Notes: a model not told the origin generated them from the sequence alone. Shown: positions 1 to 63,134, numbered from the whole stretch's first letter. The stretch: 63,134 nt of DNA, filler included, from Gemmatimonadota bacterium (GCA_003697105.1; 5 parts of 5 records of this genome joined end to end with filler, not necessarily neighbours in it), one strand, 5' to 3'. A program made the numbers and translations.

Positions 1-53
1 AGATGAAACAGCGTACCATTAAAAAGCGTTTCCAACAATTGAACTTGATTTAA
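1..53 (+). CDS. 3' end of an unidentified gene truncated by the window start
   Basis: Open frame ...MKQRTIKKRFQQLNLI* ends TAA at 51-53 and is followed by a terminator-like hairpin. Confidence 0.4.
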   Translation, partial: MKQRTIKKRFQQLNLI

Positions 54-80
54 GGGTCATCCCTTCGCATTCAATTCTGT

Positions 81-115
81 CACCTTGCGAAACAAATGCC
101 TCGCGAGGTGTTTTT
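81..115 (+). terminator. Putative intrinsic terminator
   Basis: CACCTTGCGA-10 nt loop-TCGCGAGGTG stem (one G-U pair) followed by TTTTT. Confidence 0.55.
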
Positions 116-149
116 CTATGTAAACTCGATTTTATTAAGGTGATAGTTC

Positions 150-1307
150 ATGCATTTTAGTTTTACCGAACAACAGCAAGAAGTTCAGAACTTTGCCCGA
201 GATTTTGGGCGAAAACATATTGCGCCGTATTCCCGGGAATGGGACTTACAAGGCTCATTTCCGCGGGAGCTTCTCCTCCAAATGGGTGACTTAGGTCTGC
301 TGGGTGTGCCCATCCCCGAAACATACGGTGGAATGGGATTAGATTACCTCTCTGAAGCGTTAGTGTTTGAGGAGATCGGCTATTGTGACAGCTCCGTACG
401 GACAACCTTAAGTGTCCAAATGAGTCTGGTTGAGTTGACGATTCTCGCTTGGGGCACGGAAGAACAAAAACAGCATTTCCTGCCCAAATTGTGCTCTGGG
501 GAATGGGTCGGTTGTTTTGGTTTAACTGAGCCAGATGCCGGTTCTGACCCCGCCAACCAACAGACGATTGCCCGGCGAGATGGGAATGATTGGATCCTGA
601 ATGGGCAAAAGGTGTGGATTTCCAACGGGAACTGGGCGGATGTAGCGATTATCTTTGCGCAGACCGAACCCGGTAGCCGGCATAAAGGGATGGTGGCGTT
701 CCTGATTGAAACTGCCGGTCGGGACGGATATGAAGCGCCCTTAATGGGGAATAAACTCGGCTTGAAAGCCAGTAATACCAGCGAAATTTTTATGAGTGAC
801 CTGCGGGTGAGCGATTCAGAGCGGTTAGGTGAGGTTGGAGAGGGCTTCAAAGTGGCGATGAGTGCTCTGGATAATGGACGGATGGGTGTCGCTGCCGGTT
901 GTGTTGGTGCGGCTCAGCATGCCCTAGATGTGAGTGTTCAGTATGCACAGGAACGCCAGACCTTCAATAAACCGATTGCCTCCCGACAATTAGTTCAAGC
1001 GATGCTGGCAGATATGTACACCGAAACCGAAGCGGCACGAATGCTGGTTTATAAAGCCGCGTGGACAAAAAATCAAGGTTTGGAAAGCACCATCCCCGTT
1101 TCCATGGCAAAATATTATGCCTCCGAAGTTGCCAAAAAAGTGGCGGATATGGCGATTCAGATTCATGGTGGTTATGGCTATTCTAATGAGTATGACCCCG
1201 AGCGCATCTGGCGGGACGCCCGCGTCGCCTCATTATATGAGGGGACAAGCCAAATCCAGCAACTGATTTTGGGTCGCCATCTAACGGGTATCAGTGCCTT
1301 TGTTTAA
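150..1307 (+). CDS. Acyl-CoA dehydrogenase (short/branched-chain type)
   Basis: GCFGLTEPDAGSD, LNGQKVWISNG, QIHGGYGY and LYEGTSQIQ (catalytic Glu) motifs; 385 aa. Confidence 0.95.
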   Translation: MHFSFTEQQQEVQNFARDFGRKHIAPYSREWDLQGSFPRELLLQMGDLGLLGVPIPETYGGMGLDYLSEALVFEEIGYCDSSVRTTLSVQMSLVELTILAWGTEEQKQHFLPKLCSGEWVGCFGLTEPDAGSDPANQQTIARRDGNDWILNGQKVWISNGNWADVAIIFAQTEPGSRHKGMVAFLIETAGRDGYEAPLMGNKLGLKASNTSEIFMSDLRVSDSERLGEVGEGFKVAMSALDNGRMGVAAGCVGAAQHALDVSVQYAQERQTFNKPIASRQLVQAMLADMYTETEAARMLVYKAAWTKNQGLESTIPVSMAKYYASEVAKKVADMAIQIHGGYGYSNEYDPERIWRDARVASLYEGTSQIQQLILGRHLTGISAFV

Positions 1308-1389
1308 CCGTATCATATAACCGGCTTCATCGGTTGTTGCGGCTCTTGCTTGGAGGCTCTGTGCCGGGTGTTTCATGCCGGAGATAGCA

Positions 1390-1407
1390 TTGTGCATTTT
1401 TTCACAA
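1390..1407. promoter_or_regulatory. Rex (NADH/NAD+ redox-sensing repressor) operator candidate
   Basis: TTGTGCA-TTTT-TTCACAA matches the Rex consensus TTGTGAA-N4-TTCACAA with one mismatch; lies 8 bp upstream of the predicted nuo -35. Confidence 0.75.
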
Positions 1408-1415
1408 GATAAAGC

Positions 1416-1444
1416 TTGACTTTGCTACTGGCTTATACTATTTT
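1416..1444 (+). promoter_or_regulatory. Putative sigma70 promoter of the nuo operon
   Basis: TTGACT-N17-TATTTT, ending 62 nt before the nuoA ATG. Confidence 0.55.
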
Positions 1445-1506
1445 GGCGCACATCATTTTCAGAGTGGTAACCTTTCTATCGATTTTTTAAATCTGCGAAG
1501 AAGGAT

Positions 1507-1872
1507 ATGGTTGAGTACCTCCCCATTTTAGTGATGTTTGCGATTGCCATCGCCATGGCGGTGGTAATTTTAGTCTTGACCCATCTTCTGGGGCCACGTC
1601 AAGATGACCCCGTTAAGCTCTCCATGTATGAATCGGGCGTGAATCCCGCTCAGGATTCTAAAGTTCGGTTTTCCGTTAAGTTTTACCTTGTTGCCATCTT
1701 ATTTGTTTTATTTGATATTGAAGTAGTCTTTTTGTACCCGTGGGCGGTTACGTATAAAACCCTATTAAGCTCGCTGGGTTGGTTGATGTTCTGGCAGATG
1801 TTTATTTTTGTGGCGGTCCTGCTGGTTGGCTTCGGGTATGTCTGGAAAAAAGGAGGGTTGCAATGGGATTAG
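1507..1872 (+). CDS. nuoA: NADH-quinone oxidoreductase subunit A
   Basis: Three TM helices, KLSMYESG loop, [30 protein letters not shown] end. Confidence 0.97.
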
Positions 1873-2366
1873 AGAGTAAACTATTTGGTGGCTCTGGTTT
1901 TATGTCCACGACGGTGGATCAGGCGCTCAATTGGGCACGAAAGAACTCGCTTTGGCCCATGCCCTTTGGTACCGCTTGCTGTGGGATTGAGATGATGGCA
2001 ACGTTATCTTCTCGAACCGACATGGCGCGTTTTGGTGCGGAAGCGGTGCGGTTTTCCCCGCGCCAGTGTGACTTGCTGTTGGTTGCGGGTCGGGTGCCGA
2101 TCAAAATGATGCCGGTGTTGAAGCGTATTTATGACCAAATGCCCGAACCCAAATGGGTGATCTCGATGGGTGCGTGTTGCTCCTCCGGTGGGGTCTTTAA
2201 TACCTATACCATGGTTCAAGGAATTGACCACTTTTTACCGGTGGATGTCTATATCCCGGGGTGTCCGCCGCGTCCAGAAGCGGTCGTAGATGCGTTGATT
2301 AAAATCCAAAAATTGGTTGAAAAAGATTCAACTGCTCGTTTTGCCGAACCCCAAATTATAGCGTAA
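1863..2366 (+). CDS. nuoB: NADH-quinone oxidoreductase subunit B
   Basis: [10 protein letters not shown] tandem Cys of cluster N2, [24 protein letters not shown]; start placed at ATG 1863 overlapping the nuoA end. Confidence 0.97.
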
Positions 2367-2372
2367 TACCTG

Positions 2373-2966
2373 ATGACTCCTTTTAGCGAACACTTAGTAG
2401 ATCGATTTCGTGACACCTTTCCGGACGATGTGATTGAGGTTGTTGAGTTCCGGGGGGATTACACTTTTATCGTCAAGAAAGAACGGATTTTGGAGATTCT
2501 GCAGTTTCTGAAAGATGAGCCGGATTACGATTTTGATCTTTTGGCGGATGTAACCTGTGTCGATTATCTGAAATTGGGAGGTACACCGCGCTTTCATGTG
2601 GTTTACCAACTGAAATCTATCGCTAAAAAACACCGGCTAGGGGTCAAGGCGCCGGTGAGTGAATCGGATTGCACCATTGACTCCGTTGAAAGCCTCTGGG
2701 CTACCGCAAATTGGCTGGAGCGCGAGGTTTACGACTTATACGGGATCGTCTTCAACCATCATTCCGACCTCCGCCGGATTTTAATGCCGGATGGTTATGA
2801 GGGTCATCCCTTGCGTAAGGATTATCCCCTTGAAGGTCGTGGTGAACGTGATGATTTGGAAGTGCTCCAACGTATTGCGAATCAATTGCCCGATGATATT
2901 CTGATGGTCGAGACGGAATCTGTGAAGCGGGGTAAAGAAAATCCCGATGGGGCAGATGTTATCTAG
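2373..2966 (+). CDS. nuoC: NADH-quinone oxidoreductase subunit C
   Basis: ANWLEREVYDLYGIVF..H.DLRRILMP..GHPLRKDYPL signature. Confidence 0.96.
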   Translation: MTPFSEHLVDRFRDTFPDDVIEVVEFRGDYTFIVKKERILEILQFLKDEPDYDFDLLADVTCVDYLKLGGTPRFHVVYQLKSIAKKHRLGVKAPVSESDCTIDSVESLWATANWLEREVYDLYGIVFNHHSDLRRILMPDGYEGHPLRKDYPLEGRGERDDLEVLQRIANQLPDDILMVETESVKRGKENPDGADVI

Positions 2967-2986
2967 GATAAAACGAGGCTAACATT

Positions 2987-4210
2987 ATGGCAAAAGCAAC
3001 TCAACCTTTACCGGTGCATCAAGAGCCTGACCTGCACACCGAGACGATGATTCTGAACTACGGACCGTCCCACCCCTCCACCCACGGGACGATCCATTTG
3101 GAGTTGGAACTTGATGGGGAAACGGTCATACGGTGTCGCCCCCATATTGGTTACTTGCACAGCGGGTTTGAAAAACTTGGTGAACATCTTACCTACAATC
3201 AGTGGATTCCGCTGAGCGACCGGATGAATTATCTCTCGCCGTTGGCAAATAACATTGGTTTTGCCGTTGCCGTCGAAAAATTATTGGATATTGAGATTAC
3301 GCCGCGTGCCCAAGCGGTGCGGGTTATTCTGGCAGAACTTAGCCGAATTGCGGATCATCTGGTTTGCACTGGAATGCAAGCCGTTGATATTGGTGCATTT
3401 ACTGCCTTTTTGTACGGTTTCGGTGATCGGGAAAAGATTTACAATATCTTTGAACTGGTGACCGGGACGCGCCTCACCACCGGCTTTACGCGTGTGGGTG
3501 GGATGATGCGGGATGTGCCAGATGATTTTATTCCCGCGGTTAAAGATTTTCTGGAAACTTTCCCTGAAACATGGAAACAAATTGATGGGTTGCTCACCCG
3601 CAATAAAATCTGGGTTGAACGGACACAAGGTATCGGTGTTTTATCTGCGGAAGATGCTCTCGATGCGGGTTTTACGGGTCCGAATTTGCGCGCCAGTGGT
3701 GTACCCTATGATATTCGGGCTGACGAACCCTATTGCGGTTACGAAAATTATGATTTTGAAATCCCCATCGGTGAATATGGTGACGTGTATGACCGCTGGC
3801 GGGTGCGCATGGAAGAAATGGTGCAGAGTTGCCACATCATCCGGCAAATCATTGATAAGGGATTGCCGGCAGGTCCCATCAATGCGGACGTTCCGAAAGT
3901 AGTCTTACCGGATAAAAGTGAACTTTTCAGTAAGATGGAATCCCTGATTCATCAGTTCAAGTTGATCATGCCCGGGCACGGTTTTGAAATGCCGAAAGGT
4001 GAGGTCTATTCTGCCACCGAATCCCCGAATGGCGAACTTGGGTTTTATCTGGTGAGTGATGGGAGCAATATGGCATACCGGCTTCGGGTTCGTCCCCCGT
4101 CTTTTGTACATTTGTCGGGGTTGCCGCGTATGCTGGAAGGTCATATGATTTCGGATATTGTGGCGATTTTAGGAAGTATTAACATTATTGCGGGCGAATT
4201 AGATCGGTAG
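2987..4210 (+). CDS. nuoD: NADH-quinone oxidoreductase subunit D
   Basis: GPSHPSTHG, GYLHSGFEK, DRMNY, ESPNGELGFY, GELDR C-terminus. Confidence 0.97.
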   Translation: MAKATQPLPVHQEPDLHTETMILNYGPSHPSTHGTIHLELELDGETVIRCRPHIGYLHSGFEKLGEHLTYNQWIPLSDRMNYLSPLANNIGFAVAVEKLLDIEITPRAQAVRVILAELSRIADHLVCTGMQAVDIGAFTAFLYGFGDREKIYNIFELVTGTRLTTGFTRVGGMMRDVPDDFIPAVKDFLETFPETWKQIDGLLTRNKIWVERTQGIGVLSAEDALDAGFTGPNLRASGVPYDIRADEPYCGYENYDFEIPIGEYGDVYDRWRVRMEEMVQSCHIIRQIIDKGLPAGPINADVPKVVLPDKSELFSKMESLIHQFKLIMPGHGFEMPKGEVYSATESPNGELGFYLVSDGSNMAYRLRVRPPSFVHLSGLPRMLEGHMISDIVAILGSINIIAGELDR

Positions 4211-4219
4211 AAATAACTT

Positions 4220-4687
4220 ATGTTTCCGAATGAACATATCGAAGCACAAGCGCAACAAATTATGGCAAAATATCCCACCAAATTGGCGGCGACTTTACCG
4301 TTAGCCCATTTGGCTCAAACGGAATTGGGATACCTGACCCCGGAAGCCATGGAGTGGATTGCCGAAAAGACAGAGCAACATCCCTCTCATGTCAAGAACA
4401 CGGTCAGCTTTTATACCATGTTCTATCGCCAGCCGGTCGGTAAGTATGTCATTCAAGTGTGCCATACGTTATCATGTGCGTTGCGTGGTGCGCGCGATGT
4501 CACAGAACATATTGAGCAAAAATTAGGTATCAAAGCGGGTGAAACGACCCAAGATGGGAAATTTACGCTGATGAAGGTTGAATGCCTTGCGGCGTGCGGG
4601 ACTGCCCCGATGTTTCAAATCAACGATACCTATTATGAAAATTTAACCCTTGATGAAGTTGACCGTATTTTAGATAGTCTTGAGTAA
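4220..4687 (+). CDS. nuoE: NADH-quinone oxidoreductase subunit E
   Basis: [2Fe-2S] ligands VCHTLSC...ECLAAC; SFYTMF. Confidence 0.96.
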   Translation: MFPNEHIEAQAQQIMAKYPTKLAATLPLAHLAQTELGYLTPEAMEWIAEKTEQHPSHVKNTVSFYTMFYRQPVGKYVIQVCHTLSCALRGARDVTEHIEQKLGIKAGETTQDGKFTLMKVECLAACGTAPMFQINDTYYENLTLDEVDRILDSLE

Positions 4688-4698
4688 CTGAGGAGCCC

Positions 4699-6033
4699 AT
4701 GCAGAACGGCAACGGAAAAGTTCCGGCAAGTATCCCTTATATGCGTTCGGTATATGCTGGCGATGAGGCGGTGTTATTGAAGCATTACAACCCGCCGGAA
4801 TCCTTAACGCTAAAACACTACCAACAGCACGGCGGGTACCGTGCGCTTAAAAAAGCCTTTTCGATGGAGCAAGACGCGGTTATTGAGGAAGTCAAAGCCG
4901 CAAATTTGCGTGGTCGTGGCGGGGCAGGTTTTCCGGCAGGCTTAAAATGGAGTTTTATGCCGAAAGAGTCGGACAAACCGAGCGTGCTGGTTTGCAACGC
5001 GGATGAAAGTGAGCCCGGTACTTTCAAAGATAGAGCGTTGATGAATGGTGTACCTCACATGCTCCTTGAAGGGATGATCATTGCAGCGTATGCCATGAGA
5101 GCGTCGCTTTCCTACATCTATATTCGGGGCGAAATGGTGCATGAAGCGCAATGTCTGGAAAACGCCATTGCGGAAGCTTACGCCGCGAATCTGTTGGGTA
5201 AAAATATCTTAGGTTCGGGCTACGATTTGGAAATGGCCGTCCACCGGGGGGCTGGTGCTTATATTTGTGGTGAAGAAACGGGCTTACTGGAATCGTTGGA
5301 AGGCAAACGGGGTTGGCCCCGTACCAAGCCGCCATTTCCGGCGCAATATGGTGCCTTTGGTTATCCCACAACGGTTAATAATGTAGAAACGCTCGCCTGT
5401 GTGCCGCATATTATCAATAATGGCGCGGCGTGGTTTAAATCGTTGGGTCCGGAGCAAAGCCCCGGTCCCAAGCTTTACTGTGTGAGTGGTCATGTGAAAA
5501 AGCCCGGTTTGTATGAATTTCCCATGGGCATCAACATGAAAACGTTAATCTACGACCATTGTGGAGGGATGTTACATGATGACCGCAAACTCAAAGCGGT
5601 GATTCCGGGCGGCTCTTCCGTGCCGGTGATTACTGCGGACGAGGTTGATGTTGCTATGGATTTTAACTCGTTGAGTGCGGTGGGCAGCATGCTCGGTTCT
5701 GCCGGAATGATTGTAATGGATGAGAGTGTGTGCATGGTTGATGCGCTGTTGAATCTGGAGAAATTTTACGCTCATGAATCCTGTGGGCAGTGCACCCCTT
5801 GCCGGGAAGGAACCCCGTGGTTACGAAAAATCCTGACCCGCATTGAACATGGTCAGGCAACAATGGATGATATTGACCTTCTGCAAGATGTTGCGGATAA
5901 AATTGAAAAGCGAACCATTTGCCCCTTGGGAGATGCGGCGGCGTGGCCTGTCCAAGGGATGCTTAAAAAATTTCGTCACGAATTTGAAGAACATGTGAAG
6001 TTGGGTCGATGCCCGATCAATAGCCGGTTATAA
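4699..6033 (+). CDS. nuoF: NADH-quinone oxidoreductase subunit F
   Basis: LRGRGGAGFP, NADESEPGTFKDR, GAGAYICGEET, ESCGQCTPCREG, TICPLGDA. Confidence 0.98.
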   Translation: MQNGNGKVPASIPYMRSVYAGDEAVLLKHYNPPESLTLKHYQQHGGYRALKKAFSMEQDAVIEEVKAANLRGRGGAGFPAGLKWSFMPKESDKPSVLVCNADESEPGTFKDRALMNGVPHMLLEGMIIAAYAMRASLSYIYIRGEMVHEAQCLENAIAEAYAANLLGKNILGSGYDLEMAVHRGAGAYICGEETGLLESLEGKRGWPRTKPPFPAQYGAFGYPTTVNNVETLACVPHIINNGAAWFKSLGPEQSPGPKLYCVSGHVKKPGLYEFPMGINMKTLIYDHCGGMLHDDRKLKAVIPGGSSVPVITADEVDVAMDFNSLSAVGSMLGSAGMIVMDESVCMVDALLNLEKFYAHESCGQCTPCREGTPWLRKILTRIEHGQATMDDIDLLQDVADKIEKRTICPLGDAAAWPVQGMLKKFRHEFEEHVKLGRCPINSRL

Positions 6034-6058
6034 CATACCGAATCATAGGTTGAAAACT

Positions 6059-7672
6059 ATGCCGTTTATTAAGATTGACGATCATGAAATCGAAGTTGAC
6101 GCCGGACGGCGCGTTCTTGATATCGCCACGGAATTAGGAATTAAAATTCCCCATTACTGTTACCATCAGGCACTGTCTAGTCCCGCGAATTGTCGCATGT
6201 GTTTGGTTGAACAGGTTGGTGCTCCAAAGTTGATGCCCTCTTGTGCGACCCGAGTTTTCCCCGCACCACCGAACCGGAAAACCACAATTGATGGGAAGGA
6301 ATACGATGCCGTATTTTACACGGCAAGCCCGGTGGTAAAGGAAGCTCAAGAAAGCATCATGGAATTTTTGCTGATCAATCATCCCTTAGATTGTCCGTGG
6401 TGTGACCAAGCCGGAGAATGCCGGTTGCAAGATTATTCCTATGAATACGGTAAAGGACATAGCCGTTATAAAGAAGAAAAACGTACCTTCCCCAAGAAGA
6501 AGCTCGGTCCCAACGTTCTGCTGTACACCAACCGGTGCATTATGTGTACACGATGTATCCGTTTCTGTGAAGAAATTACAGGCACAGATGAGCTAATGGT
6601 TTCCGAACGGGGAGGCAAGGCTCAAATTGATATTTACTCCGAAGATAAACCCCTAGATAATCCGCTGGCAACGTGTGTGACGGATATTTGCCCGGTCGGA
6701 GCACTGGTCAGTCAGGATTTTCTTTATAAACCCCGGGTATGGAACTACACACGAAAAGAATCTGTGTGTGGGATGTGCGCCTCGAATTGCAATATTTCGG
6801 TGGATACAAAACAAAATCTGATCTATCGCATCAAGCCCCGTGAGAATCAGCAGGTAAATTCATTCTGGATGTGTGATAATGGACGTTTAGGGTACAATCG
6901 ATGGCAAAATGACGTTGACCGGTTGGAGACACCCATGGTTCGCCGGAATGGGCATTTAGAGCCCGTGAGTTGGGAAGAGGCTTATGATGCCATCAAAAAT
7001 GGACTCAAGTCGTTTCGGAATACTGAAATTGCCGGAATTGCTTCGCCATATTCGACGAATGAAGAAAATTATCTTTTCCAAAAGCTGATGGCAAATGCGT
7101 TTAAGTCAGACCAAATTTCTTATGCAACGGGCGCTACATGGGAGGCGTGGGAGGCAAAAAAAAGTCCGTTTAAGATTTCCGAGTTTAAGTCCCCCAATTA
7201 TTTCGGGGCTAAAGATGTTATCGGAAACCGTCACAAAGGGGAAATCATCGAGAAAATATCAAAAATTCAGGTGAAAGCGTTGTATTGGGTTGGGGGAAAC
7301 CTGGACCAACGTTTGACCGATGGGGAACGGGATGCACTACAAAAACTTCAATTTTTAGTGGTGCAAGATGTCTGGCTTTCTCCGATTACGGAATACGCGA
7401 ATGTGGTGTTACCAGCAACGAATTATTATGAAAAAGAGGGTACCTTCACCAATGCGAGTCATATCCTGCAATGGGTACATCCGGTGGTGAATTTAATGGA
7501 TGATATGAAACCGGAATGGCTCATTTTCATCGAGCTTGCCAAACGTCTCGGCGGTTCTCTTGGATATACGGATATTAAAAATGTCACACGGGATATGCTA
7601 GCAAACACCCCTGCATATAAACACATTAAACCGGCTGATATTGGCTCTCAGGGAATTCAAACAAGACGATAA
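6059..7672 (+). CDS. nuoG: NADH-quinone oxidoreductase subunit G (short form)
   Basis: IPHYCYH..NCRMC (N1b), HPLDCPWCDQAGEC (N5), RCIMCTRC..ICPVGAL (N4), CGMCASNC..MCD (N7-type); AGGT RBS before ATG 6059. Confidence 0.93.
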   Translation: MPFIKIDDHEIEVDAGRRVLDIATELGIKIPHYCYHQALSSPANCRMCLVEQVGAPKLMPSCATRVFPAPPNRKTTIDGKEYDAVFYTASPVVKEAQESIMEFLLINHPLDCPWCDQAGECRLQDYSYEYGKGHSRYKEEKRTFPKKKLGPNVLLYTNRCIMCTRCIRFCEEITGTDELMVSERGGKAQIDIYSEDKPLDNPLATCVTDICPVGALVSQDFLYKPRVWNYTRKESVCGMCASNCNISVDTKQNLIYRIKPRENQQVNSFWMCDNGRLGYNRWQNDVDRLETPMVRRNGHLEPVSWEEAYDAIKNGLKSFRNTEIAGIASPYSTNEENYLFQKLMANAFKSDQISYATGATWEAWEAKKSPFKISEFKSPNYFGAKDVIGNRHKGEIIEKISKIQVKALYWVGGNLDQRLTDGERDALQKLQFLVVQDVWLSPITEYANVVLPATNYYEKEGTFTNASHILQWVHPVVNLMDDMKPEWLIFIELAKRLGGSLGYTDIKNVTRDMLANTPAYKHIKPADIGSQGIQTRR

Positions 7673-7677
7673 TAAAA

Positions 7678-8766
7678 ATGATGCCTGTAGATTTATTGCT
7701 GATCGGTGTGAAAGCCGCTATTTTTCTAGGTATTTGGTTGACCTTAGTTCCCGCCATGGTTCTGGTTGAACGGCGGTTAAGTGCGTTTATGCAAGACCGA
7801 TTAGGTCCGAATCGCGTGGGTCCTTTCGGGATTGTTCAGCCTATCGCGGATGCGCTGAAGTTCTTTTTTAAGGAAGATGTGATTCCACACCATGTAGATA
7901 AAGCGTTATATCTACTTGCTCCTGCCGCTATTTTGATCCCGTCGTTGGTTACGTTTTCCGTTATTCCGCTGACGGAACCTTTTGGTTTCTCTCTCTTCGG
8001 GCAGGACATCCACTTTAAGTTTCAGATTGCGGATGTCAGCATTGGGATTCTATTTGTGTTCGCGGTGGCATCGTTGGGTGTTTACGGGATTGTGTTAGGC
8101 GGTTGGGCATCCAACAATAAATATTCGTTATTGGGTGGCTTACGGTCTTCGGCGCAGATGATCAGCTATGAAATTGCGATGGGTTTGGCGGCACTGAGTG
8201 TGCTGATGATGGCAGGGTCCCTAAGTATCTTTGATATTATTCAAATGCAGATTTTTAATGGTGAAACGGGTAAATTGTTCGGTGTATTGCCAGTTTCCGG
8301 GTGGTTAATCTTTCACCAACCGTTAGCGGCGTTGATTTTTATCATTGCGGTTTTTGCGGAGACCAATCGGTTACCCTTTGATCTGCCGGAAGCGGAGCAA
8401 GAACTCGTTGGAGGGTATCACACCGAATATGGCTCCATGAAATTTGCCGCCTTTTTCATGGCGGAATACTGCAACATGGTGACCGGATCGGCACTTATTA
8501 TCGCCCTCTTCTTGGGAGGCTGGTCCACGCTTTTCTTTGACCCGTGGGTTGCTGGCTTACCGGTTTTCTTCAAGATTTTTGTGCAGTTTAGTGTGTTTAT
8601 GACCAAGTTGATCGTCGTCCTCTTTTTCTTTGTGGTGGTTCGGTGGACCCTACCCCGTTTCCGGTATGACCAACTTATGAACTTGGGATGGAAAGTTTTC
8701 TTTGAACTTGCCCTTTTAAATGTGGTAATTACTGCCGTTGTTATTGGTTTCATGTCTGTGAGTTGA
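7678..8766 (+). CDS. nuoH: NADH-quinone oxidoreductase subunit H
   Basis: ERR..QDRLGPNRVGPFG..QPIADALK; AETNRLPFDLPEAEQELVGGYHTEY; PRFRYDQLM. Confidence 0.98.
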   Translation: MMPVDLLLIGVKAAIFLGIWLTLVPAMVLVERRLSAFMQDRLGPNRVGPFGIVQPIADALKFFFKEDVIPHHVDKALYLLAPAAILIPSLVTFSVIPLTEPFGFSLFGQDIHFKFQIADVSIGILFVFAVASLGVYGIVLGGWASNNKYSLLGGLRSSAQMISYEIAMGLAALSVLMMAGSLSIFDIIQMQIFNGETGKLFGVLPVSGWLIFHQPLAALIFIIAVFAETNRLPFDLPEAEQELVGGYHTEYGSMKFAAFFMAEYCNMVTGSALIIALFLGGWSTLFFDPWVAGLPVFFKIFVQFSVFMTKLIVVLFFFVVVRWTLPRFRYDQLMNLGWKVFFELALLNVVITAVVIGFMSVS

Positions 8767-8798
8767 GGCGGCTTTCAGCGAACAAAGGAGATTTTTGC

Positions 8799-9389
8799 AT
8801 GGCAACCTCGGTTAAAGTCCTCAAACGGCCGAAACTGAATCTATTGGAACAAACGTATCTACCGCAAGTTATGGCGGGGCTGGTGACCACTTTCAAACAT
8901 GTGCCGCAGGTGAAAGATACGGTCTCTTACCCGGAAGAAAAATGGATTCCACGGGATGGATACCGGGGATTGCACCGGTTGAACAAAGATGAAGACGGGC
9001 GGATCAAATGTGTTGCCTGTGAAATGTGTTCCTCTGCTTGTCCGGCACATTGTATTACCATTGAAGCGGAAGTTTCGCCGTGGGAAGACCGGGAAAAAAT
9101 CCCGAAACGATACGATATTGATTTGTTGCGCTGTATCTTTTGTGGTATGTGTGAGGAAGCTTGTCCGGAAGATGCGATTGAACTGACCGAAATTTATGAT
9201 TTTTGCGGTTACATCCGGGAAGATTTTATTGCGGATAAAGACACCTTATTACATATCTACGATTTAACAGCAGATGGAAATTATTACCGGGACCTCGAAC
9301 GGTCACAAAAGCTCTTTTTTACCGGTCATAAAGGGGCCGAAGATCGGGAAGTGAGTCCTGAATACACTCGAAATCTTTTGAAGTGGTAA
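8799..9389 (+). CDS. nuoI: NADH-quinone oxidoreductase subunit I
   Basis: Two CxxCxxCxxxCP ferredoxin motifs; YRGLHRL; AAGGAG RBS before ATG 8799. Confidence 0.96.
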   Translation: MATSVKVLKRPKLNLLEQTYLPQVMAGLVTTFKHVPQVKDTVSYPEEKWIPRDGYRGLHRLNKDEDGRIKCVACEMCSSACPAHCITIEAEVSPWEDREKIPKRYDIDLLRCIFCGMCEEACPEDAIELTEIYDFCGYIREDFIADKDTLLHIYDLTADGNYYRDLERSQKLFFTGHKGAEDREVSPEYTRNLLKW

Positions 9390-9394
9390 TTTTT

Positions 9395-9886
9395 ATGGAA
9401 TACGCTCTCTTTTTTGCGTTTTCTTTGGTCGCCATTGTGAGCGGTATTATGGTTATCACCCAAAAAAATGCCGTGTACAGTGGGTTGTATCTGTTACTGA
9501 CCTTTTTTTGTTTAGCGGCATTGTATATTTTGCTCCACGCGGAATTTGTGGCGGTCGTCCAAATTGCTGTCTATGCGGGAGCAATTATGGTGTTGTTCCT
9601 ATTTGTGATTATGTTGCTCAACCTTCGTTTTGAGTCCGATTCATTTGCGCCGCCCCTTCCCCGAATGATCGGTATTGGTGTCGGGCTGTTATTCGCCGTC
9701 CAGTTTGTATGGATTGGTCTCGGCGGGATGGGAGCTGCAGCGGAACGGAATATCCCAGAAGGTACAACCGCCGCCCTAGGGATGGAATTATTCACCAAAT
9801 ATATTGTTCCATTTGAAGCCGCTGGGGTGTTATTATTGGTGGCAATGTTGGGGGCGGTCTATTTGGCAAAACGTAAACATAATTAA
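9395..9886 (+). CDS. nuoJ: NADH-quinone oxidoreductase subunit J
   Basis: [34 protein letters not shown]. Confidence 0.95.
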
Positions 9887-9900
9887 GGTGTAAACCGGTT

Positions 9901-10203
9901 ATGGTACCTGTCAGTTATTATCTGGTTGTTAGTGCAATTTTATTCATTATTGGAATGATCGGGGTTCTGACCCGTCGCAATGCGATTATCATTTTTATGT
10001 CAGTGGAATTGATGCTCAATGCCGTCAACCTCAGTTTTGTGGCGTTTTCTAATCTTTGGGGAAACCTCACGGGTCAAGTTTTTGTTTTTATGGTGATGAC
10101 CGTGGCGGCAGCAGAAGTCGGGGTTGGGTTGGCGTTGATTATTGCCATCTTTCGTATGAAAGAGACAACAGATATTAATCGTATGAATTTGATGAAGGGT
10201 TAG
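9901..10203 (+). CDS. nuoK: NADH-quinone oxidoreductase subunit K
   Basis: [25 protein letters not shown]; 100 aa. Confidence 0.97.
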
Positions 10204-10242
10204 TTGGTAGACCTTAAAAACTCTGGTGTGGAATCGATATTT

Positions 10243-12219
10243 ATGATTAACCTTGTTTGGCTTGTGCCGTTGTTTCCCCTGATAGGTGTCTTCATTAATG
10301 GCTTTTGGGGACGGAAGTTACCACGCTCCGTGATTGGGGGATTGGCAAGTGCGATGGTGGGGTTGTCGTTTATTGTTGCCGTTTTGATTTTCTTTGATTT
10401 ATTACGGCAGATTCAGGCGGATCACCATCACTTTTACCATGAAGTTCATCTATTTACGTGGATTTCGGCAGGTGCTTTTGAGGCGAATATTGCCTTTCTG
10501 GTTGATCCCCTTTCCACGTTAATGATGCTGGTGGTCACGGGTGTTGGCTTCCTTATTCACGTGTACTCGATTGGGTATATGGATGATGAACCCAGTTTAG
10601 CCCGATATTTTACCTATCTCAATTTATTCACTTTCGCGATGTTGCTCTTGGTTTTGGGCAACAATTTCCTGCTCATGTTCGTCGGGTGGGAAGGTGTCGG
10701 GTTGTGCTCATATCTCCTTATTGGATTTTGGTTTGAAAAACAGAGCGCGAGTGACGCCGGTAAAAAAGCGTTTATTGTCAACCGGATCGGTGACTTTGCT
10801 TTTATTCTGGGTGTGATGCTCACCTTTTCAACCTTTGTCAATCTCGGTGACTTTGAAGGGAATGCCCTCAATTTTTATGATCTGTTTCAGTATGTGATTG
10901 AGCATCCTACCGCAATTCCAACTTGGACATTTAGTTTGATCTGTTTGTTGCTCTTTTTAGGAGCAACTGGAAAGTCGGCGCAGATACCTCTCTATGTATG
11001 GTTGCCGGATGCAATGGAGGGCCCCACACCGGTGAGTGCCCTCATTCATGCCGCCACAATGGTAACTGCCGGAATTTACATGGTAGCACGATGCCATGTG
11101 TTCTTCCTCAACGCACCCGATGTGTTGGCAGTGGTGGCAGTCATTGGGGTGGTCACCGCTATTTTTTCCGCTACGATTGCCCTTGTTCAAACCGATATTA
11201 AAAAAGTACTCGCGTATTCTACTGTTTCCCAGTTGGGTTACATGTTTTTAGGATGTGGTGTCGGTGCTTTTACGGCGGGTATCTTCCATGTGATGACCCA
11301 TGCCTTTTTCAAGGCGCTTCTGTTTATGGGCGCCGGAAGTGTGATCCATGCGCTACACCATGAACAGGATATCCGTAACATGGGCGGCTTGAAAGATTAC
11401 ATGCCGAAAACACGTTGGACATTTTTGATCGCCACGATTGCTATCGCGGGTATCCCACCACTTTCTGGCTTTTTCAGCAAAGATGAAATCCTGTGGTATG
11501 CGTTTAGTAGTGAATTTGGGCATTGGGGGTTATGGCTTATCGGGGCAATTGCCGCATTTATGACCTCTTTTTATATGTTTCGGCTCTATTTCCTCACGTT
11601 TCATGGGGAGTGCCGCGTGGATCATCATACCAAAGCCCATCTCCATGAATCCCCATCCGTAATGACCGTCCCCCTGATAATTTTAGCCTTTTTGGCGGCG
11701 GTAGGTGGTTTTGTGGGCATCCCCCACGTTTTTCATGTACCCAATTTGTTGCATGACTTCTTACATCCGGTTTTTGCCGAAGGTACCGAGCGGTTTATGC
11801 ATGAATCACACGGTGCGGCTTCAACCGAATTTTTGCTGATGGCAATCTCTGTGTTAATCGCGTTGGCGGGACTTTTTTTAGCCTGGAATTTCTACCTGAA
11901 AAACCCGAAATGGAAAGAAAAATACGAATCTGCACTCGATGGGCTTTATACCGTTGCTTACCGGACTCTCTGGAATAAATATTATGTTGATGAATTGTAC
12001 GATCTGGTGGTCGTCAAGCCGGTTCGCTGGACTTCAGAACGCGTGTTGTGGAAGTTTGGTGATGGTGTGGTTATTGAAGGCATTGTGAACGGCGTTGCAA
12101 AGGTTACTGTCTTCACGGGTCAGATGTTTCGTTTGGCACAAACCGGATACATTCAAAATTATGCGGTTTCCATTGTAATTGGATTAATCATTGTTTTTAG
12201 TTACTTTATGCTGAAATAG
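10243..12219 (+). CDS. nuoL: NADH-quinone oxidoreductase subunit L
   Basis: GWEGVGLCSYLLIGFW, GKSAQIPLYVWLPDAMEGPTPVSALIHAATMVTAG, HAFFKALLF. Confidence 0.97.
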   Translation: MINLVWLVPLFPLIGVFINGFWGRKLPRSVIGGLASAMVGLSFIVAVLIFFDLLRQIQADHHHFYHEVHLFTWISAGAFEANIAFLVDPLSTLMMLVVTGVGFLIHVYSIGYMDDEPSLARYFTYLNLFTFAMLLLVLGNNFLLMFVGWEGVGLCSYLLIGFWFEKQSASDAGKKAFIVNRIGDFAFILGVMLTFSTFVNLGDFEGNALNFYDLFQYVIEHPTAIPTWTFSLICLLLFLGATGKSAQIPLYVWLPDAMEGPTPVSALIHAATMVTAGIYMVARCHVFFLNAPDVLAVVAVIGVVTAIFSATIALVQTDIKKVLAYSTVSQLGYMFLGCGVGAFTAGIFHVMTHAFFKALLFMGAGSVIHALHHEQDIRNMGGLKDYMPKTRWTFLIATIAIAGIPPLSGFFSKDEILWYAFSSEFGHWGLWLIGAIAAFMTSFYMFRLYFLTFHGECRVDHHTKAHLHESPSVMTVPLIILAFLAAVGGFVGIPHVFHVPNLLHDFLHPVFAEGTERFMHESHGAASTEFLLMAISVLIALAGLFLAWNFYLKNPKWKEKYESALDGLYTVAYRTLWNKYYVDELYDLVVVKPVRWTSERVLWKFGDGVVIEGIVNGVAKVTVFTGQMFRLAQTGYIQNYAVSIVIGLIIVFSYFMLK

Positions 12220-12225
12220 GCACAT

Positions 12226-13737
12226 ATGACTGGCTTACCGATCCTTACCATCATTACGTTTTTGCCACTTGTAGGGGCGTTGTTTCTTCTCATTTTGCCC
12301 TCTCATAAAGGGGATTTACTGCGGCAAGCGGCGCTTACCTTCGCAACCTTGACATTCCTGATTTCATTATCCCTCTTTTTTGGGTATGATGCCACAAATA
12401 CAGACATGCAATTCCGGGAATTTATCCCGTGGATTACTGCATTTGGTATCAATTATCATTTGGGGATTGATGGTATCAGTTTATTGCTGATCCTATTGAC
12501 TACCGTTACGATGCCCGTTGCGATTTTGTCCTCTTGGACGGCTATCACCGAGCGGATTAAAGCATACATGTTTGTGTTGCTATTGCTGGAAACCGCTATG
12601 ATTGGTGTGTTTGTTTCACTTGACCTGGTCTTGTTCTACTTTTTTTGGGAAGCCATGCTGATCCCGATGGCATTTTTAATCGGGATTTGGGGTGGTGAGA
12701 ATAAGATTTATGCCGCGTATAAATTCTTTTTATACACCATGGCGGGTTCCGTACTCATGCTCGTGGCGATCATCGCAATGGTTTATTATGGTTATACCCA
12801 ACTCGGCAAGGTCACGTTTGATGTTTTAGAACTGTATGCGCTGGATATTCCGGTCAATTGGCAACGGTGGTTGTTTTTAGGATTTTTCTTTGCGTTTGCG
12901 ATTAAAGTACCGATGTTCCCGTTCCATACGTGGCTCCCGGATGCCCACGTTCAGGCACCAACGGCTGGAAGTGTCATCCTAGCCGGTATCATGTTGAAAA
13001 TGGGGACTTACGGTTTTCTCCGTTTTAGTTTAGGTTTCTTTCCCGATGCGGCGGTTTCCGCCATTCCTTACATTGCGACCCTTTCCATTATCGGTATTAT
13101 CTATGGGGCACTGGTGGCAATGGTTCAGCCGGATTTGAAAAAATTGGTGGCGTATTCCAGTGTCAGCCATTTGGGTTTTGTCATGTTGGGGATGTTTGCT
13201 TTGAATGTCCAGGGAATCTCCGGCAGTGTAATGCAAATGCTCAATCATGGGGTGAGTACCGGGGCGTTGTTCCTGTTGGTGGGAATCATCTACGAACGCC
13301 GACATACCCGGATGATAAGTGAATTTGGGGGATTAACTAAACAAATTCCTATTTTTGCCGTGATTTTTATGATTGTTACCTTGTCATCTATTGGGTTACC
13401 CGGCTTAAACGGTTTCGTAGGGGAATTCTTGATTCTGGTTGGTGTTTTTCAAGAACATGCGGGATATGCCGCTTTTGCAGCCTCCGGGGTAATTTTATCG
13501 GCGGTGTATATGCTGTGGATGTTCCAACGGGTGATGTTTGGTAAGTTAGAGAACCCAGCCAATAAGCTTTTAAAAGATATAAATTTTAGGGAAATTATCG
13601 TCCTGACCCCTTTTATTATTTTGATTTTCTGGATGGGCATTTACCCCAAAACCTTTTTAGATAAAATGGAACCCTCCGTACAGAAAATAGTGGAACGGGT
13701 GGAGAGTCGAGTAGATTATTGGAGCCAAGCAAAATGA
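12226..13737 (+). CDS. nuoM: NADH-quinone oxidoreductase subunit M
   Basis: FFWEAMLIP, KVPMFPFHTWLPDAHVQAPT, LKMGTYG, AYSSVSHLG. Confidence 0.97.
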   Translation: MTGLPILTIITFLPLVGALFLLILPSHKGDLLRQAALTFATLTFLISLSLFFGYDATNTDMQFREFIPWITAFGINYHLGIDGISLLLILLTTVTMPVAILSSWTAITERIKAYMFVLLLLETAMIGVFVSLDLVLFYFFWEAMLIPMAFLIGIWGGENKIYAAYKFFLYTMAGSVLMLVAIIAMVYYGYTQLGKVTFDVLELYALDIPVNWQRWLFLGFFFAFAIKVPMFPFHTWLPDAHVQAPTAGSVILAGIMLKMGTYGFLRFSLGFFPDAAVSAIPYIATLSIIGIIYGALVAMVQPDLKKLVAYSSVSHLGFVMLGMFALNVQGISGSVMQMLNHGVSTGALFLLVGIIYERRHTRMISEFGGLTKQIPIFAVIFMIVTLSSIGLPGLNGFVGEFLILVGVFQEHAGYAAFAASGVILSAVYMLWMFQRVMFGKLENPANKLLKDINFREIIVLTPFIILIFWMGIYPKTFLDKMEPSVQKIVERVESRVDYWSQAK

Positions 13738-14528
13738 TTCGAGTCAGTGTAATTGTCGGATTGATATGGGCGATGGTTATGCCGGTGAGTGCCAAAATCG
13801 TGACAAAAGTGGTGGAATATCAACATGATGACCAGACCATGGAAGGTTTTTTAGCATATGATGATGCCATAGAAGGAAAACGTCCCGGCGTACTGATATG
13901 CCATCAGTGGAAAGGTCTGGGGGATTATGAACGAATGCGGGCAAAAATGTTGGCAGAAATGGGCTATGTGGCGTTTGCGGCGGATGTCTATGGGCAGGGT
14001 GTTCGCCCTTCCACCAATGAAGACGCCGGAAAAACCGCCTCCCAGTTTTACCAAAATCGACAATTATTGCGTGACCGCGCCAATCTGGGTTTGGAACAAC
14101 TTCGTCAAAATGAAAGGGTTGACCCGCAACAACTAGCGGCAATTGGGTACTGCTTTGGCGGTACAACGGTGTTAGAACTGGCGCGTAGTGGCGCTGAACT
14201 GAAAGGTGTGGTAAGCTTTCATGGTGGATTGTCAACGCCCCATCCAGAAGATGCAAAACAGATTCGGGCAAAAGTGCTGGTTCTCCACGGTGCAGATGAT
14301 CCCTATGTGCCTATGGAAGATGTCATCGCCTTTCAAAATGAAATGAAAGCGGCACATGTGGATTGGCAATTTATCGCGTATGGTGGTGCGGTGCATGCCT
14401 TCACAGATAAAAATGCCGGTGATGACCCCTCTCGAGGCGCCGCGTATAATAAAAAAGCAGACTTGCGATCATGGGAAGCCATGAAAATCTTTTTTAATGA
14501 AATTTTTAACAGCGAATCGCTAAAATAA
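13734..14528 (+). CDS. Dienelactone hydrolase family protein with probable Sec signal peptide
   Basis: GYCFGG nucleophile elbow, HGADD, HAF triad; N-terminus MIRVSVIVGLIWAMVMPVSA; ATGA overlap with the nuoM stop. Confidence 0.9.
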   Translation: MIRVSVIVGLIWAMVMPVSAKIVTKVVEYQHDDQTMEGFLAYDDAIEGKRPGVLICHQWKGLGDYERMRAKMLAEMGYVAFAADVYGQGVRPSTNEDAGKTASQFYQNRQLLRDRANLGLEQLRQNERVDPQQLAAIGYCFGGTTVLELARSGAELKGVVSFHGGLSTPHPEDAKQIRAKVLVLHGADDPYVPMEDVIAFQNEMKAAHVDWQFIAYGGAVHAFTDKNAGDDPSRGAAYNKKADLRSWEAMKIFFNEIFNSESLK

Positions 14529-14561
14529 TATCTTTGAAGCATTTCGACTATCGGAACGATA

Positions 14562-16004
14562 ATGGACAATACAGTATTTACGCTTCTTCCGTTGATGATT
14601 CTGGTTGGATTTAGCCTACTGGTGCTGGTTGCGGACATGATGTTGGCACGCGAACAGCGCCCTGCATTAGGTATTGTGGCGCTTATCGGGGTGATTGTAT
14701 CACTGATATCGTGTAGTTGGTTGTGGAACGCACCTCAAACGGCGTGGAGTGATATGATTGTCTCGGATCATTTTGCGCTGTTTTCTTATATCATTTTTTT
14801 AGTCTCTACCGGGTTAACGCTCTTGCTTTCTATGCGGTATCTCAGTGAGGAAGATATTCAATTTGGGGAGTACTATGCCTTGTTGCTTCTGGCAGCGACC
14901 GGCGCAATGCTGATGGCAAGTGGGTTGGACTTGATGACAATCTTCATCGGATTGGAAATTCTCTCAATTTCGGTCTATATCCTTGCCGGGTTTGCCCGCC
15001 GGAATGAGCGATCCCTGGAATCTGCTTTAAAGTATTTTTTACTCGGTGCCTTCGCCACCGGGTTTTTCCTATATGGCATTGCGATGGTGTATGGCGCTAC
15101 CGGTACAACAAACATCAAAGTTATCTCTCAGGTTGTATCTGAAGGAACCATTCGCTCCCAAAGTTTTCTCTGGATCGGGATCGCGCTTTTAGTGGCGGGC
15201 TTTGGATTTAAAGTGGCGTTGTTCCCTTTCCATGTGTGGACGCCCGATGTATATGAAGGCGCGCCCACTTCTGTGACCGCTTTTATGTCCACAGCGGTCA
15301 AAGCCGCCGGCTTTGCGGCATTCGGACGGGTGTTCCTCTCCGCGCTGCAACCAATGCATGCCGATTGGACTGGGATTCTTTGGATTTTAGCCGTTTTTAC
15401 CATGTTTTTTGGGAACATTACCGCCATTGCGCAACGCAGTGTCAAGCGCATGCTGGCTTATTCTAGTATTGCCCACGCAGGATATATGTTGATTGCGATT
15501 ATTGCCGGTGATGCTAATCTGAGTTCCGGGAGTTTATTATTTTATCTGTTGGGATATGCCTTTACCAATGTCGCCGCGTTTGGAATTGTTATTTATCTCA
15601 GCCGTAAAGGTGAAACCGAGTTTGATGGAAAAGATTATGCCGGTTTGGCAATCCGCCATCCATGGTTGGCATTTGTGATGGCGGTCTGTATGGTTTCTTT
15701 GGCGGGTATTCCTCCGACGGCAGGTTTTATGGGTAAATTCTATATCTTTTCCGCTGCCATCAAGGCTAAGTTTTACTGGCTCGCCGTCTTAGGGGTGATA
15801 AACAGCGTGATTTCTGTTTATTACTATTTGCGAGTCATCTTTGTGATGTATTTTGAAAAGCCCGCCGCTGATTACGTGCATGGAACACTATCTTTAGGAA
15901 TGAAAATTGTCCTGATTCTCTCTGTTATTGGTATTTTTCAACTGGGCACCGTTCCCGGTTCTGTAATGGCTTTACTACAAAATTCAATGATGGTGTTCCA
16001 ATAA
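14562..16004 (+). CDS. nuoN: NADH-quinone oxidoreductase subunit N
   Basis: ESALKYFLLG, FKVALFPFHVWTPDVYEGAPT, KRMLAYSSIAHAGY, SLAGIPPTAGF.GK. Confidence 0.97.
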   Translation: MDNTVFTLLPLMILVGFSLLVLVADMMLAREQRPALGIVALIGVIVSLISCSWLWNAPQTAWSDMIVSDHFALFSYIIFLVSTGLTLLLSMRYLSEEDIQFGEYYALLLLAATGAMLMASGLDLMTIFIGLEILSISVYILAGFARRNERSLESALKYFLLGAFATGFFLYGIAMVYGATGTTNIKVISQVVSEGTIRSQSFLWIGIALLVAGFGFKVALFPFHVWTPDVYEGAPTSVTAFMSTAVKAAGFAAFGRVFLSALQPMHADWTGILWILAVFTMFFGNITAIAQRSVKRMLAYSSIAHAGYMLIAIIAGDANLSSGSLLFYLLGYAFTNVAAFGIVIYLSRKGETEFDGKDYAGLAIRHPWLAFVMAVCMVSLAGIPPTAGFMGKFYIFSAAIKAKFYWLAVLGVINSVISVYYYLRVIFVMYFEKPAADYVHGTLSLGMKIVLILSVIGIFQLGTVPGSVMALLQNSMMVFQ

Positions 16005-16029
16005 ATCTCGATCCGCACTGCATTTATAT

Positions 16030-16070
16030 AAAAAAGCACCGGTTGTAAATATAACTGCCGGTGCTTTTTT
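16030..16070 (+). terminator. Intrinsic terminator of the nuo operon
   Basis: AAAAAAGCACCGG...CCGGTGCTTTTTT inverted repeat 25 nt after the nuoN stop. Confidence 0.85.
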
Positions 16071-16203
16071 GTTTGATGAGCAGAAGCAGGCATCTCTAAG
16101 TGCTTATCTGACTTTCCGTACCCCTGTTTTTAGAAATTGTATTTTTCGGAATGTGAGTTATCTTATCATTTCACCGTTTTGGAGGGAAATGAAATGGATA
16201 CCC

Positions 16204-16303
16204 NNNNNNNNNNNNNNNNNNNNNNNNNNNNNNNNNNNNNNNNNNNNTTAATTAATTAANNNNNNNNNNNNNNNNNNNNNNNNNNNNNNNNNNNNNNNNN
16301 NNN
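16204..16303. other. Artificial contig-join spacer
   Basis: 100-nt N run with central TTAATTAATTAA (stop codons in all six frames). Confidence 0.95.
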
Positions 16304-16337
16304 CGCACAGCGCTTGCCGCTCCTTCCGAAAATATAA

Positions 16338-16366
16338 TTGACAATCCTCTTGAATTCTACTAACAT
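16338..16366 (+). promoter_or_regulatory. Putative sigma70 promoter of the M14 peptidase gene
   Basis: TTGACA-N17-TAACAT. Confidence 0.65.
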
Positions 16367-16426
16367 AAACGATTCCCACAGGCGATGAAACCCCCTGTTT
16401 CCATCACGTTTTTGTGGAGGTTATCC

Positions 16427-19090
16427 ATGTTTAAAAAATGGGTTTTAGTTGTGCTGTTCATGTTCTTTCCTGCGCTGGGGAACGCCGTGGAAGAAATGTA
16501 TATTCAGTTTGAGATCGAGTCGGTGAGTGAGTTAGAAGCACTTACCCGTGTGATTGCCATCGATCAGGTTATCGATGGCAGTACGGTCATCGCCAATGTG
16601 ATTCCTTCGGAACTGGTGCATTTACGCGCACTGGGCTATACGGATTATACCATCCTACCTAACTACGGCAAGCCCGTCATCCCGCCTCGCATGTCCGCTA
16701 CTTTGCGAGAATGGGATAGCTACCCGACCTACGATGCCTATCTGGAGATGATGCAACAATTTGCCATCGATTATCCGGAACTGTGCCTGCTGGATACCCT
16801 CGGGTACAGCACCCAAGGACGCCAGCTTTTGGCAGTCAAAATCACTGATAATATTCACACGGAAGAAGATGAACCAGAATTTTTTTATACCAGTACCATG
16901 CATGGGGATGAAACCACCGGGTATGTCCTCATGTTGCGTTTTATTGATTATTTGCTCACCCATTACGGTGAAGATGAGCGGGTGACGCATCTGGTTGATA
17001 ATGTGGAAATTTGGATCAATCCACTTGCTAACCCAGATGGTGCCTATTATGCGGGTAATGATAACATTTTTGGAGCGATCCGGCGGAATGCAAACGGCGT
17101 TGACCTCAACCGCAACTTTCCCGATCCCGATGATGGACCCCACCCCGACGGGCGCGAATGGCAACCCGAAAACCTAGCCATGATGGCGTTTGCCGCCCGT
17201 CAGAACATCACCATGAGTGCTAATTTTCATGGTGGAGCAGAAGTTGTCAACTATCCGTGGGATACCTATTCGTGGGAATCTGCCGATGATGACTGGTGGC
17301 AATTGGTTTGCCATGAATATGCCGATGCGGCACAAGAAAACAGCCCGCCCGGTTATATGGATGGTTTCGATGACGGTATTGTCCGCGGCTACGTCTGGTA
17401 TCCGATTGCCGGTGGACGGCAGGATTATATGATCTACTACCACGGTGGGCGAGAATGCACCATCGAACTTTCCAACATCAAGTTGCTGCCGGAAAATCAG
17501 TTAGACGCCCACTGGGAGTATAATCAGGAATCCTTTCTGCTCTATCTGGAACAGGTTCTGTACGGCATCCGCGGCATCGTCACGAATCCGGCGGGTGAAC
17601 CGGTAGCCGCCACGGTGACGGTTCTAAATCATGATGAGGATAGCGTTTGGGTCTATACAGACCCCGATGTCGGTGATTATCACCGGGTGATCCATGCCGG
17701 GACCTATGATGTTCAATTTACCGCGGAGGGGTATCTCCCCTATCTTGTTGAAGATGTTGAAATTAACGATTACGAAACGGTACGGATTGATGTGGTGATG
17801 CAACCGATCCCTCGCTATACCCTTCGTGGTACGGTGGTGGATGGGGAAACCGACCAACCACTTGCCGGCGTGGAGGTTTTTATCCTAGAACTTCCAGAGA
17901 ATCAGACGATCACCGGTGAAAATGGAGTGTTCCAATTTGACGATCTGATGTCCGGTGATTATACGCTGCGGCTCTATGCAGAACAGTACGCCTCTGTTAC
18001 CCAACAGGTAACCCTAGAGGAGGATATCGACCTCGATATCGCGCTCTACCCCAGTTTTACCGAGAGTTTTGAGGGGGGTGAATTTCCGCCAGAATGGGAG
18101 TTTCATGGCAATGCTCCGTGGGAGATCGACAACATCGCGGCAGATGGGTCTTTCTCTGCACGTTCCGGGCGGATTTCCAGCTACCAGCGCTCCCAAATGT
18201 GGATCACGCTCGATATAAATCACCCCGGTGAAATTGTATTTCAGTATAAAACTTCTACTGAGATCGGGGATAAACTTGAATTTTATATTGATAATGTCCG
18301 GCAAGGCTCCTGGTCTGGTGAAATCGACTGGACAGAAGCCCGGTTTCCTGTTTCCACGGGGTCGCATATCTTCAAGTGGTCTTACCAAAAGAACGCCAGC
18401 GGTAGTGGCGGGGAAGATGCCGTCTGGGTGGATGTGATCATCTTTCCGCCCACACCCACCGGCGGAGATGCGCCGGAGATCACCCTTTCACCCGCTGAAT
18501 TTGATCTGACGTTGCCCCCGAACTTCGTCGGGCAAGGGCATCTGGATGTGTTCAATACGGGTAGCCGTGACTTACAGGTTCGGGCGGAATTACCGGAAGT
18601 GGATTGGCTCAACCTAGACCCGGTATCGGGTACGGTTCGCCCGGACGAAATGCTCCGGCTCCATCTCAATTTTAATTTGATCGGGATCGATTTGGGTACG
18701 GAGTTGAACACCACGATTACCCTCTACAGTAATGATCCGGACACACCGGAAATCCATGTTCCGGTGAACGTCCTCGTGGATGAATTCACGGCGGCGACCT
18801 ATCCGGCGGCGATCCATCTACCGGCAACATCCGAATTGGGGCGAAATTATCCCAACCCGTTTAACCCTCAAACGGTAATCCCGTATGCGATTGCCCATGC
18901 TGGGCAGGTCACCCTCATGATTTATGATCTGCACGGGCATTTGGTTCAGGTACTGGTGGATGCCGTCCAACCTGCCGGATACTACACCGTGATGTGGGAT
19001 GCCTCCGCCAGGGTGTCCGGGCTGTATATTTGCCGGTTGGAAGTCGATAACCTGCCGGTCGATACAACCTCATTACTCTTGTTAAAATAA
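16427..19090 (+). CDS. Secreted M14 zinc carboxypeptidase with carboxypeptidase-regulatory-like repeats and a T9SS-type/FlgD-Ig C-terminal domain
   Basis: Signal peptide after GGAGG RBS; HGDE, NPDG, DLNRNFP, ANFHGG, TIELS motifs; C-terminal NYPNPFNP...GLYICRL. Confidence 0.9.
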   Translation: MFKKWVLVVLFMFFPALGNAVEEMYIQFEIESVSELEALTRVIAIDQVIDGSTVIANVIPSELVHLRALGYTDYTILPNYGKPVIPPRMSATLREWDSYPTYDAYLEMMQQFAIDYPELCLLDTLGYSTQGRQLLAVKITDNIHTEEDEPEFFYTSTMHGDETTGYVLMLRFIDYLLTHYGEDERVTHLVDNVEIWINPLANPDGAYYAGNDNIFGAIRRNANGVDLNRNFPDPDDGPHPDGREWQPENLAMMAFAARQNITMSANFHGGAEVVNYPWDTYSWESADDDWWQLVCHEYADAAQENSPPGYMDGFDDGIVRGYVWYPIAGGRQDYMIYYHGGRECTIELSNIKLLPENQLDAHWEYNQESFLLYLEQVLYGIRGIVTNPAGEPVAATVTVLNHDEDSVWVYTDPDVGDYHRVIHAGTYDVQFTAEGYLPYLVEDVEINDYETVRIDVVMQPIPRYTLRGTVVDGETDQPLAGVEVFILELPENQTITGENGVFQFDDLMSGDYTLRLYAEQYASVTQQVTLEEDIDLDIALYPSFTESFEGGEFPPEWEFHGNAPWEIDNIAADGSFSARSGRISSYQRSQMWITLDINHPGEIVFQYKTSTEIGDKLEFYIDNVRQGSWSGEIDWTEARFPVSTGSHIFKWSYQKNASGSGGEDAVWVDVIIFPPTPTGGDAPEITLSPAEFDLTLPPNFVGQGHLDVFNTGSRDLQVRAELPEVDWLNLDPVSGTVRPDEMLRLHLNFNLIGIDLGTELNTTITLYSNDPDTPEIHVPVNVLVDEFTAATYPAAIHLPATSELGRNYPNPFNPQTVIPYAIAHAGQVTLMIYDLHGHLVQVLVDAVQPAGYYTVMWDASARVSGLYICRLEVDNLPVDTTSLLLLK

Positions 19091-19103
19091 TCAGCGGAAT
19101 TAA

Positions 19104-19137
19104 AAACGTGCCGAATCTGTAAAGATTTGGCACGTTT
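19104..19137. repeat. 15-bp inverted repeat hairpin (terminator or REP-like)
   Basis: AAACGTGCCGAATCT-GTAA-AGATTTGGCACGTTT between the peptidase gene and rel. Confidence 0.6.
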
Positions 19138-19180
19138 GGTTCAGAATAACCACCGTTCGGGTAATTCGAGCCGCTAACAC

Positions 19181-21367
19181 ATGAATGCTACGGAATTTTT
19201 AAATCGTCTTAATACCAATTTTACAGCGGCAGAGTGCGACCTGATTCGCCGGGCATACGATTTTGGCTGGTACCATCACCGGAGTCAAACGCGCGATTCT
19301 GGAGAGCCATATTTTACCCATTGTGAAGCCGTGGCAGAAATTTTCGTCACGGAGGTTTTCGCCGATGCCGAAGGATGTGCCGCCGCCTTGCTCCATGATG
19401 TGGTGGAGGATACGTCCGCCGAACTCGGGCAGATCGAGCAGGAGTTTGGGGGAACTATCGCGCTACTGGTGGATGGATTGACCAAAATCGAACGCATTCA
19501 GAAAAAAAGTCGTTGGGAACGGCAAGTGGCGACCTTGCGCAAAATGCTCCTTTCTACGGTTAAAGATGCACGAGTAGTTCTGGTCAAGCTTGCCGACCGG
19601 TTGCACAACATGCGTACCCTCACGTCACTCAGTGCGGATCGACAACAGCGAATTGCCTCCGAAACATTGGAAATTTACGCTCCCATTGCCCACCGCTTTG
19701 GGATGGGGCAGATCAAATCCGAACTCGAAGATTTATCCTTAAAGGCACTTCACCCCGAAGCGTTTTATCGCCTCAAGGAATTGGTCAATCAAAAGAAACA
19801 AGAGCGCGATGCGCTGATCGATTTTGTCAGAGTGCAGGTGGTGGCGGAATTGGCGGAAAACGGGTTAGAAAACTATGAAATTTTCGGACGCTCCAAGCAT
19901 TTTTACAGCCTGTACTGTAAAATGAAAAAAGGCTATACTTTTGACGAAATTTATGATAAAATCGGCTTGCGAATTGTCTTTGGAGACAAGGGCGCGACGG
20001 ACACACTCTCAAAAATGGAACACCAAGCGCTGATTGGAAACTGTTATCAGGCACTCGGTATTATTCATCGCCTCTGGACTCCTTTGTCAAACCGGTTGAA
20101 AGACTATATTGGTAATCCCAAACCCAACAAGTACCAATCCTTGCACACTACGGTGATGATTCCCGACGTCGGCCAAGTGGAATTTCAAATCCGTACGGCA
20201 CGGATGCACCAAACTGCCGAAAGAGGAATTGCAGCACACTGGCGTTATAAAGAAAAAAATACCACCGAAAATTTTAACGATGAACTCTCGTGGCTGGGAC
20301 GGGTTTTGGAGGCGGATCAATATAGTGAAAACCCTCATGAATTTTTGGAATCGCTCCGAATTGAGCTGTTCAAGGATGATATTTTTGTGTACACGCCTCG
20401 CGGTGATGTAGTTCAGTTGCCCCAAGGAGCAACGTTACTAGATTTCGCCTTTGCCATCCATACGGAGATCGGGTTAAGTTGCACGGGAGGTCACATTAAT
20501 GGTCGATTTGCCAAATTAGGGACACCGCTACGGAGTGGGGATCAGGTCCACATCTCCCGTTCCCCCTCGCAATCCCCCAATCCAAATTGGCTTAATTATG
20601 TGGTCACGTCCAAAGCTCGCAATAAAATCCGGCAATATTTACGGGTGGAAGCGTTTCGTCACCATGTGGAACTGGGCAAGGAAAAATTGTTGCAGGAGGC
20701 GAAGCTCCAAAATTACAAACTAAAGCTGGTTCCATCCAAATTTGAAGACCTCATCCGGGAATATCATCAAAAAAGCTTTGAGCATTTACTGGAAGCCATT
20801 GGCTCGGGCAATATTAGCCCCCAGACGATCCTCCGCAAACTCTTTCCGGAAAGTGCCGGAAAAGACACCTTGCCAGAAGTGGAACCGCCGGTTATCCCCA
20901 GCGCCCACCTGCAACGGGGTGCGGCAACCGTCCATCTCAAGGAGGTGGGGCAAGTTTTACTCCGTTTTGCCCGCTGTTGCGAACCCATTCCCGGCGACCG
21001 GATTGTGGGGTTTATCACCCGTGGGCGCGGATTGACCATCCACCGGACAGATTGCCGGAATATCACCACCATGTCCCCTCCTGAAAAACAACGACTGATA
21101 CCAGTCCAGTGGGAAATCCCCAAGAAAAAGGGCAAATTTCCGGCAAAAGTGTGGGTTCGTGCCTACCATTCAGAAACCTTTTTAGAGCGCCTGAAACGGA
21201 CGGTAGAAAGCTATAATTCTACGTTGACGGCACAAATTAGTATTAATCAACGTGAAATCTATGGTATTCTGATTATCGAGGTGGTGGATTTGGATCACCT
21301 CGACCGAATTATTCGCCACTTACGCACCATGAAAGAAGTACAAGAGATCAATCGTGCCAAACGGTAA
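19181..21367 (+). CDS. rel: Bifunctional (p)ppGpp synthetase/hydrolase, long RelA/SpoT homolog
   Basis: HD domain (ALLHDVVEDT, KLADRLHNMRTL), synthetase (RLKDYI, YQSLHT, EFQIRT), TGS (DFAFAIHT), RCCEPIPGD..IHRTDC, ACT-like end. Confidence 0.95.
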   Translation: MNATEFLNRLNTNFTAAECDLIRRAYDFGWYHHRSQTRDSGEPYFTHCEAVAEIFVTEVFADAEGCAAALLHDVVEDTSAELGQIEQEFGGTIALLVDGLTKIERIQKKSRWERQVATLRKMLLSTVKDARVVLVKLADRLHNMRTLTSLSADRQQRIASETLEIYAPIAHRFGMGQIKSELEDLSLKALHPEAFYRLKELVNQKKQERDALIDFVRVQVVAELAENGLENYEIFGRSKHFYSLYCKMKKGYTFDEIYDKIGLRIVFGDKGATDTLSKMEHQALIGNCYQALGIIHRLWTPLSNRLKDYIGNPKPNKYQSLHTTVMIPDVGQVEFQIRTARMHQTAERGIAAHWRYKEKNTTENFNDELSWLGRVLEADQYSENPHEFLESLRIELFKDDIFVYTPRGDVVQLPQGATLLDFAFAIHTEIGLSCTGGHINGRFAKLGTPLRSGDQVHISRSPSQSPNPNWLNYVVTSKARNKIRQYLRVEAFRHHVELGKEKLLQEAKLQNYKLKLVPSKFEDLIREYHQKSFEHLLEAIGSGNISPQTILRKLFPESAGKDTLPEVEPPVIPSAHLQRGAATVHLKEVGQVLLRFARCCEPIPGDRIVGFITRGRGLTIHRTDCRNITTMSPPEKQRLIPVQWEIPKKKGKFPAKVWVRAYHSETFLERLKRTVESYNSTLTAQISINQREIYGILIIEVVDLDHLDRIIRHLRTMKEVQEINRAKR

Positions 21368-21439
21368 GCGGGCGGACATCTCCGCAGAAGCCCGAAACCG
21401 GAATGGAGCGGAGCTTTAGAATCGAGAGAAAGGATAAAA

Positions 21440-23893
21440 ATGATCGAGAACGTCAAACAGAAACAGCAGGAACTGGCTACCTTGACGGATTCAGTTGAAA
21501 AAGTGGATTTGCTGAAAGAGATATCCGAATATTTTCAGCGGAAAGACCCACTTCAAGCGCTGCAATATGCGACCCAAGCCGCCGAAATTGCCGGACGCAT
21601 TGGCTACGACTCGGGTTATGCCGAGGCCATCTTTCTGCAAGGGAAGCATCAAAACAATTTGGGTCAATATGTCGAATCCATGAAGCTTCTGAAACAGGCA
21701 CTTTCTCTGTTTGAAACCCTGAATGATCGCACGGGGTATATTAAAGCCCTAAATTTAAAGGGAATGGTCAATTACCGGCTAGGTGATTTTCAGGATGCAC
21801 TGGTTGACTTGACGGAAGTCCTCAAATCGGAAGAGGACATCGATGATAAATCCATACGGGCTAGTGCGCTGAACACGATGGGAAATATTTATTCCGATCT
21901 CGATGATTATGATAATGCCCTCAAATATTATCAGGAAGGGTTAGAAAAATTTCGGGAAACCGGCGATCGAAATGGTGAGGCAAGTATCCTCAATAACTTG
22001 GGGATTCTTTACTCTGATTTGGGGGCGTATGAAAAATCGCTTTCACACTATTTGGCGTGTCTAAAAATTCGCGAGGAACAAGAAGACCCCCGTGGAATTG
22101 CAATTACACTCTTAAATATTGGTGATTTGTATATGAAGCAAGGTGAATTTGGGAAAGCCCTTGCCTGCCACCATAACGCGCTAGATATAAACACCGGTAT
22201 CGGGAATAAAGCAGTGGAAGCCCATATCAATGGGTCAATTGGTAAACTGTGGGTCAAGCAGGAGAAATGGGAAAAAGCGATTCCGTACCTTGAAAAAGCG
22301 ACGGAATTAGCGGCGGAAGTGGAAGACCGGAATCTGCGTGTACAAACGCTGAAAAACCTTGCCTCTGCTCACGAAGCTCTCGGAAACATGTCCGATGCCT
22401 TGAGTTACTTTAAAATGTGCTATCAGATTGAGAAAAAAGCCTTTGATGAGGAGTATAAAGAACGAATCGATTATCTGAAAAACCGCTACGAAGCGGAAAA
22501 AAAAGAAAAAGAAGCCGAAATTTACCGGCTCAAAAATGTGGAACTGGCACGGCTATACGATCACATCCGCCTCATCAGTGAAATCGGACAAAAAATCACC
22601 GCCTCTTTATCATTGGAGACGATTCTGACCACCGTTTATGAGAACATCAATCAGTTAATGAAGGCAGATGGCTTCGGAATTGATCTGTATCATCCAGAAA
22701 CCGAAGAGATCGAGTACAAATTCTTCATTGAACGAGGGGAACGCTTAAAGCCTCTCACCGGTTCGGTACATGATGAGGGAAGTTTCTCCGCTTGGGCAAT
22801 TCGGAATCGCAAAGAGGTTTTTCTGAACGATGCGACCCAAGAATACATGGCCTATATACCGAAGTTGAAAGCGGTGGGAGCCGACGAAGGAGGTGAAACC
22901 CTTTCCGCACTGTATGTTCCGCTGATTGTGGAAGACCGCGTCGTGGGGGTCGTGACGGTACAAAGTTTTGATCCGGGCGCGTACACCCCAGCGGATTTGG
23001 ATATGTTGCGGGCGCTAGGCAACTATATTGCCGTCGCGTTGGATAATGCCCGGGCTTATGCCGAACTCAACAAAGCGATAGACGATTTGAAAACCGCGGA
23101 AGTCCAGATGCTCCAATCGGAACGGATGGCATCCTTAGGGGAACTTTCCAGCATGATCGGGCATGAATTTAACAATATCCTGAACGGGATCAGTTCTCCG
23201 GTGGAACTGATTATGAGCCAACCTCCCCTTGATGAAGATGTGATCTGGCACTGTTGGGAATCGGATCAAGAAGGGCATGAACTACAAGCATATCTGGAAG
23301 AACGCCGTCAGGTATGGGAAAAAATCAGAGAAGCCTCTAAGATGATTAAATTAGCCTCGGATCGTGCTTTCGAGACCATCCGCGACCTGCAAGCCATTGC
23401 CGGCGGTAAAAGCCGTAAATTAGGCTTAACCGATATTGTGGAAACCCTGGAAGAGACCATCCGCCTCCAAAGACATAAATTGCACAAGATTGAGATCGTG
23501 AAAGAGATTGAAGCGGAACAATTTCGGGTGATGATTACCAGCGGGGAAATGGGACAAATCTTTATGAATTTTCTGGTAAATGCCGCTCATGCGCTGGAAG
23601 GTCAGGAAGACGCGCGGATTACCATCCGGATGCGCCAGCAAGATGGCGGTGTGGAGATTCAATTCGCCGATAATGGCAAAGGTATGTCGGAGGAAGTTCA
23701 AAAACGCATTTTTGAACCCTTTTTTACAACCAAAGGCGAAAAAGGTACCGGTATCGGTCTGACCATGGTCAAGCGGATTGTAGATCAGCGGGGCGGAAAA
23801 ATCACCGTGGAAAGCCAAGAAGGTGAGGGCACCACCTTTACCATCTGGTTCCCCCAAGAGATTCAAGAATTGAGCAAACATCATGGCAACTAA
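21440..23893 (+). CDS. Soluble TPR-GAF-histidine kinase (array member 1)
   Basis: TPR repeats (LNNLGILY..LGAYEKSL), GAF (SALYVPLIVEDRVVGVVTVQS), H-box GHEFNN, N box NAAHA, DNGKG, FFTTK, GTGIGL; no TM segment seen. Confidence 0.9.
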   Translation: MIENVKQKQQELATLTDSVEKVDLLKEISEYFQRKDPLQALQYATQAAEIAGRIGYDSGYAEAIFLQGKHQNNLGQYVESMKLLKQALSLFETLNDRTGYIKALNLKGMVNYRLGDFQDALVDLTEVLKSEEDIDDKSIRASALNTMGNIYSDLDDYDNALKYYQEGLEKFRETGDRNGEASILNNLGILYSDLGAYEKSLSHYLACLKIREEQEDPRGIAITLLNIGDLYMKQGEFGKALACHHNALDINTGIGNKAVEAHINGSIGKLWVKQEKWEKAIPYLEKATELAAEVEDRNLRVQTLKNLASAHEALGNMSDALSYFKMCYQIEKKAFDEEYKERIDYLKNRYEAEKKEKEAEIYRLKNVELARLYDHIRLISEIGQKITASLSLETILTTVYENINQLMKADGFGIDLYHPETEEIEYKFFIERGERLKPLTGSVHDEGSFSAWAIRNRKEVFLNDATQEYMAYIPKLKAVGADEGGETLSALYVPLIVEDRVVGVVTVQSFDPGAYTPADLDMLRALGNYIAVALDNARAYAELNKAIDDLKTAEVQMLQSERMASLGELSSMIGHEFNNILNGISSPVELIMSQPPLDEDVIWHCWESDQEGHELQAYLEERRQVWEKIREASKMIKLASDRAFETIRDLQAIAGGKSRKLGLTDIVETLEETIRLQRHKLHKIEIVKEIEAEQFRVMITSGEMGQIFMNFLVNAAHALEGQEDARITIRMRQQDGGVEIQFADNGKGMSEEVQKRIFEPFFTTKGEKGTGIGLTMVKRIVDQRGGKITVESQEGEGTTFTIWFPQEIQELSKHHGN

Positions 23894-25859
23894 CATCGAA
23901 ACCCTGCGGGCACAAATCGAACAAGAAACAGAACCACGGGCAAAAATCGATCTGCAAAATCGCTTGGTGTTTGAACTCAGCTATTCCAACCCCGAAGAAG
24001 CCCAAACGTTGGTGAACGCCGTTGCCCAAAAAGCGGAACAGTTAGGGTATGCCGTAGGTCTGGCAAATAGCTACCGCAATATGGGAATTTTGGATATTTA
24101 TCAGTCGGAATATCACCACGCGTTAGCGCATTTTTTGCGGGCAATTGAACTATACAAAGATGCCGGCTGTAAAGAAGGGTTGGCAACCACCTACAACAAC
24201 ATGGGCGTGATCTACTACTACTTGATTGACTATGAAAACACGCTAACTTACTACAAAAAAAGCCTTCAGCTCAGTGAAGAAATCAGTGACTATGAGACCC
24301 AAGTCTCGTTACTGAGCAATATTGGCGCGGTTTACGCCCAAATGGAGAACACCCGAGAGGCAAAGCATTACTTTGAACGGTCTTTAGCACTGGCAGAAGC
24401 ACATCAAGATTATGAAGGGCAGGTCAACGCGCTGCATAATTTAGCCCATGTTACCGAAGGCGAAAAACTCCATCAGGCGGCTCTAAATTACGCGCTGAAA
24501 GCCAAAAGCATTGTCGAAAACCACTACCCCAGCCAGCGACACTTGATGACCTGTTGGAGCGGAATCGGATTGGCATATCGGGGCTTAGAACGCTTTTCCG
24601 AGGCAATTGATTTTTACCAGCGCGCGTTGGAACTCAGTCGTAAACTCCATGATAAACGGGAACAAGTGATCGGTCTGCGTGAGATCGGTGAATGTTATAT
24701 TGCCCTTCATCAAATGGAAAATGCATTAGATTACCTAAAACAAGCCGAACACCTCGCCGAGGCCATGGATTCTCAGGAGTTGGAAATTAATGTGTATGAA
24801 TCGCTCTTTCGTCTATACGAACAGCAGAATGATATTGCCGCGGCATTAGCTTATCACAAAAAGTATCATCAGGCAGAGATCACGGTTTTAAGAGAAAAAT
24901 ATGATCAAAACACACAGTTGCTTCAAGTGCGATTCCAAGTGGAACAAAAAGAACGTGAAGCCGAACTCTACCGGCGGGAAAACGAAGAACTTGAACGCCT
25001 CAACGCGGAATTGGAAGCCACCAACCAGAAATTGGTCGAAACCCAAGCCCAATTGATAGAGTCACAAGCCAAACGTATTCAAGCAGAAAAACGAGCAACC
25101 CTCGGCGAACTTGCCGGAATGGTGACGCATGAAATCAATAACGCTCTCAGTGGTATTCGGAGTTCGTTAGAGCAAATTTATCACACGCCTCGTTTAGATG
25201 AAGACCGGATTTGGCACTGCTGGGAGAACGACCAAGAAGGTACGGAGTTGCAAGCCTATCTGGCGAAACGCCGCATGGAAGAAGACCACATTATTGCCGC
25301 CACCGAACTGGCACAGCGTGCTGAGGTACGGGCAGAACAGGTCATTAAAGACCTAAAAAGCCTTGTGGGAGATGAAAGTCAGGAACTGGGAACGATCCAT
25401 CTTGTGGAGATATTCCGCAAAGCCGTACGATTACAATGGGAACGACTGGAGCGCATCAACATTATTGAGGATATTGAGTCTGAAGATTTAACCCTGACTG
25501 CCACCAGTGGCGAAATAGGTCAACTTTTTTTGATTTTGCTGAGTAATGCCAGTGATGCCCTGAAAGACCACTCCGAACCGGAAATTCATGTGAAAATGCA
25601 AACCCAAAATGGGGGAATTCAGGTTGATTTCAGCGATAATGGCTGTGGAATACCGCCATCGATTCAGGCGGAGATATTCCACCCGTTTTTTACCACCAAA
25701 GGGGAGTCCAGTTCTGGCGTGGGGCTTTCCACCTTTAAACGAATCATTGACGCCTACAACGGAACCATTCACCTCAAGAGTGACATTGGAAAAGGTACAA
25801 CCTTCTCCTTTTGGTTACCCGAGGACGCCAAAGGAAAAACGGCTGTATTTAAATCGTAA
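23883..25859 (+). CDS. Soluble TPR-histidine kinase (array member 2)
   Basis: TPR repeats, coiled coil, THEINN, NASDA, DNGCG, FFTTK, SGVGL; overlaps member 1 by 11 nt. Confidence 0.9.
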   Translation: MATNIETLRAQIEQETEPRAKIDLQNRLVFELSYSNPEEAQTLVNAVAQKAEQLGYAVGLANSYRNMGILDIYQSEYHHALAHFLRAIELYKDAGCKEGLATTYNNMGVIYYYLIDYENTLTYYKKSLQLSEEISDYETQVSLLSNIGAVYAQMENTREAKHYFERSLALAEAHQDYEGQVNALHNLAHVTEGEKLHQAALNYALKAKSIVENHYPSQRHLMTCWSGIGLAYRGLERFSEAIDFYQRALELSRKLHDKREQVIGLREIGECYIALHQMENALDYLKQAEHLAEAMDSQELEINVYESLFRLYEQQNDIAAALAYHKKYHQAEITVLREKYDQNTQLLQVRFQVEQKEREAELYRRENEELERLNAELEATNQKLVETQAQLIESQAKRIQAEKRATLGELAGMVTHEINNALSGIRSSLEQIYHTPRLDEDRIWHCWENDQEGTELQAYLAKRRMEEDHIIAATELAQRAEVRAEQVIKDLKSLVGDESQELGTIHLVEIFRKAVRLQWERLERINIIEDIESEDLTLTATSGEIGQLFLILLSNASDALKDHSEPEIHVKMQTQNGGIQVDFSDNGCGIPPSIQAEIFHPFFTTKGESSSGVGLSTFKRIIDAYNGTIHLKSDIGKGTTFSFWLPEDAKGKTAVFKS

Positions 25860-25874
25860 ATCTAAGGTAAAACA

Positions 25875-27857
25875 ATGACAGAAAAAATAAAACAACTTCA
25901 AGATCAACTCGAACATGCCTCCAGTGTACATGAAAAAGTTGATACCTTAACCGAGTTGTCAAAAGAGTATACTCAAAATCAACCGCACGAGGCACTATCC
26001 GCGGCAAATCAAGCGTTAGAACTTGCCAAAACCATTGATTATAAAAGTGGTATTGCCAAAGCATTAGCCCGATTGTGCCGCTGTTATGAACGGTTTTCCA
26101 ATTATGAAAAAGCCCTCTCATTAGGTCTGGAATCCCTAGAGTTATTTGAATCTATCGACGATGACAACGGCAAAGCCGGCATTTTAAGCCGGTTGGCCTG
26201 GATTTATCAAACTTTAGGCGATTATGCCACCGCCCTTGATCACGCCATGACCAGTTTGGAATTATACCGTAAGATCAATGATCCCCAAGGAATTTTTAGT
26301 GCGTTCAACACGTTGGGTTCCGTCAGTGGTAATGCAGGTGACCCCGATAAAGCATTGGAATATTACGAAGAAGCGTTACAAATCAGTCGGGAATCCAATT
26401 TACGAGCCAGTGAAGCCGTCGCCCTCGTCAATATCGGCACAGTTTATTGCCGGACATTTGACGACCCGGAAGAAACCAAAACCAAAAATGAACTGGCGAT
26501 TCAATATTTTGAAAAAAGCGGTGTAATCTTTGAGGAAGAAAAGAATCTGTTCAATAAAAATATCACGATAATGAACACCGGCGCTGCCTATCTCAACTTG
26601 AAAAAATATCCTGAGGCGCTGGAATGCTTTTACCACAGCTTGGAAACCGCAGAATCACTCGAACAAAAGTCCATCCAAGCCCATTGCCTGAGCAATATTG
26701 CGGGCGTGTACTCCCAGCAAGAAAAATATGATGAGGCGTGTACCTATTACTTCCGTGCTCTCGCCTTAGCTGAAGATACCAAAGAGAAACCCCGTTTGGC
26801 GGCGATTCATCAAAATTTAGCCGAAGTGTTTGAAAAGATGGAGGAGTTCACCAAAGCCTTGGAACACTTCAAAAAATACCATGAACTAAATAGCGAAGTT
26901 TTTAATGAAAATTCAGACCGGAAATTGAAGAACTTACAAGTCATGCATCAAGTGGATCAGTCCAAGCGGGAAGCCGATCTTTTACGAGAAAAAAACGAAG
27001 AACTCGCCAAATTAAATCAGGAATTAGAGCAAACCAATGAACAATTGGTCAAAACACAAATTCAACTGATGCAGGCACAAGCAAAACGGCTGGAAAATGA
27101 ACGAATGGCGGCGTTAGGGGGGATTACCAATATGGTCGCCCACGAGATGAATAATGCTCTGAACGCTTTAAAAATGCCCCTCGAACAACTGAGTAACTTG
27201 CCGAAATTAGATAGCGAGCGCATTTGGCACTATTGGGAAAATGACGATGATGGTATCGAACTTCAGGCATACCTCGCCCAGCGAGAACGAGAATTGAAAA
27301 CCGCTGCTGACTGTGTCGAATGTGCGAAAAATGCGGAACTTCGGATGGAACAGGTTATTTGCGGCTTACGACATTTAGCCGGCGAAAAAAGTCAAGATTT
27401 ACGCTCAATTAACATCGTTGAAATTTTTCAGGAAGCTGTCCGCTTGCAATGGCAATATCTGGAAAAGCTGGCACTCATCAAAGAGATAGAACAACCGGAA
27501 ATGTATCTCACCGCTACCAGCGGTGAATTGGGGCAAATCTTCCTCATTTTAATCAGCAATGCTTGTGATGCCCTGAAAAATAAGCCTCATCCCACCATCA
27601 CGGTTAAAATGCACTATAAAAATGACGGTATTGAAATTCTATTTCAGGATAACGGTAGCGGAATACCCTCTGATATCCAACAACGAATATTTGACCCCTT
27701 TTTTACCACCAAAGGTGAACAAAACTCCGGGGTGGGGCTTTCCACCCTGAAGCGAATTATTACCAAATACAAAGGGCATCTTACCGTCGCCAGCGAAGAA
27801 AATGAAGGTACAACGTTCCGAATTTGGCTTCCCCTGCATACTAAAGCGAGCCGCTAA
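25875..27857 (+). CDS. Soluble TPR-histidine kinase (array member 3)
   Basis: TPR repeats, AHEMNN, NACDA, DNGSG, FFTTK, SGVGL. Confidence 0.9.
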   Translation: MTEKIKQLQDQLEHASSVHEKVDTLTELSKEYTQNQPHEALSAANQALELAKTIDYKSGIAKALARLCRCYERFSNYEKALSLGLESLELFESIDDDNGKAGILSRLAWIYQTLGDYATALDHAMTSLELYRKINDPQGIFSAFNTLGSVSGNAGDPDKALEYYEEALQISRESNLRASEAVALVNIGTVYCRTFDDPEETKTKNELAIQYFEKSGVIFEEEKNLFNKNITIMNTGAAYLNLKKYPEALECFYHSLETAESLEQKSIQAHCLSNIAGVYSQQEKYDEACTYYFRALALAEDTKEKPRLAAIHQNLAEVFEKMEEFTKALEHFKKYHELNSEVFNENSDRKLKNLQVMHQVDQSKREADLLREKNEELAKLNQELEQTNEQLVKTQIQLMQAQAKRLENERMAALGGITNMVAHEMNNALNALKMPLEQLSNLPKLDSERIWHYWENDDDGIELQAYLAQRERELKTAADCVECAKNAELRMEQVICGLRHLAGEKSQDLRSINIVEIFQEAVRLQWQYLEKLALIKEIEQPEMYLTATSGELGQIFLILISNACDALKNKPHPTITVKMHYKNDGIEILFQDNGSGIPSDIQQRIFDPFFTTKGEQNSGVGLSTLKRIITKYKGHLTVASEENEGTTFRIWLPLHTKASR

Positions 27858-29830
27858 TGACCGATCCCATCCAACATCTTGAACAGAAATTGGAAACCGT
27901 TACCCGTGAGGCAGAACGGGTCGATCTGCTAAATGACCTCACCAAAGCGTGGGCAACCCGTTCCATCGACAAAGCGGCGATGTACGCCCAAAAAGCCCTC
28001 GAACTCGCCGAACAGATCAATTACCCCTTTGGATTCGCCGTTGCCTTATACCGGGGTGGCGCCGTCTCTTTTTATCAGGGATACGCGACAAAAACAATTC
28101 AACAATGCCAACGCGCTTGTGAGATGTTTAAAGAATTGGGCGAAGCCGAGTTGATGATCGAATCGTTGCAGTACACCGGTAACGGTTACATGGAATTGGG
28201 TGACCATGAAAAAGCGTTAGATTATCTGATCCAAGCGCTACGCGCCGCTGAAGAACTCGGGGATAAATCCATAATCGCTAAATGCTTGAATACGTTGGGT
28301 AATTTCTACAACGAAATTCGGCAACGAGAGCGTGGCATGAAGTATCATCAGCAGGCATTACAACTTTATCAGGAGATCGGTGATCACGATGGAATTGCGG
28401 TGGCTCAAACCAATCTGGGTATTGGATACACCCAATGTGAGCAATACGACCAAGCGGTAGAAGCTTTTACCACTGCCTTGCATTATTACGAGGAAATGGG
28501 GCAAACCTTACGGGCGGCGCAGGTGATGAATAACCTAGGGTTCTTATATAAACGACAGGAACAATGGGACACCGCCTTGGAGTATTTCAACCGCTCATTG
28601 GACATCAAAACCCAACACCATGATCAGCGGGGGATGATTCATTCCTTGATGAATAAGAGTGAGATTCTCAATAACCTAGGTCAGCCGGAAACCGCACTGG
28701 AAAATCAGTTGACCGCCTTACGCCTAGCGGAAGAACTCAGCCTAAAATCAATGATCGCTAACATTAACTATAACATTGCCCATACCTACACCATGTTGGG
28801 GGATCACAAAACCGCCTACCAATCTCTTCTGAAATATGTAGAATTAAATCGGGAGTTAACCTCCGAAGATATGCGAAAGAAACTTGCCGAAATGGAAACA
28901 CAGAATGAACTGGAGCGAAAAGAAAGAGAAACTGAATTATACCGCCTGAAAAATGTCGAATTAGCGCGACTGAATGAAGAATTGGAGAAAACAAACCAAT
29001 CCTTGATCGAAACTCAGCTTAAATTGGTGGAATCTCAAGCGCAACGGATTCAAGCAGAGAAATTAGCAACCCTTGGTGAACTGGCGGGGGTCATCGCTCA
29101 TGAAGTCAACAATGCCTTGAGTGGCATCATGGTGCCCAATGAAATCATTTTGAACACGCCGGAGTTGGATCGGGACAAAATCTGGCAATGTTGGGAATCA
29201 GATGAAGATGGCAGTTTGCTCGAAGCCTATCTGGACCAGCGGGAAAAGGAATTCCGCCGGGTGAAATCGGCCGCAGATATGATTCGCACCGCCGCTAAAC
29301 GGGCGGCACATGTGGTGGATGACCTGCAAAATCTCATTGGGGGACGAAGCCGGCAGTTGGGTCCGGTGAACCTGTGCCAAGTGTTCCGGAGTGCCTGCCG
29401 TCTCCAAAAACAGCGCCTCGAACGGATCACCATTATTGAAGAATTTGAGTGTGACCCTTTAGAAATCGTTATCACCAGCGGGGAAGTGGGGCAGATTTTT
29501 ATGCATTTGCTGGTTAATGCCAGTGATGCCCTGCAAGAGCAAAAAAGCGCAATCATCACGGTCCGAATGTACCGCCAAGCGAACGGAGTCCAGATTGAAT
29601 GTGCCGATAATGGTCGTGGCATACCACCAGACCACCTAGAACACCTTTTTGATCCGTTCTTCTCCACCAAAACCCGGGACGGTTCCGGCTTAGGATTGAC
29701 CGCCGTTAAGCGTATTATTGAAGAATACGGTGGATCCATTGATGTTCAAAGTGAAATCGGAGTAGGCACAACCTTTTCGGTGTGGTTGCCAACGGATCAC
29801 AAAGGAAAAGGTCGCGTATTTCATTTATAA
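27857..29830 (+). CDS. Soluble TPR-histidine kinase (array member 4)
   Basis: TAATG stop/start overlap with member 3; TPRs, AHEVNN, NASDA, DNGRG, FFSTK, GSGLGL. Confidence 0.9.
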   Translation: MTDPIQHLEQKLETVTREAERVDLLNDLTKAWATRSIDKAAMYAQKALELAEQINYPFGFAVALYRGGAVSFYQGYATKTIQQCQRACEMFKELGEAELMIESLQYTGNGYMELGDHEKALDYLIQALRAAEELGDKSIIAKCLNTLGNFYNEIRQRERGMKYHQQALQLYQEIGDHDGIAVAQTNLGIGYTQCEQYDQAVEAFTTALHYYEEMGQTLRAAQVMNNLGFLYKRQEQWDTALEYFNRSLDIKTQHHDQRGMIHSLMNKSEILNNLGQPETALENQLTALRLAEELSLKSMIANINYNIAHTYTMLGDHKTAYQSLLKYVELNRELTSEDMRKKLAEMETQNELERKERETELYRLKNVELARLNEELEKTNQSLIETQLKLVESQAQRIQAEKLATLGELAGVIAHEVNNALSGIMVPNEIILNTPELDRDKIWQCWESDEDGSLLEAYLDQREKEFRRVKSAADMIRTAAKRAAHVVDDLQNLIGGRSRQLGPVNLCQVFRSACRLQKQRLERITIIEEFECDPLEIVITSGEVGQIFMHLLVNASDALQEQKSAIITVRMYRQANGVQIECADNGRGIPPDHLEHLFDPFFSTKTRDGSGLGLTAVKRIIEEYGGSIDVQSEIGVGTTFSVWLPTDHKGKGRVFHL

Positions 29831-29842
29831 CACGGCAGAGAG

Positions 29843-31831
29843 ATGACCACCATGTCTGAGTTGGCAAAAAAACTGAAAACCCAATTGGAGACCGTCACCG
29901 ACCCCGCCACAAGGGTCGATCTTCTCAACCAGTTGGCGTGGCATACATGGCGCCAAGATGCCAATCAAGCACTCCGCTATAGTGAGCAGGCGTTTGCTCT
30001 GGCACACGAGATCAATTATCCCAAAGGCATTATCCAAAGTTTGATCCGTAAAGGACTAAGTTGCCTGACATTTGCCCGCTATGACGAGGCACTATCTCAC
30101 TTCCAAACCGCATTGCGCATAATGGATGACACCGGGGAAACCGGCGAGAAGGGATTTATTCATAACCGAATCGGTGTGGTCTATTACAATTTGGGAGATT
30201 ATAATAAAGCCTTGCAAGAACAATTAGTCTGCTTAGAAATCAGTCAAGAAACTCAGGATAAACGGCTGGAAAGCCGGGCTTTAAACAGCATCGGTATCAT
30301 TAGTAATGCGTTGGAACGCTTTGAAGAAGCACTCGAATATTACCAACGAAGTATGACCCTCGCCGAAGAGATTAACGACTTGCAATTACAGGCGTTTGCG
30401 CTTAATAACATGGGCACCGTTTATGACTCCCTAAAACATTATGATAAAGCCCTCGAAAATTATCGAAAAAGCATTGAAATCAATGAAAAGTTAGGAAATG
30501 ATACCGCCCGCGCAATTGGGATCAGCAACATGGGAGATGCATATCGTCTAATGAAAGATTACCCCCAAGCCTTAAAATATTATCAAGAAGCACTCGCCAT
30601 CGACCGGCAACGGGGAACAAAAAGCAGTGAAGCACACGTGTTGCACTCCTTAGGCGAACTGTATCTGGAACAAAAGGATACAGAACAGGCATTGCACTAC
30701 CTCACAGCGGCGTTGGAACTCAGCCAGCAGATTAAAAATAAGCATTTGGTATTCGAGGTGCATTTCTCGCTCTCCAAATTATATCGCACGGTAGAAGATT
30801 TTGAGCAAGCGTTAACCCATTTTGAGAAATATCATCAGATTAAAGAAGAAGTCCTCAATGAAGACTCCGCCCAAAAGGTGAAAAATTTCCAAATCCGGCT
30901 CGAACTGGAGCGGAAAGAAAAAGAAGCCGAAATTTACCGCAAAAAAAATGAAGAATTGGCTCGTTTGAACGAAGAACTCGAAAAAACGAACCAACAACTG
31001 CTGGAAGCCCAAATTCAGACGGTTACTGCCCAAGCAAAACAGATGGAAGCGGAACGGCTGGCAACATTGGGACGGGTTGCCAGTATGATCGGGCATGATA
31101 TGAACAATGCCCTCAGCGGGGTCATTTCCCCTTTAGAATATATCATCTTGGCAGAACCCCTCGATCAGGGTGAAATTTGGGACTGTTGGGAAACCGATGA
31201 AGATGGTAGTCGCCTAAAAGCCTATCTGGAAGAATGGGAAAAAACATGGAACCGGATACAGGACGCCGCCCAAATGATCCAAATCGGCGCAAAACGAGCG
31301 CACATGGTGATTAACGACCTGCAAAGTGCTGTCGGTGGCAAAAGCCAGAAACTGGGCTATATCAATCTACCGGATGTCTTTCGGGAAAGTGTCCGGCTGC
31401 AGAAAAAACATTTGCTGAACATCAATGTTATCGAAAAATTTGAGAGCGAGGAGATGCGGGTTGTGACCACCAGTGGTGCCATGAGCCAAATATTTATGAA
31501 CCTCCTGATCAATGCCTGCCATGCGCTAGAAGGACGGGAAAACCCGACGATCATTGTCGAATTGAAAACCAAAAATGAGGGGGTCGAAATCCGTATTTCC
31601 GATAATGGAAAGGGTATTCCCGAAGACATCATGCCCCATATTTTTAAGCCCTTCTTCTCCACCAAAGGTGAAGATGGCTCCGGGTTGGGGTTAGCCGCCA
31701 TCAAACAAATTTTGAAAGGGTTTAACGGTACCATCGAGGTCGAAAGTGAACTGGGTAAAGGCACTACTTTTATCGTTTGGATACCCAAAGAGGGTAAAGA
31801 AGTTCCGCTAATGAAACCACGCTGGGTCTAA
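29843..31831 (+). CDS. Soluble TPR-histidine kinase (array member 5)
   Basis: TPRs, GHDMNN, NACHA, DNGKG, FFSTK, GSGLGL. Confidence 0.9.
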   Translation: MTTMSELAKKLKTQLETVTDPATRVDLLNQLAWHTWRQDANQALRYSEQAFALAHEINYPKGIIQSLIRKGLSCLTFARYDEALSHFQTALRIMDDTGETGEKGFIHNRIGVVYYNLGDYNKALQEQLVCLEISQETQDKRLESRALNSIGIISNALERFEEALEYYQRSMTLAEEINDLQLQAFALNNMGTVYDSLKHYDKALENYRKSIEINEKLGNDTARAIGISNMGDAYRLMKDYPQALKYYQEALAIDRQRGTKSSEAHVLHSLGELYLEQKDTEQALHYLTAALELSQQIKNKHLVFEVHFSLSKLYRTVEDFEQALTHFEKYHQIKEEVLNEDSAQKVKNFQIRLELERKEKEAEIYRKKNEELARLNEELEKTNQQLLEAQIQTVTAQAKQMEAERLATLGRVASMIGHDMNNALSGVISPLEYIILAEPLDQGEIWDCWETDEDGSRLKAYLEEWEKTWNRIQDAAQMIQIGAKRAHMVINDLQSAVGGKSQKLGYINLPDVFRESVRLQKKHLLNINVIEKFESEEMRVVTTSGAMSQIFMNLLINACHALEGRENPTIIVELKTKNEGVEIRISDNGKGIPEDIMPHIFKPFFSTKGEDGSGLGLAAIKQILKGFNGTIEVESELGKGTTFIVWIPKEGKEVPLMKPRWV

Positions 31832-31887
31832 CCTGTATTATTTGTAACATGATACCCCAACGGCTCTAGAAAAAAATATAAACGACA

Positions 31888-31915
31888 TTGACTCTTTTCG
31901 CGGTTTATGAATAAT
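31888..31915 (+). promoter_or_regulatory. Possible internal promoter before array member 6
   Basis: TTGACT-N16-AATAAT preceded by an A-tract, in the only large (~124 nt) gap within the array. Confidence 0.35.
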
Positions 31916-31955
31916 TCAGGCTAAATAAAACGGTCCCGATTTTGTGGGGAAGGAA

Positions 31956-33932
31956 ATGCCGGATATTGCAGAATTAGAAAGACAACTTGAAATCTGTACC
32001 AGTGAACTTGAGCGAATTAACCTACGCAACCAACTTGCTTGGGAACTCAAAAAAAAAGATACGGATCACGCCTTTGCCCTCGCCACCGAGGCGTATAAGC
32101 AGGCAACCCAATTGAATTACTCCAAAGGGGTTGCCTACGCCCAGCGTGCCCGAGGGGCTTGCCTGATGTTCCAAGCAAAATATGATGAAGCCCTCCTGAA
32201 TCTCTCTCAAGCCGCTCAAACATTCAACGCCCTTACCGATCCATTTGGTGAAGCCTCCGTTTACAACGTGATGGGGGTCATTTATAAACGGATGGGTCAT
32301 TACAACCGTGCTTTGGAGTACTATCTGTTGGGACTAGATTATGCCGAACAGGCACAGGATTCGTTATTAATATCGAGCATTCTTAGCAATGTTGCCGGTA
32401 TCTATAGCGCCCTTGGGCAAAACCAACAAGCCCTTGATTATTATCAGAAAAATCTAGAGATCTACCGGCAAGCCGGGGATCGGGACCGGGAAGCCTTAGT
32501 ATGGGGCAACATCGCCAGTGTATATGATGCTCTTGGCGACCACGAAAAGGCACTCCAAGCCAGTTTTGATTGCCTCAAACTGAGCCAACAGGTTCAGAAT
32601 CAATGGCGTATCTGCAATACCCTGTGTAATATTGGGGCGATCTATTACCACTTGAAAACGTATGATGAGGCGCTGGAGTATTTCCAGCAAAGCCTGGTAC
32701 TGGCTAGGGAAATAAATAACATTCAGTTGCAAGCTCATGCCATGTTGGCGCTGGGTACGGTATATCGTGAAAAACAGATATATGATAAAGGATTGGATTA
32801 CCTGCACCAAGGGTTAGCACTGGCGGAACAGGTGCAAGAAAAGGAATCCATTAAAACCGCCTATAAAGCGATCTCTGAAATTTATGAAGAGACGGGAGAT
32901 TTCCAAAACGCTCTGGACTATCACAAAAAATTTCAGGAGATCGATCATGAAACCCTCACTATCAAGGCGGATGAGAATTTGCGGAAGATGCAAACCCAGT
33001 TTCAAGTTGATCTCAAGGAAAAAGAAACCGAAATACTTCGCCAAAAAAACGAGGAACTGGAGCATCTCAATGCCGAACTGGAAACCATGAATGAAAATTT
33101 AGTGGAAACCCAATTGAAACTCGTCCAATCTCAGGCACGGCGCATCGAAAGTGAAAAACTCGCCAAGCTAGGCGAACTCGCCAGCATGATGGCACACGAA
33201 ATAAATAATGCTCTCAGCGGGATTCTGGGTCCGGCAGAGCAAATCCAGAAAACCCCCCCACTGGATGAGGAGAGGATCTGGAAATGCTGGGAAACCGATC
33301 AGGAAGGTACTCAATTAAGTGCCTATTTGCACCAATGGAACTCCACGTGGCGCCGCATTCAAGATGCGGCAAATCTCATCACTACTGCCGGAAAACGTGC
33401 ACAACAGGCCATCTTGGATTTACAGAATTTTGTGGGGGATAAAAGCCATAAGTTGGGCGCTATCGTGATCAAAGATGTCCTTCAAGGGTCAATCCGGCTA
33501 CAAGCCCAGCGCTTGGAAAAATTACGTCTTATTCAGGATTTTGAAGACGATGACCTCCGGATCACGGCTACAACCGGTGAACTGAGCCAAATTTTTACAA
33601 ACCTGATCAGTAATGCAACGGACGCCTTGCAGAATGCGACAGACCCCACCATTACCATTCGGGTAAGCACCCACAATGGGGGCATCGAAATGCAGTTTAG
33701 CGATAACGGGATCGGCATCGCTCCGGAAGATATGCGCCGTATTTTTGAACCCATGTTCACGACGAAAGGGGAGAAAAGCTCCGGGTTGGGGCTTTCCACA
33801 GTCAAACGGATTGTAGAGGCGTACAACGGGACGATCCACGTTCAAAGCGAACTTGGAAGCGGCACAACGTTCACCCTCTGGCTACCGCTGGATGGTAAAA
33901 AAAGCCCTCATGCTCCTGCGGGTGCGGTATGA
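31956..33932 (+). CDS. Soluble TPR-histidine kinase (array member 6)
   Basis: TPRs, AHEINN, NATDA, DNGIG, MFTTK, SGLGL; ATG 31956 gives an N-terminus matching the paralogs. Confidence 0.9.
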   Translation: MPDIAELERQLEICTSELERINLRNQLAWELKKKDTDHAFALATEAYKQATQLNYSKGVAYAQRARGACLMFQAKYDEALLNLSQAAQTFNALTDPFGEASVYNVMGVIYKRMGHYNRALEYYLLGLDYAEQAQDSLLISSILSNVAGIYSALGQNQQALDYYQKNLEIYRQAGDRDREALVWGNIASVYDALGDHEKALQASFDCLKLSQQVQNQWRICNTLCNIGAIYYHLKTYDEALEYFQQSLVLAREINNIQLQAHAMLALGTVYREKQIYDKGLDYLHQGLALAEQVQEKESIKTAYKAISEIYEETGDFQNALDYHKKFQEIDHETLTIKADENLRKMQTQFQVDLKEKETEILRQKNEELEHLNAELETMNENLVETQLKLVQSQARRIESEKLAKLGELASMMAHEINNALSGILGPAEQIQKTPPLDEERIWKCWETDQEGTQLSAYLHQWNSTWRRIQDAANLITTAGKRAQQAILDLQNFVGDKSHKLGAIVIKDVLQGSIRLQAQRLEKLRLIQDFEDDDLRITATTGELSQIFTNLISNATDALQNATDPTITIRVSTHNGGIEMQFSDNGIGIAPEDMRRIFEPMFTTKGEKSSGLGLSTVKRIVEAYNGTIHVQSELGSGTTFTLWLPLDGKKSPHAPAGAV

Positions 33933-34312
33933 GATGGGTCTGGATTGCCGTTGGCGGGGCGCTGGGTGCAATCTGCCGCTATGTTGTGTCTGGATTGGCA
34001 CATCAACTGGTGCCCACTACCTTCCCGTGGGGGACCTTGGTAGTCAATTTGACCGGCTCATTTCTTATTGGGTTCTTATGGGCACTATTTGAAGAGCTGT
34101 GGCTCAGCCCATCATTGCGGCTACTGATTTTCACCGGCTTTTTGGGAGCATTTACGACGTTTTCCACCTTTAGTCTGGAAAGTACCCAACTATTACGCGA
34201 TAACGAGATCAAACTCGCCCTGATCAACCTAATCGGTAGCACCGTTTCGGGTATTATGCTGGTGTTGGTGGGTTTTATCTTTGCCCGCTTCTTACTTCAA
34301 CTTTTACGATAG
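33929..34312 (+). CDS. crcB: Fluoride channel Fluc/CrcB
   Basis: GGALGAICRY, FPWGTLVVN, TGFLGAFTTFSTFSLE; ATGA overlap with kinase 6. Confidence 0.95.
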   Translation: MRWVWIAVGGALGAICRYVVSGLAHQLVPTTFPWGTLVVNLTGSFLIGFLWALFEELWLSPSLRLLIFTGFLGAFTTFSTFSLESTQLLRDNEIKLALINLIGSTVSGIMLVLVGFIFARFLLQLLR

Positions 34313-34320
34313 GTGAGACG

Positions 34321-34653
34321 ATGATCCATGCCGATCACGAGATTTTACTCCGAATTTTCATCAGCGAAACGGATACCTACCACAAAAAACCGCTCTATGA
34401 ACAGATCGTCATCAAAGCACACGAATTAGGTATTGCCGGTGCGACCGTTTTACGCGGCTTGATGGGCTACGGCGCCGGTAGCCGTATCCACAGCGCCAAG
34501 GTCTTACGGCTGTCGGATGATCTACCGGTGGTGGTAGAACTTGTGGATGTGGAAGAAAAACTAAATCCCTTGATTCCGTTCCTCAACGACGTCGTCACGG
34601 AAGGCTTGATCACGATGGAAAAAGTAACGGTAATCAAGTACCGGAAAGGGTAA
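34321..34653 (+). CDS. DUF190 (PII-like) protein, commonly crcB-associated
   Basis: LLRIFISE.D...KPLYE.IV..A...GIAGATVLRG..GYG..S.IH...LS.DLPVVVE. Confidence 0.88.
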   Translation: MIHADHEILLRIFISETDTYHKKPLYEQIVIKAHELGIAGATVLRGLMGYGAGSRIHSAKVLRLSDDLPVVVELVDVEEKLNPLIPFLNDVVTEGLITMEKVTVIKYRKG

Positions 34654-34874
34654 GAGTACTCTCGGATGTGTAACTACTTGAGGTTACGAATCTTAAAATT
34701 TAGGTTTCAGCAGTTGCAATACACAAAAATTTAAATCACCACACCTCTCGGGATGATGTCTCATTCTTCGACTCTCATTTTTCAAAAACGACACGGTCGA
34801 AGACGGATGAAAAAGGGGATTAAGGGGGTCAAACATCCTTCCTCCCGTGCGGTTCCAACGCGCCTTCCCGCATG

Positions 34875-34942
34875 GTAGAGACGTTGCACTGCTTTGTGCC
34901 CCTACCAAAAAGACGTTGCAGTGCTTTGTGCCCCTACCAAAA
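34875..34942. repeat. Tandem 32-bp REP-like (GTAG...CTAC) repeat at the contig end
   Basis: AGACGTTGCA[C/G]TGCTTTGTGCCCCTACCAAAA twice (34879-34910, 34911-34942), first copy preceded by GTAG. Confidence 0.75.
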
Positions 34943-34947
34943 CACCG

Positions 34948-35047
34948 NNNNNNNNNNNNNNNNNNNNNNNNNNNNNNNNNNNNNNNNNNNNTTAATTAAT
35001 TAANNNNNNNNNNNNNNNNNNNNNNNNNNNNNNNNNNNNNNNNNNNN
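34948..35047. other. Artificial contig-join spacer
   Basis: 100-nt N-TTAATTAATTAA-N. Confidence 0.95.
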
Positions 35048-35104
35048 ATGAGTTTGTGAGTTTATGAGTTTGTGAGTTTATGAGTTTGTGAGTTTATGAG
35101 TTTG
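35048..35104. repeat. Short tandem repeat (ATGAGTTTGTGAGTTT)n, 8/16-bp period
   Basis: About seven RTGAGTTT units running into the gap. Confidence 0.9.
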
Positions 35105-35108
35105 TTAT

Positions 35109-37097
35109 TTAGTTGGCTTGATGTTGCTGCGCCAAATACTCGGGCCAGTACCGCACTTCTAATTCCCCGATTTCGAGTGGGGTATCGTTTTCAATTGCTT
35201 CATACAAACGATGGACTTTTTCAGGGTCATACCACCAATAGCTATATACCGAGCGATAGTCACCTCCATAGCGGCTCACCATGTATTCCGGGTAACCGAA
35301 TTTGTTCCAAAACATCAGCCGCTGGTACGGGCGATGGGTTGCCCATGCGGAGACACGGGTATCGGCTACAATCCCGTCAAATTCCCGGATGAGTTCGATC
35401 CGTTTTTGCAAATCAAATTCCCGATCATAGGCTTCAATGATGCTATCCACCCGGGCATTTTTGAAGCCGTAAATATTGCTGGTGTTATCCCGGTCTGCCA
35501 TTTCGGAATGGTACGAGCGGGGGTAGGGAAAGATGGAACTGCTCCACGATTCATAGGTGATCGTAAAATTTCGTTCCATTTTCATCTTCCAGATGGAATT
35601 GCCATCCATGAATTTGATTTGCAGGTCAATACCATATTCCCGCAACATCTGTTGGTACGGGGTAACCATGTAATCGATGGTCTTGGGGATGGCAATTTCT
35701 ACACTAAGGGGGCGTCCTTCTTCATTGACCAGAATCCCATCAGCATTGCGTTTCTTAAAGCCGGCTTCCCGCAGGAGTTGCACGGCTTTTTCGGGATTGT
35801 ATTCCACCTTTTCATTATTGGGATTGGCATATATCGACCCTTCAAACAACGAATTTTGAAACCCGTACTCGTTGTAATACATCTCCTCATTCATTTTACG
35901 ACGATTGAACAGATAGGTAAATGCCCAGCGAATTCGCTTATCATTGAAGGGCCACACCCGCATGTTGAATGCGTAGCCGGATGTCCCGCTCGGTTTTTCG
36001 GAATACACTTTGCGCTTTTGAACCCATCCCTTTTTCACTGCCGGAAAATCGGTCTCTTCAACCCACCGCCGCGCTTGGGAGACCGTGATCACATCCTGTT
36101 CCATTTTCTTGAACTTCTCAAATTCCAGACTAACATTGTCTTTTACGACCAAAAATTTGATCCGGTCAAAATTGTACAAATATTTTTTGGTGGGGTTGTC
36201 TGCGTTCCAATAATCCAAGCGACGTGTCAACGTGTAGGATTGCTGGCTTTTGATGTCTTCTTCCAAAATGGTATAGGGACCGGTGCCCGGCAAAACTTTA
36301 AACTGATATTCTTCCAGATAGTCGGCGCCGGACAAATCGCCAATGTAATGCGCCGGATAGATCGTCATTAGCCCGAACCCCATAAAATTCCGCCAACCCA
36401 ATTCCTTGGGGCGAACGCTTACGATGTATTTGGATTCTGCTACCGGTCGCTCATAACGCAAATAGTAGGTATTGGTGGAGGGCGCTAAAATAGTTTCGTC
36501 GGTGAGCAATTCCCAACTGGCGACCACATCCTCCGCCGTAACCGGCTGACCATCCGACCAGCGGGCATCCGGATTGATGCGAAACCAAAATTGCATCTTA
36601 TCATCTGCTATTTTCCAATGGGTGGCTAAACTTGGGATATATTCTAAGGAAACCGGATGGAGATCAAGCAAACTCTCGTAAAGCAACCCCTGAAAGGTGC
36701 TATTTTCCACATAATTGGAATTTTGCCCTTCTGTACGCATGGTTGCCGGAAAACGGCTGGTAATTTCGGTCAATACGCCGCCCTTGACGGCACGGGGATC
36801 ACCGAAAAATTTTAGCTCTTCCTCCGTAAAATCGTAGGTTACATAGCCCATACTGGCGGCGATAGCTTCAAAACCATAACCACCTTCTTCTGCGGGCGTT
36901 TCCTGATCTGGAGGCGCGATGTGTTCCGCGGTACGAATGGCAAATTTTTGAAGTTCTTTGGGAGTTCCTCCGACAATGCCTTTCGCCAGAGAACTCTGCG
37001 GTAAGTAACGGGCGGCAACTTCTTGAATCAGGGTTGCCAGTAGCGAAATAGCGAGGACGATCACGATTCGCCGGATCAAAATCACATGTCTTTTCAT
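35109..37097 (-). CDS. Peptide ABC transporter substrate-binding protein (family 5, YejA/OppA-like)
   Basis: Signal peptide MKRHVILIRRIVIVLAISLL; A.KGG, LYESLL, LA..W, ARWSDGQPVTAEDV, GTGPY, RRLDYW, FNDKRIR.A. Confidence 0.88.
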   Translation of the reverse strand: MKRHVILIRRIVIVLAISLLATLIQEVAARYLPQSSLAKGIVGGTPKELQKFAIRTAEHIAPPDQETPAEEGGYGFEAIAASMGYVTYDFTEEELKFFGDPRAVKGGVLTEITSRFPATMRTEGQNSNYVENSTFQGLLYESLLDLHPVSLEYIPSLATHWKIADDKMQFWFRINPDARWSDGQPVTAEDVVASWELLTDETILAPSTNTYYLRYERPVAESKYIVSVRPKELGWRNFMGFGLMTIYPAHYIGDLSGADYLEEYQFKVLPGTGPYTILEEDIKSQQSYTLTRRLDYWNADNPTKKYLYNFDRIKFLVVKDNVSLEFEKFKKMEQDVITVSQARRWVEETDFPAVKKGWVQKRKVYSEKPSGTSGYAFNMRVWPFNDKRIRWAFTYLFNRRKMNEEMYYNEYGFQNSLFEGSIYANPNNEKVEYNPEKAVQLLREAGFKKRNADGILVNEEGRPLSVEIAIPKTIDYMVTPYQQMLREYGIDLQIKFMDGNSIWKMKMERNFTITYESWSSSIFPYPRSYHSEMADRDNTSNIYGFKNARVDSIIEAYDREFDLQKRIELIREFDGIVADTRVSAWATHRPYQRLMFWNKFGYPEYMVSRYGGDYRSVYSYWWYDPEKVHRLYEAIENDTPLEIGELEVRYWPEYLAQQHQAN

Positions 37098-37197
37098 GCG
37101 CAACCGTTTTATGGGGGTTGGAAAAAAGGTCTCCCTAAAAAACAGGATTTCCATCCAAAAAGCAAGGATAATTTATGGGATAGTACATGCCCGCCTC

Positions 37198-38220
37198 TCA
37201 TTCGCTTGTATTGAGAATCTGAAGTTCGATTTCCAGCACCCAAAAATCATTGGTGTGGGGCAACGATTCTAGCCGGACCCAATCTTTTTCGGTGGTGATG
37301 ATTGCCTTGGCGTGTACTTGCTGGGCAACCGCACGAATCCGCACCACATCTGCCGTAGAATACGGATGGTGATCCGGAAAAATCAATGTCTGTCGTATCT
37401 CCCCACCGAGTTCCTGTAGCGTATGGTGAAATCCCTGCGGATTGCCGATACTGGACACGGCAACCACCGCCAATCCTTGCACGGCTTGTAGTGGGATGGT
37501 TTCCAAGGCAGATCGAAATCGTACCGGTCGATGCTTGGTGTGAAGGAGCGGTCGATCTACCTTGAGATGTATCTCAGCGGGGGCAGATACCCGGGTCAGG
37601 ACGATTTGCGAAGCCCGATTCAGGGCGGAAAGAGGTTCACGCAGAATGCCACGGGGCAGTAGATGCCCATTACCAAACGGGCACATGGCATCCACTAGCA
37701 CCACATCCTGATCGCGGGCAACTTGCCAATGCTGAAAAGCATCATCCAAGATAATCACGTCGGGGTTGAACTGTTCGATGGCAAATTGGCAGGCTTTAGC
37801 ACGATGGCGGCAGGCAAGCACCGGAATCCCGGAGGTTTTGAGGGCGATTAAATAGGGTTCATCTCCGCATGTTTTCCACTCTTTCAATCGATTTTGCCCG
37901 TCGGAAACCACAATCACCGTATCGCTCTCGGCTTTGTAGCCCCGGCTAATTGTCACCACCGTTTTACCTTCTGCTTGATATTTTTGGGCGAGGTAGATTA
38001 CGAACGGAGTTTTACCCGTCCCTCCCACTGTGATATTGCCTACACTGACAATCTCCACCGGAAATTGGCGGGATTTCAGGATACCGGTTTCATAACCGGT
38101 GCGCCGGATGCGTACCGCCGCGCCGTAAAGAATCGAACACCACCAGAGCAAGCCGCGTAGGGGTATTGCCCAGAACGGGAGGGGGTGGTCATATAAAATG
38201 GCAGTAATCAGGTGTCGCAT
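37198..38220 (-). CDS. lpxK: Tetraacyldisaccharide 4'-kinase
   Basis: SVGNITVGGTGKTP, SRGY, GDEP, ILDDAFQH, LLPRGILRE, FPDHH.Y, TTEKD. Confidence 0.96.
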   Translation of the reverse strand: MRHLITAILYDHPLPFWAIPLRGLLWWCSILYGAAVRIRRTGYETGILKSRQFPVEIVSVGNITVGGTGKTPFVIYLAQKYQAEGKTVVTISRGYKAESDTVIVVSDGQNRLKEWKTCGDEPYLIALKTSGIPVLACRHRAKACQFAIEQFNPDVIILDDAFQHWQVARDQDVVLVDAMCPFGNGHLLPRGILREPLSALNRASQIVLTRVSAPAEIHLKVDRPLLHTKHRPVRFRSALETIPLQAVQGLAVVAVSSIGNPQGFHHTLQELGGEIRQTLIFPDHHPYSTADVVRIRAVAQQVHAKAIITTEKDWVRLESLPHTNDFWVLEIELQILNTSE

Positions 38221-38234
38221 CGCAATTCTATAAT

Positions 38235-39530
38235 TTACAGTGCGTTGACCCAAGCGATCAGGTGTTCGATACCGGTTATCACCGGGGCGCACCACTGCCG
38301 GGTGAAATCGCCGGGGAGGGGGTCGTAGGGGGCGACTTGTTCGGCGGCAAGTAAGGCTTCATTGCCATCAAAGTTGACATAGGCTAAGCGAGCGGTCAAT
38401 TCCTCCGGCGGGCGTCCAAATGCCGCACCGGGCAGAATGGCAACGCCGGTTTCTTGTAACAGCCGGTCGCACAGGTCGGTGCTGGTGGTGATGCCCTGTT
38501 CTGCCAGAGGTTCGGCGTAGTGGGAGAAATCGATGAAAAGGTAAAACGCACCGGTCGGGGGATGCAGTTTGATCTGGTTGGCAGTTAAGGTGTGGTAAAT
38601 TTCGCGCCCTAAAATTGCTAGAATACGGCGGCAGTTGAACAGATACCGTTCGATCTCCATCCCACCTCGAAATGCACTCACGGCGGCACATTGAATCGGG
38701 GTACTAACGGAGGTATAGGTCTCACTGGCAATGACTGCCATTGCTTGACGGAGCGGTTTTAAGTCTGGCGGAAAAATGAAGGTGCCCAAGCGCCAGCCGC
38801 CGGCGCCGCACCACTTGGAAATCCCCGAACTGAGGATGGTCCCTTCCGGGTAGAAGCGCGCGATGGAGACATGCTCCCCTTTGTGGTGCAGTTGCCCGTA
38901 AATTTCATCCGAGAGAATGACCAGATTGTACTGCCGGGCAATCTCGGCGATTTGTTGCAACTCCGGCACACTGTATGTGTCTCCATCGGGGTTGCCGGGG
39001 TAGTTGAGTACCAATAAACTGGCGTTGTCGTGGTTCAGCTCTTGTTCGCAAATTTGTTGGAGGCGTGCCGGGGAGAGCCGCCATTTTTCCTCAAAATGGG
39101 TATGGCTGATCTGAATTTTTTTGCCAATGATATGGGCTTGTGGCATGTAGGAAACCCAACAGGGTGAAGGAACGATCAACGTGCCTTGAAACGCGAGTTG
39201 GAGCAAAAAAAGCAATTCCTTAGAGCCGGGACCGATCAAAATATTGTCGGGGTGGGCATGAATTCCTTCCTTGACCCGGCAGAATTCCGAGACCGCTTCC
39301 CGCAACTCTCGCAGACCTTCTACCGGCAGATAATCTTTTTCATGGGCATGGAGCTTCAAGGCTTCTACTACCGGTGTCGGGACGGGGAATGGAGATTGTC
39401 CCAATCCGAATTTCCAGACGGTTTTGCCGGCGTTGATCAACTCCCGGGACCGGTCGTTGATGGCGAGCGTTGCCGATTTTTGCAAATGCTTTATGTTCGG
39501 GTTAATTCGCTCTTGGATGAATTTCCGCAT
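38235..39530 (-). CDS. PLP-dependent aminotransferase class I/II
   Basis: GQSPFP, NYPGNPDG, SDEIY, SKWCGAGGWRLG (PLP lysine), GAFY. Confidence 0.9.
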   Translation of the reverse strand: MRKFIQERINPNIKHLQKSATLAINDRSRELINAGKTVWKFGLGQSPFPVPTPVVEALKLHAHEKDYLPVEGLRELREAVSEFCRVKEGIHAHPDNILIGPGSKELLFLLQLAFQGTLIVPSPCWVSYMPQAHIIGKKIQISHTHFEEKWRLSPARLQQICEQELNHDNASLLVLNYPGNPDGDTYSVPELQQIAEIARQYNLVILSDEIYGQLHHKGEHVSIARFYPEGTILSSGISKWCGAGGWRLGTFIFPPDLKPLRQAMAVIASETYTSVSTPIQCAAVSAFRGGMEIERYLFNCRRILAILGREIYHTLTANQIKLHPPTGAFYLFIDFSHYAEPLAEQGITTSTDLCDRLLQETGVAILPGAAFGRPPEELTARLAYVNFDGNEALLAAEQVAPYDPLPGDFTRQWCAPVITGIEHLIAWVNAL

Positions 39531-39557
39531 GGGACAAACCTCCTACCGGATTGGGGC

Positions 39558-40100
39558 TTATTTTACTAATTTGGAAATCTGCTTGAACGTATCAGTGCCG
39601 GAAACTCCCAACAATTCAAATAAAATGGACTCGTAGGTGGAAACGATTACGCCGGATCCCCGCATCCGGTCAATCGCGACCCGTTTATCATTTGGGTTTC
39701 GGGAGGAAACACAATCTTCAATCAAAATGGGTTGGTAACCGGCTTCGATCAAATCCAAGGCGGTTTGTAGCACACAAACATGGGTTTCAATACCGATCAA
39801 GAGGGTATTTTTCCGGTCGATGCGATGTAGTGCCTTCATGACGTTGGGTTCCCCGCAACAACTGAATGTCATTTTTTCGATGGGTTGTATTTCCCCGAGG
39901 GCATTTTGCACGGGTTCAATGGTACCACCCAATCCAGCCGTGTATTGTTGGGTGACGATCATCGGGATGTCTAAAATTTTCAGACCCTGAATCAACTTGG
40001 CACTGCGTTGGGCTAATTCTTCATGCTGGTGGATGTGTGGAAAAAGTCGCTGTTGAATATCAATGACAACTAATAGACAATCCTGTTGGTAAATACGCAT
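39558..40100 (-). CDS. Isochorismatase-family hydrolase (YcaC/ISOC-like)
   Basis: IDIQ, T.QY..GLG.T, K.TFSC, GIETHVCVLQT. Confidence 0.9.
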   Translation of the reverse strand: MRIYQQDCLLVVIDIQQRLFPHIHQHEELAQRSAKLIQGLKILDIPMIVTQQYTAGLGGTIEPVQNALGEIQPIEKMTFSCCGEPNVMKALHRIDRKNTLLIGIETHVCVLQTALDLIEAGYQPILIEDCVSSRNPNDKRVAIDRMRGSGVIVSTYESILFELLGVSGTDTFKQISKLVK

Positions 40101-40125
40101 GACAAGACCTCCTTATCTGAAAGGG

Positions 40126-40992
40126 TTATCCCTGATACCGTTCGAGTTGAATTTCGGTTAACTGGCGACCTTGTTCGATAACGTCTGCCGCCTTATGGAA
40201 TTCGTGTAGCGCGCATATGTCACGCGGAACGTTAATGGTAATGTCAGGGGGATATGCCGCCAGTTTTAAGATAGAAATCGTATTTTGCATCGTGTCAATC
40301 GATTTACCGAAGATATCCAATAAATTTAGTTTTTTACTTTTGGGTTTGGTGGCGAGTTTCTCGGCGAGTCGCTTGAAAAAGGGATTCGTGGGGGTTTCCT
40401 CGTCGGCGGTGCGCGAGGGATTTCCGGGCACCAGTGGTGCGTTACTGTTGATGTTGACCGCCACAATTAGATCGTTGACATCGCTCATCATGGGGGCGAT
40501 GGGCACCGGATTGAGTACTCCCCCATCTACCAATGTTCTTTGGTTGTGGATGGCAGGTTCAAACACGGCCGGAATGGAAATGGAGGCACGAATGGCATCG
40601 AAGAGAGACCCCGAATTGAGCCAGACCTCCCGCTCATGATCGACATCACTCGCGACGGCAGTATAGCGGATGGGTAATGTTTCAATGGGCGCATCTCCTA
40701 CCAGATCGCGCAAAAAACTAATGATTTTATCGGCATCAAACAGCCCCTGCGCCCCAAAACTAAACTCCAGATACTTAAACACATGGTGTTCTTTTACACT
40801 GAGTACCCACTTCTTGAACACATCCAATTTGCCCCGCGCATACACCCCACCAACGAGTGCCCCAATGGATGAACCAGCAATGGATTTAATTTCGTAGCCA
40901 TGTTCTTCAAGGACTTCAATCACGCCGATGTGTGCCATTCCACGTGCCGCGCCGCTCCCTAACGCCAATGATACGGTTTTTTTGTGTGCCAT
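40126..40992 (-). CDS. Patatin-like phospholipase (RssA/NTE family)
   Basis: LGSGAARG, GSSIG nucleophile, ASISIP, DGG. Confidence 0.92.
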   Translation of the reverse strand: MAHKKTVSLALGSGAARGMAHIGVIEVLEEHGYEIKSIAGSSIGALVGGVYARGKLDVFKKWVLSVKEHHVFKYLEFSFGAQGLFDADKIISFLRDLVGDAPIETLPIRYTAVASDVDHEREVWLNSGSLFDAIRASISIPAVFEPAIHNQRTLVDGGVLNPVPIAPMMSDVNDLIVAVNINSNAPLVPGNPSRTADEETPTNPFFKRLAEKLATKPKSKKLNLLDIFGKSIDTMQNTISILKLAAYPPDITINVPRDICALHEFHKAADVIEQGRQLTEIQLERYQG

Positions 40993-41118
40993 GTGTGATA
41001 TGACTCCGATGGTTTTGAACTGCTTTATGGGCAATTTTGAAATTTATGTTAATTCATTTTGATGAACTCGGTGCCGCGGGCTGTTTAGGGGAGTAATCCC
41101 CATTTAATGACCGCTGGG

Positions 41119-43415
41119 TCAGTCCTTGGCGACCCGAAAACCGGTGTGGCTACTCCGAATATCCGGTGACCGTCCAAAGCGTGAGGAGGCACGTACCATA
41201 TCCGGGGTGGAATACCATGACCCGCCGCGTAATACACGTAGATCGCCGCTCGGGGGACCTTGCGGGTTATGGGATTCGCTCTCGGTATAGTATGTCTCGC
41301 TGAACCAATCCTGACACCACTCCCAGACATTGCCGCTCATGTGATACAGTCCTAAGCTATTTGGCTTTAAGGTATTCACCGGTACCGATTTTTGTCGATT
41401 ATTACCAAATTCGGAATACGACTGGCGATATTCAGGACTGGAATTAAAGTTAATTTGACCCGGTCGTGCTATATTTTCTCCATTACCAAAGCGCACTTTT
41501 TTGCCGCGTTCTCGGGCGGCGAATTCCCATTCTGCCTCTGTGGGCAACCGGTATCCGTAAAACTCGCAAAAGGTATGGGCGCCGTACCAGGTCACCATCA
41601 CGACCGGATGCTGTTCATATCCTTTTTGCGCCATCCATTTATTCCCGACTTGAATCAGACCCGGCTCAAAGGGATAGATCATTTTTTTTCCGCGATAGGG
41701 ACCCGAGAGAACGGTGTCGCTTCCGTATTCATTGAGGAAGGCGGCATATTGGGCATTGGTAACTTCATATTTGCCGATCTGAAAATCATCAACGGTGACG
41801 GTATGCACCTGTTCTACACCTTGCGTATCTCCCCACAGGTCACCCATTTGGTACGTTCCGCCGGGGATGGTCACAAATTCCACATCGCTAAAATGGGGAT
41901 GTTTCAGCCATTGGTCACACTCTTCAATTCGCTGGGTCAGATATTGATTGCCGGGACTATAGGCTTCGGCGGCTTCAAAAAAGTCTTTTGCTTGTTCATA
42001 GTCTCCTTGTGCAAAAGCGGTTTCTGCTTTATTCAGGTAGGATTCAAACATTTGCAGTGGATTCGCAGGGTCTGGCTCTACCACCGGGGGGGTGGGGGTG
42101 GCAGGTTCATTTCCGGCACGTGTTTTTAACTTTTCTTCACATGCTTTGAGGCGTTGTGCGATGTATTGATTGTGAGGGCTGAACTGTTCGGCGGCTTGAT
42201 AATGTCGTTTGGCACGTTCGTAATCCCCATTGGCAAAGGCTTGGTCCGCTTGGTTGAGGTAGGTCTCAAACATTTGCACCGGATTGGAAATGCCCCCCGT
42301 TTCTGTCTGCTCATTTGAGGGCGCTGGGGCTTCTGGTTTGGCTTCTACTTCTGGCGGAGGTTGTAACTTTGCCTCGCATTTGGCGATCAAATCCATTAGA
42401 TAGCGGTTGTTAGGGCTAAATTCCAAAGCGGCTTCATAATTGAGCTTTGCATTGCGGAAATCACCGGCATCGAAGGCTTTATCACCGGCGATCAAAAATT
42501 GCTCGAAAGCTAATGCTGGTTTTAGCGGGTCATCCGCCTCAACGGGCTGATCCGGCACTGGCGGATCTTCGGGTGGGGAGGATTCAGGGCGGGGTTCGGC
42601 GTATGCTTCCAAATCATCCACCGTGATCACTTTGCGGCCAGGCTGGTTTTCGGTTCGATGTGCCCACTCCTCAGCATCGAAATTTTCAACCCCCAGACCA
42701 GCGATATCCTCGTTGGTAAATACACCCGGCTCTTTTGGTTTGGGAGGCGGCGTGGGTGACGGAGTTGGTGCAGGTTTCTCCGGTGCCGGGGGCGCTGGTT
42801 CTGTTTTAGTTGGTGAGGGTTGGCTATCCACAACCGGTGCCGGTGGCTCTGCTTGACCATTCACAAGGGCTGTATCGGGTGTATCGTTTGAGGATGGGGT
42901 TGCCATACCGGTATCCGGTACGGTTGCAAGAGGTAGATGAGAGGGTGACGGAGTGCTGGTAATCTGGGTAAAGGTCTGATTTTGAGCAACTGGTGGGCGA
43001 TCTTTCCACGAGAAAAACCACCATACTAACCCAGCCATAATCCCCAACACTGCCGCTACTCCTGCCCATGTTTGCCATTGGCGCCATGTGGATACTGTAA
43101 CCGGTGATGATGGTGGAATTTCCGCTTCCGATGATGGGGGCATGGTAGCCGGTACGGCATCGAGGGGCGAATCTTGGGAATGCGGTGGAATAACCCATTC
43201 TTCTTCAGGTTTATCCGCTTTCTCTATGCTAATGGTATCTTCCGCTGGGATGGCGTCGAACTCGGTGGGGTCATCACCGCTAGCACCCCATTCGATAGCG
43301 GTATCCGGCTCATCCGCGATTTCTTCCAGTGGGATGGTGTCGAACTCGGCGGCGTCATCACCGCTAGTACCCCATTCGAGAGCGGTATCCGGCTCATCCG
43401 CGATTTCTTCCAGTG
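41119..43415 (-). CDS. Membrane-anchored protein with acidic repeats, Pro-rich linkers, three TPR-like modules and a C-terminal FGE-sulfatase (SUMF1/EgtB/PvdO) domain; 5' truncated
   Basis: Frame stays open from the gap at 43415; TM WAGVAAVLGIMAGLVWWFF; IPGGTYQMG, YEVTNAQY, RLPTEAEWEFAAR, MSGNVWEWC, RGGSW, GFRV. Confidence 0.85.
43246..43413 (-). repeat. 84-bp coding tandem repeat (28-aa acidic unit), cut by the contig end
   Basis: LEEIADEPDTALEWGTSGDDAAEFDTIP / LEEIADEPDTAIEWGASGDDPTEFDAIP. Confidence 0.9.
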
Positions 43416-43515
43416 NNNNNNNNNNNNNNNNNNNNNNNNNNNNNNNNNNNNNNNNNNNNTTAATTAATTAANNNNNNNNNNNNNNNNNNNNNNNNNNNNN
43501 NNNNNNNNNNNNNNN
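43416..43515. other. Artificial contig-join spacer
   Basis: 100-nt N-TTAATTAATTAA-N. Confidence 0.95.
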
Positions 43516-43923
43516 GAACGAGTTTTTTATGATAATGCGGTTACATCCGGTATTGAAGTAGAAGCGGGGCAAATCACAGAAGTCGATATCGATCTCTTCT
43601 CATTGGTGAATGTGCCCGATACTAAATCCCAAATCCTGATCCCTGAATCCTATTCCCTGAGTAATTATCCGAATCCGTTTAACCCGAAAACCACGATTCA
43701 GTATGAATTACCTCAAAAATCGTTAATATCACTAAAAATCTATGATGTCAGCGGAAGATTGGTGAAGATATTGATTGAAGGTGAAAAAAAAGCGGGTATC
43801 CATACCGTTTTGTGGGACGGTAAAAATGAGTACAATCAAGATATGACGTCAGGTATTTACTTTTGCCGCTTAGAGAGTACGATATTTTCTGGTGAAACAA
43901 AACAAATGGTGCTGTTGCGATGA
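43516..43923 (+). CDS. 3' fragment of a secreted protein with a T9SS-type/FlgD-Ig C-terminal domain
   Basis: Frame open from the gap (ERVFYDNAVTSGIEV...); NYPNPFNP.T.I.Y, IYDVSGRLV, WDG, SGIYFCRL, MVLLR. Confidence 0.85.
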   Translation, partial: ERVFYDNAVTSGIEVEAGQITEVDIDLFSLVNVPDTKSQILIPESYSLSNYPNPFNPKTTIQYELPQKSLISLKIYDVSGRLVKILIEGEKKAGIHTVLWDGKNEYNQDMTSGIYFCRLESTIFSGETKQMVLLR

Positions 43924-44170
43924 AAACCGCTAACTTTATTTGCACGCAGACCCGTGCTACGCAACTCTCCTTGAACAAATGAGTTGCGAGTTTTAAGTTC
44001 AACGTTTCAAGTGTAGTCCAAGCGTCGTAACCGCACGGGTTGGTGAAATTGGCTGTTCAACGGAAGCAATTTGTGGCGCACCATTCTCTTCATCTCTGAT
44101 GTTCGTACGACTGGTAAAACAACCGTGTTTGACATTTTTATCCTGTTGCCTTTATCGCACCTGAGACGTT

Positions 44171-45220
44171 ATGCCAAGCCTATCGCATCCACACCGTTTT
44201 GATTTTCAAAAGAGTCTCCATTTGTTGATGATCCTGATTCCGGTGGGGGTTTTGGGTAACCTGATCTTCATGTTTTATACTACCGACCGTCAGATCATCC
44301 GTTCGGTGATTCAATTTTCACCGCTGTTTTTTCTCCTTGCCATCTTGATGACGATGGTGCCGTGGTTTACAAATGCCTTGCGGTTGTTGATTTGGACACG
44401 CTTTTTAGGTCACCGGATTCGCTACCGGGCACTGTTCAAGATCACCATTGCAACCGAACTGGGAGCTTCAGTGACACCTTCGGCGGTCGGCGGTGCGCCC
44501 TTTAAAATGGGGATGTTGATGCAACGGGGGGTTACAACCGGTTCCGCGGCGTCCCTGACCACACTGGGTAGTGTGGAAGATGGGCTGTTTTTTCTGGTGG
44601 CGGTGCCGTTGGCGTTGACGTTCTCCACGTCATGGGATTTACCCATCTTTCGGACACTCTGGGCGCAGATTCATCATCCATATTTAGCAGGCATGATTGT
44701 GCTGATCGGGTTCATTGCTCTGATCTCGCTGTTCTTTCGGGCAACCCGGCGTCAAATTCGCACTTGGTTGGTCAACAGTCCTTTATCCCAGCGCCTCATC
44801 CAACGAGTATTGAACTTCTGGGCGGATTTCAAACACGTTTACAAACTGATCGGGCAAACGGGCAAACTGTGGTTTTTACTGAGTATGTTGGTCACCGGTT
44901 TTCAGTGGACGTGCCGCTATTCCGTGATTTCGGCATTGGTGGCAAGTCTGGGTTTTCCGGTCGATGTTCTGCAATTTTTTGCGCTTCAATGGGTTGTTTT
45001 TTCACTAGGGACACTCATCCCCACGCCCGGCGCTACTGGCGGGATTGAAGCCGCCTTTTATCTGATTTACCGCGCCATTTTACCCAACCATATCATCAGT
45101 TTGGCAATGGCGGGGTGGCGCTTCCTTACCTTTTATTTCCTGTTGGTGATCGACATCGTGCTCTATTTTCTGCTTAGTTTACCGCATTTTGAGGATACCC
45201 ACATTACGCTTGATAATTAA
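44171..45220 (+). CDS. Lysylphosphatidylglycerol synthase TM-domain (UPF0104, flippase-like) membrane protein
   Basis: Multi-TM; ALR..W, VTPSAVGGAP, IPTPGATGGIE, WRFLTFY. Confidence 0.85.
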   Translation: MPSLSHPHRFDFQKSLHLLMILIPVGVLGNLIFMFYTTDRQIIRSVIQFSPLFFLLAILMTMVPWFTNALRLLIWTRFLGHRIRYRALFKITIATELGASVTPSAVGGAPFKMGMLMQRGVTTGSAASLTTLGSVEDGLFFLVAVPLALTFSTSWDLPIFRTLWAQIHHPYLAGMIVLIGFIALISLFFRATRRQIRTWLVNSPLSQRLIQRVLNFWADFKHVYKLIGQTGKLWFLLSMLVTGFQWTCRYSVISALVASLGFPVDVLQFFALQWVVFSLGTLIPTPGATGGIEAAFYLIYRAILPNHIISLAMAGWRFLTFYFLLVIDIVLYFLLSLPHFEDTHITLDN

Positions 45221-45297
45221 AGGGATTACGCTTATTTTTGGCAGTTCTGCCATCTCTCATTAAATTGTCATCACATTGCTATGGAGAGGTTCAGGGA

Positions 45298-45747
45298 ATG
45301 AAATCACTACACCATCCTTCTGATCGAGAAGCGATTATGAATCGGCTGGGTCGGCTCTCACCAGATAGTCCACGGAAATGGGGCAGAATGACCGCTGCTG
45401 AAATGGTGTGCCATCTGGCGGATAGTTTTCGTGTGGCAATGGGGGAAATCCCCTGCCCAGATCGAAGTACGCTTGGGCGGCGGACACTTGTCAAATGGCT
45501 TGTTATTTATGCTCCGTTGCCCATCCCAAAAGGCAAAGTGGAGACCGCCCCGGAGATGAAAGCCACATCCCCCCACCAGTTTGACCGTGATTTGGCCACC
45601 CTAAAAGAAATCTTACAACGCTTTGCGGATAAATCACTTACCAGTGAGTGGCAAGCGCATCCGGCGTTCGGCAAGCTTTCCGGTAAGGAATGGAGTATCC
45701 TCGGCTATAAACACATGGATCACCATCTGCAACAATTTGGAGTTTGA
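45298..45747 (+). CDS. DUF1569 / DinB-like protein
   Basis: WGRMTAAEMVCHL, HPAFGKLS..EW....KHMDHHLQQFGV. Confidence 0.85.
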   Translation: MKSLHHPSDREAIMNRLGRLSPDSPRKWGRMTAAEMVCHLADSFRVAMGEIPCPDRSTLGRRTLVKWLVIYAPLPIPKGKVETAPEMKATSPHQFDRDLATLKEILQRFADKSLTSEWQAHPAFGKLSGKEWSILGYKHMDHHLQQFGV

Positions 45748-45748
45748 C

Positions 45749-46357
45749 ATGCCACAACCGGTCTTTGTGTTTGATCTGGGGGGAGTGTTGATCGATTGGA
45801 ACCCGCGCTATCTCTACCGTAAGCTCTTTGCGGATGAGGCGGAAATGGAGTATTTTTTAAACCATGTTTGTACCCCGGAATGGAATTTAGCCCAAGATGC
45901 CGGGCGTTCTTTTGCCGAGGGTACTCGTCTGTTAATCGCCCAATTTCCACACTACGAAGCTGAGATTCGGGCGTATGATGAACGCTGGGAAGAGATGATT
46001 CGGGGCGCGATTGACGGTTCGGTTGGCATCTTGCAGACGCTCCACAAAAAGGGATACGCACTTTACGCCTTGACCAATTGGTCAACGGAAAAATTCCCGG
46101 TGGCGCAGCGAAAATTCCCTTTTTTGGCACTGTTTCGGCAGATTATTGTCTCTGGCGAGGAAAAATGTATCAAGCCAGACCCCCAGCTCTACCGCTTGAT
46201 GCTGGATCGGATTGGACACACTGCCAAAGAGTGCATTTTTATCGATGATAATCTGGAAAATGTGATTACCGCCCAACAATTGGGGTTTCAAGCGATTCAC
46301 TTTCAATCCCCAGCGCAATTGCGTGAGGCACTGTGTGCCCTGAAGATCGAGCTTTAA
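45749..46357 (+). CDS. HAD-family phosphatase
   Basis: FDLGGVLIDW motif I, LTN motif II, KPD, FIDD motif IV. Confidence 0.9.
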   Translation: MPQPVFVFDLGGVLIDWNPRYLYRKLFADEAEMEYFLNHVCTPEWNLAQDAGRSFAEGTRLLIAQFPHYEAEIRAYDERWEEMIRGAIDGSVGILQTLHKKGYALYALTNWSTEKFPVAQRKFPFLALFRQIIVSGEEKCIKPDPQLYRLMLDRIGHTAKECIFIDDNLENVITAQQLGFQAIHFQSPAQLREALCALKIEL

Positions 46358-46386
46358 TCCGCGGAACGCTCCAAACCGTACACAAG

Positions 46387-46422
46387 AAAACCGCCATTAT
46401 CGTTTTGGATAATGGCGGTTTT
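46387..46422. terminator. Bidirectional intrinsic terminator
   Basis: AAAACCGCCATTATC-loop-GATAATGGCGGTTTT between convergent genes. Confidence 0.85.
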
Positions 46423-46451
46423 GTGTTGGTAAATTGGGCGTTACGGGTCGA

Positions 46452-49400
46452 TTAACGCAACAGCACCATTCGCCGGGTTTGGCTAAAGTCACCCGCGTCC
46501 AGTCGGTAAAAGTAAACGCCGCTTTTTACCGTTTGTCCACTGGTATTGGTGCCATCCCATTGGATGGTGTAATGTCCGGCTTCCGTCCAGCCATCGTTTA
46601 AGACACGCACCATGCGACCGCCGGCGTCGTAAACCGCTAAGCGGCTATGACCTGCCACCGGCACGCTGTACCGGATTGCCGTCTTGGGATTGAACGGGTT
46701 TGGTACGTTCTGTTCCAACTGGTAGGTATTTGGAACCTGAACCGATGCCTGCCCCATAGGCGCATTTGTCGGTAGAAAGCCGTTGGTGGTGAATTTGATG
46801 GCACGTTCGTTTTCCAACGGTGCGGCAGCCGGGTGATAATGGTGATAAAACAGGTATTGCAAATTATTCCACTGTTCCACATTCCCACGTTGGTGGTCAA
46901 TCAATCCAATGGAGCAGACCTCATCCAAGGGGACATCTGCCGCTTCAACGGTGTGGTACTGACAAACAATTTCGCCGTCACCGGTTTCCGTCTGATAATG
47001 TACCGGATCGTACAAAATCACTTGGAAAGTGACCAGATCGCCTAAATCGGAGGCGGAACAACCTTGTTGTACTTCGATCCGGCTCCATTCCACAATGACC
47101 CGGTGATTTTCGGCGTCATGGTAGTAAAAGGCATCCCCATGCCCAATATTTTCCGGGCAACCTACGAAACTGGCGTCCGGGTGTAGGTCATCCCAATAGA
47201 CCGCAATCGCGGCTTCCGGCGCTAACGGGCTTGCCATATAGGTATTGTACTGATAGGTCAGCTCGTGGTTCCACCAGTCGTAAGGGGGATCGGCGTCGGA
47301 GTCCGTAAAAGCGACCCAACCATTGGGGCTTACATTCAACCGATCATAGCGATGACCATAAAATTGAAATTCAAACGGTAATTCTATATATCCGATGGTA
47401 AATTCGTCATTTAGATTCAGGGCAGTACCGTCTCCACCGTATGCCGGATCGATTTCGATCCAGTCATAGGTGGGCACATTATGCGCATATTCTGCCGGTA
47501 CTTGATCCGTGTTATCGTAAGCAAAATAGGGATATGTGCCGTATTCGGGAACAATCGGCGCGGTGGCATTCATCTCACCAGCCTGAATAATATAATCATA
47601 CTGCTGTTCCGTACCGGACTCATCCGTAAAATGCAGAGTCAGGCGTACCGGTGTGCCGGCAAATATTTCTGCCGGTGCCGAGAGGGTGAAGGGATTACCG
47701 CTATTATCTGCCGAACCTCCCGCCGGAATCGTACCAAATGAGCCGTTATCATCCATGATGGTGACCACGTTCTGATTGGTGGTGATTGTCGCTTGGACAT
47801 TCATGGCATCCACCACCCCGATATTGCGGATGGTCAGGGTTAGGTTGGCGGATTCACCGGGGTCAAGGTAGCCATTTCCATCAAATGTGGCGGTTTCAAC
47901 CATCAACAGGGAGCTTTCCACATCCAGCCACGCCTGTCCTTCAAAGGTGTGATTTCCGGCATCGGTAAGGGTCACATCAAACAGAATCCGTTGATTATGC
48001 ACCGCTTCTGGGTGTACCCAAATTTCAAATTCGGCGGTGGTACTCTGTCCGGTGTTCAGGTCACCCAGATTGGCGGTATCCGTGTTGATCGTCACGTGCG
48101 GGTCGCTGGAACTAAGGGCAGCCGTTAAGCCGCTGAGGTTGTTTTCGCCGGTATTACGCACTTCAAGCGTGTAATTCAGAGTTTGGTTGGGGTTGGCGAC
48201 CGCTGGGGACATATCCGTCACACTGGCTTGGTATGGCGCTTGGACGAGGTTCAACGTACCCAGATACGGGGCATGATCGGCTTTGGTGACGGTGACATTG
48301 ACCTCTCCAGCACTCACGCCCGCCGGCAGATGGAGGGTCACATAGCCGCTCGTACCGGTCATACCGGTGGCATGAATCTGCATCTCATCGCCATCGTACC
48401 GGGTGAGTGCCACCCAAGCACCTTCCACCGCGCCACTATTATCCGTGACTTGAACTTCTACAGCATTCTGCCCTAATGGAACTTCTGCCGGATGATCCAC
48501 GGTGATGTCGATCGGGGTAGTCGTCCAGATGGATGTTGCCGGGTCGGAGAGCAACACGAAGTTGTGGAAGTTAAACGAAACACATTTTTCCCAGCAATCC
48601 CGATTTGCTCCACAATCGGCTTCGCAGGTGATGCTGGATTGCCCGGGGAAGGAGAGATACTCCACAATTTTACCCCAATTGGTGACTTCTCCCATGGTGC
48701 GCATCCCCCGATGGAACAAGCCTTCAAAAATGCCGCCGGTGATCGGGTTGTTGGTTTTGGTGTGGGTGTTGATGTAGGTAGAGCCGAAAAAGCCCACCGC
48801 ACCTTGAGGATTGTTGATACTGCCGGCGCGCAACCACGCTTCGGCAAAACAGGGTTCGTTGCCAAACGCATAATTGGCGGTCGCACAAACCACACTGAAC
48901 ACTACGGGCCACTTGCCGTAGTTTTCCAGTTGAAGTACATCCGTATTGCGGTAAATGGGGTTATTCCAGCGTTCGTTGTTTGCCCAGCCGCGATAATTGA
49001 TAATACTCACGCCATTTTCCACCGCATTGGTAATGGCGATGTCCTTGCCAATTGAACCGGGATTTGCCGCCCAATCGTACACCGTATCGACCTGTGTATA
49101 GCCATATTCCAGCATTTCCTGACGTGCCCAGTTACAGGTTTCAATGGTGGAGACCACAAATTGCGGAAAACCGCCACCCACTTGCAACCCCCGCCGGAAC
49201 CAGCCATCATCTTCGACTAAAAACGGATTGCTTTCGTAATTGACGATCTTATACGCCATTTTATAGGCATCAAGCGCATTACGTACAGAAATTCGTCCCA
49301 CAAAAATATCAGCAAAATAATCATCCCCATCAACCAAGGAATAGAGATGATCCGAGGCGATCTGAGCGTTGCTGTTATAGAAGTTGGTGGGTATCCCCCC

Positions 49401-50339
49401 TTCAAAATTCTCGTTTTCATCGGCGTAGAGCAGGACATACTCCGGTGGATATTCCCACTCGTTGTAAGCGTCTTGGATAAAATCACGATATTCGGGCATA
49501 ATCTCGCCGATATCTTCCACGTAGTGAACTTCCACCCGGTAACCCTGACGCCGCCGCCAATCGATTAAATCCTGAGTGTACTGCCGGTATGCTTGGGGCA
49601 TAATGATCAGGTAACTGCCGTCTTCCACACTGTACGCATCTCGCAGGTGATCAAAATTGGCGATGGTGGCTTCGTAGAGATGTTCAAAGGCACGGGAGAT
49701 GGTTTGGCGGGTACGAATTTTGGGATTGATGGACATCCCCGCAGGATACGTTAACTCAATTTCCACATTGTGGTAGATGCGCAATTCTTGGGTAGAGGGG
49801 TTGTATTGCACCGGACTGATGGTGAGCGGCACGACCCGGAAATCGCGCAGAATCACCGGTTGGGCGATATTTGCTACTTCCGCCGGATATGCTACGCCGG
49901 AACGGTAAAATGGGCGATTCCAGACAAATTCCGGTTCACCCCCTTCGACCGCGTCACCTTCCGGTTGGGCGGGATAGACATTTATATTGGGCAATACCGT
50001 ATAGTCCCCCGGCGTGACCCGCAGTTCGACATCACCTTGGTCTGGTATGGCGATGAGAGTGGTCACCTGCGGTAGTTCCGGGTCACCTATCTCCGTTGTG
50101 AAGCCGGTTTCCGGCATACTGATTTTATGGAATGTACCTTCCCGGCGGGTGATTGTCTCGACAGAAATACCGGGGACGGCAAGTTCCACCCGAGTGTGGG
50201 ATGGATCCGAGAACGGTACATCCAGCAAGGGTGCCTCCTCATAACTACGTAAATTCCCGACAGAAATCCATTCTGCCGAGACGGGGCTAAGGGCGAATAA
50301 CCCGAGCAGCACCGCAAATATAAAACGATGGGTCATCAT
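46452..50339 (-). CDS. Gingipain-like C25 family protein (propeptide, C25 domain, Ig-like domains, T9SS-type/FlgD-Ig C-terminal domain)
   Basis: Signal peptide with AGGAGG RBS; propeptide [68 protein letters not shown]. Confidence 0.85.
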   Translation of the reverse strand: MMTHRFIFAVLLGLFALSPVSAEWISVGNLRSYEEAPLLDVPFSDPSHTRVELAVPGISVETITRREGTFHKISMPETGFTTEIGDPELPQVTTLIAIPDQGDVELRVTPGDYTVLPNINVYPAQPEGDAVEGGEPEFVWNRPFYRSGVAYPAEVANIAQPVILRDFRVVPLTISPVQYNPSTQELRIYHNVEIELTYPAGMSINPKIRTRQTISRAFEHLYEATIANFDHLRDAYSVEDGSYLIIMPQAYRQYTQDLIDWRRRQGYRVEVHYVEDIGEIMPEYRDFIQDAYNEWEYPPEYVLLYADENENFEGGIPTNFYNSNAQIASDHLYSLVDGDDYFADIFVGRISVRNALDAYKMAYKIVNYESNPFLVEDDGWFRRGLQVGGGFPQFVVSTIETCNWARQEMLEYGYTQVDTVYDWAANPGSIGKDIAITNAVENGVSIINYRGWANNERWNNPIYRNTDVLQLENYGKWPVVFSVVCATANYAFGNEPCFAEAWLRAGSINNPQGAVGFFGSTYINTHTKTNNPITGGIFEGLFHRGMRTMGEVTNWGKIVEYLSFPGQSSITCEADCGANRDCWEKCVSFNFHNFVLLSDPATSIWTTTPIDITVDHPAEVPLGQNAVEVQVTDNSGAVEGAWVALTRYDGDEMQIHATGMTGTSGYVTLHLPAGVSAGEVNVTVTKADHAPYLGTLNLVQAPYQASVTDMSPAVANPNQTLNYTLEVRNTGENNLSGLTAALSSSDPHVTINTDTANLGDLNTGQSTTAEFEIWVHPEAVHNQRILFDVTLTDAGNHTFEGQAWLDVESSLLMVETATFDGNGYLDPGESANLTLTIRNIGVVDAMNVQATITTNQNVVTIMDDNGSFGTIPAGGSADNSGNPFTLSAPAEIFAGTPVRLTLHFTDESGTEQQYDYIIQAGEMNATAPIVPEYGTYPYFAYDNTDQVPAEYAHNVPTYDWIEIDPAYGGDGTALNLNDEFTIGYIELPFEFQFYGHRYDRLNVSPNGWVAFTDSDADPPYDWWNHELTYQYNTYMASPLAPEAAIAVYWDDLHPDASFVGCPENIGHGDAFYYHDAENHRVIVEWSRIEVQQGCSASDLGDLVTFQVILYDPVHYQTETGDGEIVCQYHTVEAADVPLDEVCSIGLIDHQRGNVEQWNNLQYLFYHHYHPAAAPLENERAIKFTTNGFLPTNAPMGQASVQVPNTYQLEQNVPNPFNPKTAIRYSVPVAGHSRLAVYDAGGRMVRVLNDGWTEAGHYTIQWDGTNTSGQTVKSGVYFYRLDAGDFSQTRRMVLLR

Positions 50340-50432
50340 ATAACCTCCTGAAAATGAAAAATTAAGGGGATTGAATCAAGTTGTGCTGGAAATCGCACGT
50401 TTGGGGTGGGGTTTGGGGAAGCGTTTTTGGGT

Positions 50433-50523
50433 TTTAGGATTGAGGGATTAGGATTTAGGGATTAGGGATCAGGAATTAGGGAATTTCTAAATCCTAACCC
50501 CTGATCCCTAATCCCTAAACCCT
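50433..50523. repeat. Heptamer (TAGGGAT-like) tandem repeats arranged as a 31-bp inverted repeat
   Basis: Arm 50450-50480 pairs with arm 50493-50523 (3 mismatches), 12-nt loop. Confidence 0.85.
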
Positions 50524-51244
50524 ACTTCAAAATGTCTTTTTGCAATTCGATCAATTGCTCAATGCCGGTTTTGGCAAAGGCGAGCATCTGGTGCAATTCG
50601 TCAAAGGTAAAGGGATTTTTTTCGGCGGTGCCCTGTAATTCGACCAGTCGCCCGCTTTCCGTCATGACGACGTTCATATCCACATCGGCGATGGAGTCTT
50701 CCGAGTAGTTGAGGTCCAGGACGGGCGTATGGTCAATCACGCCCACACTGATTGCTGCCAGATACTCTTGAATGGGGTCTTTTTTGAGAGAACTATCTTT
50801 TTTTTGTAGATGGCGGACGGCATCGACCATCGCCACAAAAGCTCCGGTAATAGCGGCGGTGCGGGTTCCGCCGTCGGCTTGAATCACATCGCAATCCACG
50901 GTAATGGTGTAATCTTTAATCAGCCGCAAATCGATTACGGAGCGCAGTGCCCGTCCAATCAAGCGTTGGATTTCAATGGCGCGGTTGTTGTAAAAGTTGC
51001 CTCGTTCTCGCCGGACACGCTTTTCCGTGGAGCGGGGTAACATCCCGTATTCGGCCGTCAGCCAGCCTTGATTTTGTCCGTATAAAAATTTGGGCACGCC
51101 GCGATCCACACTGGCGGTGCAAAGCACGTGAGTACGTCCAAACTCCACCAATACAGAGCCTTCTGCGTGCATGGTGTAATTGCGGGTGATGGCAATATCA
51201 CGTAATTCATCAAAATCACGGTTGTCAATGCGTCGAACCAACAT
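50522..51244 (-). CDS. rph: Ribonuclease PH
   Basis: [66 protein letters not shown]. Confidence 0.97.
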
Positions 51245-51302
51245 AACTTCTAAGCTTTCTGGGTTAAATTCAAAAAAGGCACTACGAGCAATCGTGTGGG
51301 CT

Positions 51303-51384
51303 AAAATAGGACAGAAACGGGGGGTTGTCAACCGAAATCCATGACACATTTGAGGTTGTGAAACCCGCCGGAATGATCTATTAT
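51303..51384. promoter_or_regulatory. Divergent sigma70-like promoters between rph and the M1 peptidase gene
   Basis: Minus strand TTGACA(51331-51326)-N17-TATTTT; plus strand TTGTGA(51356)-N17-TATTAT. Confidence 0.5.
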
Positions 51385-51440
51385 GAAAATATCCACGTGA
51401 AACGGCTACCTTATACCTTAATAGCGAAGGAGTGCCTTTT

Positions 51441-54365
51441 ATGCTTACCCGTTTTTTATTTGTTGTGATGTTGGCCGGCTTAACCGTGCCCCAAATGACC
51501 GCTGCGCAATGTTCCCATGCCCGCTATCCCCAGAAAAACGTTACCATGACGCCGCGTACGGGGGATTACGACATCCTTCATTACCAACTAGCGCTGGAAG
51601 TCGATCCCGAAACGGAAAGCCTTACCGGGCAGATGACCCTCACCGCGATCAGCACGGTTGCCAACCTAAGCCAGATCGATCTGGATTTGCACCCCGCCAT
51701 GACCGTCGATCACGTGATTGACGCGGCAAACCAATCCCCACTGGAATTTACCCACCAAGATGACCAACTTTTGATTGTTTTACCCGCACCGTTGGGCGAA
51801 GGCGATTCGATTCAGATAGCGATCCACTACAGCGGCTCGCCAGAAGAGGGCTGGCACTGGGGGAACATCATTTATTCCCTCAATTTTCACGAATCGGCGC
51901 AGGGCTGGATGCCCTGCAACGACCGCCCCGATGACAAAGCGACGTTTCATCTGGAATGCACCGTCCCAGCAGGACTGACCACCGCCGCTAATGGCAAACT
52001 GATAGAGGTGATCGACAACGGTGACGGCACAGAGACCCATTTTTGGCAAGAAAATTACCCGATTGCCACCTATCTGATCGTCATTCACATCGGGGAGTAC
52101 GCCGTCTTGACAGACACGTATCCGACTGAAACCGACACGATGGACGTGTTTTACTATGTTCGCCCGTCGGAAGTGGGTCCGGCGGAGGAAAGTTTCAGCT
52201 CGTTTATCGATATGATGACGATCTACGCCAATCGATTTGGGGAATATCCCTTTTTAACCGAGAAAATGGCGGTCGCTACGGCGCCGATCATCTTCGCCGG
52301 CATGGAGCACCAAACCTGCTATACGCTCAATCCGGCGTTCTTGAGTGACCAGAGCGTGATCTGCCACGAACTATCGCATCAGTGGTGGGGGGATGCGGTC
52401 ACGCCGCTGGAATGGGCAGATATTTGGCTCAATGAGGGCTTTGCCACCTACAGCGAGGCTATCTATTTTGATGACGCCGATATTACCCCTCTACCGGACT
52501 ACATGAACACCCTCACCGCCGCCTTTAACGACGAGTATCCCATCTACAATCACCCGGATTTTTTCCCCACCTACGTTTACGACAAAGGGGCTTGGGTGCA
52601 ACACATGTTGCGCGGCGTGATGGGAGACGAGGCGTTTTTTGCCGCCCAACAGGATTATTTTCAGACCTATCGGGATGGTAACGCTAGCACCGAACGGTAT
52701 CGTGAGATTTGTGAAGCGCATTATGAGGATGACCTGTCGTGGTTTTTCGATCAGTGGGTTTATGGGGCGGGTCACCCAGAGTATAAAATCGAGTGGACCC
52801 AAATACCCACGGCGTATTATGAATTTCGTACCGAAGTACGCGTCCATCAAACCCAACCCGATTCAACTGTTTTTCAGATGCCGCTTCCGTTTCGGATGAT
52901 CGCTCGACCGTATCCAGAGGAAGATTTTTATGATATAACTCGTTTCAATGACCAACGTGACCAAGTATTTTTGCTGGATACGGACTGCTGTGAAGATTCG
53001 CTCATTTTTGATCCCGAAAATTGGCTATTAAAGCGAAATGTGGAGATCGAATACAAGCCTAAATTTACTATTGAGCATATCATTATTGATGATAGTGAGG
53101 GGGGTGATGGCGATGGCGCACCTGAAGCTGGTGAGACATTCATCCTGCATATTCAGCTCAAAAATAATTTTCGAGACGATGATCGGGTAATAGGGCGTAT
53201 TGAGTCGGAAGATGATGCTTTTGAGTTTGAATCTGGATACTATGCCCAATTAGATTGGGGTGAAATTCTGACCGATAGTTTGGCGTGGGTGAATACTACG
53301 ATATCAATCATGGCGGATACCGAACCCCATTTGGGTATTATTGATCTTGACATTGGAGACCGGCGATCTACTCTGGATATTTCGCTATTTTTAGGAGCGG
53401 CAGATATTCTCCTCGTGGATGATGACGGCGGGGCGGATTTTGAACGTTATTTTCTGTCGGAACTGGACAGCCTCCATCAATTTGTGGAACATTGGGACAC
53501 TCACTTGCGCGGCGCACCGAATGCCAATCGATTGGCGGATTACGAGACGGTGATCTGGTTTACGGGGAATCAAAACACAGAGACGCTGACGGCAGCCGAT
53601 CAAGCGGCGCTGATCGACTTTTTGGAAGGCGGCGGTAAACTCTTTCTAACCGGTGAAGACATCGATGAGGATTTGATGGTCAACGGCAACGGGGAAACGT
53701 TTTTTACGGATTACCTCCGCGCGGAACTCATCACGGATGATCGGCAGATTCCGCCCTATATGCCCGGTGTGGCGGGTGATCCCATCGGTAACGGTTTAAC
53801 TTTGCGCATCCGGGGTGATGGCGGGGCAGATAATCAGGACTCACCGGGGGAAATTGCTCCGTTAGATGAGAACACTTTCGGTTCATTTGCCTACCCCGCC
53901 GGAGATTTTAGCGCGTTGCATTACGCGGATGGCGCTCGTCGGGTGGTCTATTTTGCTTTCGGTTTGGAGGCGATCACGCAGACCAATCAGAATTTTGCCA
54001 GCCGCAAAATGGTGTTGCAACGGGTGCTGGAATACCTCTCCGGCACGAGCACAGTCTTACCGGAACAGACCACGATCACCGTTCCACAGCGGGTGCAGTT
54101 ATACCAGAATGTGCCCAATCCCTTCAACCCGCAGACGGTAATCCGGTTTGATCTGGCTCAACCCGCGCCTGTGAAATTGATCATTTACGATGTGCGAGGT
54201 CAGGTGGTGCGCACCTTGGTGGATCGGCCGTTTGAGGCGGGTTCCTATTCCGTGCTGTGGGATGCCACGACTAATAGCGGTGTGGAGGTCTCCAGTGGAA
54301 TCTATCTTTATCGCTTGGAAACGCCGACAGCGACTCTCATCCACCGGATGACCTTGTTACGCTGA
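51441..54365 (+). CDS. Secreted M1 family aminopeptidase with accessory domains and a T9SS-type/FlgD-Ig C-terminal domain
   Basis: Signal peptide; [44 protein letters not shown] domain; [16 protein letters not shown]. Confidence 0.9.
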
Positions 54366-54412
54366 TGGTGAGTTTTGACCGGATGTTCGGAGGGAGGGTG
54401 TTTACGAATACC

Positions 54413-54448
54413 AAAAACCGCCGCTCGTGTTGAAAGCAGCGGTTTTTT
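54413..54448. terminator. Bidirectional intrinsic terminator
   Basis: AAAAACCGCCGCT...AGCAGCGGTTTTTT between convergent genes. Confidence 0.75.
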
Positions 54449-54471
54449 ATCTTCATGATAGGGCAAGCGGA

Positions 54472-55671
54472 TTACCGGTTGGCATTATATTGTTCCAAGC
54501 CGATTTTCAGGATGGACATGGCGTTGGCTAAGTCTTTGGTATTTAGGACATACGCGATCCGCACCTCGTCTTGTCCGACGCCCGGTGTGGCATAGAATCC
54601 GGCGGCGGGAGCGATCATCACGGTTTCGTTGTTCACATGGACGTGTTCGAGCAGATAGATGGCGAAATCTTCGGCATTTTCCACCGGCAGTTTGGCAATC
54701 ACATAAAACGCGCCGCGGGGTTTCTCGCAAATCACGCCGGGGATGTCTCGGAGCGCTTCATAAACTAGATTTCGTCGTGTTTGATATTCCTGTAACACCT
54801 CTTCAAAATAGCTATTGGGCGTGTCCAAAGCGGCTTTGGCGGCAATTTGTTCAATTGTGGGCGGGCAGAGGCGGGCTTGTCCCATTTTTAGGATATTCTG
54901 GATCAACTGTTGGTTTTTGCTGATGATACAGCCTATTCGTGCGCCGCAGGCACTGTAGCGTTTGGAGACGCTATCAACCATAATCGCCCGGTCGCCAATT
55001 TCCGGGTATTCCAAAACGGAGGTATGTTTGTACCCGTCATAGACGAACTCCCGGTAAACCTCATCCGCCACCAAAAACAGATTGTACTGCTTTGCTAAAT
55101 CCACCAGCATTTCCACTTCCTTTCGGGTGTAGACCGCTCCGGTCGGGTTACCCGGATTGCAAACCATAATCGCGCGGGTTCGGTTGGTGATCTTGCTTTC
55201 GATCACCTCACGGGGTGGCAAGGCGAATGCTTCCTCTGCCTTCGTGGTGAGGGGCACAATGCGGATCGACCCCATATCGGCAAACCCGTTGTAGTTGGTG
55301 TAAAATGGCTCTGGGATGATGATTTCATCCCCGGGGTCGGCAATTGCCATCATGGTAAAGATGATCGCCTCACTGCCGGCGGTTGTCACCAAAATATCTT
55401 CCGGTTGGATATGGATGTTATGCCGGGCATAATAGTCCGGTAACGCTTCGCGATACTCCGCTAACCCTTCGGAGGGTCCGTAAGCGATCACGCTCATATC
55501 CAAGTTTTTTAAGGCGTTTAGCATCCCCTCCGGCGTTTTAATATCAGGTTGTCCAATATTAAGATGATAGACGTGCCTCCCTTGTGCTTTGGCGGCGTTC
55601 GCATAAGGCATCAATTTGCGGATGGGTGAGGCGGGCATGTTGAGAACTCGTTCAGAAAGACGCATTTGCAT
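54472..55671 (-). CDS. PLP-dependent aminotransferase class I/II (aspartate aminotransferase-like)
   Basis: ASPIRKL, LNIGQPD, NPGNPTG, DEVYREF, DSVSKRYSACGARIG; AGGAGG RBS. Confidence 0.92.
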   Translation of the reverse strand: MQMRLSERVLNMPASPIRKLMPYANAAKAQGRHVYHLNIGQPDIKTPEGMLNALKNLDMSVIAYGPSEGLAEYREALPDYYARHNIHIQPEDILVTTAGSEAIIFTMMAIADPGDEIIIPEPFYTNYNGFADMGSIRIVPLTTKAEEAFALPPREVIESKITNRTRAIMVCNPGNPTGAVYTRKEVEMLVDLAKQYNLFLVADEVYREFVYDGYKHTSVLEYPEIGDRAIMVDSVSKRYSACGARIGCIISKNQQLIQNILKMGQARLCPPTIEQIAAKAALDTPNSYFEEVLQEYQTRRNLVYEALRDIPGVICEKPRGAFYVIAKLPVENAEDFAIYLLEHVHVNNETVMIAPAAGFYATPGVGQDEVRIAYVLNTKDLANAMSILKIGLEQYNANR

Positions 55672-55821
55672 CGGTAAAACCTCCTGGCAAAAGGGTTATT
55701 ATGATAGCGGCTGGTAGATGATGATATATCATTCGGTATACAAAATCAAATAAAAAACGCGTGTCACAGGTGCCAACACCGCACATTCCTTTCCGGCGGG
55801 CGGCATAAATGATCAAAATAC

Positions 55822-55850
55822 TTTGAATACCACTCAGAATGTGCTATACT
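55822..55850 (+). promoter_or_regulatory. Putative extended -10 promoter of the large FG-GAP gene
   Basis: TG-C-TATACT at 55842-55850 with TTTGAA/TTGAAT 16-17 nt upstream of the -10. Confidence 0.55.
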
Positions 55851-55902
55851 TATATGGCGTATCTTGACACATTTACGTTTGTTGCAAAATGAGGAGAATC
55901 AA

Positions 55903-58900
55903 ATGGCTCAATTATCTATTGTTTCCAATCGGAGTGTTTGGGGGTGGGGTTTTCTGGTTCTGATCGTCCTAATGGGGAGTTGTCCGGTATGGGCAGTGAC
56001 GTTTTCGGGAACCCCACTTGACCCTGCACCAGCAACCGGAAAAAATAGCCGGACTGTTTTAGTGGGTGATTTGGATAATGACGGTGACCCCGACATCGTG
56101 ACCATTAACGGTTATCGCGGGGTCGATGTGGGATCACCGTATCCGCTGGAAGCTCCCCAGATATTTATCAATGACCCGGTGGGTACCTTCACCGATAATA
56201 CCACCGGTTTCCCCAGTAATATCAATGGTTTGGATGGGACGTTGGTGGATGTGAATAATGACGGTTATTTGGATTTAGTCGTGACCACCGATGCCCGCAA
56301 TTCATCCGCCGATAAAAAAAGCTATGTGTTTGTGAATAGCGGGAATGGTATTAATTATACCGCAATGGAACTACCCTCCTCTGATGGTAAACACTCGTGG
56401 GGAGTTGCCGCCGGTGATTGGGACCGAGATGGGGATGTTGATATTTTTGTCGCCAACGGTGGTTCTTTGACATCGAGTACAACGGAAACCTGCCAGTTTT
56501 TCGCCAATAATTTTGCCGGTTCAGGCTCGCTTTCTTTTGCCCCACCGGTTACATTCCCCAGCACCAGTAGCCATTATACCGATATTCTCGTTGCCGATTT
56601 GAACCGGGATGGTTGGTTGGATGTGGTGCTCTCGCGTACCAATTCGGCGTGGGATGAATCCACCGTTCATATTTTCCTCAATGGCTATGACGAAACCGGT
56701 TTTACCGGAAATTACGGCGACCCACCGACGACGCCGGTCTATTCCTTTATCCCAGATGACGGGCACGGCAATACCTACCGTTTTGTGCTGGATATTGCCG
56801 TCGCGGATGTCAACGCAGATGGGTATCCGGATTTACTGTTTGCCATCGACCGGTATGTACCCTCAAGCGGTACCACACGGTTTCCGGTGTGGCTCAACCA
56901 AACAACAGACGCCGTTGAACCGGGGAAATTTGTGCAGGATGCCACTTTTTCCACCTTGGATGCTACGGGAGCGACCCAGCTTATTTATAGTACACGGTCG
57001 CTCACGGTAGGCGACTTTGATAATGATGGCGATACCGATCTGGTCGCCGGTGGTGGACTCTCCGGGGCGAATCCGCCGGCAAATCAGAATGCCGACCGGC
57101 TCTACCTCAATTCCGGCAGCCAATTTAGCTTTGATACGATTGTCGGCAGTACCCTCGATCAGCACAGTTATAACCATACACATGGCATCACCACTGCCGA
57201 TTTGAACCAAGACGGTGATCTCGATCTGGTCACTGGAAATCCGTTTGTCAATACCCCCTCTGAGTATCGCCGCAATTACATGTTTGATCAAACGAATCCG
57301 CCGGTGACAAACACCGCACCCCAGCCCCCCACCGTTTTTGAGTCCGTGGGGGATACCCTCTTTTGGGGGGGCGCAACGGATACCGAAACCGATAGTGTAC
57401 TGCTGACCTATAATCTGGAAATTCGCCGCGTGGATTCGCCGGGCGATTCGGTCATTTATGTCTCTGGGGTGAATCCGGTGGGCGCCGGAAATCAGGGACA
57501 AATCAACTTTTATTATGCGCCGTATCTCCGGAGTGGGGATACCTATTATTGGCGCGTGCAGACGGTCGATACCGGCTTCAAAACGTCGGTGTGGAGCGGT
57601 TGGCAAATTCACTCCATCAACTGCCCGGATTTAAGCATTCCTGATCCGCTCAACATCGTCGAAGATGACCGCCTGATCCTAGACCTTTACCAATATGTAA
57701 CCGACCCGGATTCAATTAGCAGTTGGTCTGCCGACATTGTCAGTGGCGACCCCGCCTTGATCGATATTTTTATCAATTCCAGCGGGATTGCGATCCTGAC
57801 ACCGAACGCAAATGTGGGCGGCGAAACATGGAATGTCCGGTTTAATGGCAATCATGTGAATCCCTCGGTGGGTACTTGCTCGCAATTGGTGACGGTCAAT
57901 GTCAGTGAAGTCAATGACCCGCCAGAGTTTACCACCCCGTTACCGGATGTCAATTTCCGCACGGGGGAAACTGCCTCGTTTGATCTGGATGCCTACATCT
58001 TCGATGTGGAAACGGACACCAGCAACATCAACTGGACGGTGAACCAACTGTGCAGTGATCCGGATTTTCAAGTTGATTTCAATAGCAGTACGCATGTGGT
58101 CACGTTTTCAACCCTCAATAATTGGTCTGGTAGCTGTCAAGTGCAGTTTACTGCCGCTGATGATAGCAGTGCGCAGGTGACCCAGACCATCGATGTCACC
58201 GCCTACCGCCTCACCCTGCCAGCCGTGGTGGATATTCCAGAAGATAGTAATACGACGCTTGACCTAGCGGCGGCGCTCTCTCCCAGTGGTGCCGCCTATG
58301 ATTGGACATATCAGGTGTTGAGCGGCAATACCAGCTTGATTACAATCACCATCAACGGCTCGGATGTAGCAACCTTGACCCCCGGTCCGGAGGTTGGCGG
58401 TATTTCGTGGCAAGTGGAATTTACCGCCACGGGCACCAATGTGCCCACCTTTACCCACACCCTCACCGTCAATGCCTTGGAAGTCAATGATTGCCCCGAA
58501 TTTACCCAAACCATTGCGGATGTCAATTTTTATCGGGGTGATACCTACGAAATCGACTTGGATTCACTTGTCACGGATGTGGATCATGCTAAAAATGAGA
58601 TCAATTGGACGGCTTATACCCCATGCGACTCGTTGCAGATTGACATCGACAACCTGACCCATATCGCAACATTTTCGGTTTTGGGGGGATGGTCTGGTGT
58701 GTGTGATACGGTGCGATTCATAGCTACCGATGATAGCAATTGTGCCGTTAATAGCAACATTTTTACGGTGACGGTGACCGACACCGTCAACTATCCGCCG
58801 GTGATAACGCCCATTTCTGATGTTGACCTTTTGGAAGATGAGGATGATTGCGTCTCGCTTCACGCCTCCGACCCAAATGATGACCCCTTAACGTGGTCAT

Positions 58901-59498
58901 ATCAAGTGCTTAGCGGGGAGGCGGACTCCGTGAATATCAGCATCGTGACCGACCCCACACCGGTTATTTGCTTTGACCCCCACCCCAATTGGTTTGGAAC
59001 GTTGGAACTGGAAGTGACCGTTTGTGACTCCTTCCTCTGCGATTCAGACCCATTCACCCTGACCGTGTTGCCCTTAAATGACCCGCCGGTGGTGCAGGGC
59101 ATCCCAGATATTACTATCCCAGAAGATTCCACCAGCCAAACCCTGAACTTGGATGATTATGTGCTGGATGTGGATTCTCCGCTGCCAAACATTGCGTGGA
59201 CGTATGAAGTCGTGCCGCCTAGCGATGGTAGCCAGATTGCGGTGTCGATAGACCCCGTAACGCATGTTGTTACGTTTGCGCCAGACCCCGATTGGTGTGA
59301 TACCGATCCGATTTCCTACCGTTTTACCGCTACCGATGACTCGCTCGATTCGGGTTCGGACGTGATAAATTTTACGGTGACCTGTGTCAATGATGCACCG
59401 GTCATTGACCCGCCGGTGCCTGACGCTATTTTTAACGAAGACACCGATTTTGAGTATGTGGATTTGGATAATTATGTCCATGATGTGGACCACGTGAA
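55903..59498 (+). CDS. Large secreted/surface protein: FG-GAP (VCBS) repeats, Fn3-like domain, cadherin-like tandem repeats; 3' truncated
   Basis: GAGGAG RBS, signal peptide; seven D.[ND].DG..D motifs; YYWRVQTVD; repeated [VL]NDxP...ED...LD...D.D units; frame open into the gap. Confidence 0.85.
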
Positions 59499-59598
59499 NN
59501 NNNNNNNNNNNNNNNNNNNNNNNNNNNNNNNNNNNNNNNNNNTTAATTAATTAANNNNNNNNNNNNNNNNNNNNNNNNNNNNNNNNNNNNNNNNNNNN
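59499..59598. other. Artificial contig-join spacer
   Basis: 100-nt N-TTAATTAATTAA-N. Confidence 0.95.
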
Positions 59599-59697
59599 GA
59601 GTGGGATGCAAGTGATTTATCCAGCGGGGTTTACATCTACCAACTTGAGACTTTGAACTCTAAACTTAAAACTCAAAAAGCGGTGGTGCTGAAGTAG
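59599..59697 (+). CDS. 3' fragment of a T9SS-type C-terminal sorting domain protein
   Basis: EWDASDLSSGVYIYQLETLNSKLKTQKAVVLK* read from the gap edge. Confidence 0.75.
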   Translation, partial: EWDASDLSSGVYIYQLETLNSKLKTQKAVVLK

Positions 59698-59795
59698 AAA
59701 TATCGATGTTGATCACGTTGGCGTTATAACAAATGGCTCTGTGATGTGTGGTTATCACAGAGCCATTTTTACCGGTAGCGGTAATGAATCCATTA

Positions 59796-59825
59796 TTGAC
59801 AAACCCGGCGGGCATAACATATCAT
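59796..59825 (+). promoter_or_regulatory. Putative sigma70 promoter of udk
   Basis: TTGACA-N18-TATCAT. Confidence 0.45.
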
Positions 59826-59901
59826 CCGGTTGATTTCTAAGTAGCGGACACCTTTTTTGTGGAAGCATTTCATCTTTCCGAATCGCTTGAGGAGACACTA
59901 T

Positions 59902-60531
59902 ATGGCAACCCATTTTATCATCGGTATTGCCGGCGGGACGGGGGCCGGGAAAACGACACTGGCAAATACCTTGATTCAGCATATTGGTGCTCAAAATGCC
60001 AATTTGATTTGCCACGATTCCTATTATAAAGACCTCTCTCACCTGCCCCAATCGGAACGGGATCGAACCAATTACGATCATCCAGATGCGTTTGATAATG
60101 ATCTACTTTCGGAGCATTTGCGCCTGCTCCAAAACGGGTAAGCGATCAATATGCCGGTTTATGATTATACGGAACACTTGCGCAAACCGGAAACCATCCG
60201 TATTGAAAGCCGGCCCATTACCATTTTGGAAGGGATTTTGGTATTGGCAGAACCGGAATTGCGCCGCTGGATGAACATCAAAATTTTTGTGGATGCCGGC
60301 GCCGATATCCGCCTCATCCGCCGTTTACAACGGGATCGCACCGCTCGCGGTCGCACCACGGATTCCGTCATTGAACAATATTTGAATACCGTCCGTCCGA
60401 TGCACAATACCTATGTTCAACCCTCTCGTAATTTTGCGGATTTAGTCGTGCGAGGAGATGGTGATCTCACCTCCGTTATTCACCTGTTGATGTCCGCCTC
60501 TCACAATATTTTGCAAGGACAGCCCGATTGA
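59902..60531 (+). pseudogene. udk: Uridine kinase interrupted by one in-frame TAA (true pseudogene or base-call error)
   Basis: IGIAGGTGAGKTT, HDSYY, NYDHPDAFD, then LQNG*AINMPVYDY, ILEGIL, R..RD...RGR, VRPMH; both halves in the same frame, TAA at 60139-60141. Confidence 0.85.
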
Positions 60532-60604
60532 GGCTCGCCACGCTAAACCGGACGGGGAAAACCGCCTTTTTCGGGGCAATAATCCCCGTTACCGGCCTCT
60601 CGTG

Positions 60605-61411
60605 TTAGCGCCGCCACGCGATAAGTGCCGCGACGACGGGTAAAATCCCCAACAGACAGACAATTAACGCCCCAGTCGGTAAATCATACTTCACCGACAA
60701 AAATCCACCGGCGACGGTCATCAGGATGGAAATACCACTACCCAACAGATATTGCGTGCGGAAAGAGGTTGCCAGCATAGAGGCGGCAAATGCCGGTAAG
60801 ATTAAATAGGCAAAAACCATCAATACCCCAACGATCTGCACAATCATCGCGATAATTAGCGCGAATAAAATGAAAAAAAGCGCTTCCCACCCAAACGATG
60901 GACTCTCTCCGGTGCCGGTTTCAAATGATAATTGATAAAATTGGGCATGAAACCGGTAAAACAGTACCAGCGTTATCACCGAAACCACACCCAGTTGGAT
61001 AATTTCCGGCGATGTGACCCATAGCAAATTGCCGTTGAGGAGCGCCTTTAAATGTTCCGAACCGTGCGGTGACGTGCTCAACAAGACGATCCCCAATGCC
61101 ATTGAAACAATATACAGGCAGCCGATTGCCACTTCCCGGGTGGTTTTATCCTGAACGTGCCGTAAAAAGGCGAGAAATATCGCCGCCATGAATGTAAACG
61201 CTAAACTCAGCCAAAACGCGGGCGTGCCGGCATCTTCCCCCCACAGTAGGATCGCGATAATCGCACCCAATGCGGAAACTTGCGCCAGAGCTAAATCTAC
61301 AAAAATAATACCCCGCCCCAGCACATGCAAACCAAAATAGGTCAACGTACTCACCACAAACAAACTGACGATAAAGCCCGGCAGCAGAATAGACACCCAT
61401 TCACTGAACAT
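60605..61411 (-). CDS. Metal ABC transporter permease (ZnuB/MntB family)
   Basis: G.HVL.RGIIFVDLALAQ, EVAIG, LLNGNLL, VGVLMVFAYLILPA, DLPTGALIV. Confidence 0.88.
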   Translation of the reverse strand: MFSEWVSILLPGFIVSLFVVSTLTYFGLHVLGRGIIFVDLALAQVSALGAIIAILLWGEDAGTPAFWLSLAFTFMAAIFLAFLRHVQDKTTREVAIGCLYIVSMALGIVLLSTSPHGSEHLKALLNGNLLWVTSPEIIQLGVVSVITLVLFYRFHAQFYQLSFETGTGESPSFGWEALFFILFALIIAMIVQIVGVLMVFAYLILPAFAASMLATSFRTQYLLGSGISILMTVAGGFLSVKYDLPTGALIVCLLGILPVVAALIAWRR

Positions 61412-61414
61412 ACA

Positions 61415-62326
61415 TCAATCCTCCTGTAATGCCGCAGAAATGGCGTTGACGAGATAATCGAACAACCCGATGTATGTATCCACACCCGCGATGCCACCGA
61501 CGGAAAGCGGCAGTTTTAAAGCGTGGATACCGGTTTTTTGATTTAGGTATTTTGCGTGCTTTTCGTTTTGATAGGTGGTAAACAATAAGATGTTCACCTG
61601 TTGTTGTTCGATCAGATCAATCACGGCTTTTAAGCGCGCTGGAGAAGGAGCAATACCGGGTTTTTCCTCGAGTTGCCCTGCCGGTGCCAACCCAAACGCA
61701 TTTAATAGATACCTCCACGAACTGTGATATTCCAACACGGGTTGTCCTTTGTAAAGCGCCATTTTTTCGTGCCAGACCGCATTTGCTTGCATCAAACGGG
61801 TTTCAAAATCGGCATAATTGCGCTGGTAGGCACTCGCATTTGCGGGGTCTAGGGTTGCCAAACGTTCACAGATCAGTTTCGCGACGGCAAGTCCATTCAT
61901 CGGGTCAAGCAGATAATGCGGGTTGCCTTCAGGATGGACATCCCCCATGGATCGGTCAATGGGGCCGGCTGGCTTATCCAGTAATTCCACCACCGTAGAG
62001 CCGTCCACGTACCCCGGTTGCCCGACAAGGATGCTCTTGTTACGGGCAGATTGGAGTAGCACCGGTAACCACCCGATTTCCAAACTGGCTCCGACACAGA
62101 CCAACATATCCGCCTTTTTTGCCGCTAAAATCATGCTCGGTTTGGGTTCGATGAAATGCGCATCCTGACTGCCTTTCGTTAAGCTTTTTACCTGAATTAA
62201 ATCTCTGCCGACTTCCTGTGCCAAAGCCGCCAAATCTTGGGTAGTAGTCACCACATTCAACACGTTCGCATCACTATGACTGATCAGCACCCCGATCACT
62301 ATCCATACCATTATGATTTTTTGCAT
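61415..62326 (-). CDS. Metal ABC transporter substrate-binding protein (ZnuA/TroA family)
   Basis: Signal peptide; VVTT, QDAHFIEPKPS, LEIGWL, GDVHPEGNPHY.LDP, YHSSW.Y, EEKPGIAPS. Confidence 0.9.
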   Translation of the reverse strand: MQKIIMVWIVIGVLISHSDANVLNVVTTTQDLAALAQEVGRDLIQVKSLTKGSQDAHFIEPKPSMILAAKKADMLVCVGASLEIGWLPVLLQSARNKSILVGQPGYVDGSTVVELLDKPAGPIDRSMGDVHPEGNPHYLLDPMNGLAVAKLICERLATLDPANASAYQRNYADFETRLMQANAVWHEKMALYKGQPVLEYHSSWRYLLNAFGLAPAGQLEEKPGIAPSPARLKAVIDLIEQQQVNILLFTTYQNEKHAKYLNQKTGIHALKLPLSVGGIAGVDTYIGLFDYLVNAISAALQED

Positions 62327-62343
62327 CGATCAACACCTCCTGC

Positions 62344-63134
62344 TCAAAACGTGTGGGCGGCATGAGCACCCATCATAAATTCGTACTGAAACCAGACCGT
62401 ATGCGCGGGGTCGGGTAACCGGTCATCATCATCATAATTGTATTGCAACCGGAATTTGCTAAACTCGGAGGGATACCAACTAAGATTGGCAGAATACCGT
62501 GACCGTTGATTGAAAGCATTCCCTTTCGCCTGTTCTGCTCGCATCCCCACAACCCAACCGGGTTGGAATCCCCACGCTATTTGCCCGTAAAACCCAGAAT
62601 CGGTTAGGGTTTGTGCCGGGACAAGCTCGTTGTCCTCTTCATGGAAAAATTCCGCCACTTCGTAATCACGCCATAGCCATTCCCCTTGAAGTTGCACAAA
62701 CGGAAAACCGCGCTCGGTGGAAAGGGGTTTCCATTTGAGGAGCAAATCAACCCCCCCAATGCGGGTTATTGCGGTTTCGCTGGTCGCATTGGGTCCCGTT
62801 AGCAAAGACACACCGATATTGGTGGTGATCGTCTGGCTGACATCAACGGAATTCAACCAGCGAAAGGCATAAATCAGGTCTGACAAGTCACTGATCGATG
62901 TATTCACACGGGGCAAATGCTCGGGGTCGTCGTCTCGTAAGCCGTGAGCATGCCCATGTTCTTCTTCGTCTTCATCTGCACCGATAAAACTGACCGCCGT
63001 CTCTCCTTCCGAATTTTGCACCCCAAGATAAAACTCCGAATAAAACGGCAGAGACGGTAACCATGACAAACGGAGTCCGGGATTCCGCAAGCCTTCGCCT
63101 CCGATTAAGCGAGAATAGATTACCGGCTGATCAA
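62344..63134 (-). CDS. Putative outer-membrane beta-barrel of a metal-uptake cluster; 5' truncated by the window end
   Basis: Frame open to the window edge (DQPVIYSRLIGGEGLRNPG); alternating beta-strand pattern; DEDEEEHGHAHG loop; PSEFSKFRLQYN; GAHAAHTF end. Confidence 0.7.
   Translation of the reverse strand, partial: DQPVIYSRLIGGEGLRNPGLRLSWLPSLPFYSEFYLGVQNSEGETAVSFIGADEDEEEHGHAHGLRDDDPEHLPRVNTSISDLSDLIYAFRWLNSVDVSQTITTNIGVSLLTGPNATSETAITRIGGVDLLLKWKPLSTERGFPFVQLQGEWLWRDYEVAEFFHEEDNELVPAQTLTDSGFYGQIAWGFQPGWVVGMRAEQAKGNAFNQRSRYSANLSWYPSEFSKFRLQYNYDDDDRLPDPAHTVWFQYEFMMGAHAAHTF

Follow-up and report, generated by a model that had tools for sequence, protein, structure and literature searches.

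Six soluble TPR-sensor histidine kinase genes in tandem in an uncultured Gemmatimonadota bacterium

Results

Organization of the gene array

The window, that is, the whole stretch of 63,134 nucleotides (filler included) analysed here, consists of five contigs of a Gemmatimonadota genome joined by runs of N. The contigs come from a metagenome (MAG data), and the carrier is an uncultured hot-spring bacterium. On the contig at 16304-34947 (18.6 kb), positions 21440-33932 are filled by six co-oriented, intact open reading frames (ORFs), HK1 to HK6, flanked by genes in the same orientation:

19181-21367, + strand: bifunctional RelA/SpoT gene (Pfam HD_4, RelA_SpoT, TGS, ACT_4), 72 nt upstream of HK1
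21440-23893, + strand: HK1, soluble TPR - coil - GAF - kinase core, 817 aa (ORF; Pfam TPR_12, GAF_2, HATPase_c)
22607-23044, + strand: GAF domain of HK1 (aa 390-535), between coil and DHp (PF13185, E = 1.7e-18)
23883-25859, + strand: HK2, soluble TPR - coil - kinase core, 658 aa (ORF, Pfam)
25875-27857, + strand: HK3, soluble TPR - coil - kinase core, 660 aa (ORF, Pfam)
27857-29830, + strand: HK4, soluble TPR - coil - kinase core, 657 aa (ORF, Pfam)
29843-31831, + strand: HK5, soluble TPR - coil - kinase core, 662 aa (ORF, Pfam); the copy used for modelling
31944-33932, + strand: HK6, soluble TPR - coil - kinase core, 662 aa from GTG (ORF, Pfam)
33929-34312, + strand: crcB (Pfam CRCB); its start overlaps the HK6 stop by 4 nt
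34321-34653, + strand: DUF190 gene (Pfam DUF190)

From HK1 to HK6, the junctions measure -11 nt (the HK2 start overlaps the HK1 stop), +15 nt, -1 nt (TAATG, between HK3 and HK4), +12 nt and +112 nt. With the ATG at 31956 as the HK6 start, instead of the GTG at 31944, the last becomes +124 nt and the protein 658 aa long (P0121). Such overlapping or very short junctions suggest co-transcription of the array, and, judged by them, HK1 to HK6 are probably co-expressed. ORFs, Pfam matches, motifs and hydropathy all agree with a preliminary description of the locus as six co-oriented genes for soluble TPR-kinases with short junctions.

The origin of the contig in MAG data would be compatible with decaying or non-functional duplicates, or with an assembly artefact of a repeated gene. 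We regard this as very improbable: all six frames are open, full-length and furnished with every catalytic motif, which already contradicts it, and at the DNA level the copies are only 60-75 per cent alike, even within motif blocks, so that they are not collapsed or inflated repeats. When sequencing runs were sampled for words of the array, two runs contained 0.97-0.99 of the sampled words; these may be the source sample itself and therefore are not independent support.

Pfam detected no receiver domain (PF00072) on the 18.6-kb contig, as had been described, and none among the other scanned ORFs of the window (the scan left out one 88-aa ORF at 37894-38160, antisense to lpxK); because the window comprises five contigs of the genome, 'no response regulator' says nothing about the whole genome. 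Among ORFs of at least 100 aa on the array contig, Pfam found no HTH, peptide or transport gene, and there was nothing beyond the genes named above and antisense ORFs. A PADLOC search for anti-phage defence matched generic TPR models alone (PDLC01169, PDLC01171 and PDLC01092) and no defence-specific model.

Domain architecture and kinase core

TPR families and HATPase_c (PF02518; 77-97 bits against a cut-off of 26.4) were matched in all six proteins, in which Pfam found TPR, GAF and kinase domains only, with no HTH and no Rap-type N-terminal domain. The H (H-E/D-x-N-N), N, G1 (DNGxG), F (FxPxFxTK) and G2 (GxGL) boxes are invariant or nearly so in every copy, and the acceptor His, invariant within H-E/D-x-N-N-x-L, aligns with the H box of ZraS. 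In every copy some eight TPR repeats and a long helix precede the kinase core. No membrane segment was found in any of the proteins, as proposed previously: the maximum 19-residue Kyte-Doolittle mean is 1.12-1.42 (1.42 in HK1), and all six N-termini are charged.

The preliminary description had also assigned the copies a uniform TPR-coil-HisKA/HATPase layout. This holds for the TPRs, the HATPase and the motifs, but HK1 has an additional GAF domain, unique among the six and seen as a 159-residue insertion in their alignment, and HisKA (PF00512) stays below its gathering score in every copy (best, 23.1 bits in HK6 against 26.9; no match at E <= 0.01 in HK2, HK3 and HK5). The HisKA scores are low because the dimerisation hairpin (DHp) is split by a conserved insert of about 25 residues (IWxCWExDxEG), located at the hairpin tip in all six copies:

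23225-23302, + strand: DHp hairpin insert block of HK1 (P-x-L-D..IWxCWExDxEG..L.AYL); DNA repeat family D4
25191-25268, + strand: DHp hairpin insert block of HK2; DNA repeat family D4
27204-27281, + strand: DHp hairpin insert block of HK3 (Tyr replaces Cys); register from protein alignments, unlisted by the DNA repeat finder
29162-29239, + strand: DHp hairpin insert block of HK4; DNA repeat family D4
31157-31234, + strand: DHp hairpin insert block of HK5; DNA repeat family D4; corresponds to the short helix 442-451 of the model
33258-33335, + strand: DHp hairpin insert block of HK6; DNA repeat family D4

The Cys of the insert is not invariant, being also replaced by Ala in P0128, a protein from another MAG.

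By type, the kinase core belongs with NtrB, AtoS and ZraS. Its best sequence match among solved structures is the cytoplasmic domain of ZraS (9jfj; E = 3.5e-38), with which it aligns over the H-box helix and from DHp helix 2 to the end of the CA domain, whereas profile positions 50-73, corresponding to the insert, are unmatched; ZraS further differs in being membrane-bound with a periplasmic sensor. The partner of ZraS is encoded adjacently and is of the NtrC type. NCBIfam models for AtoS, ZraS and VirA-like kinases were among the top partial matches of every copy (the top-ranked model was FimS for HK3 and EspC for HK2), but these equivalogs scored 83-146 bits, under their curated cut-offs of 479-647, in all copies (for the ZraS/AtoS/NtrB type, 95-129 against 479 bits).

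The insert-bearing kinase core is rare. In an hmmsearch of 1.84e9 cluster representatives, the motif occurs in 15 of the 150 representatives listed, five of them from the window, and all 15 carriers lie above a gap in the scores from 324 to 250 bits. The ten cores from outside the window are joined to two-TM periplasmic, propeller/Y_Y_Y, STK-NTPase-GAF and REC sensors and, in one case, to a TPR sensor. Whatever the sensor, the nine residues that follow the His (H+1 to H+9) are near-identical in 17 of 17 members of the insert family, and the start of DHp helix 2 is conserved throughout; H+10 and H+11 of DHp helix 1 vary among the six copies.

One family member from a related MAG, P0131, has the same insert core, in which Ser replaces the acceptor His, together with intact ATP-binding motifs and an N-terminal stretch that, read by eye, is receiver-like. 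Together with the conservation of DHp and insert in all 17 members and the probable co-expression of the genes, this protein would fit a scheme in which the copies pair with one another, or with insert cores like the His-less REC-kinase P0131, for combinatorial sensing. We consider such heterodimerisation unlikely, since P0131 belongs to another organism and selection as a rule acts against the heterodimerisation of paralogous kinases.

Divergence and phylogeny of the copies

As the preliminary description had judged by eye, the sensors have diverged more than the kinases: mean pairwise identity among the six is 27 per cent for the TPR parts and 47 per cent for the kinase parts (42-54 per cent between individual kinase cores), and dN is 0.77-1.06 in the TPR parts against 0.38-0.56 in the kinase parts. 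In all 30 comparisons dS is undefined or >1.5 (saturated). By their sequences, the six copies are old duplicates, and these comparisons agree with the earlier view that a bank of soluble TPR sensor kinases arose by duplication and that its sensors diversified.

The expectation, set beforehand, that the paralogs form one clade held only in part: a clade containing the six alone was rejected for the TPR parts (p-AU 4e-6), and the corresponding p-value for the kinase parts was 0.052. In the kinase tree, HK1 falls outside the clade of HK2 to HK6, and the kinase cores of HK2 and HK3 are sisters (support 100/97). The TPR domain of HK3, by contrast, is sister to that of P0128 (support 100/100; 44 per cent identity), a grouping rejected for the kinase parts (p-AU 4e-5, in a test whose clades were chosen after the trees were seen). 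As reconstructed, the sensor and kinase trees thus disagree, and the six are not an exclusive clade.

The age of the copies, the separate lineage of HK1, the modest identity of the cores and the variation at H+10 and H+11 would also suit six independent orphan kinases, each with its own distal receiver, in an array left by tandem duplication rather than a functional unit. Soon after a duplication, kinase paralogs usually come to differ in partner specificity, and, with H+10 and H+11 differing and the cores only 42-54 per cent identical, the data fit separate partners as well as they fit a shared one. We nevertheless regard full independence as a possible but rather doubtful reading, against which stand the retention of H+1 to H+9 and of the start of DHp helix 2 across the insert family, the junctions that suggest co-transcription, and the grouping of the HK2 and HK3 kinase halves despite their differing sensor histories.

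Predicted structure of HK5

In an AF2 model of HK5 (pLDDT 87.1), the TPR part is predicted to comprise a cap helix at the N-terminus and then eight TPR-like repeats of 40 residues each (helices spanning residues 21-316), which form an LGN/Pins-like superhelix. The last repeat helix would continue unbroken, via the coiled-coil linker, into DHp helix 1, a single modelled helix at residues 320-436 that bears the acceptor His (H418). The insert is modelled as a short extra helix (442-451) at the hairpin tip, followed by DHp helix 2 and a complete ATP-binding (CA) domain (505-648).

The best fold matches are HK853, ZraS and KinB for the core and, for the sensor, the LGN/Pins-peptide complexes 3sf4, 4wne and 3ro2 (TM to target 0.54-0.67). 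The TPR domains of LGN/GPSM2/Pins share with the array an eight-repeat superhelix of 40-residue repeats at 20-23 per cent sequence identity, but belong to a eukaryotic polarity scaffold without a kinase. LGN holds extended peptides by an Asn ladder, which is resembled by the 40-residue spacing at which Asn recurs in helix A of the TPR repeats of the array. As far as the model goes, the likeness to LGN shows a fold class, not a ligand.

The preliminary description had drawn an analogy to RRNPP/Rap proteins and imported peptides. PMC3601992 describes the Rap/RRNPP receptors of Firmicutes as cytoplasmic TPR sensors that act on phosphorelay signalling. In the window, a TPR superhelix belonging to a class of folds that bind peptides and an Opp-type solute-binding protein gene (SBP_bac_5, 35109-37154, contig 3) would accord with quorum sensors that bind imported oligopeptide pheromones, a reading that we find improbable. 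The closest folds are those of LGN/Pins, with no Rap, NprR or PlcR entry among the fold matches listed; the proteins, from a different phylum, have neither an HTH nor a Rap-type N-terminal domain; the solute-binding gene is unlinked to the array; and the array contig has no additional ORF of at least 100 aa that could be a peptide gene (shorter ORFs fell outside the search). The analogy is left without specific support.

Relationship to known systems

The soluble TPR-coil-kinase architecture is widespread and is named 'tetratricopeptide repeat-containing sensor histidine kinase' by NCBI (P0025, P0064, P0073 and P0106). These uncharacterised proteins (for example, P0106 of Fulvivirga lutea) share with the array a soluble N-terminal TPR domain, a conserved linker (..KEAEIYRLKNVEL..) and a kinase core, and in five of five inspected by eye (P0007, P0009, P0013, P0024 and P0025) there is no N-terminal hydrophobic segment. 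They differ in that full-length identity is only 22-29 per cent and their cores, either ordinary HisKA or of another type, lack the hairpin insert. Porphyromonas FimS also combines TPR repeats with a kinase, and was considered as an identity for the array proteins. FimS is membrane-anchored with periplasmic TPRs. We rejected this assignment, as partial matches to NF053520 (84-129 bits) stay under the cut-off of 600 and the array proteins have no hydrophobic segment.

Tandem arrangements also occur elsewhere. In the Bacteroidota, genome G082 has six TPR-class III cyclases in tandem and a second array of cyclases with one TPR-kinase, and G123 has two tandem pairs of soluble orphan TPR-kinases without an adjacent receiver. 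Overall, runs of co-oriented tandem TPR-sensor paralogs number six here and six, at least five, three, two and two in the sampled genomes, those of G086 having a hydrophobic segment. The members in G082 and G123 resemble HK1 to HK6 in being co-oriented paralogs (560-720 aa) with the same TPR sensor module and no hydrophobic segment. They differ from HK1 to HK6 in their output, for the most part a cyclase; in their kinase members, where a standard HisKA scores above the Pfam cut-off and the insert is absent; and in their TPR parts, at most 35 per cent identical to that of HK5.

HK1 to HK6 therefore fit an uncharacterised class of soluble TPR-coil-output proteins in tandem arrays (multiple TPRs, a helical linker and a C-terminal signalling enzyme). 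With NCBI-named TPR-coil-kinases, tandem TPR-kinase pairs and five- to six-gene cyclase arrays on record, the earlier label of an undescribed system has to be withdrawn: the array is a rarer version of a gene-array habit known in other bacteria and not a novel kind of signalling system.

A model for the array

The reading that we favour, with roughly even confidence, takes the locus for a tandem bank of six orphan cytoplasmic sensor kinases that is specific to the lineage, arose by ancient duplication and acts on one or more distal receivers; we infer the partner, the ligands and any convergence. The HK proteins would act as parallel dimers whose TPR grooves bind cytoplasmic protein segments or peptides that differ from copy to copy. 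Ligand binding would be transmitted along the continuous helix and alter autophosphorylation, and the phosphoryl group would pass to a single receiver, or to a few, whose genes lie elsewhere. Going by its position alone, the family-specific insert, which adjoins the receiver-docking end of the DHp, may help to insulate this kinase family from other pathways.

In Bacillus, several orphan kinases (KinA-KinE), some of them soluble, converge on one receiver, Spo0F. The array would share this logic of convergence, which is proven for KinA-KinE and is a proposal only for the array; KinA-KinE differ in that they are not in tandem and have PAS sensors, not TPRs.

We hypothesize that the array arose by old duplications, followed by swaps of sensor or kinase halves between copies. 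Such exchange is suggested by the kinase cores of HK2 and HK3 being sisters, while the grouping of HK3 with P0128 is rejected for the kinase parts.

Locus organization and protein architecture

The locus holds orphan, soluble sensor kinases with TPR domains in a tandem bank that is real, intact and old, and their kinase core is of a rare kind. The five contigs of the window are parted by filler stretches at 16204–16303, 34948–35047, 43416–43515 and 59499–59598, each made of paired 44-N runs; because the contigs are joined by N runs, the window resembles a binned metagenome assembly, and contig-to-contig linkage cannot be assumed. The array sits on the second contig (16304–34947), on which all named genes lie on the + strand.

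Genes of the array contig
16385–19090, +, M14 carboxypeptidase ending in a T9SS sorting tail (Pfam)
19181–21367, +, bifunctional RelA/SpoT gene (Pfam)
21440–33932, +, HK1–HK6, six large paralogs
33929–34312, +, crcB (Pfam)
34321–34653, +, DUF190 gene (Pfam)

The HK1–HK6 open reading frames (ORFs) encode 817, 658, 660, 657, 662 and 662 aa and are separated, in order, by −11, +15, −1 (TAATG), +12 and +112 nt; the HK5–HK6 gap becomes +124 nt when HK6 is counted from an alternative ATG. The HK6 stop and the crcB start share the sequence ATGA, and the DUF190 gene comes next. No Rfam family reached its gathering score anywhere in the window, and a fluoride riboswitch before crcB was thus not detected. 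Given this and the overlap with HK6, crcB is probably read from the kinase transcript. A scan for promoters and terminators returned the same counts as shuffled sequences (20 versus 21.7 and 23 versus 20.4). The sole long gap in the array, before HK6, holds a sigma-70-like site (31888–31915; TTGACT, 16 nt, AATAAT; 10 of 12 matches), of a kind no more numerous in the region than in shuffles. Five antisense ORFs within the array (104–170 aa) match no Pfam family. The stretch is present in two hot-spring metagenome runs, which are its possible source; there are no RNA runs among the listed sequencing runs that contain it.

ORFs, domains, motifs and hydropathy confirm the preliminary description of six co-oriented, soluble TPR-kinase paralogs. 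TPR families and HATPase_c were matched by Pfam in all six proteins, and the acceptor His and the N, G1, F and G2 motifs vary little or not at all among them. The highest 19-residue hydropathy means are 1.12–1.42 and the N-termini are charged; therefore, no membrane or signal segment is seen, as had been proposed. Receiver domains are absent from the Pfam-scanned ORFs of all five contigs, in agreement with the earlier claim that the array contig has no receiver gene. The assignment of a HisKA/HATPase core held in part: HATPase_c and the motifs are intact, but Pfam HisKA falls below its gathering score in all six copies, with an insert interrupting the DHp domain. HK1 alone has a GAF domain (aa 390–535) between coil and kinase, which the preliminary description had missed. 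Mean pairwise identity is 27 per cent among TPR parts and 47 per cent among kinase parts, bearing out the impression by eye that the former had diverged more.

A rare kinase core with a hairpin insert

The insert is a conserved block of about 25 residues at the tip of the DHp hairpin, with the motif P-x-L-D-x3-I-W-x-C-W-E-x-D-x-[ED]-G-x2-L-x-A-Y-L. When a profile built from the six cores is aligned with the cytoplasmic domain of ZraS (9jfj; E = 3.5e-38), the match falls into two segments and leaves profile positions 50–73 without counterpart in that protein. NCBIfam yielded partial matches only (AtoS, ZraS, VirA-like, FimS and similar), all far under the cut-offs. Redox sensing through the insert Cys was set aside because HK3 has Tyr at this position and P0128, a database TPR-kinase, has Ala.

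In a HMMER search with the six-core profile of 1.84 billion cluster representatives, the scores of the best 150 matches drop sharply from 324 to 250 bits. The insert motif occurs in exactly 15 of these 150 matches, all of them above the gap. Five are the window's own proteins (four identified by script, and P0123 equated with HK3 by its length and match position), and the remaining ten have different sensors. Several of these come from one NCBI metagenome-assembled genome (MAG) labelled Gemmatimonadetes bacterium.

Insert-bearing proteins from outside the window
P0003, P0124, P0125, P0127: two-TM periplasmic domains
P0130, P0132: propeller/Y_Y_Y domains
P0129: Ser/Thr-kinase-NTPase-GAF giant
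P0131: N-terminal receiver-like stretch (by eye)
P0126: core-only protein, on a 1,991-bp contig
P0128: TPR-kinase, the sole one of the ten

P0004 also has the two-TM periplasmic form, yet falls outside these ten. The matches listed from GTDB representative genomes include no insert-bearing copy; among them, identity is at most 33 per cent near full length and reaches 39–47 per cent on three short CA-domain segments only. A scan of a metagenome contig collection found no insert-bearing copy either. Judged from these searches, the kinase-core subfamily is rare and sharply delimited. For the RelA encoded next to the array, one relative reaches 61 per cent identity and all others stay at or below 44 per cent (Zixibacteria and Bacillota are among the named matches near the latter level, and KSB1 members occur in the second-best cluster); this isolation indicates an organism from a poorly sampled lineage.

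Predicted structure

We modelled HK5 with AlphaFold2 from a 36-sequence alignment (mean pLDDT 87.1). Residues 21–316 fold into a cap helix plus sixteen others, which make up eight 40-residue repeats. A single unbroken helix (320–436) then joins the final repeat helix to the coiled-coil linker and to DHp helix 1, in which His418 sits; the insert follows as a short helix (442–451), succeeded by DHp helix 2 (456–497) and the ATP-binding domain. In Foldseek comparisons, the sensor is nearest to LGN/Pins TPR–peptide complexes (TM to target 0.54–0.67) and the core to HK853, ZraS and KinB. Sequence and model together show intact soluble kinases in which a TPR superhelix of predicted peptide-binding type is rigidly joined to DHp.

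LGN grips extended peptides through an Asn ladder. In several of the repeats an Asn recurs every 40 residues in helix A, and its likeness to that ladder may serve as a lead. The preliminary analogy with RRNPP/Rap proteins drew no specific support from the domain scan or the fold matches. A role in defence drew none either, PADLOC having matched generic TPR models only.

History of the copies

The copies are only 60–75 per cent alike in DNA, even within motif blocks, and dS is saturated: 14 of the 15 TPR pairs and 8 of the 15 kinase pairs give no defined value, and the remaining pairs give 1.6–3.6. The duplications are therefore old, and an assembly artefact is ruled out. With such values, the dN/dS comparison proposed at the outset for TPR and kinase parts gives no meaningful ratio.

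In the kinase tree, the insert family forms one clade (support 100/100), HK2–HK6 cluster with P0126 and P0128 (97/95) with HK1 outside, and HK2 and HK3 are sisters (100/97). In the TPR tree, HK3 instead pairs with P0128 (100/100; 44 per cent identity). We compared alternative topologies with the approximately unbiased (AU) test: for TPR parts, a clade of the six alone was rejected (P = 4e-6) and one of the six plus P0128 was not (P = 0.11); for kinase parts, where the clades were chosen after inspection of the trees, HK3 + P0128 was rejected (P = 4e-5) and a six-only clade was borderline (P = 0.052). The notion that the paralogs form one clade accordingly fails for their TPR parts and is borderline for their kinase parts. 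The HK3–P0128 pairing implies that diversification is at least partly older than the split from the P0128 organism, and the unlike histories of sensor and kinase point to domain exchange or conversion between adjacent copies, as read from these trees.

Similar architectures elsewhere

The locus had been put forward as an undescribed system, but its architecture is not new. Full-length relatives (22–29 per cent identity) are soluble TPR-coil-kinases of Chitinophagaceae, Cloacimonetes, Cyclobacteriaceae and others, several of them named 'tetratricopeptide repeat-containing sensor histidine kinase' at NCBI, and the sensor module is elsewhere joined to GGDEF, SpoIIE, cyclase, AraC, LuxR and CHAT outputs. 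A sample of 121 genomes, drawn from the phylum to which a Cyclobacteriaceae MAG belongs, was searched with the HK5 TPR-coil part; matches at E ≤ 1e-18 occurred in 48, and at least three hold adjacent co-oriented copies.

Tandem TPR-sensor genes in sampled Bacteroidota genomes
G082:C35 (L125 4000–16907): a row of six soluble TPR-class III cyclases, all co-oriented, 675–717 aa
G082:C59 (L126 1161–10433): TPR-cyclase, TPR-kinase, two more TPR-cyclases, then a TPR gene truncated at the contig end
G086: three TPR-TM-cyclases
G123: two pairs of soluble TPR-HisKA-kinases with no adjoining receiver

The C35 cyclase array adjoins a propeller/Y_Y_Y kinase and a REC-GerE regulator. Unlike these arrays, the window has an all-kinase set of six and an insert-bearing core. 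Cytoplasmic TPR-sensor kinases are common in annotation. The literature listings and abstracts yielded no characterised soluble TPR-kinase, and one review, under 'TPR' or 'tetratricopeptide', names no TPR-like sensors other than VbrK and VxrA, both periplasmic (PMC8534201).

Signalling partners

We propose that HK1–HK6 act as parallel dimers, that each copy would bind its own protein or peptide ligand, and that the signal would travel along the continuous helix to drive phosphoryl transfer to one or more distal receivers. Convergence on one or a few shared receivers is only slightly favoured over six separate partners. Residues H+1 to H+9 and the first part of helix 2 hardly change across all 17 family members, irrespective of sensor; the insert lies at the hairpin tip, adjoining the site where receivers dock; and the kinase halves of neighbours cluster together. 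All three favour convergence, whereas the variation of H+10 and H+11 among copies and a kinase-core identity of only 42–54 per cent argue against it.

A narrower form of convergence, which we consider improbable, is a bank of cytosolic LGN-like TPR sensors, each for a different own or foreign protein or peptide, all wired through the lineage-specific insert to one hub, for example a His-less REC-DHp-CA protein like P0131. It would make the locus a many-to-one integrator, with its partner code written into the insert instead of the usual DHp surface. P0131 (434 aa) carries Ser where the acceptor His would be (..GMVASELSN..), together with N, G1, F and G2 motifs that look intact and an apparently intact receiver-like stretch; it may act as a hub, or as a pseudo-kinase or heterodimer partner, and is known from the related MAG, not from the array organism. 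Should the insert govern partner choice, two-component signalling would gain a new kind of specificity determinant; otherwise, the array amounts to an ordinary lineage-specific expansion of orphan kinases. With six diverged sensors on one near-constant kinase chassis, the array is a natural set for finding ligands of TPR sensors.

Other features of the window

FlgD_ig or Por_Secre_tail C-termini occur at 16385–19090, 43603–43923, 46452–50339 and 51432–54365, on large secreted peptidases (M14, a gingipain-like C25 of 1295 aa, and M1) and one small protein, suggesting a set of cargo proteins for T9SS-type secretion. Two minus-strand ORFs (62344–63090, 248 aa; 59755–60081, 108 aa) match no Pfam family at E ≤ 0.001. 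A 674-aa protein (41119–43143, −) has TPR repeats followed by an FGE-sulfatase domain.
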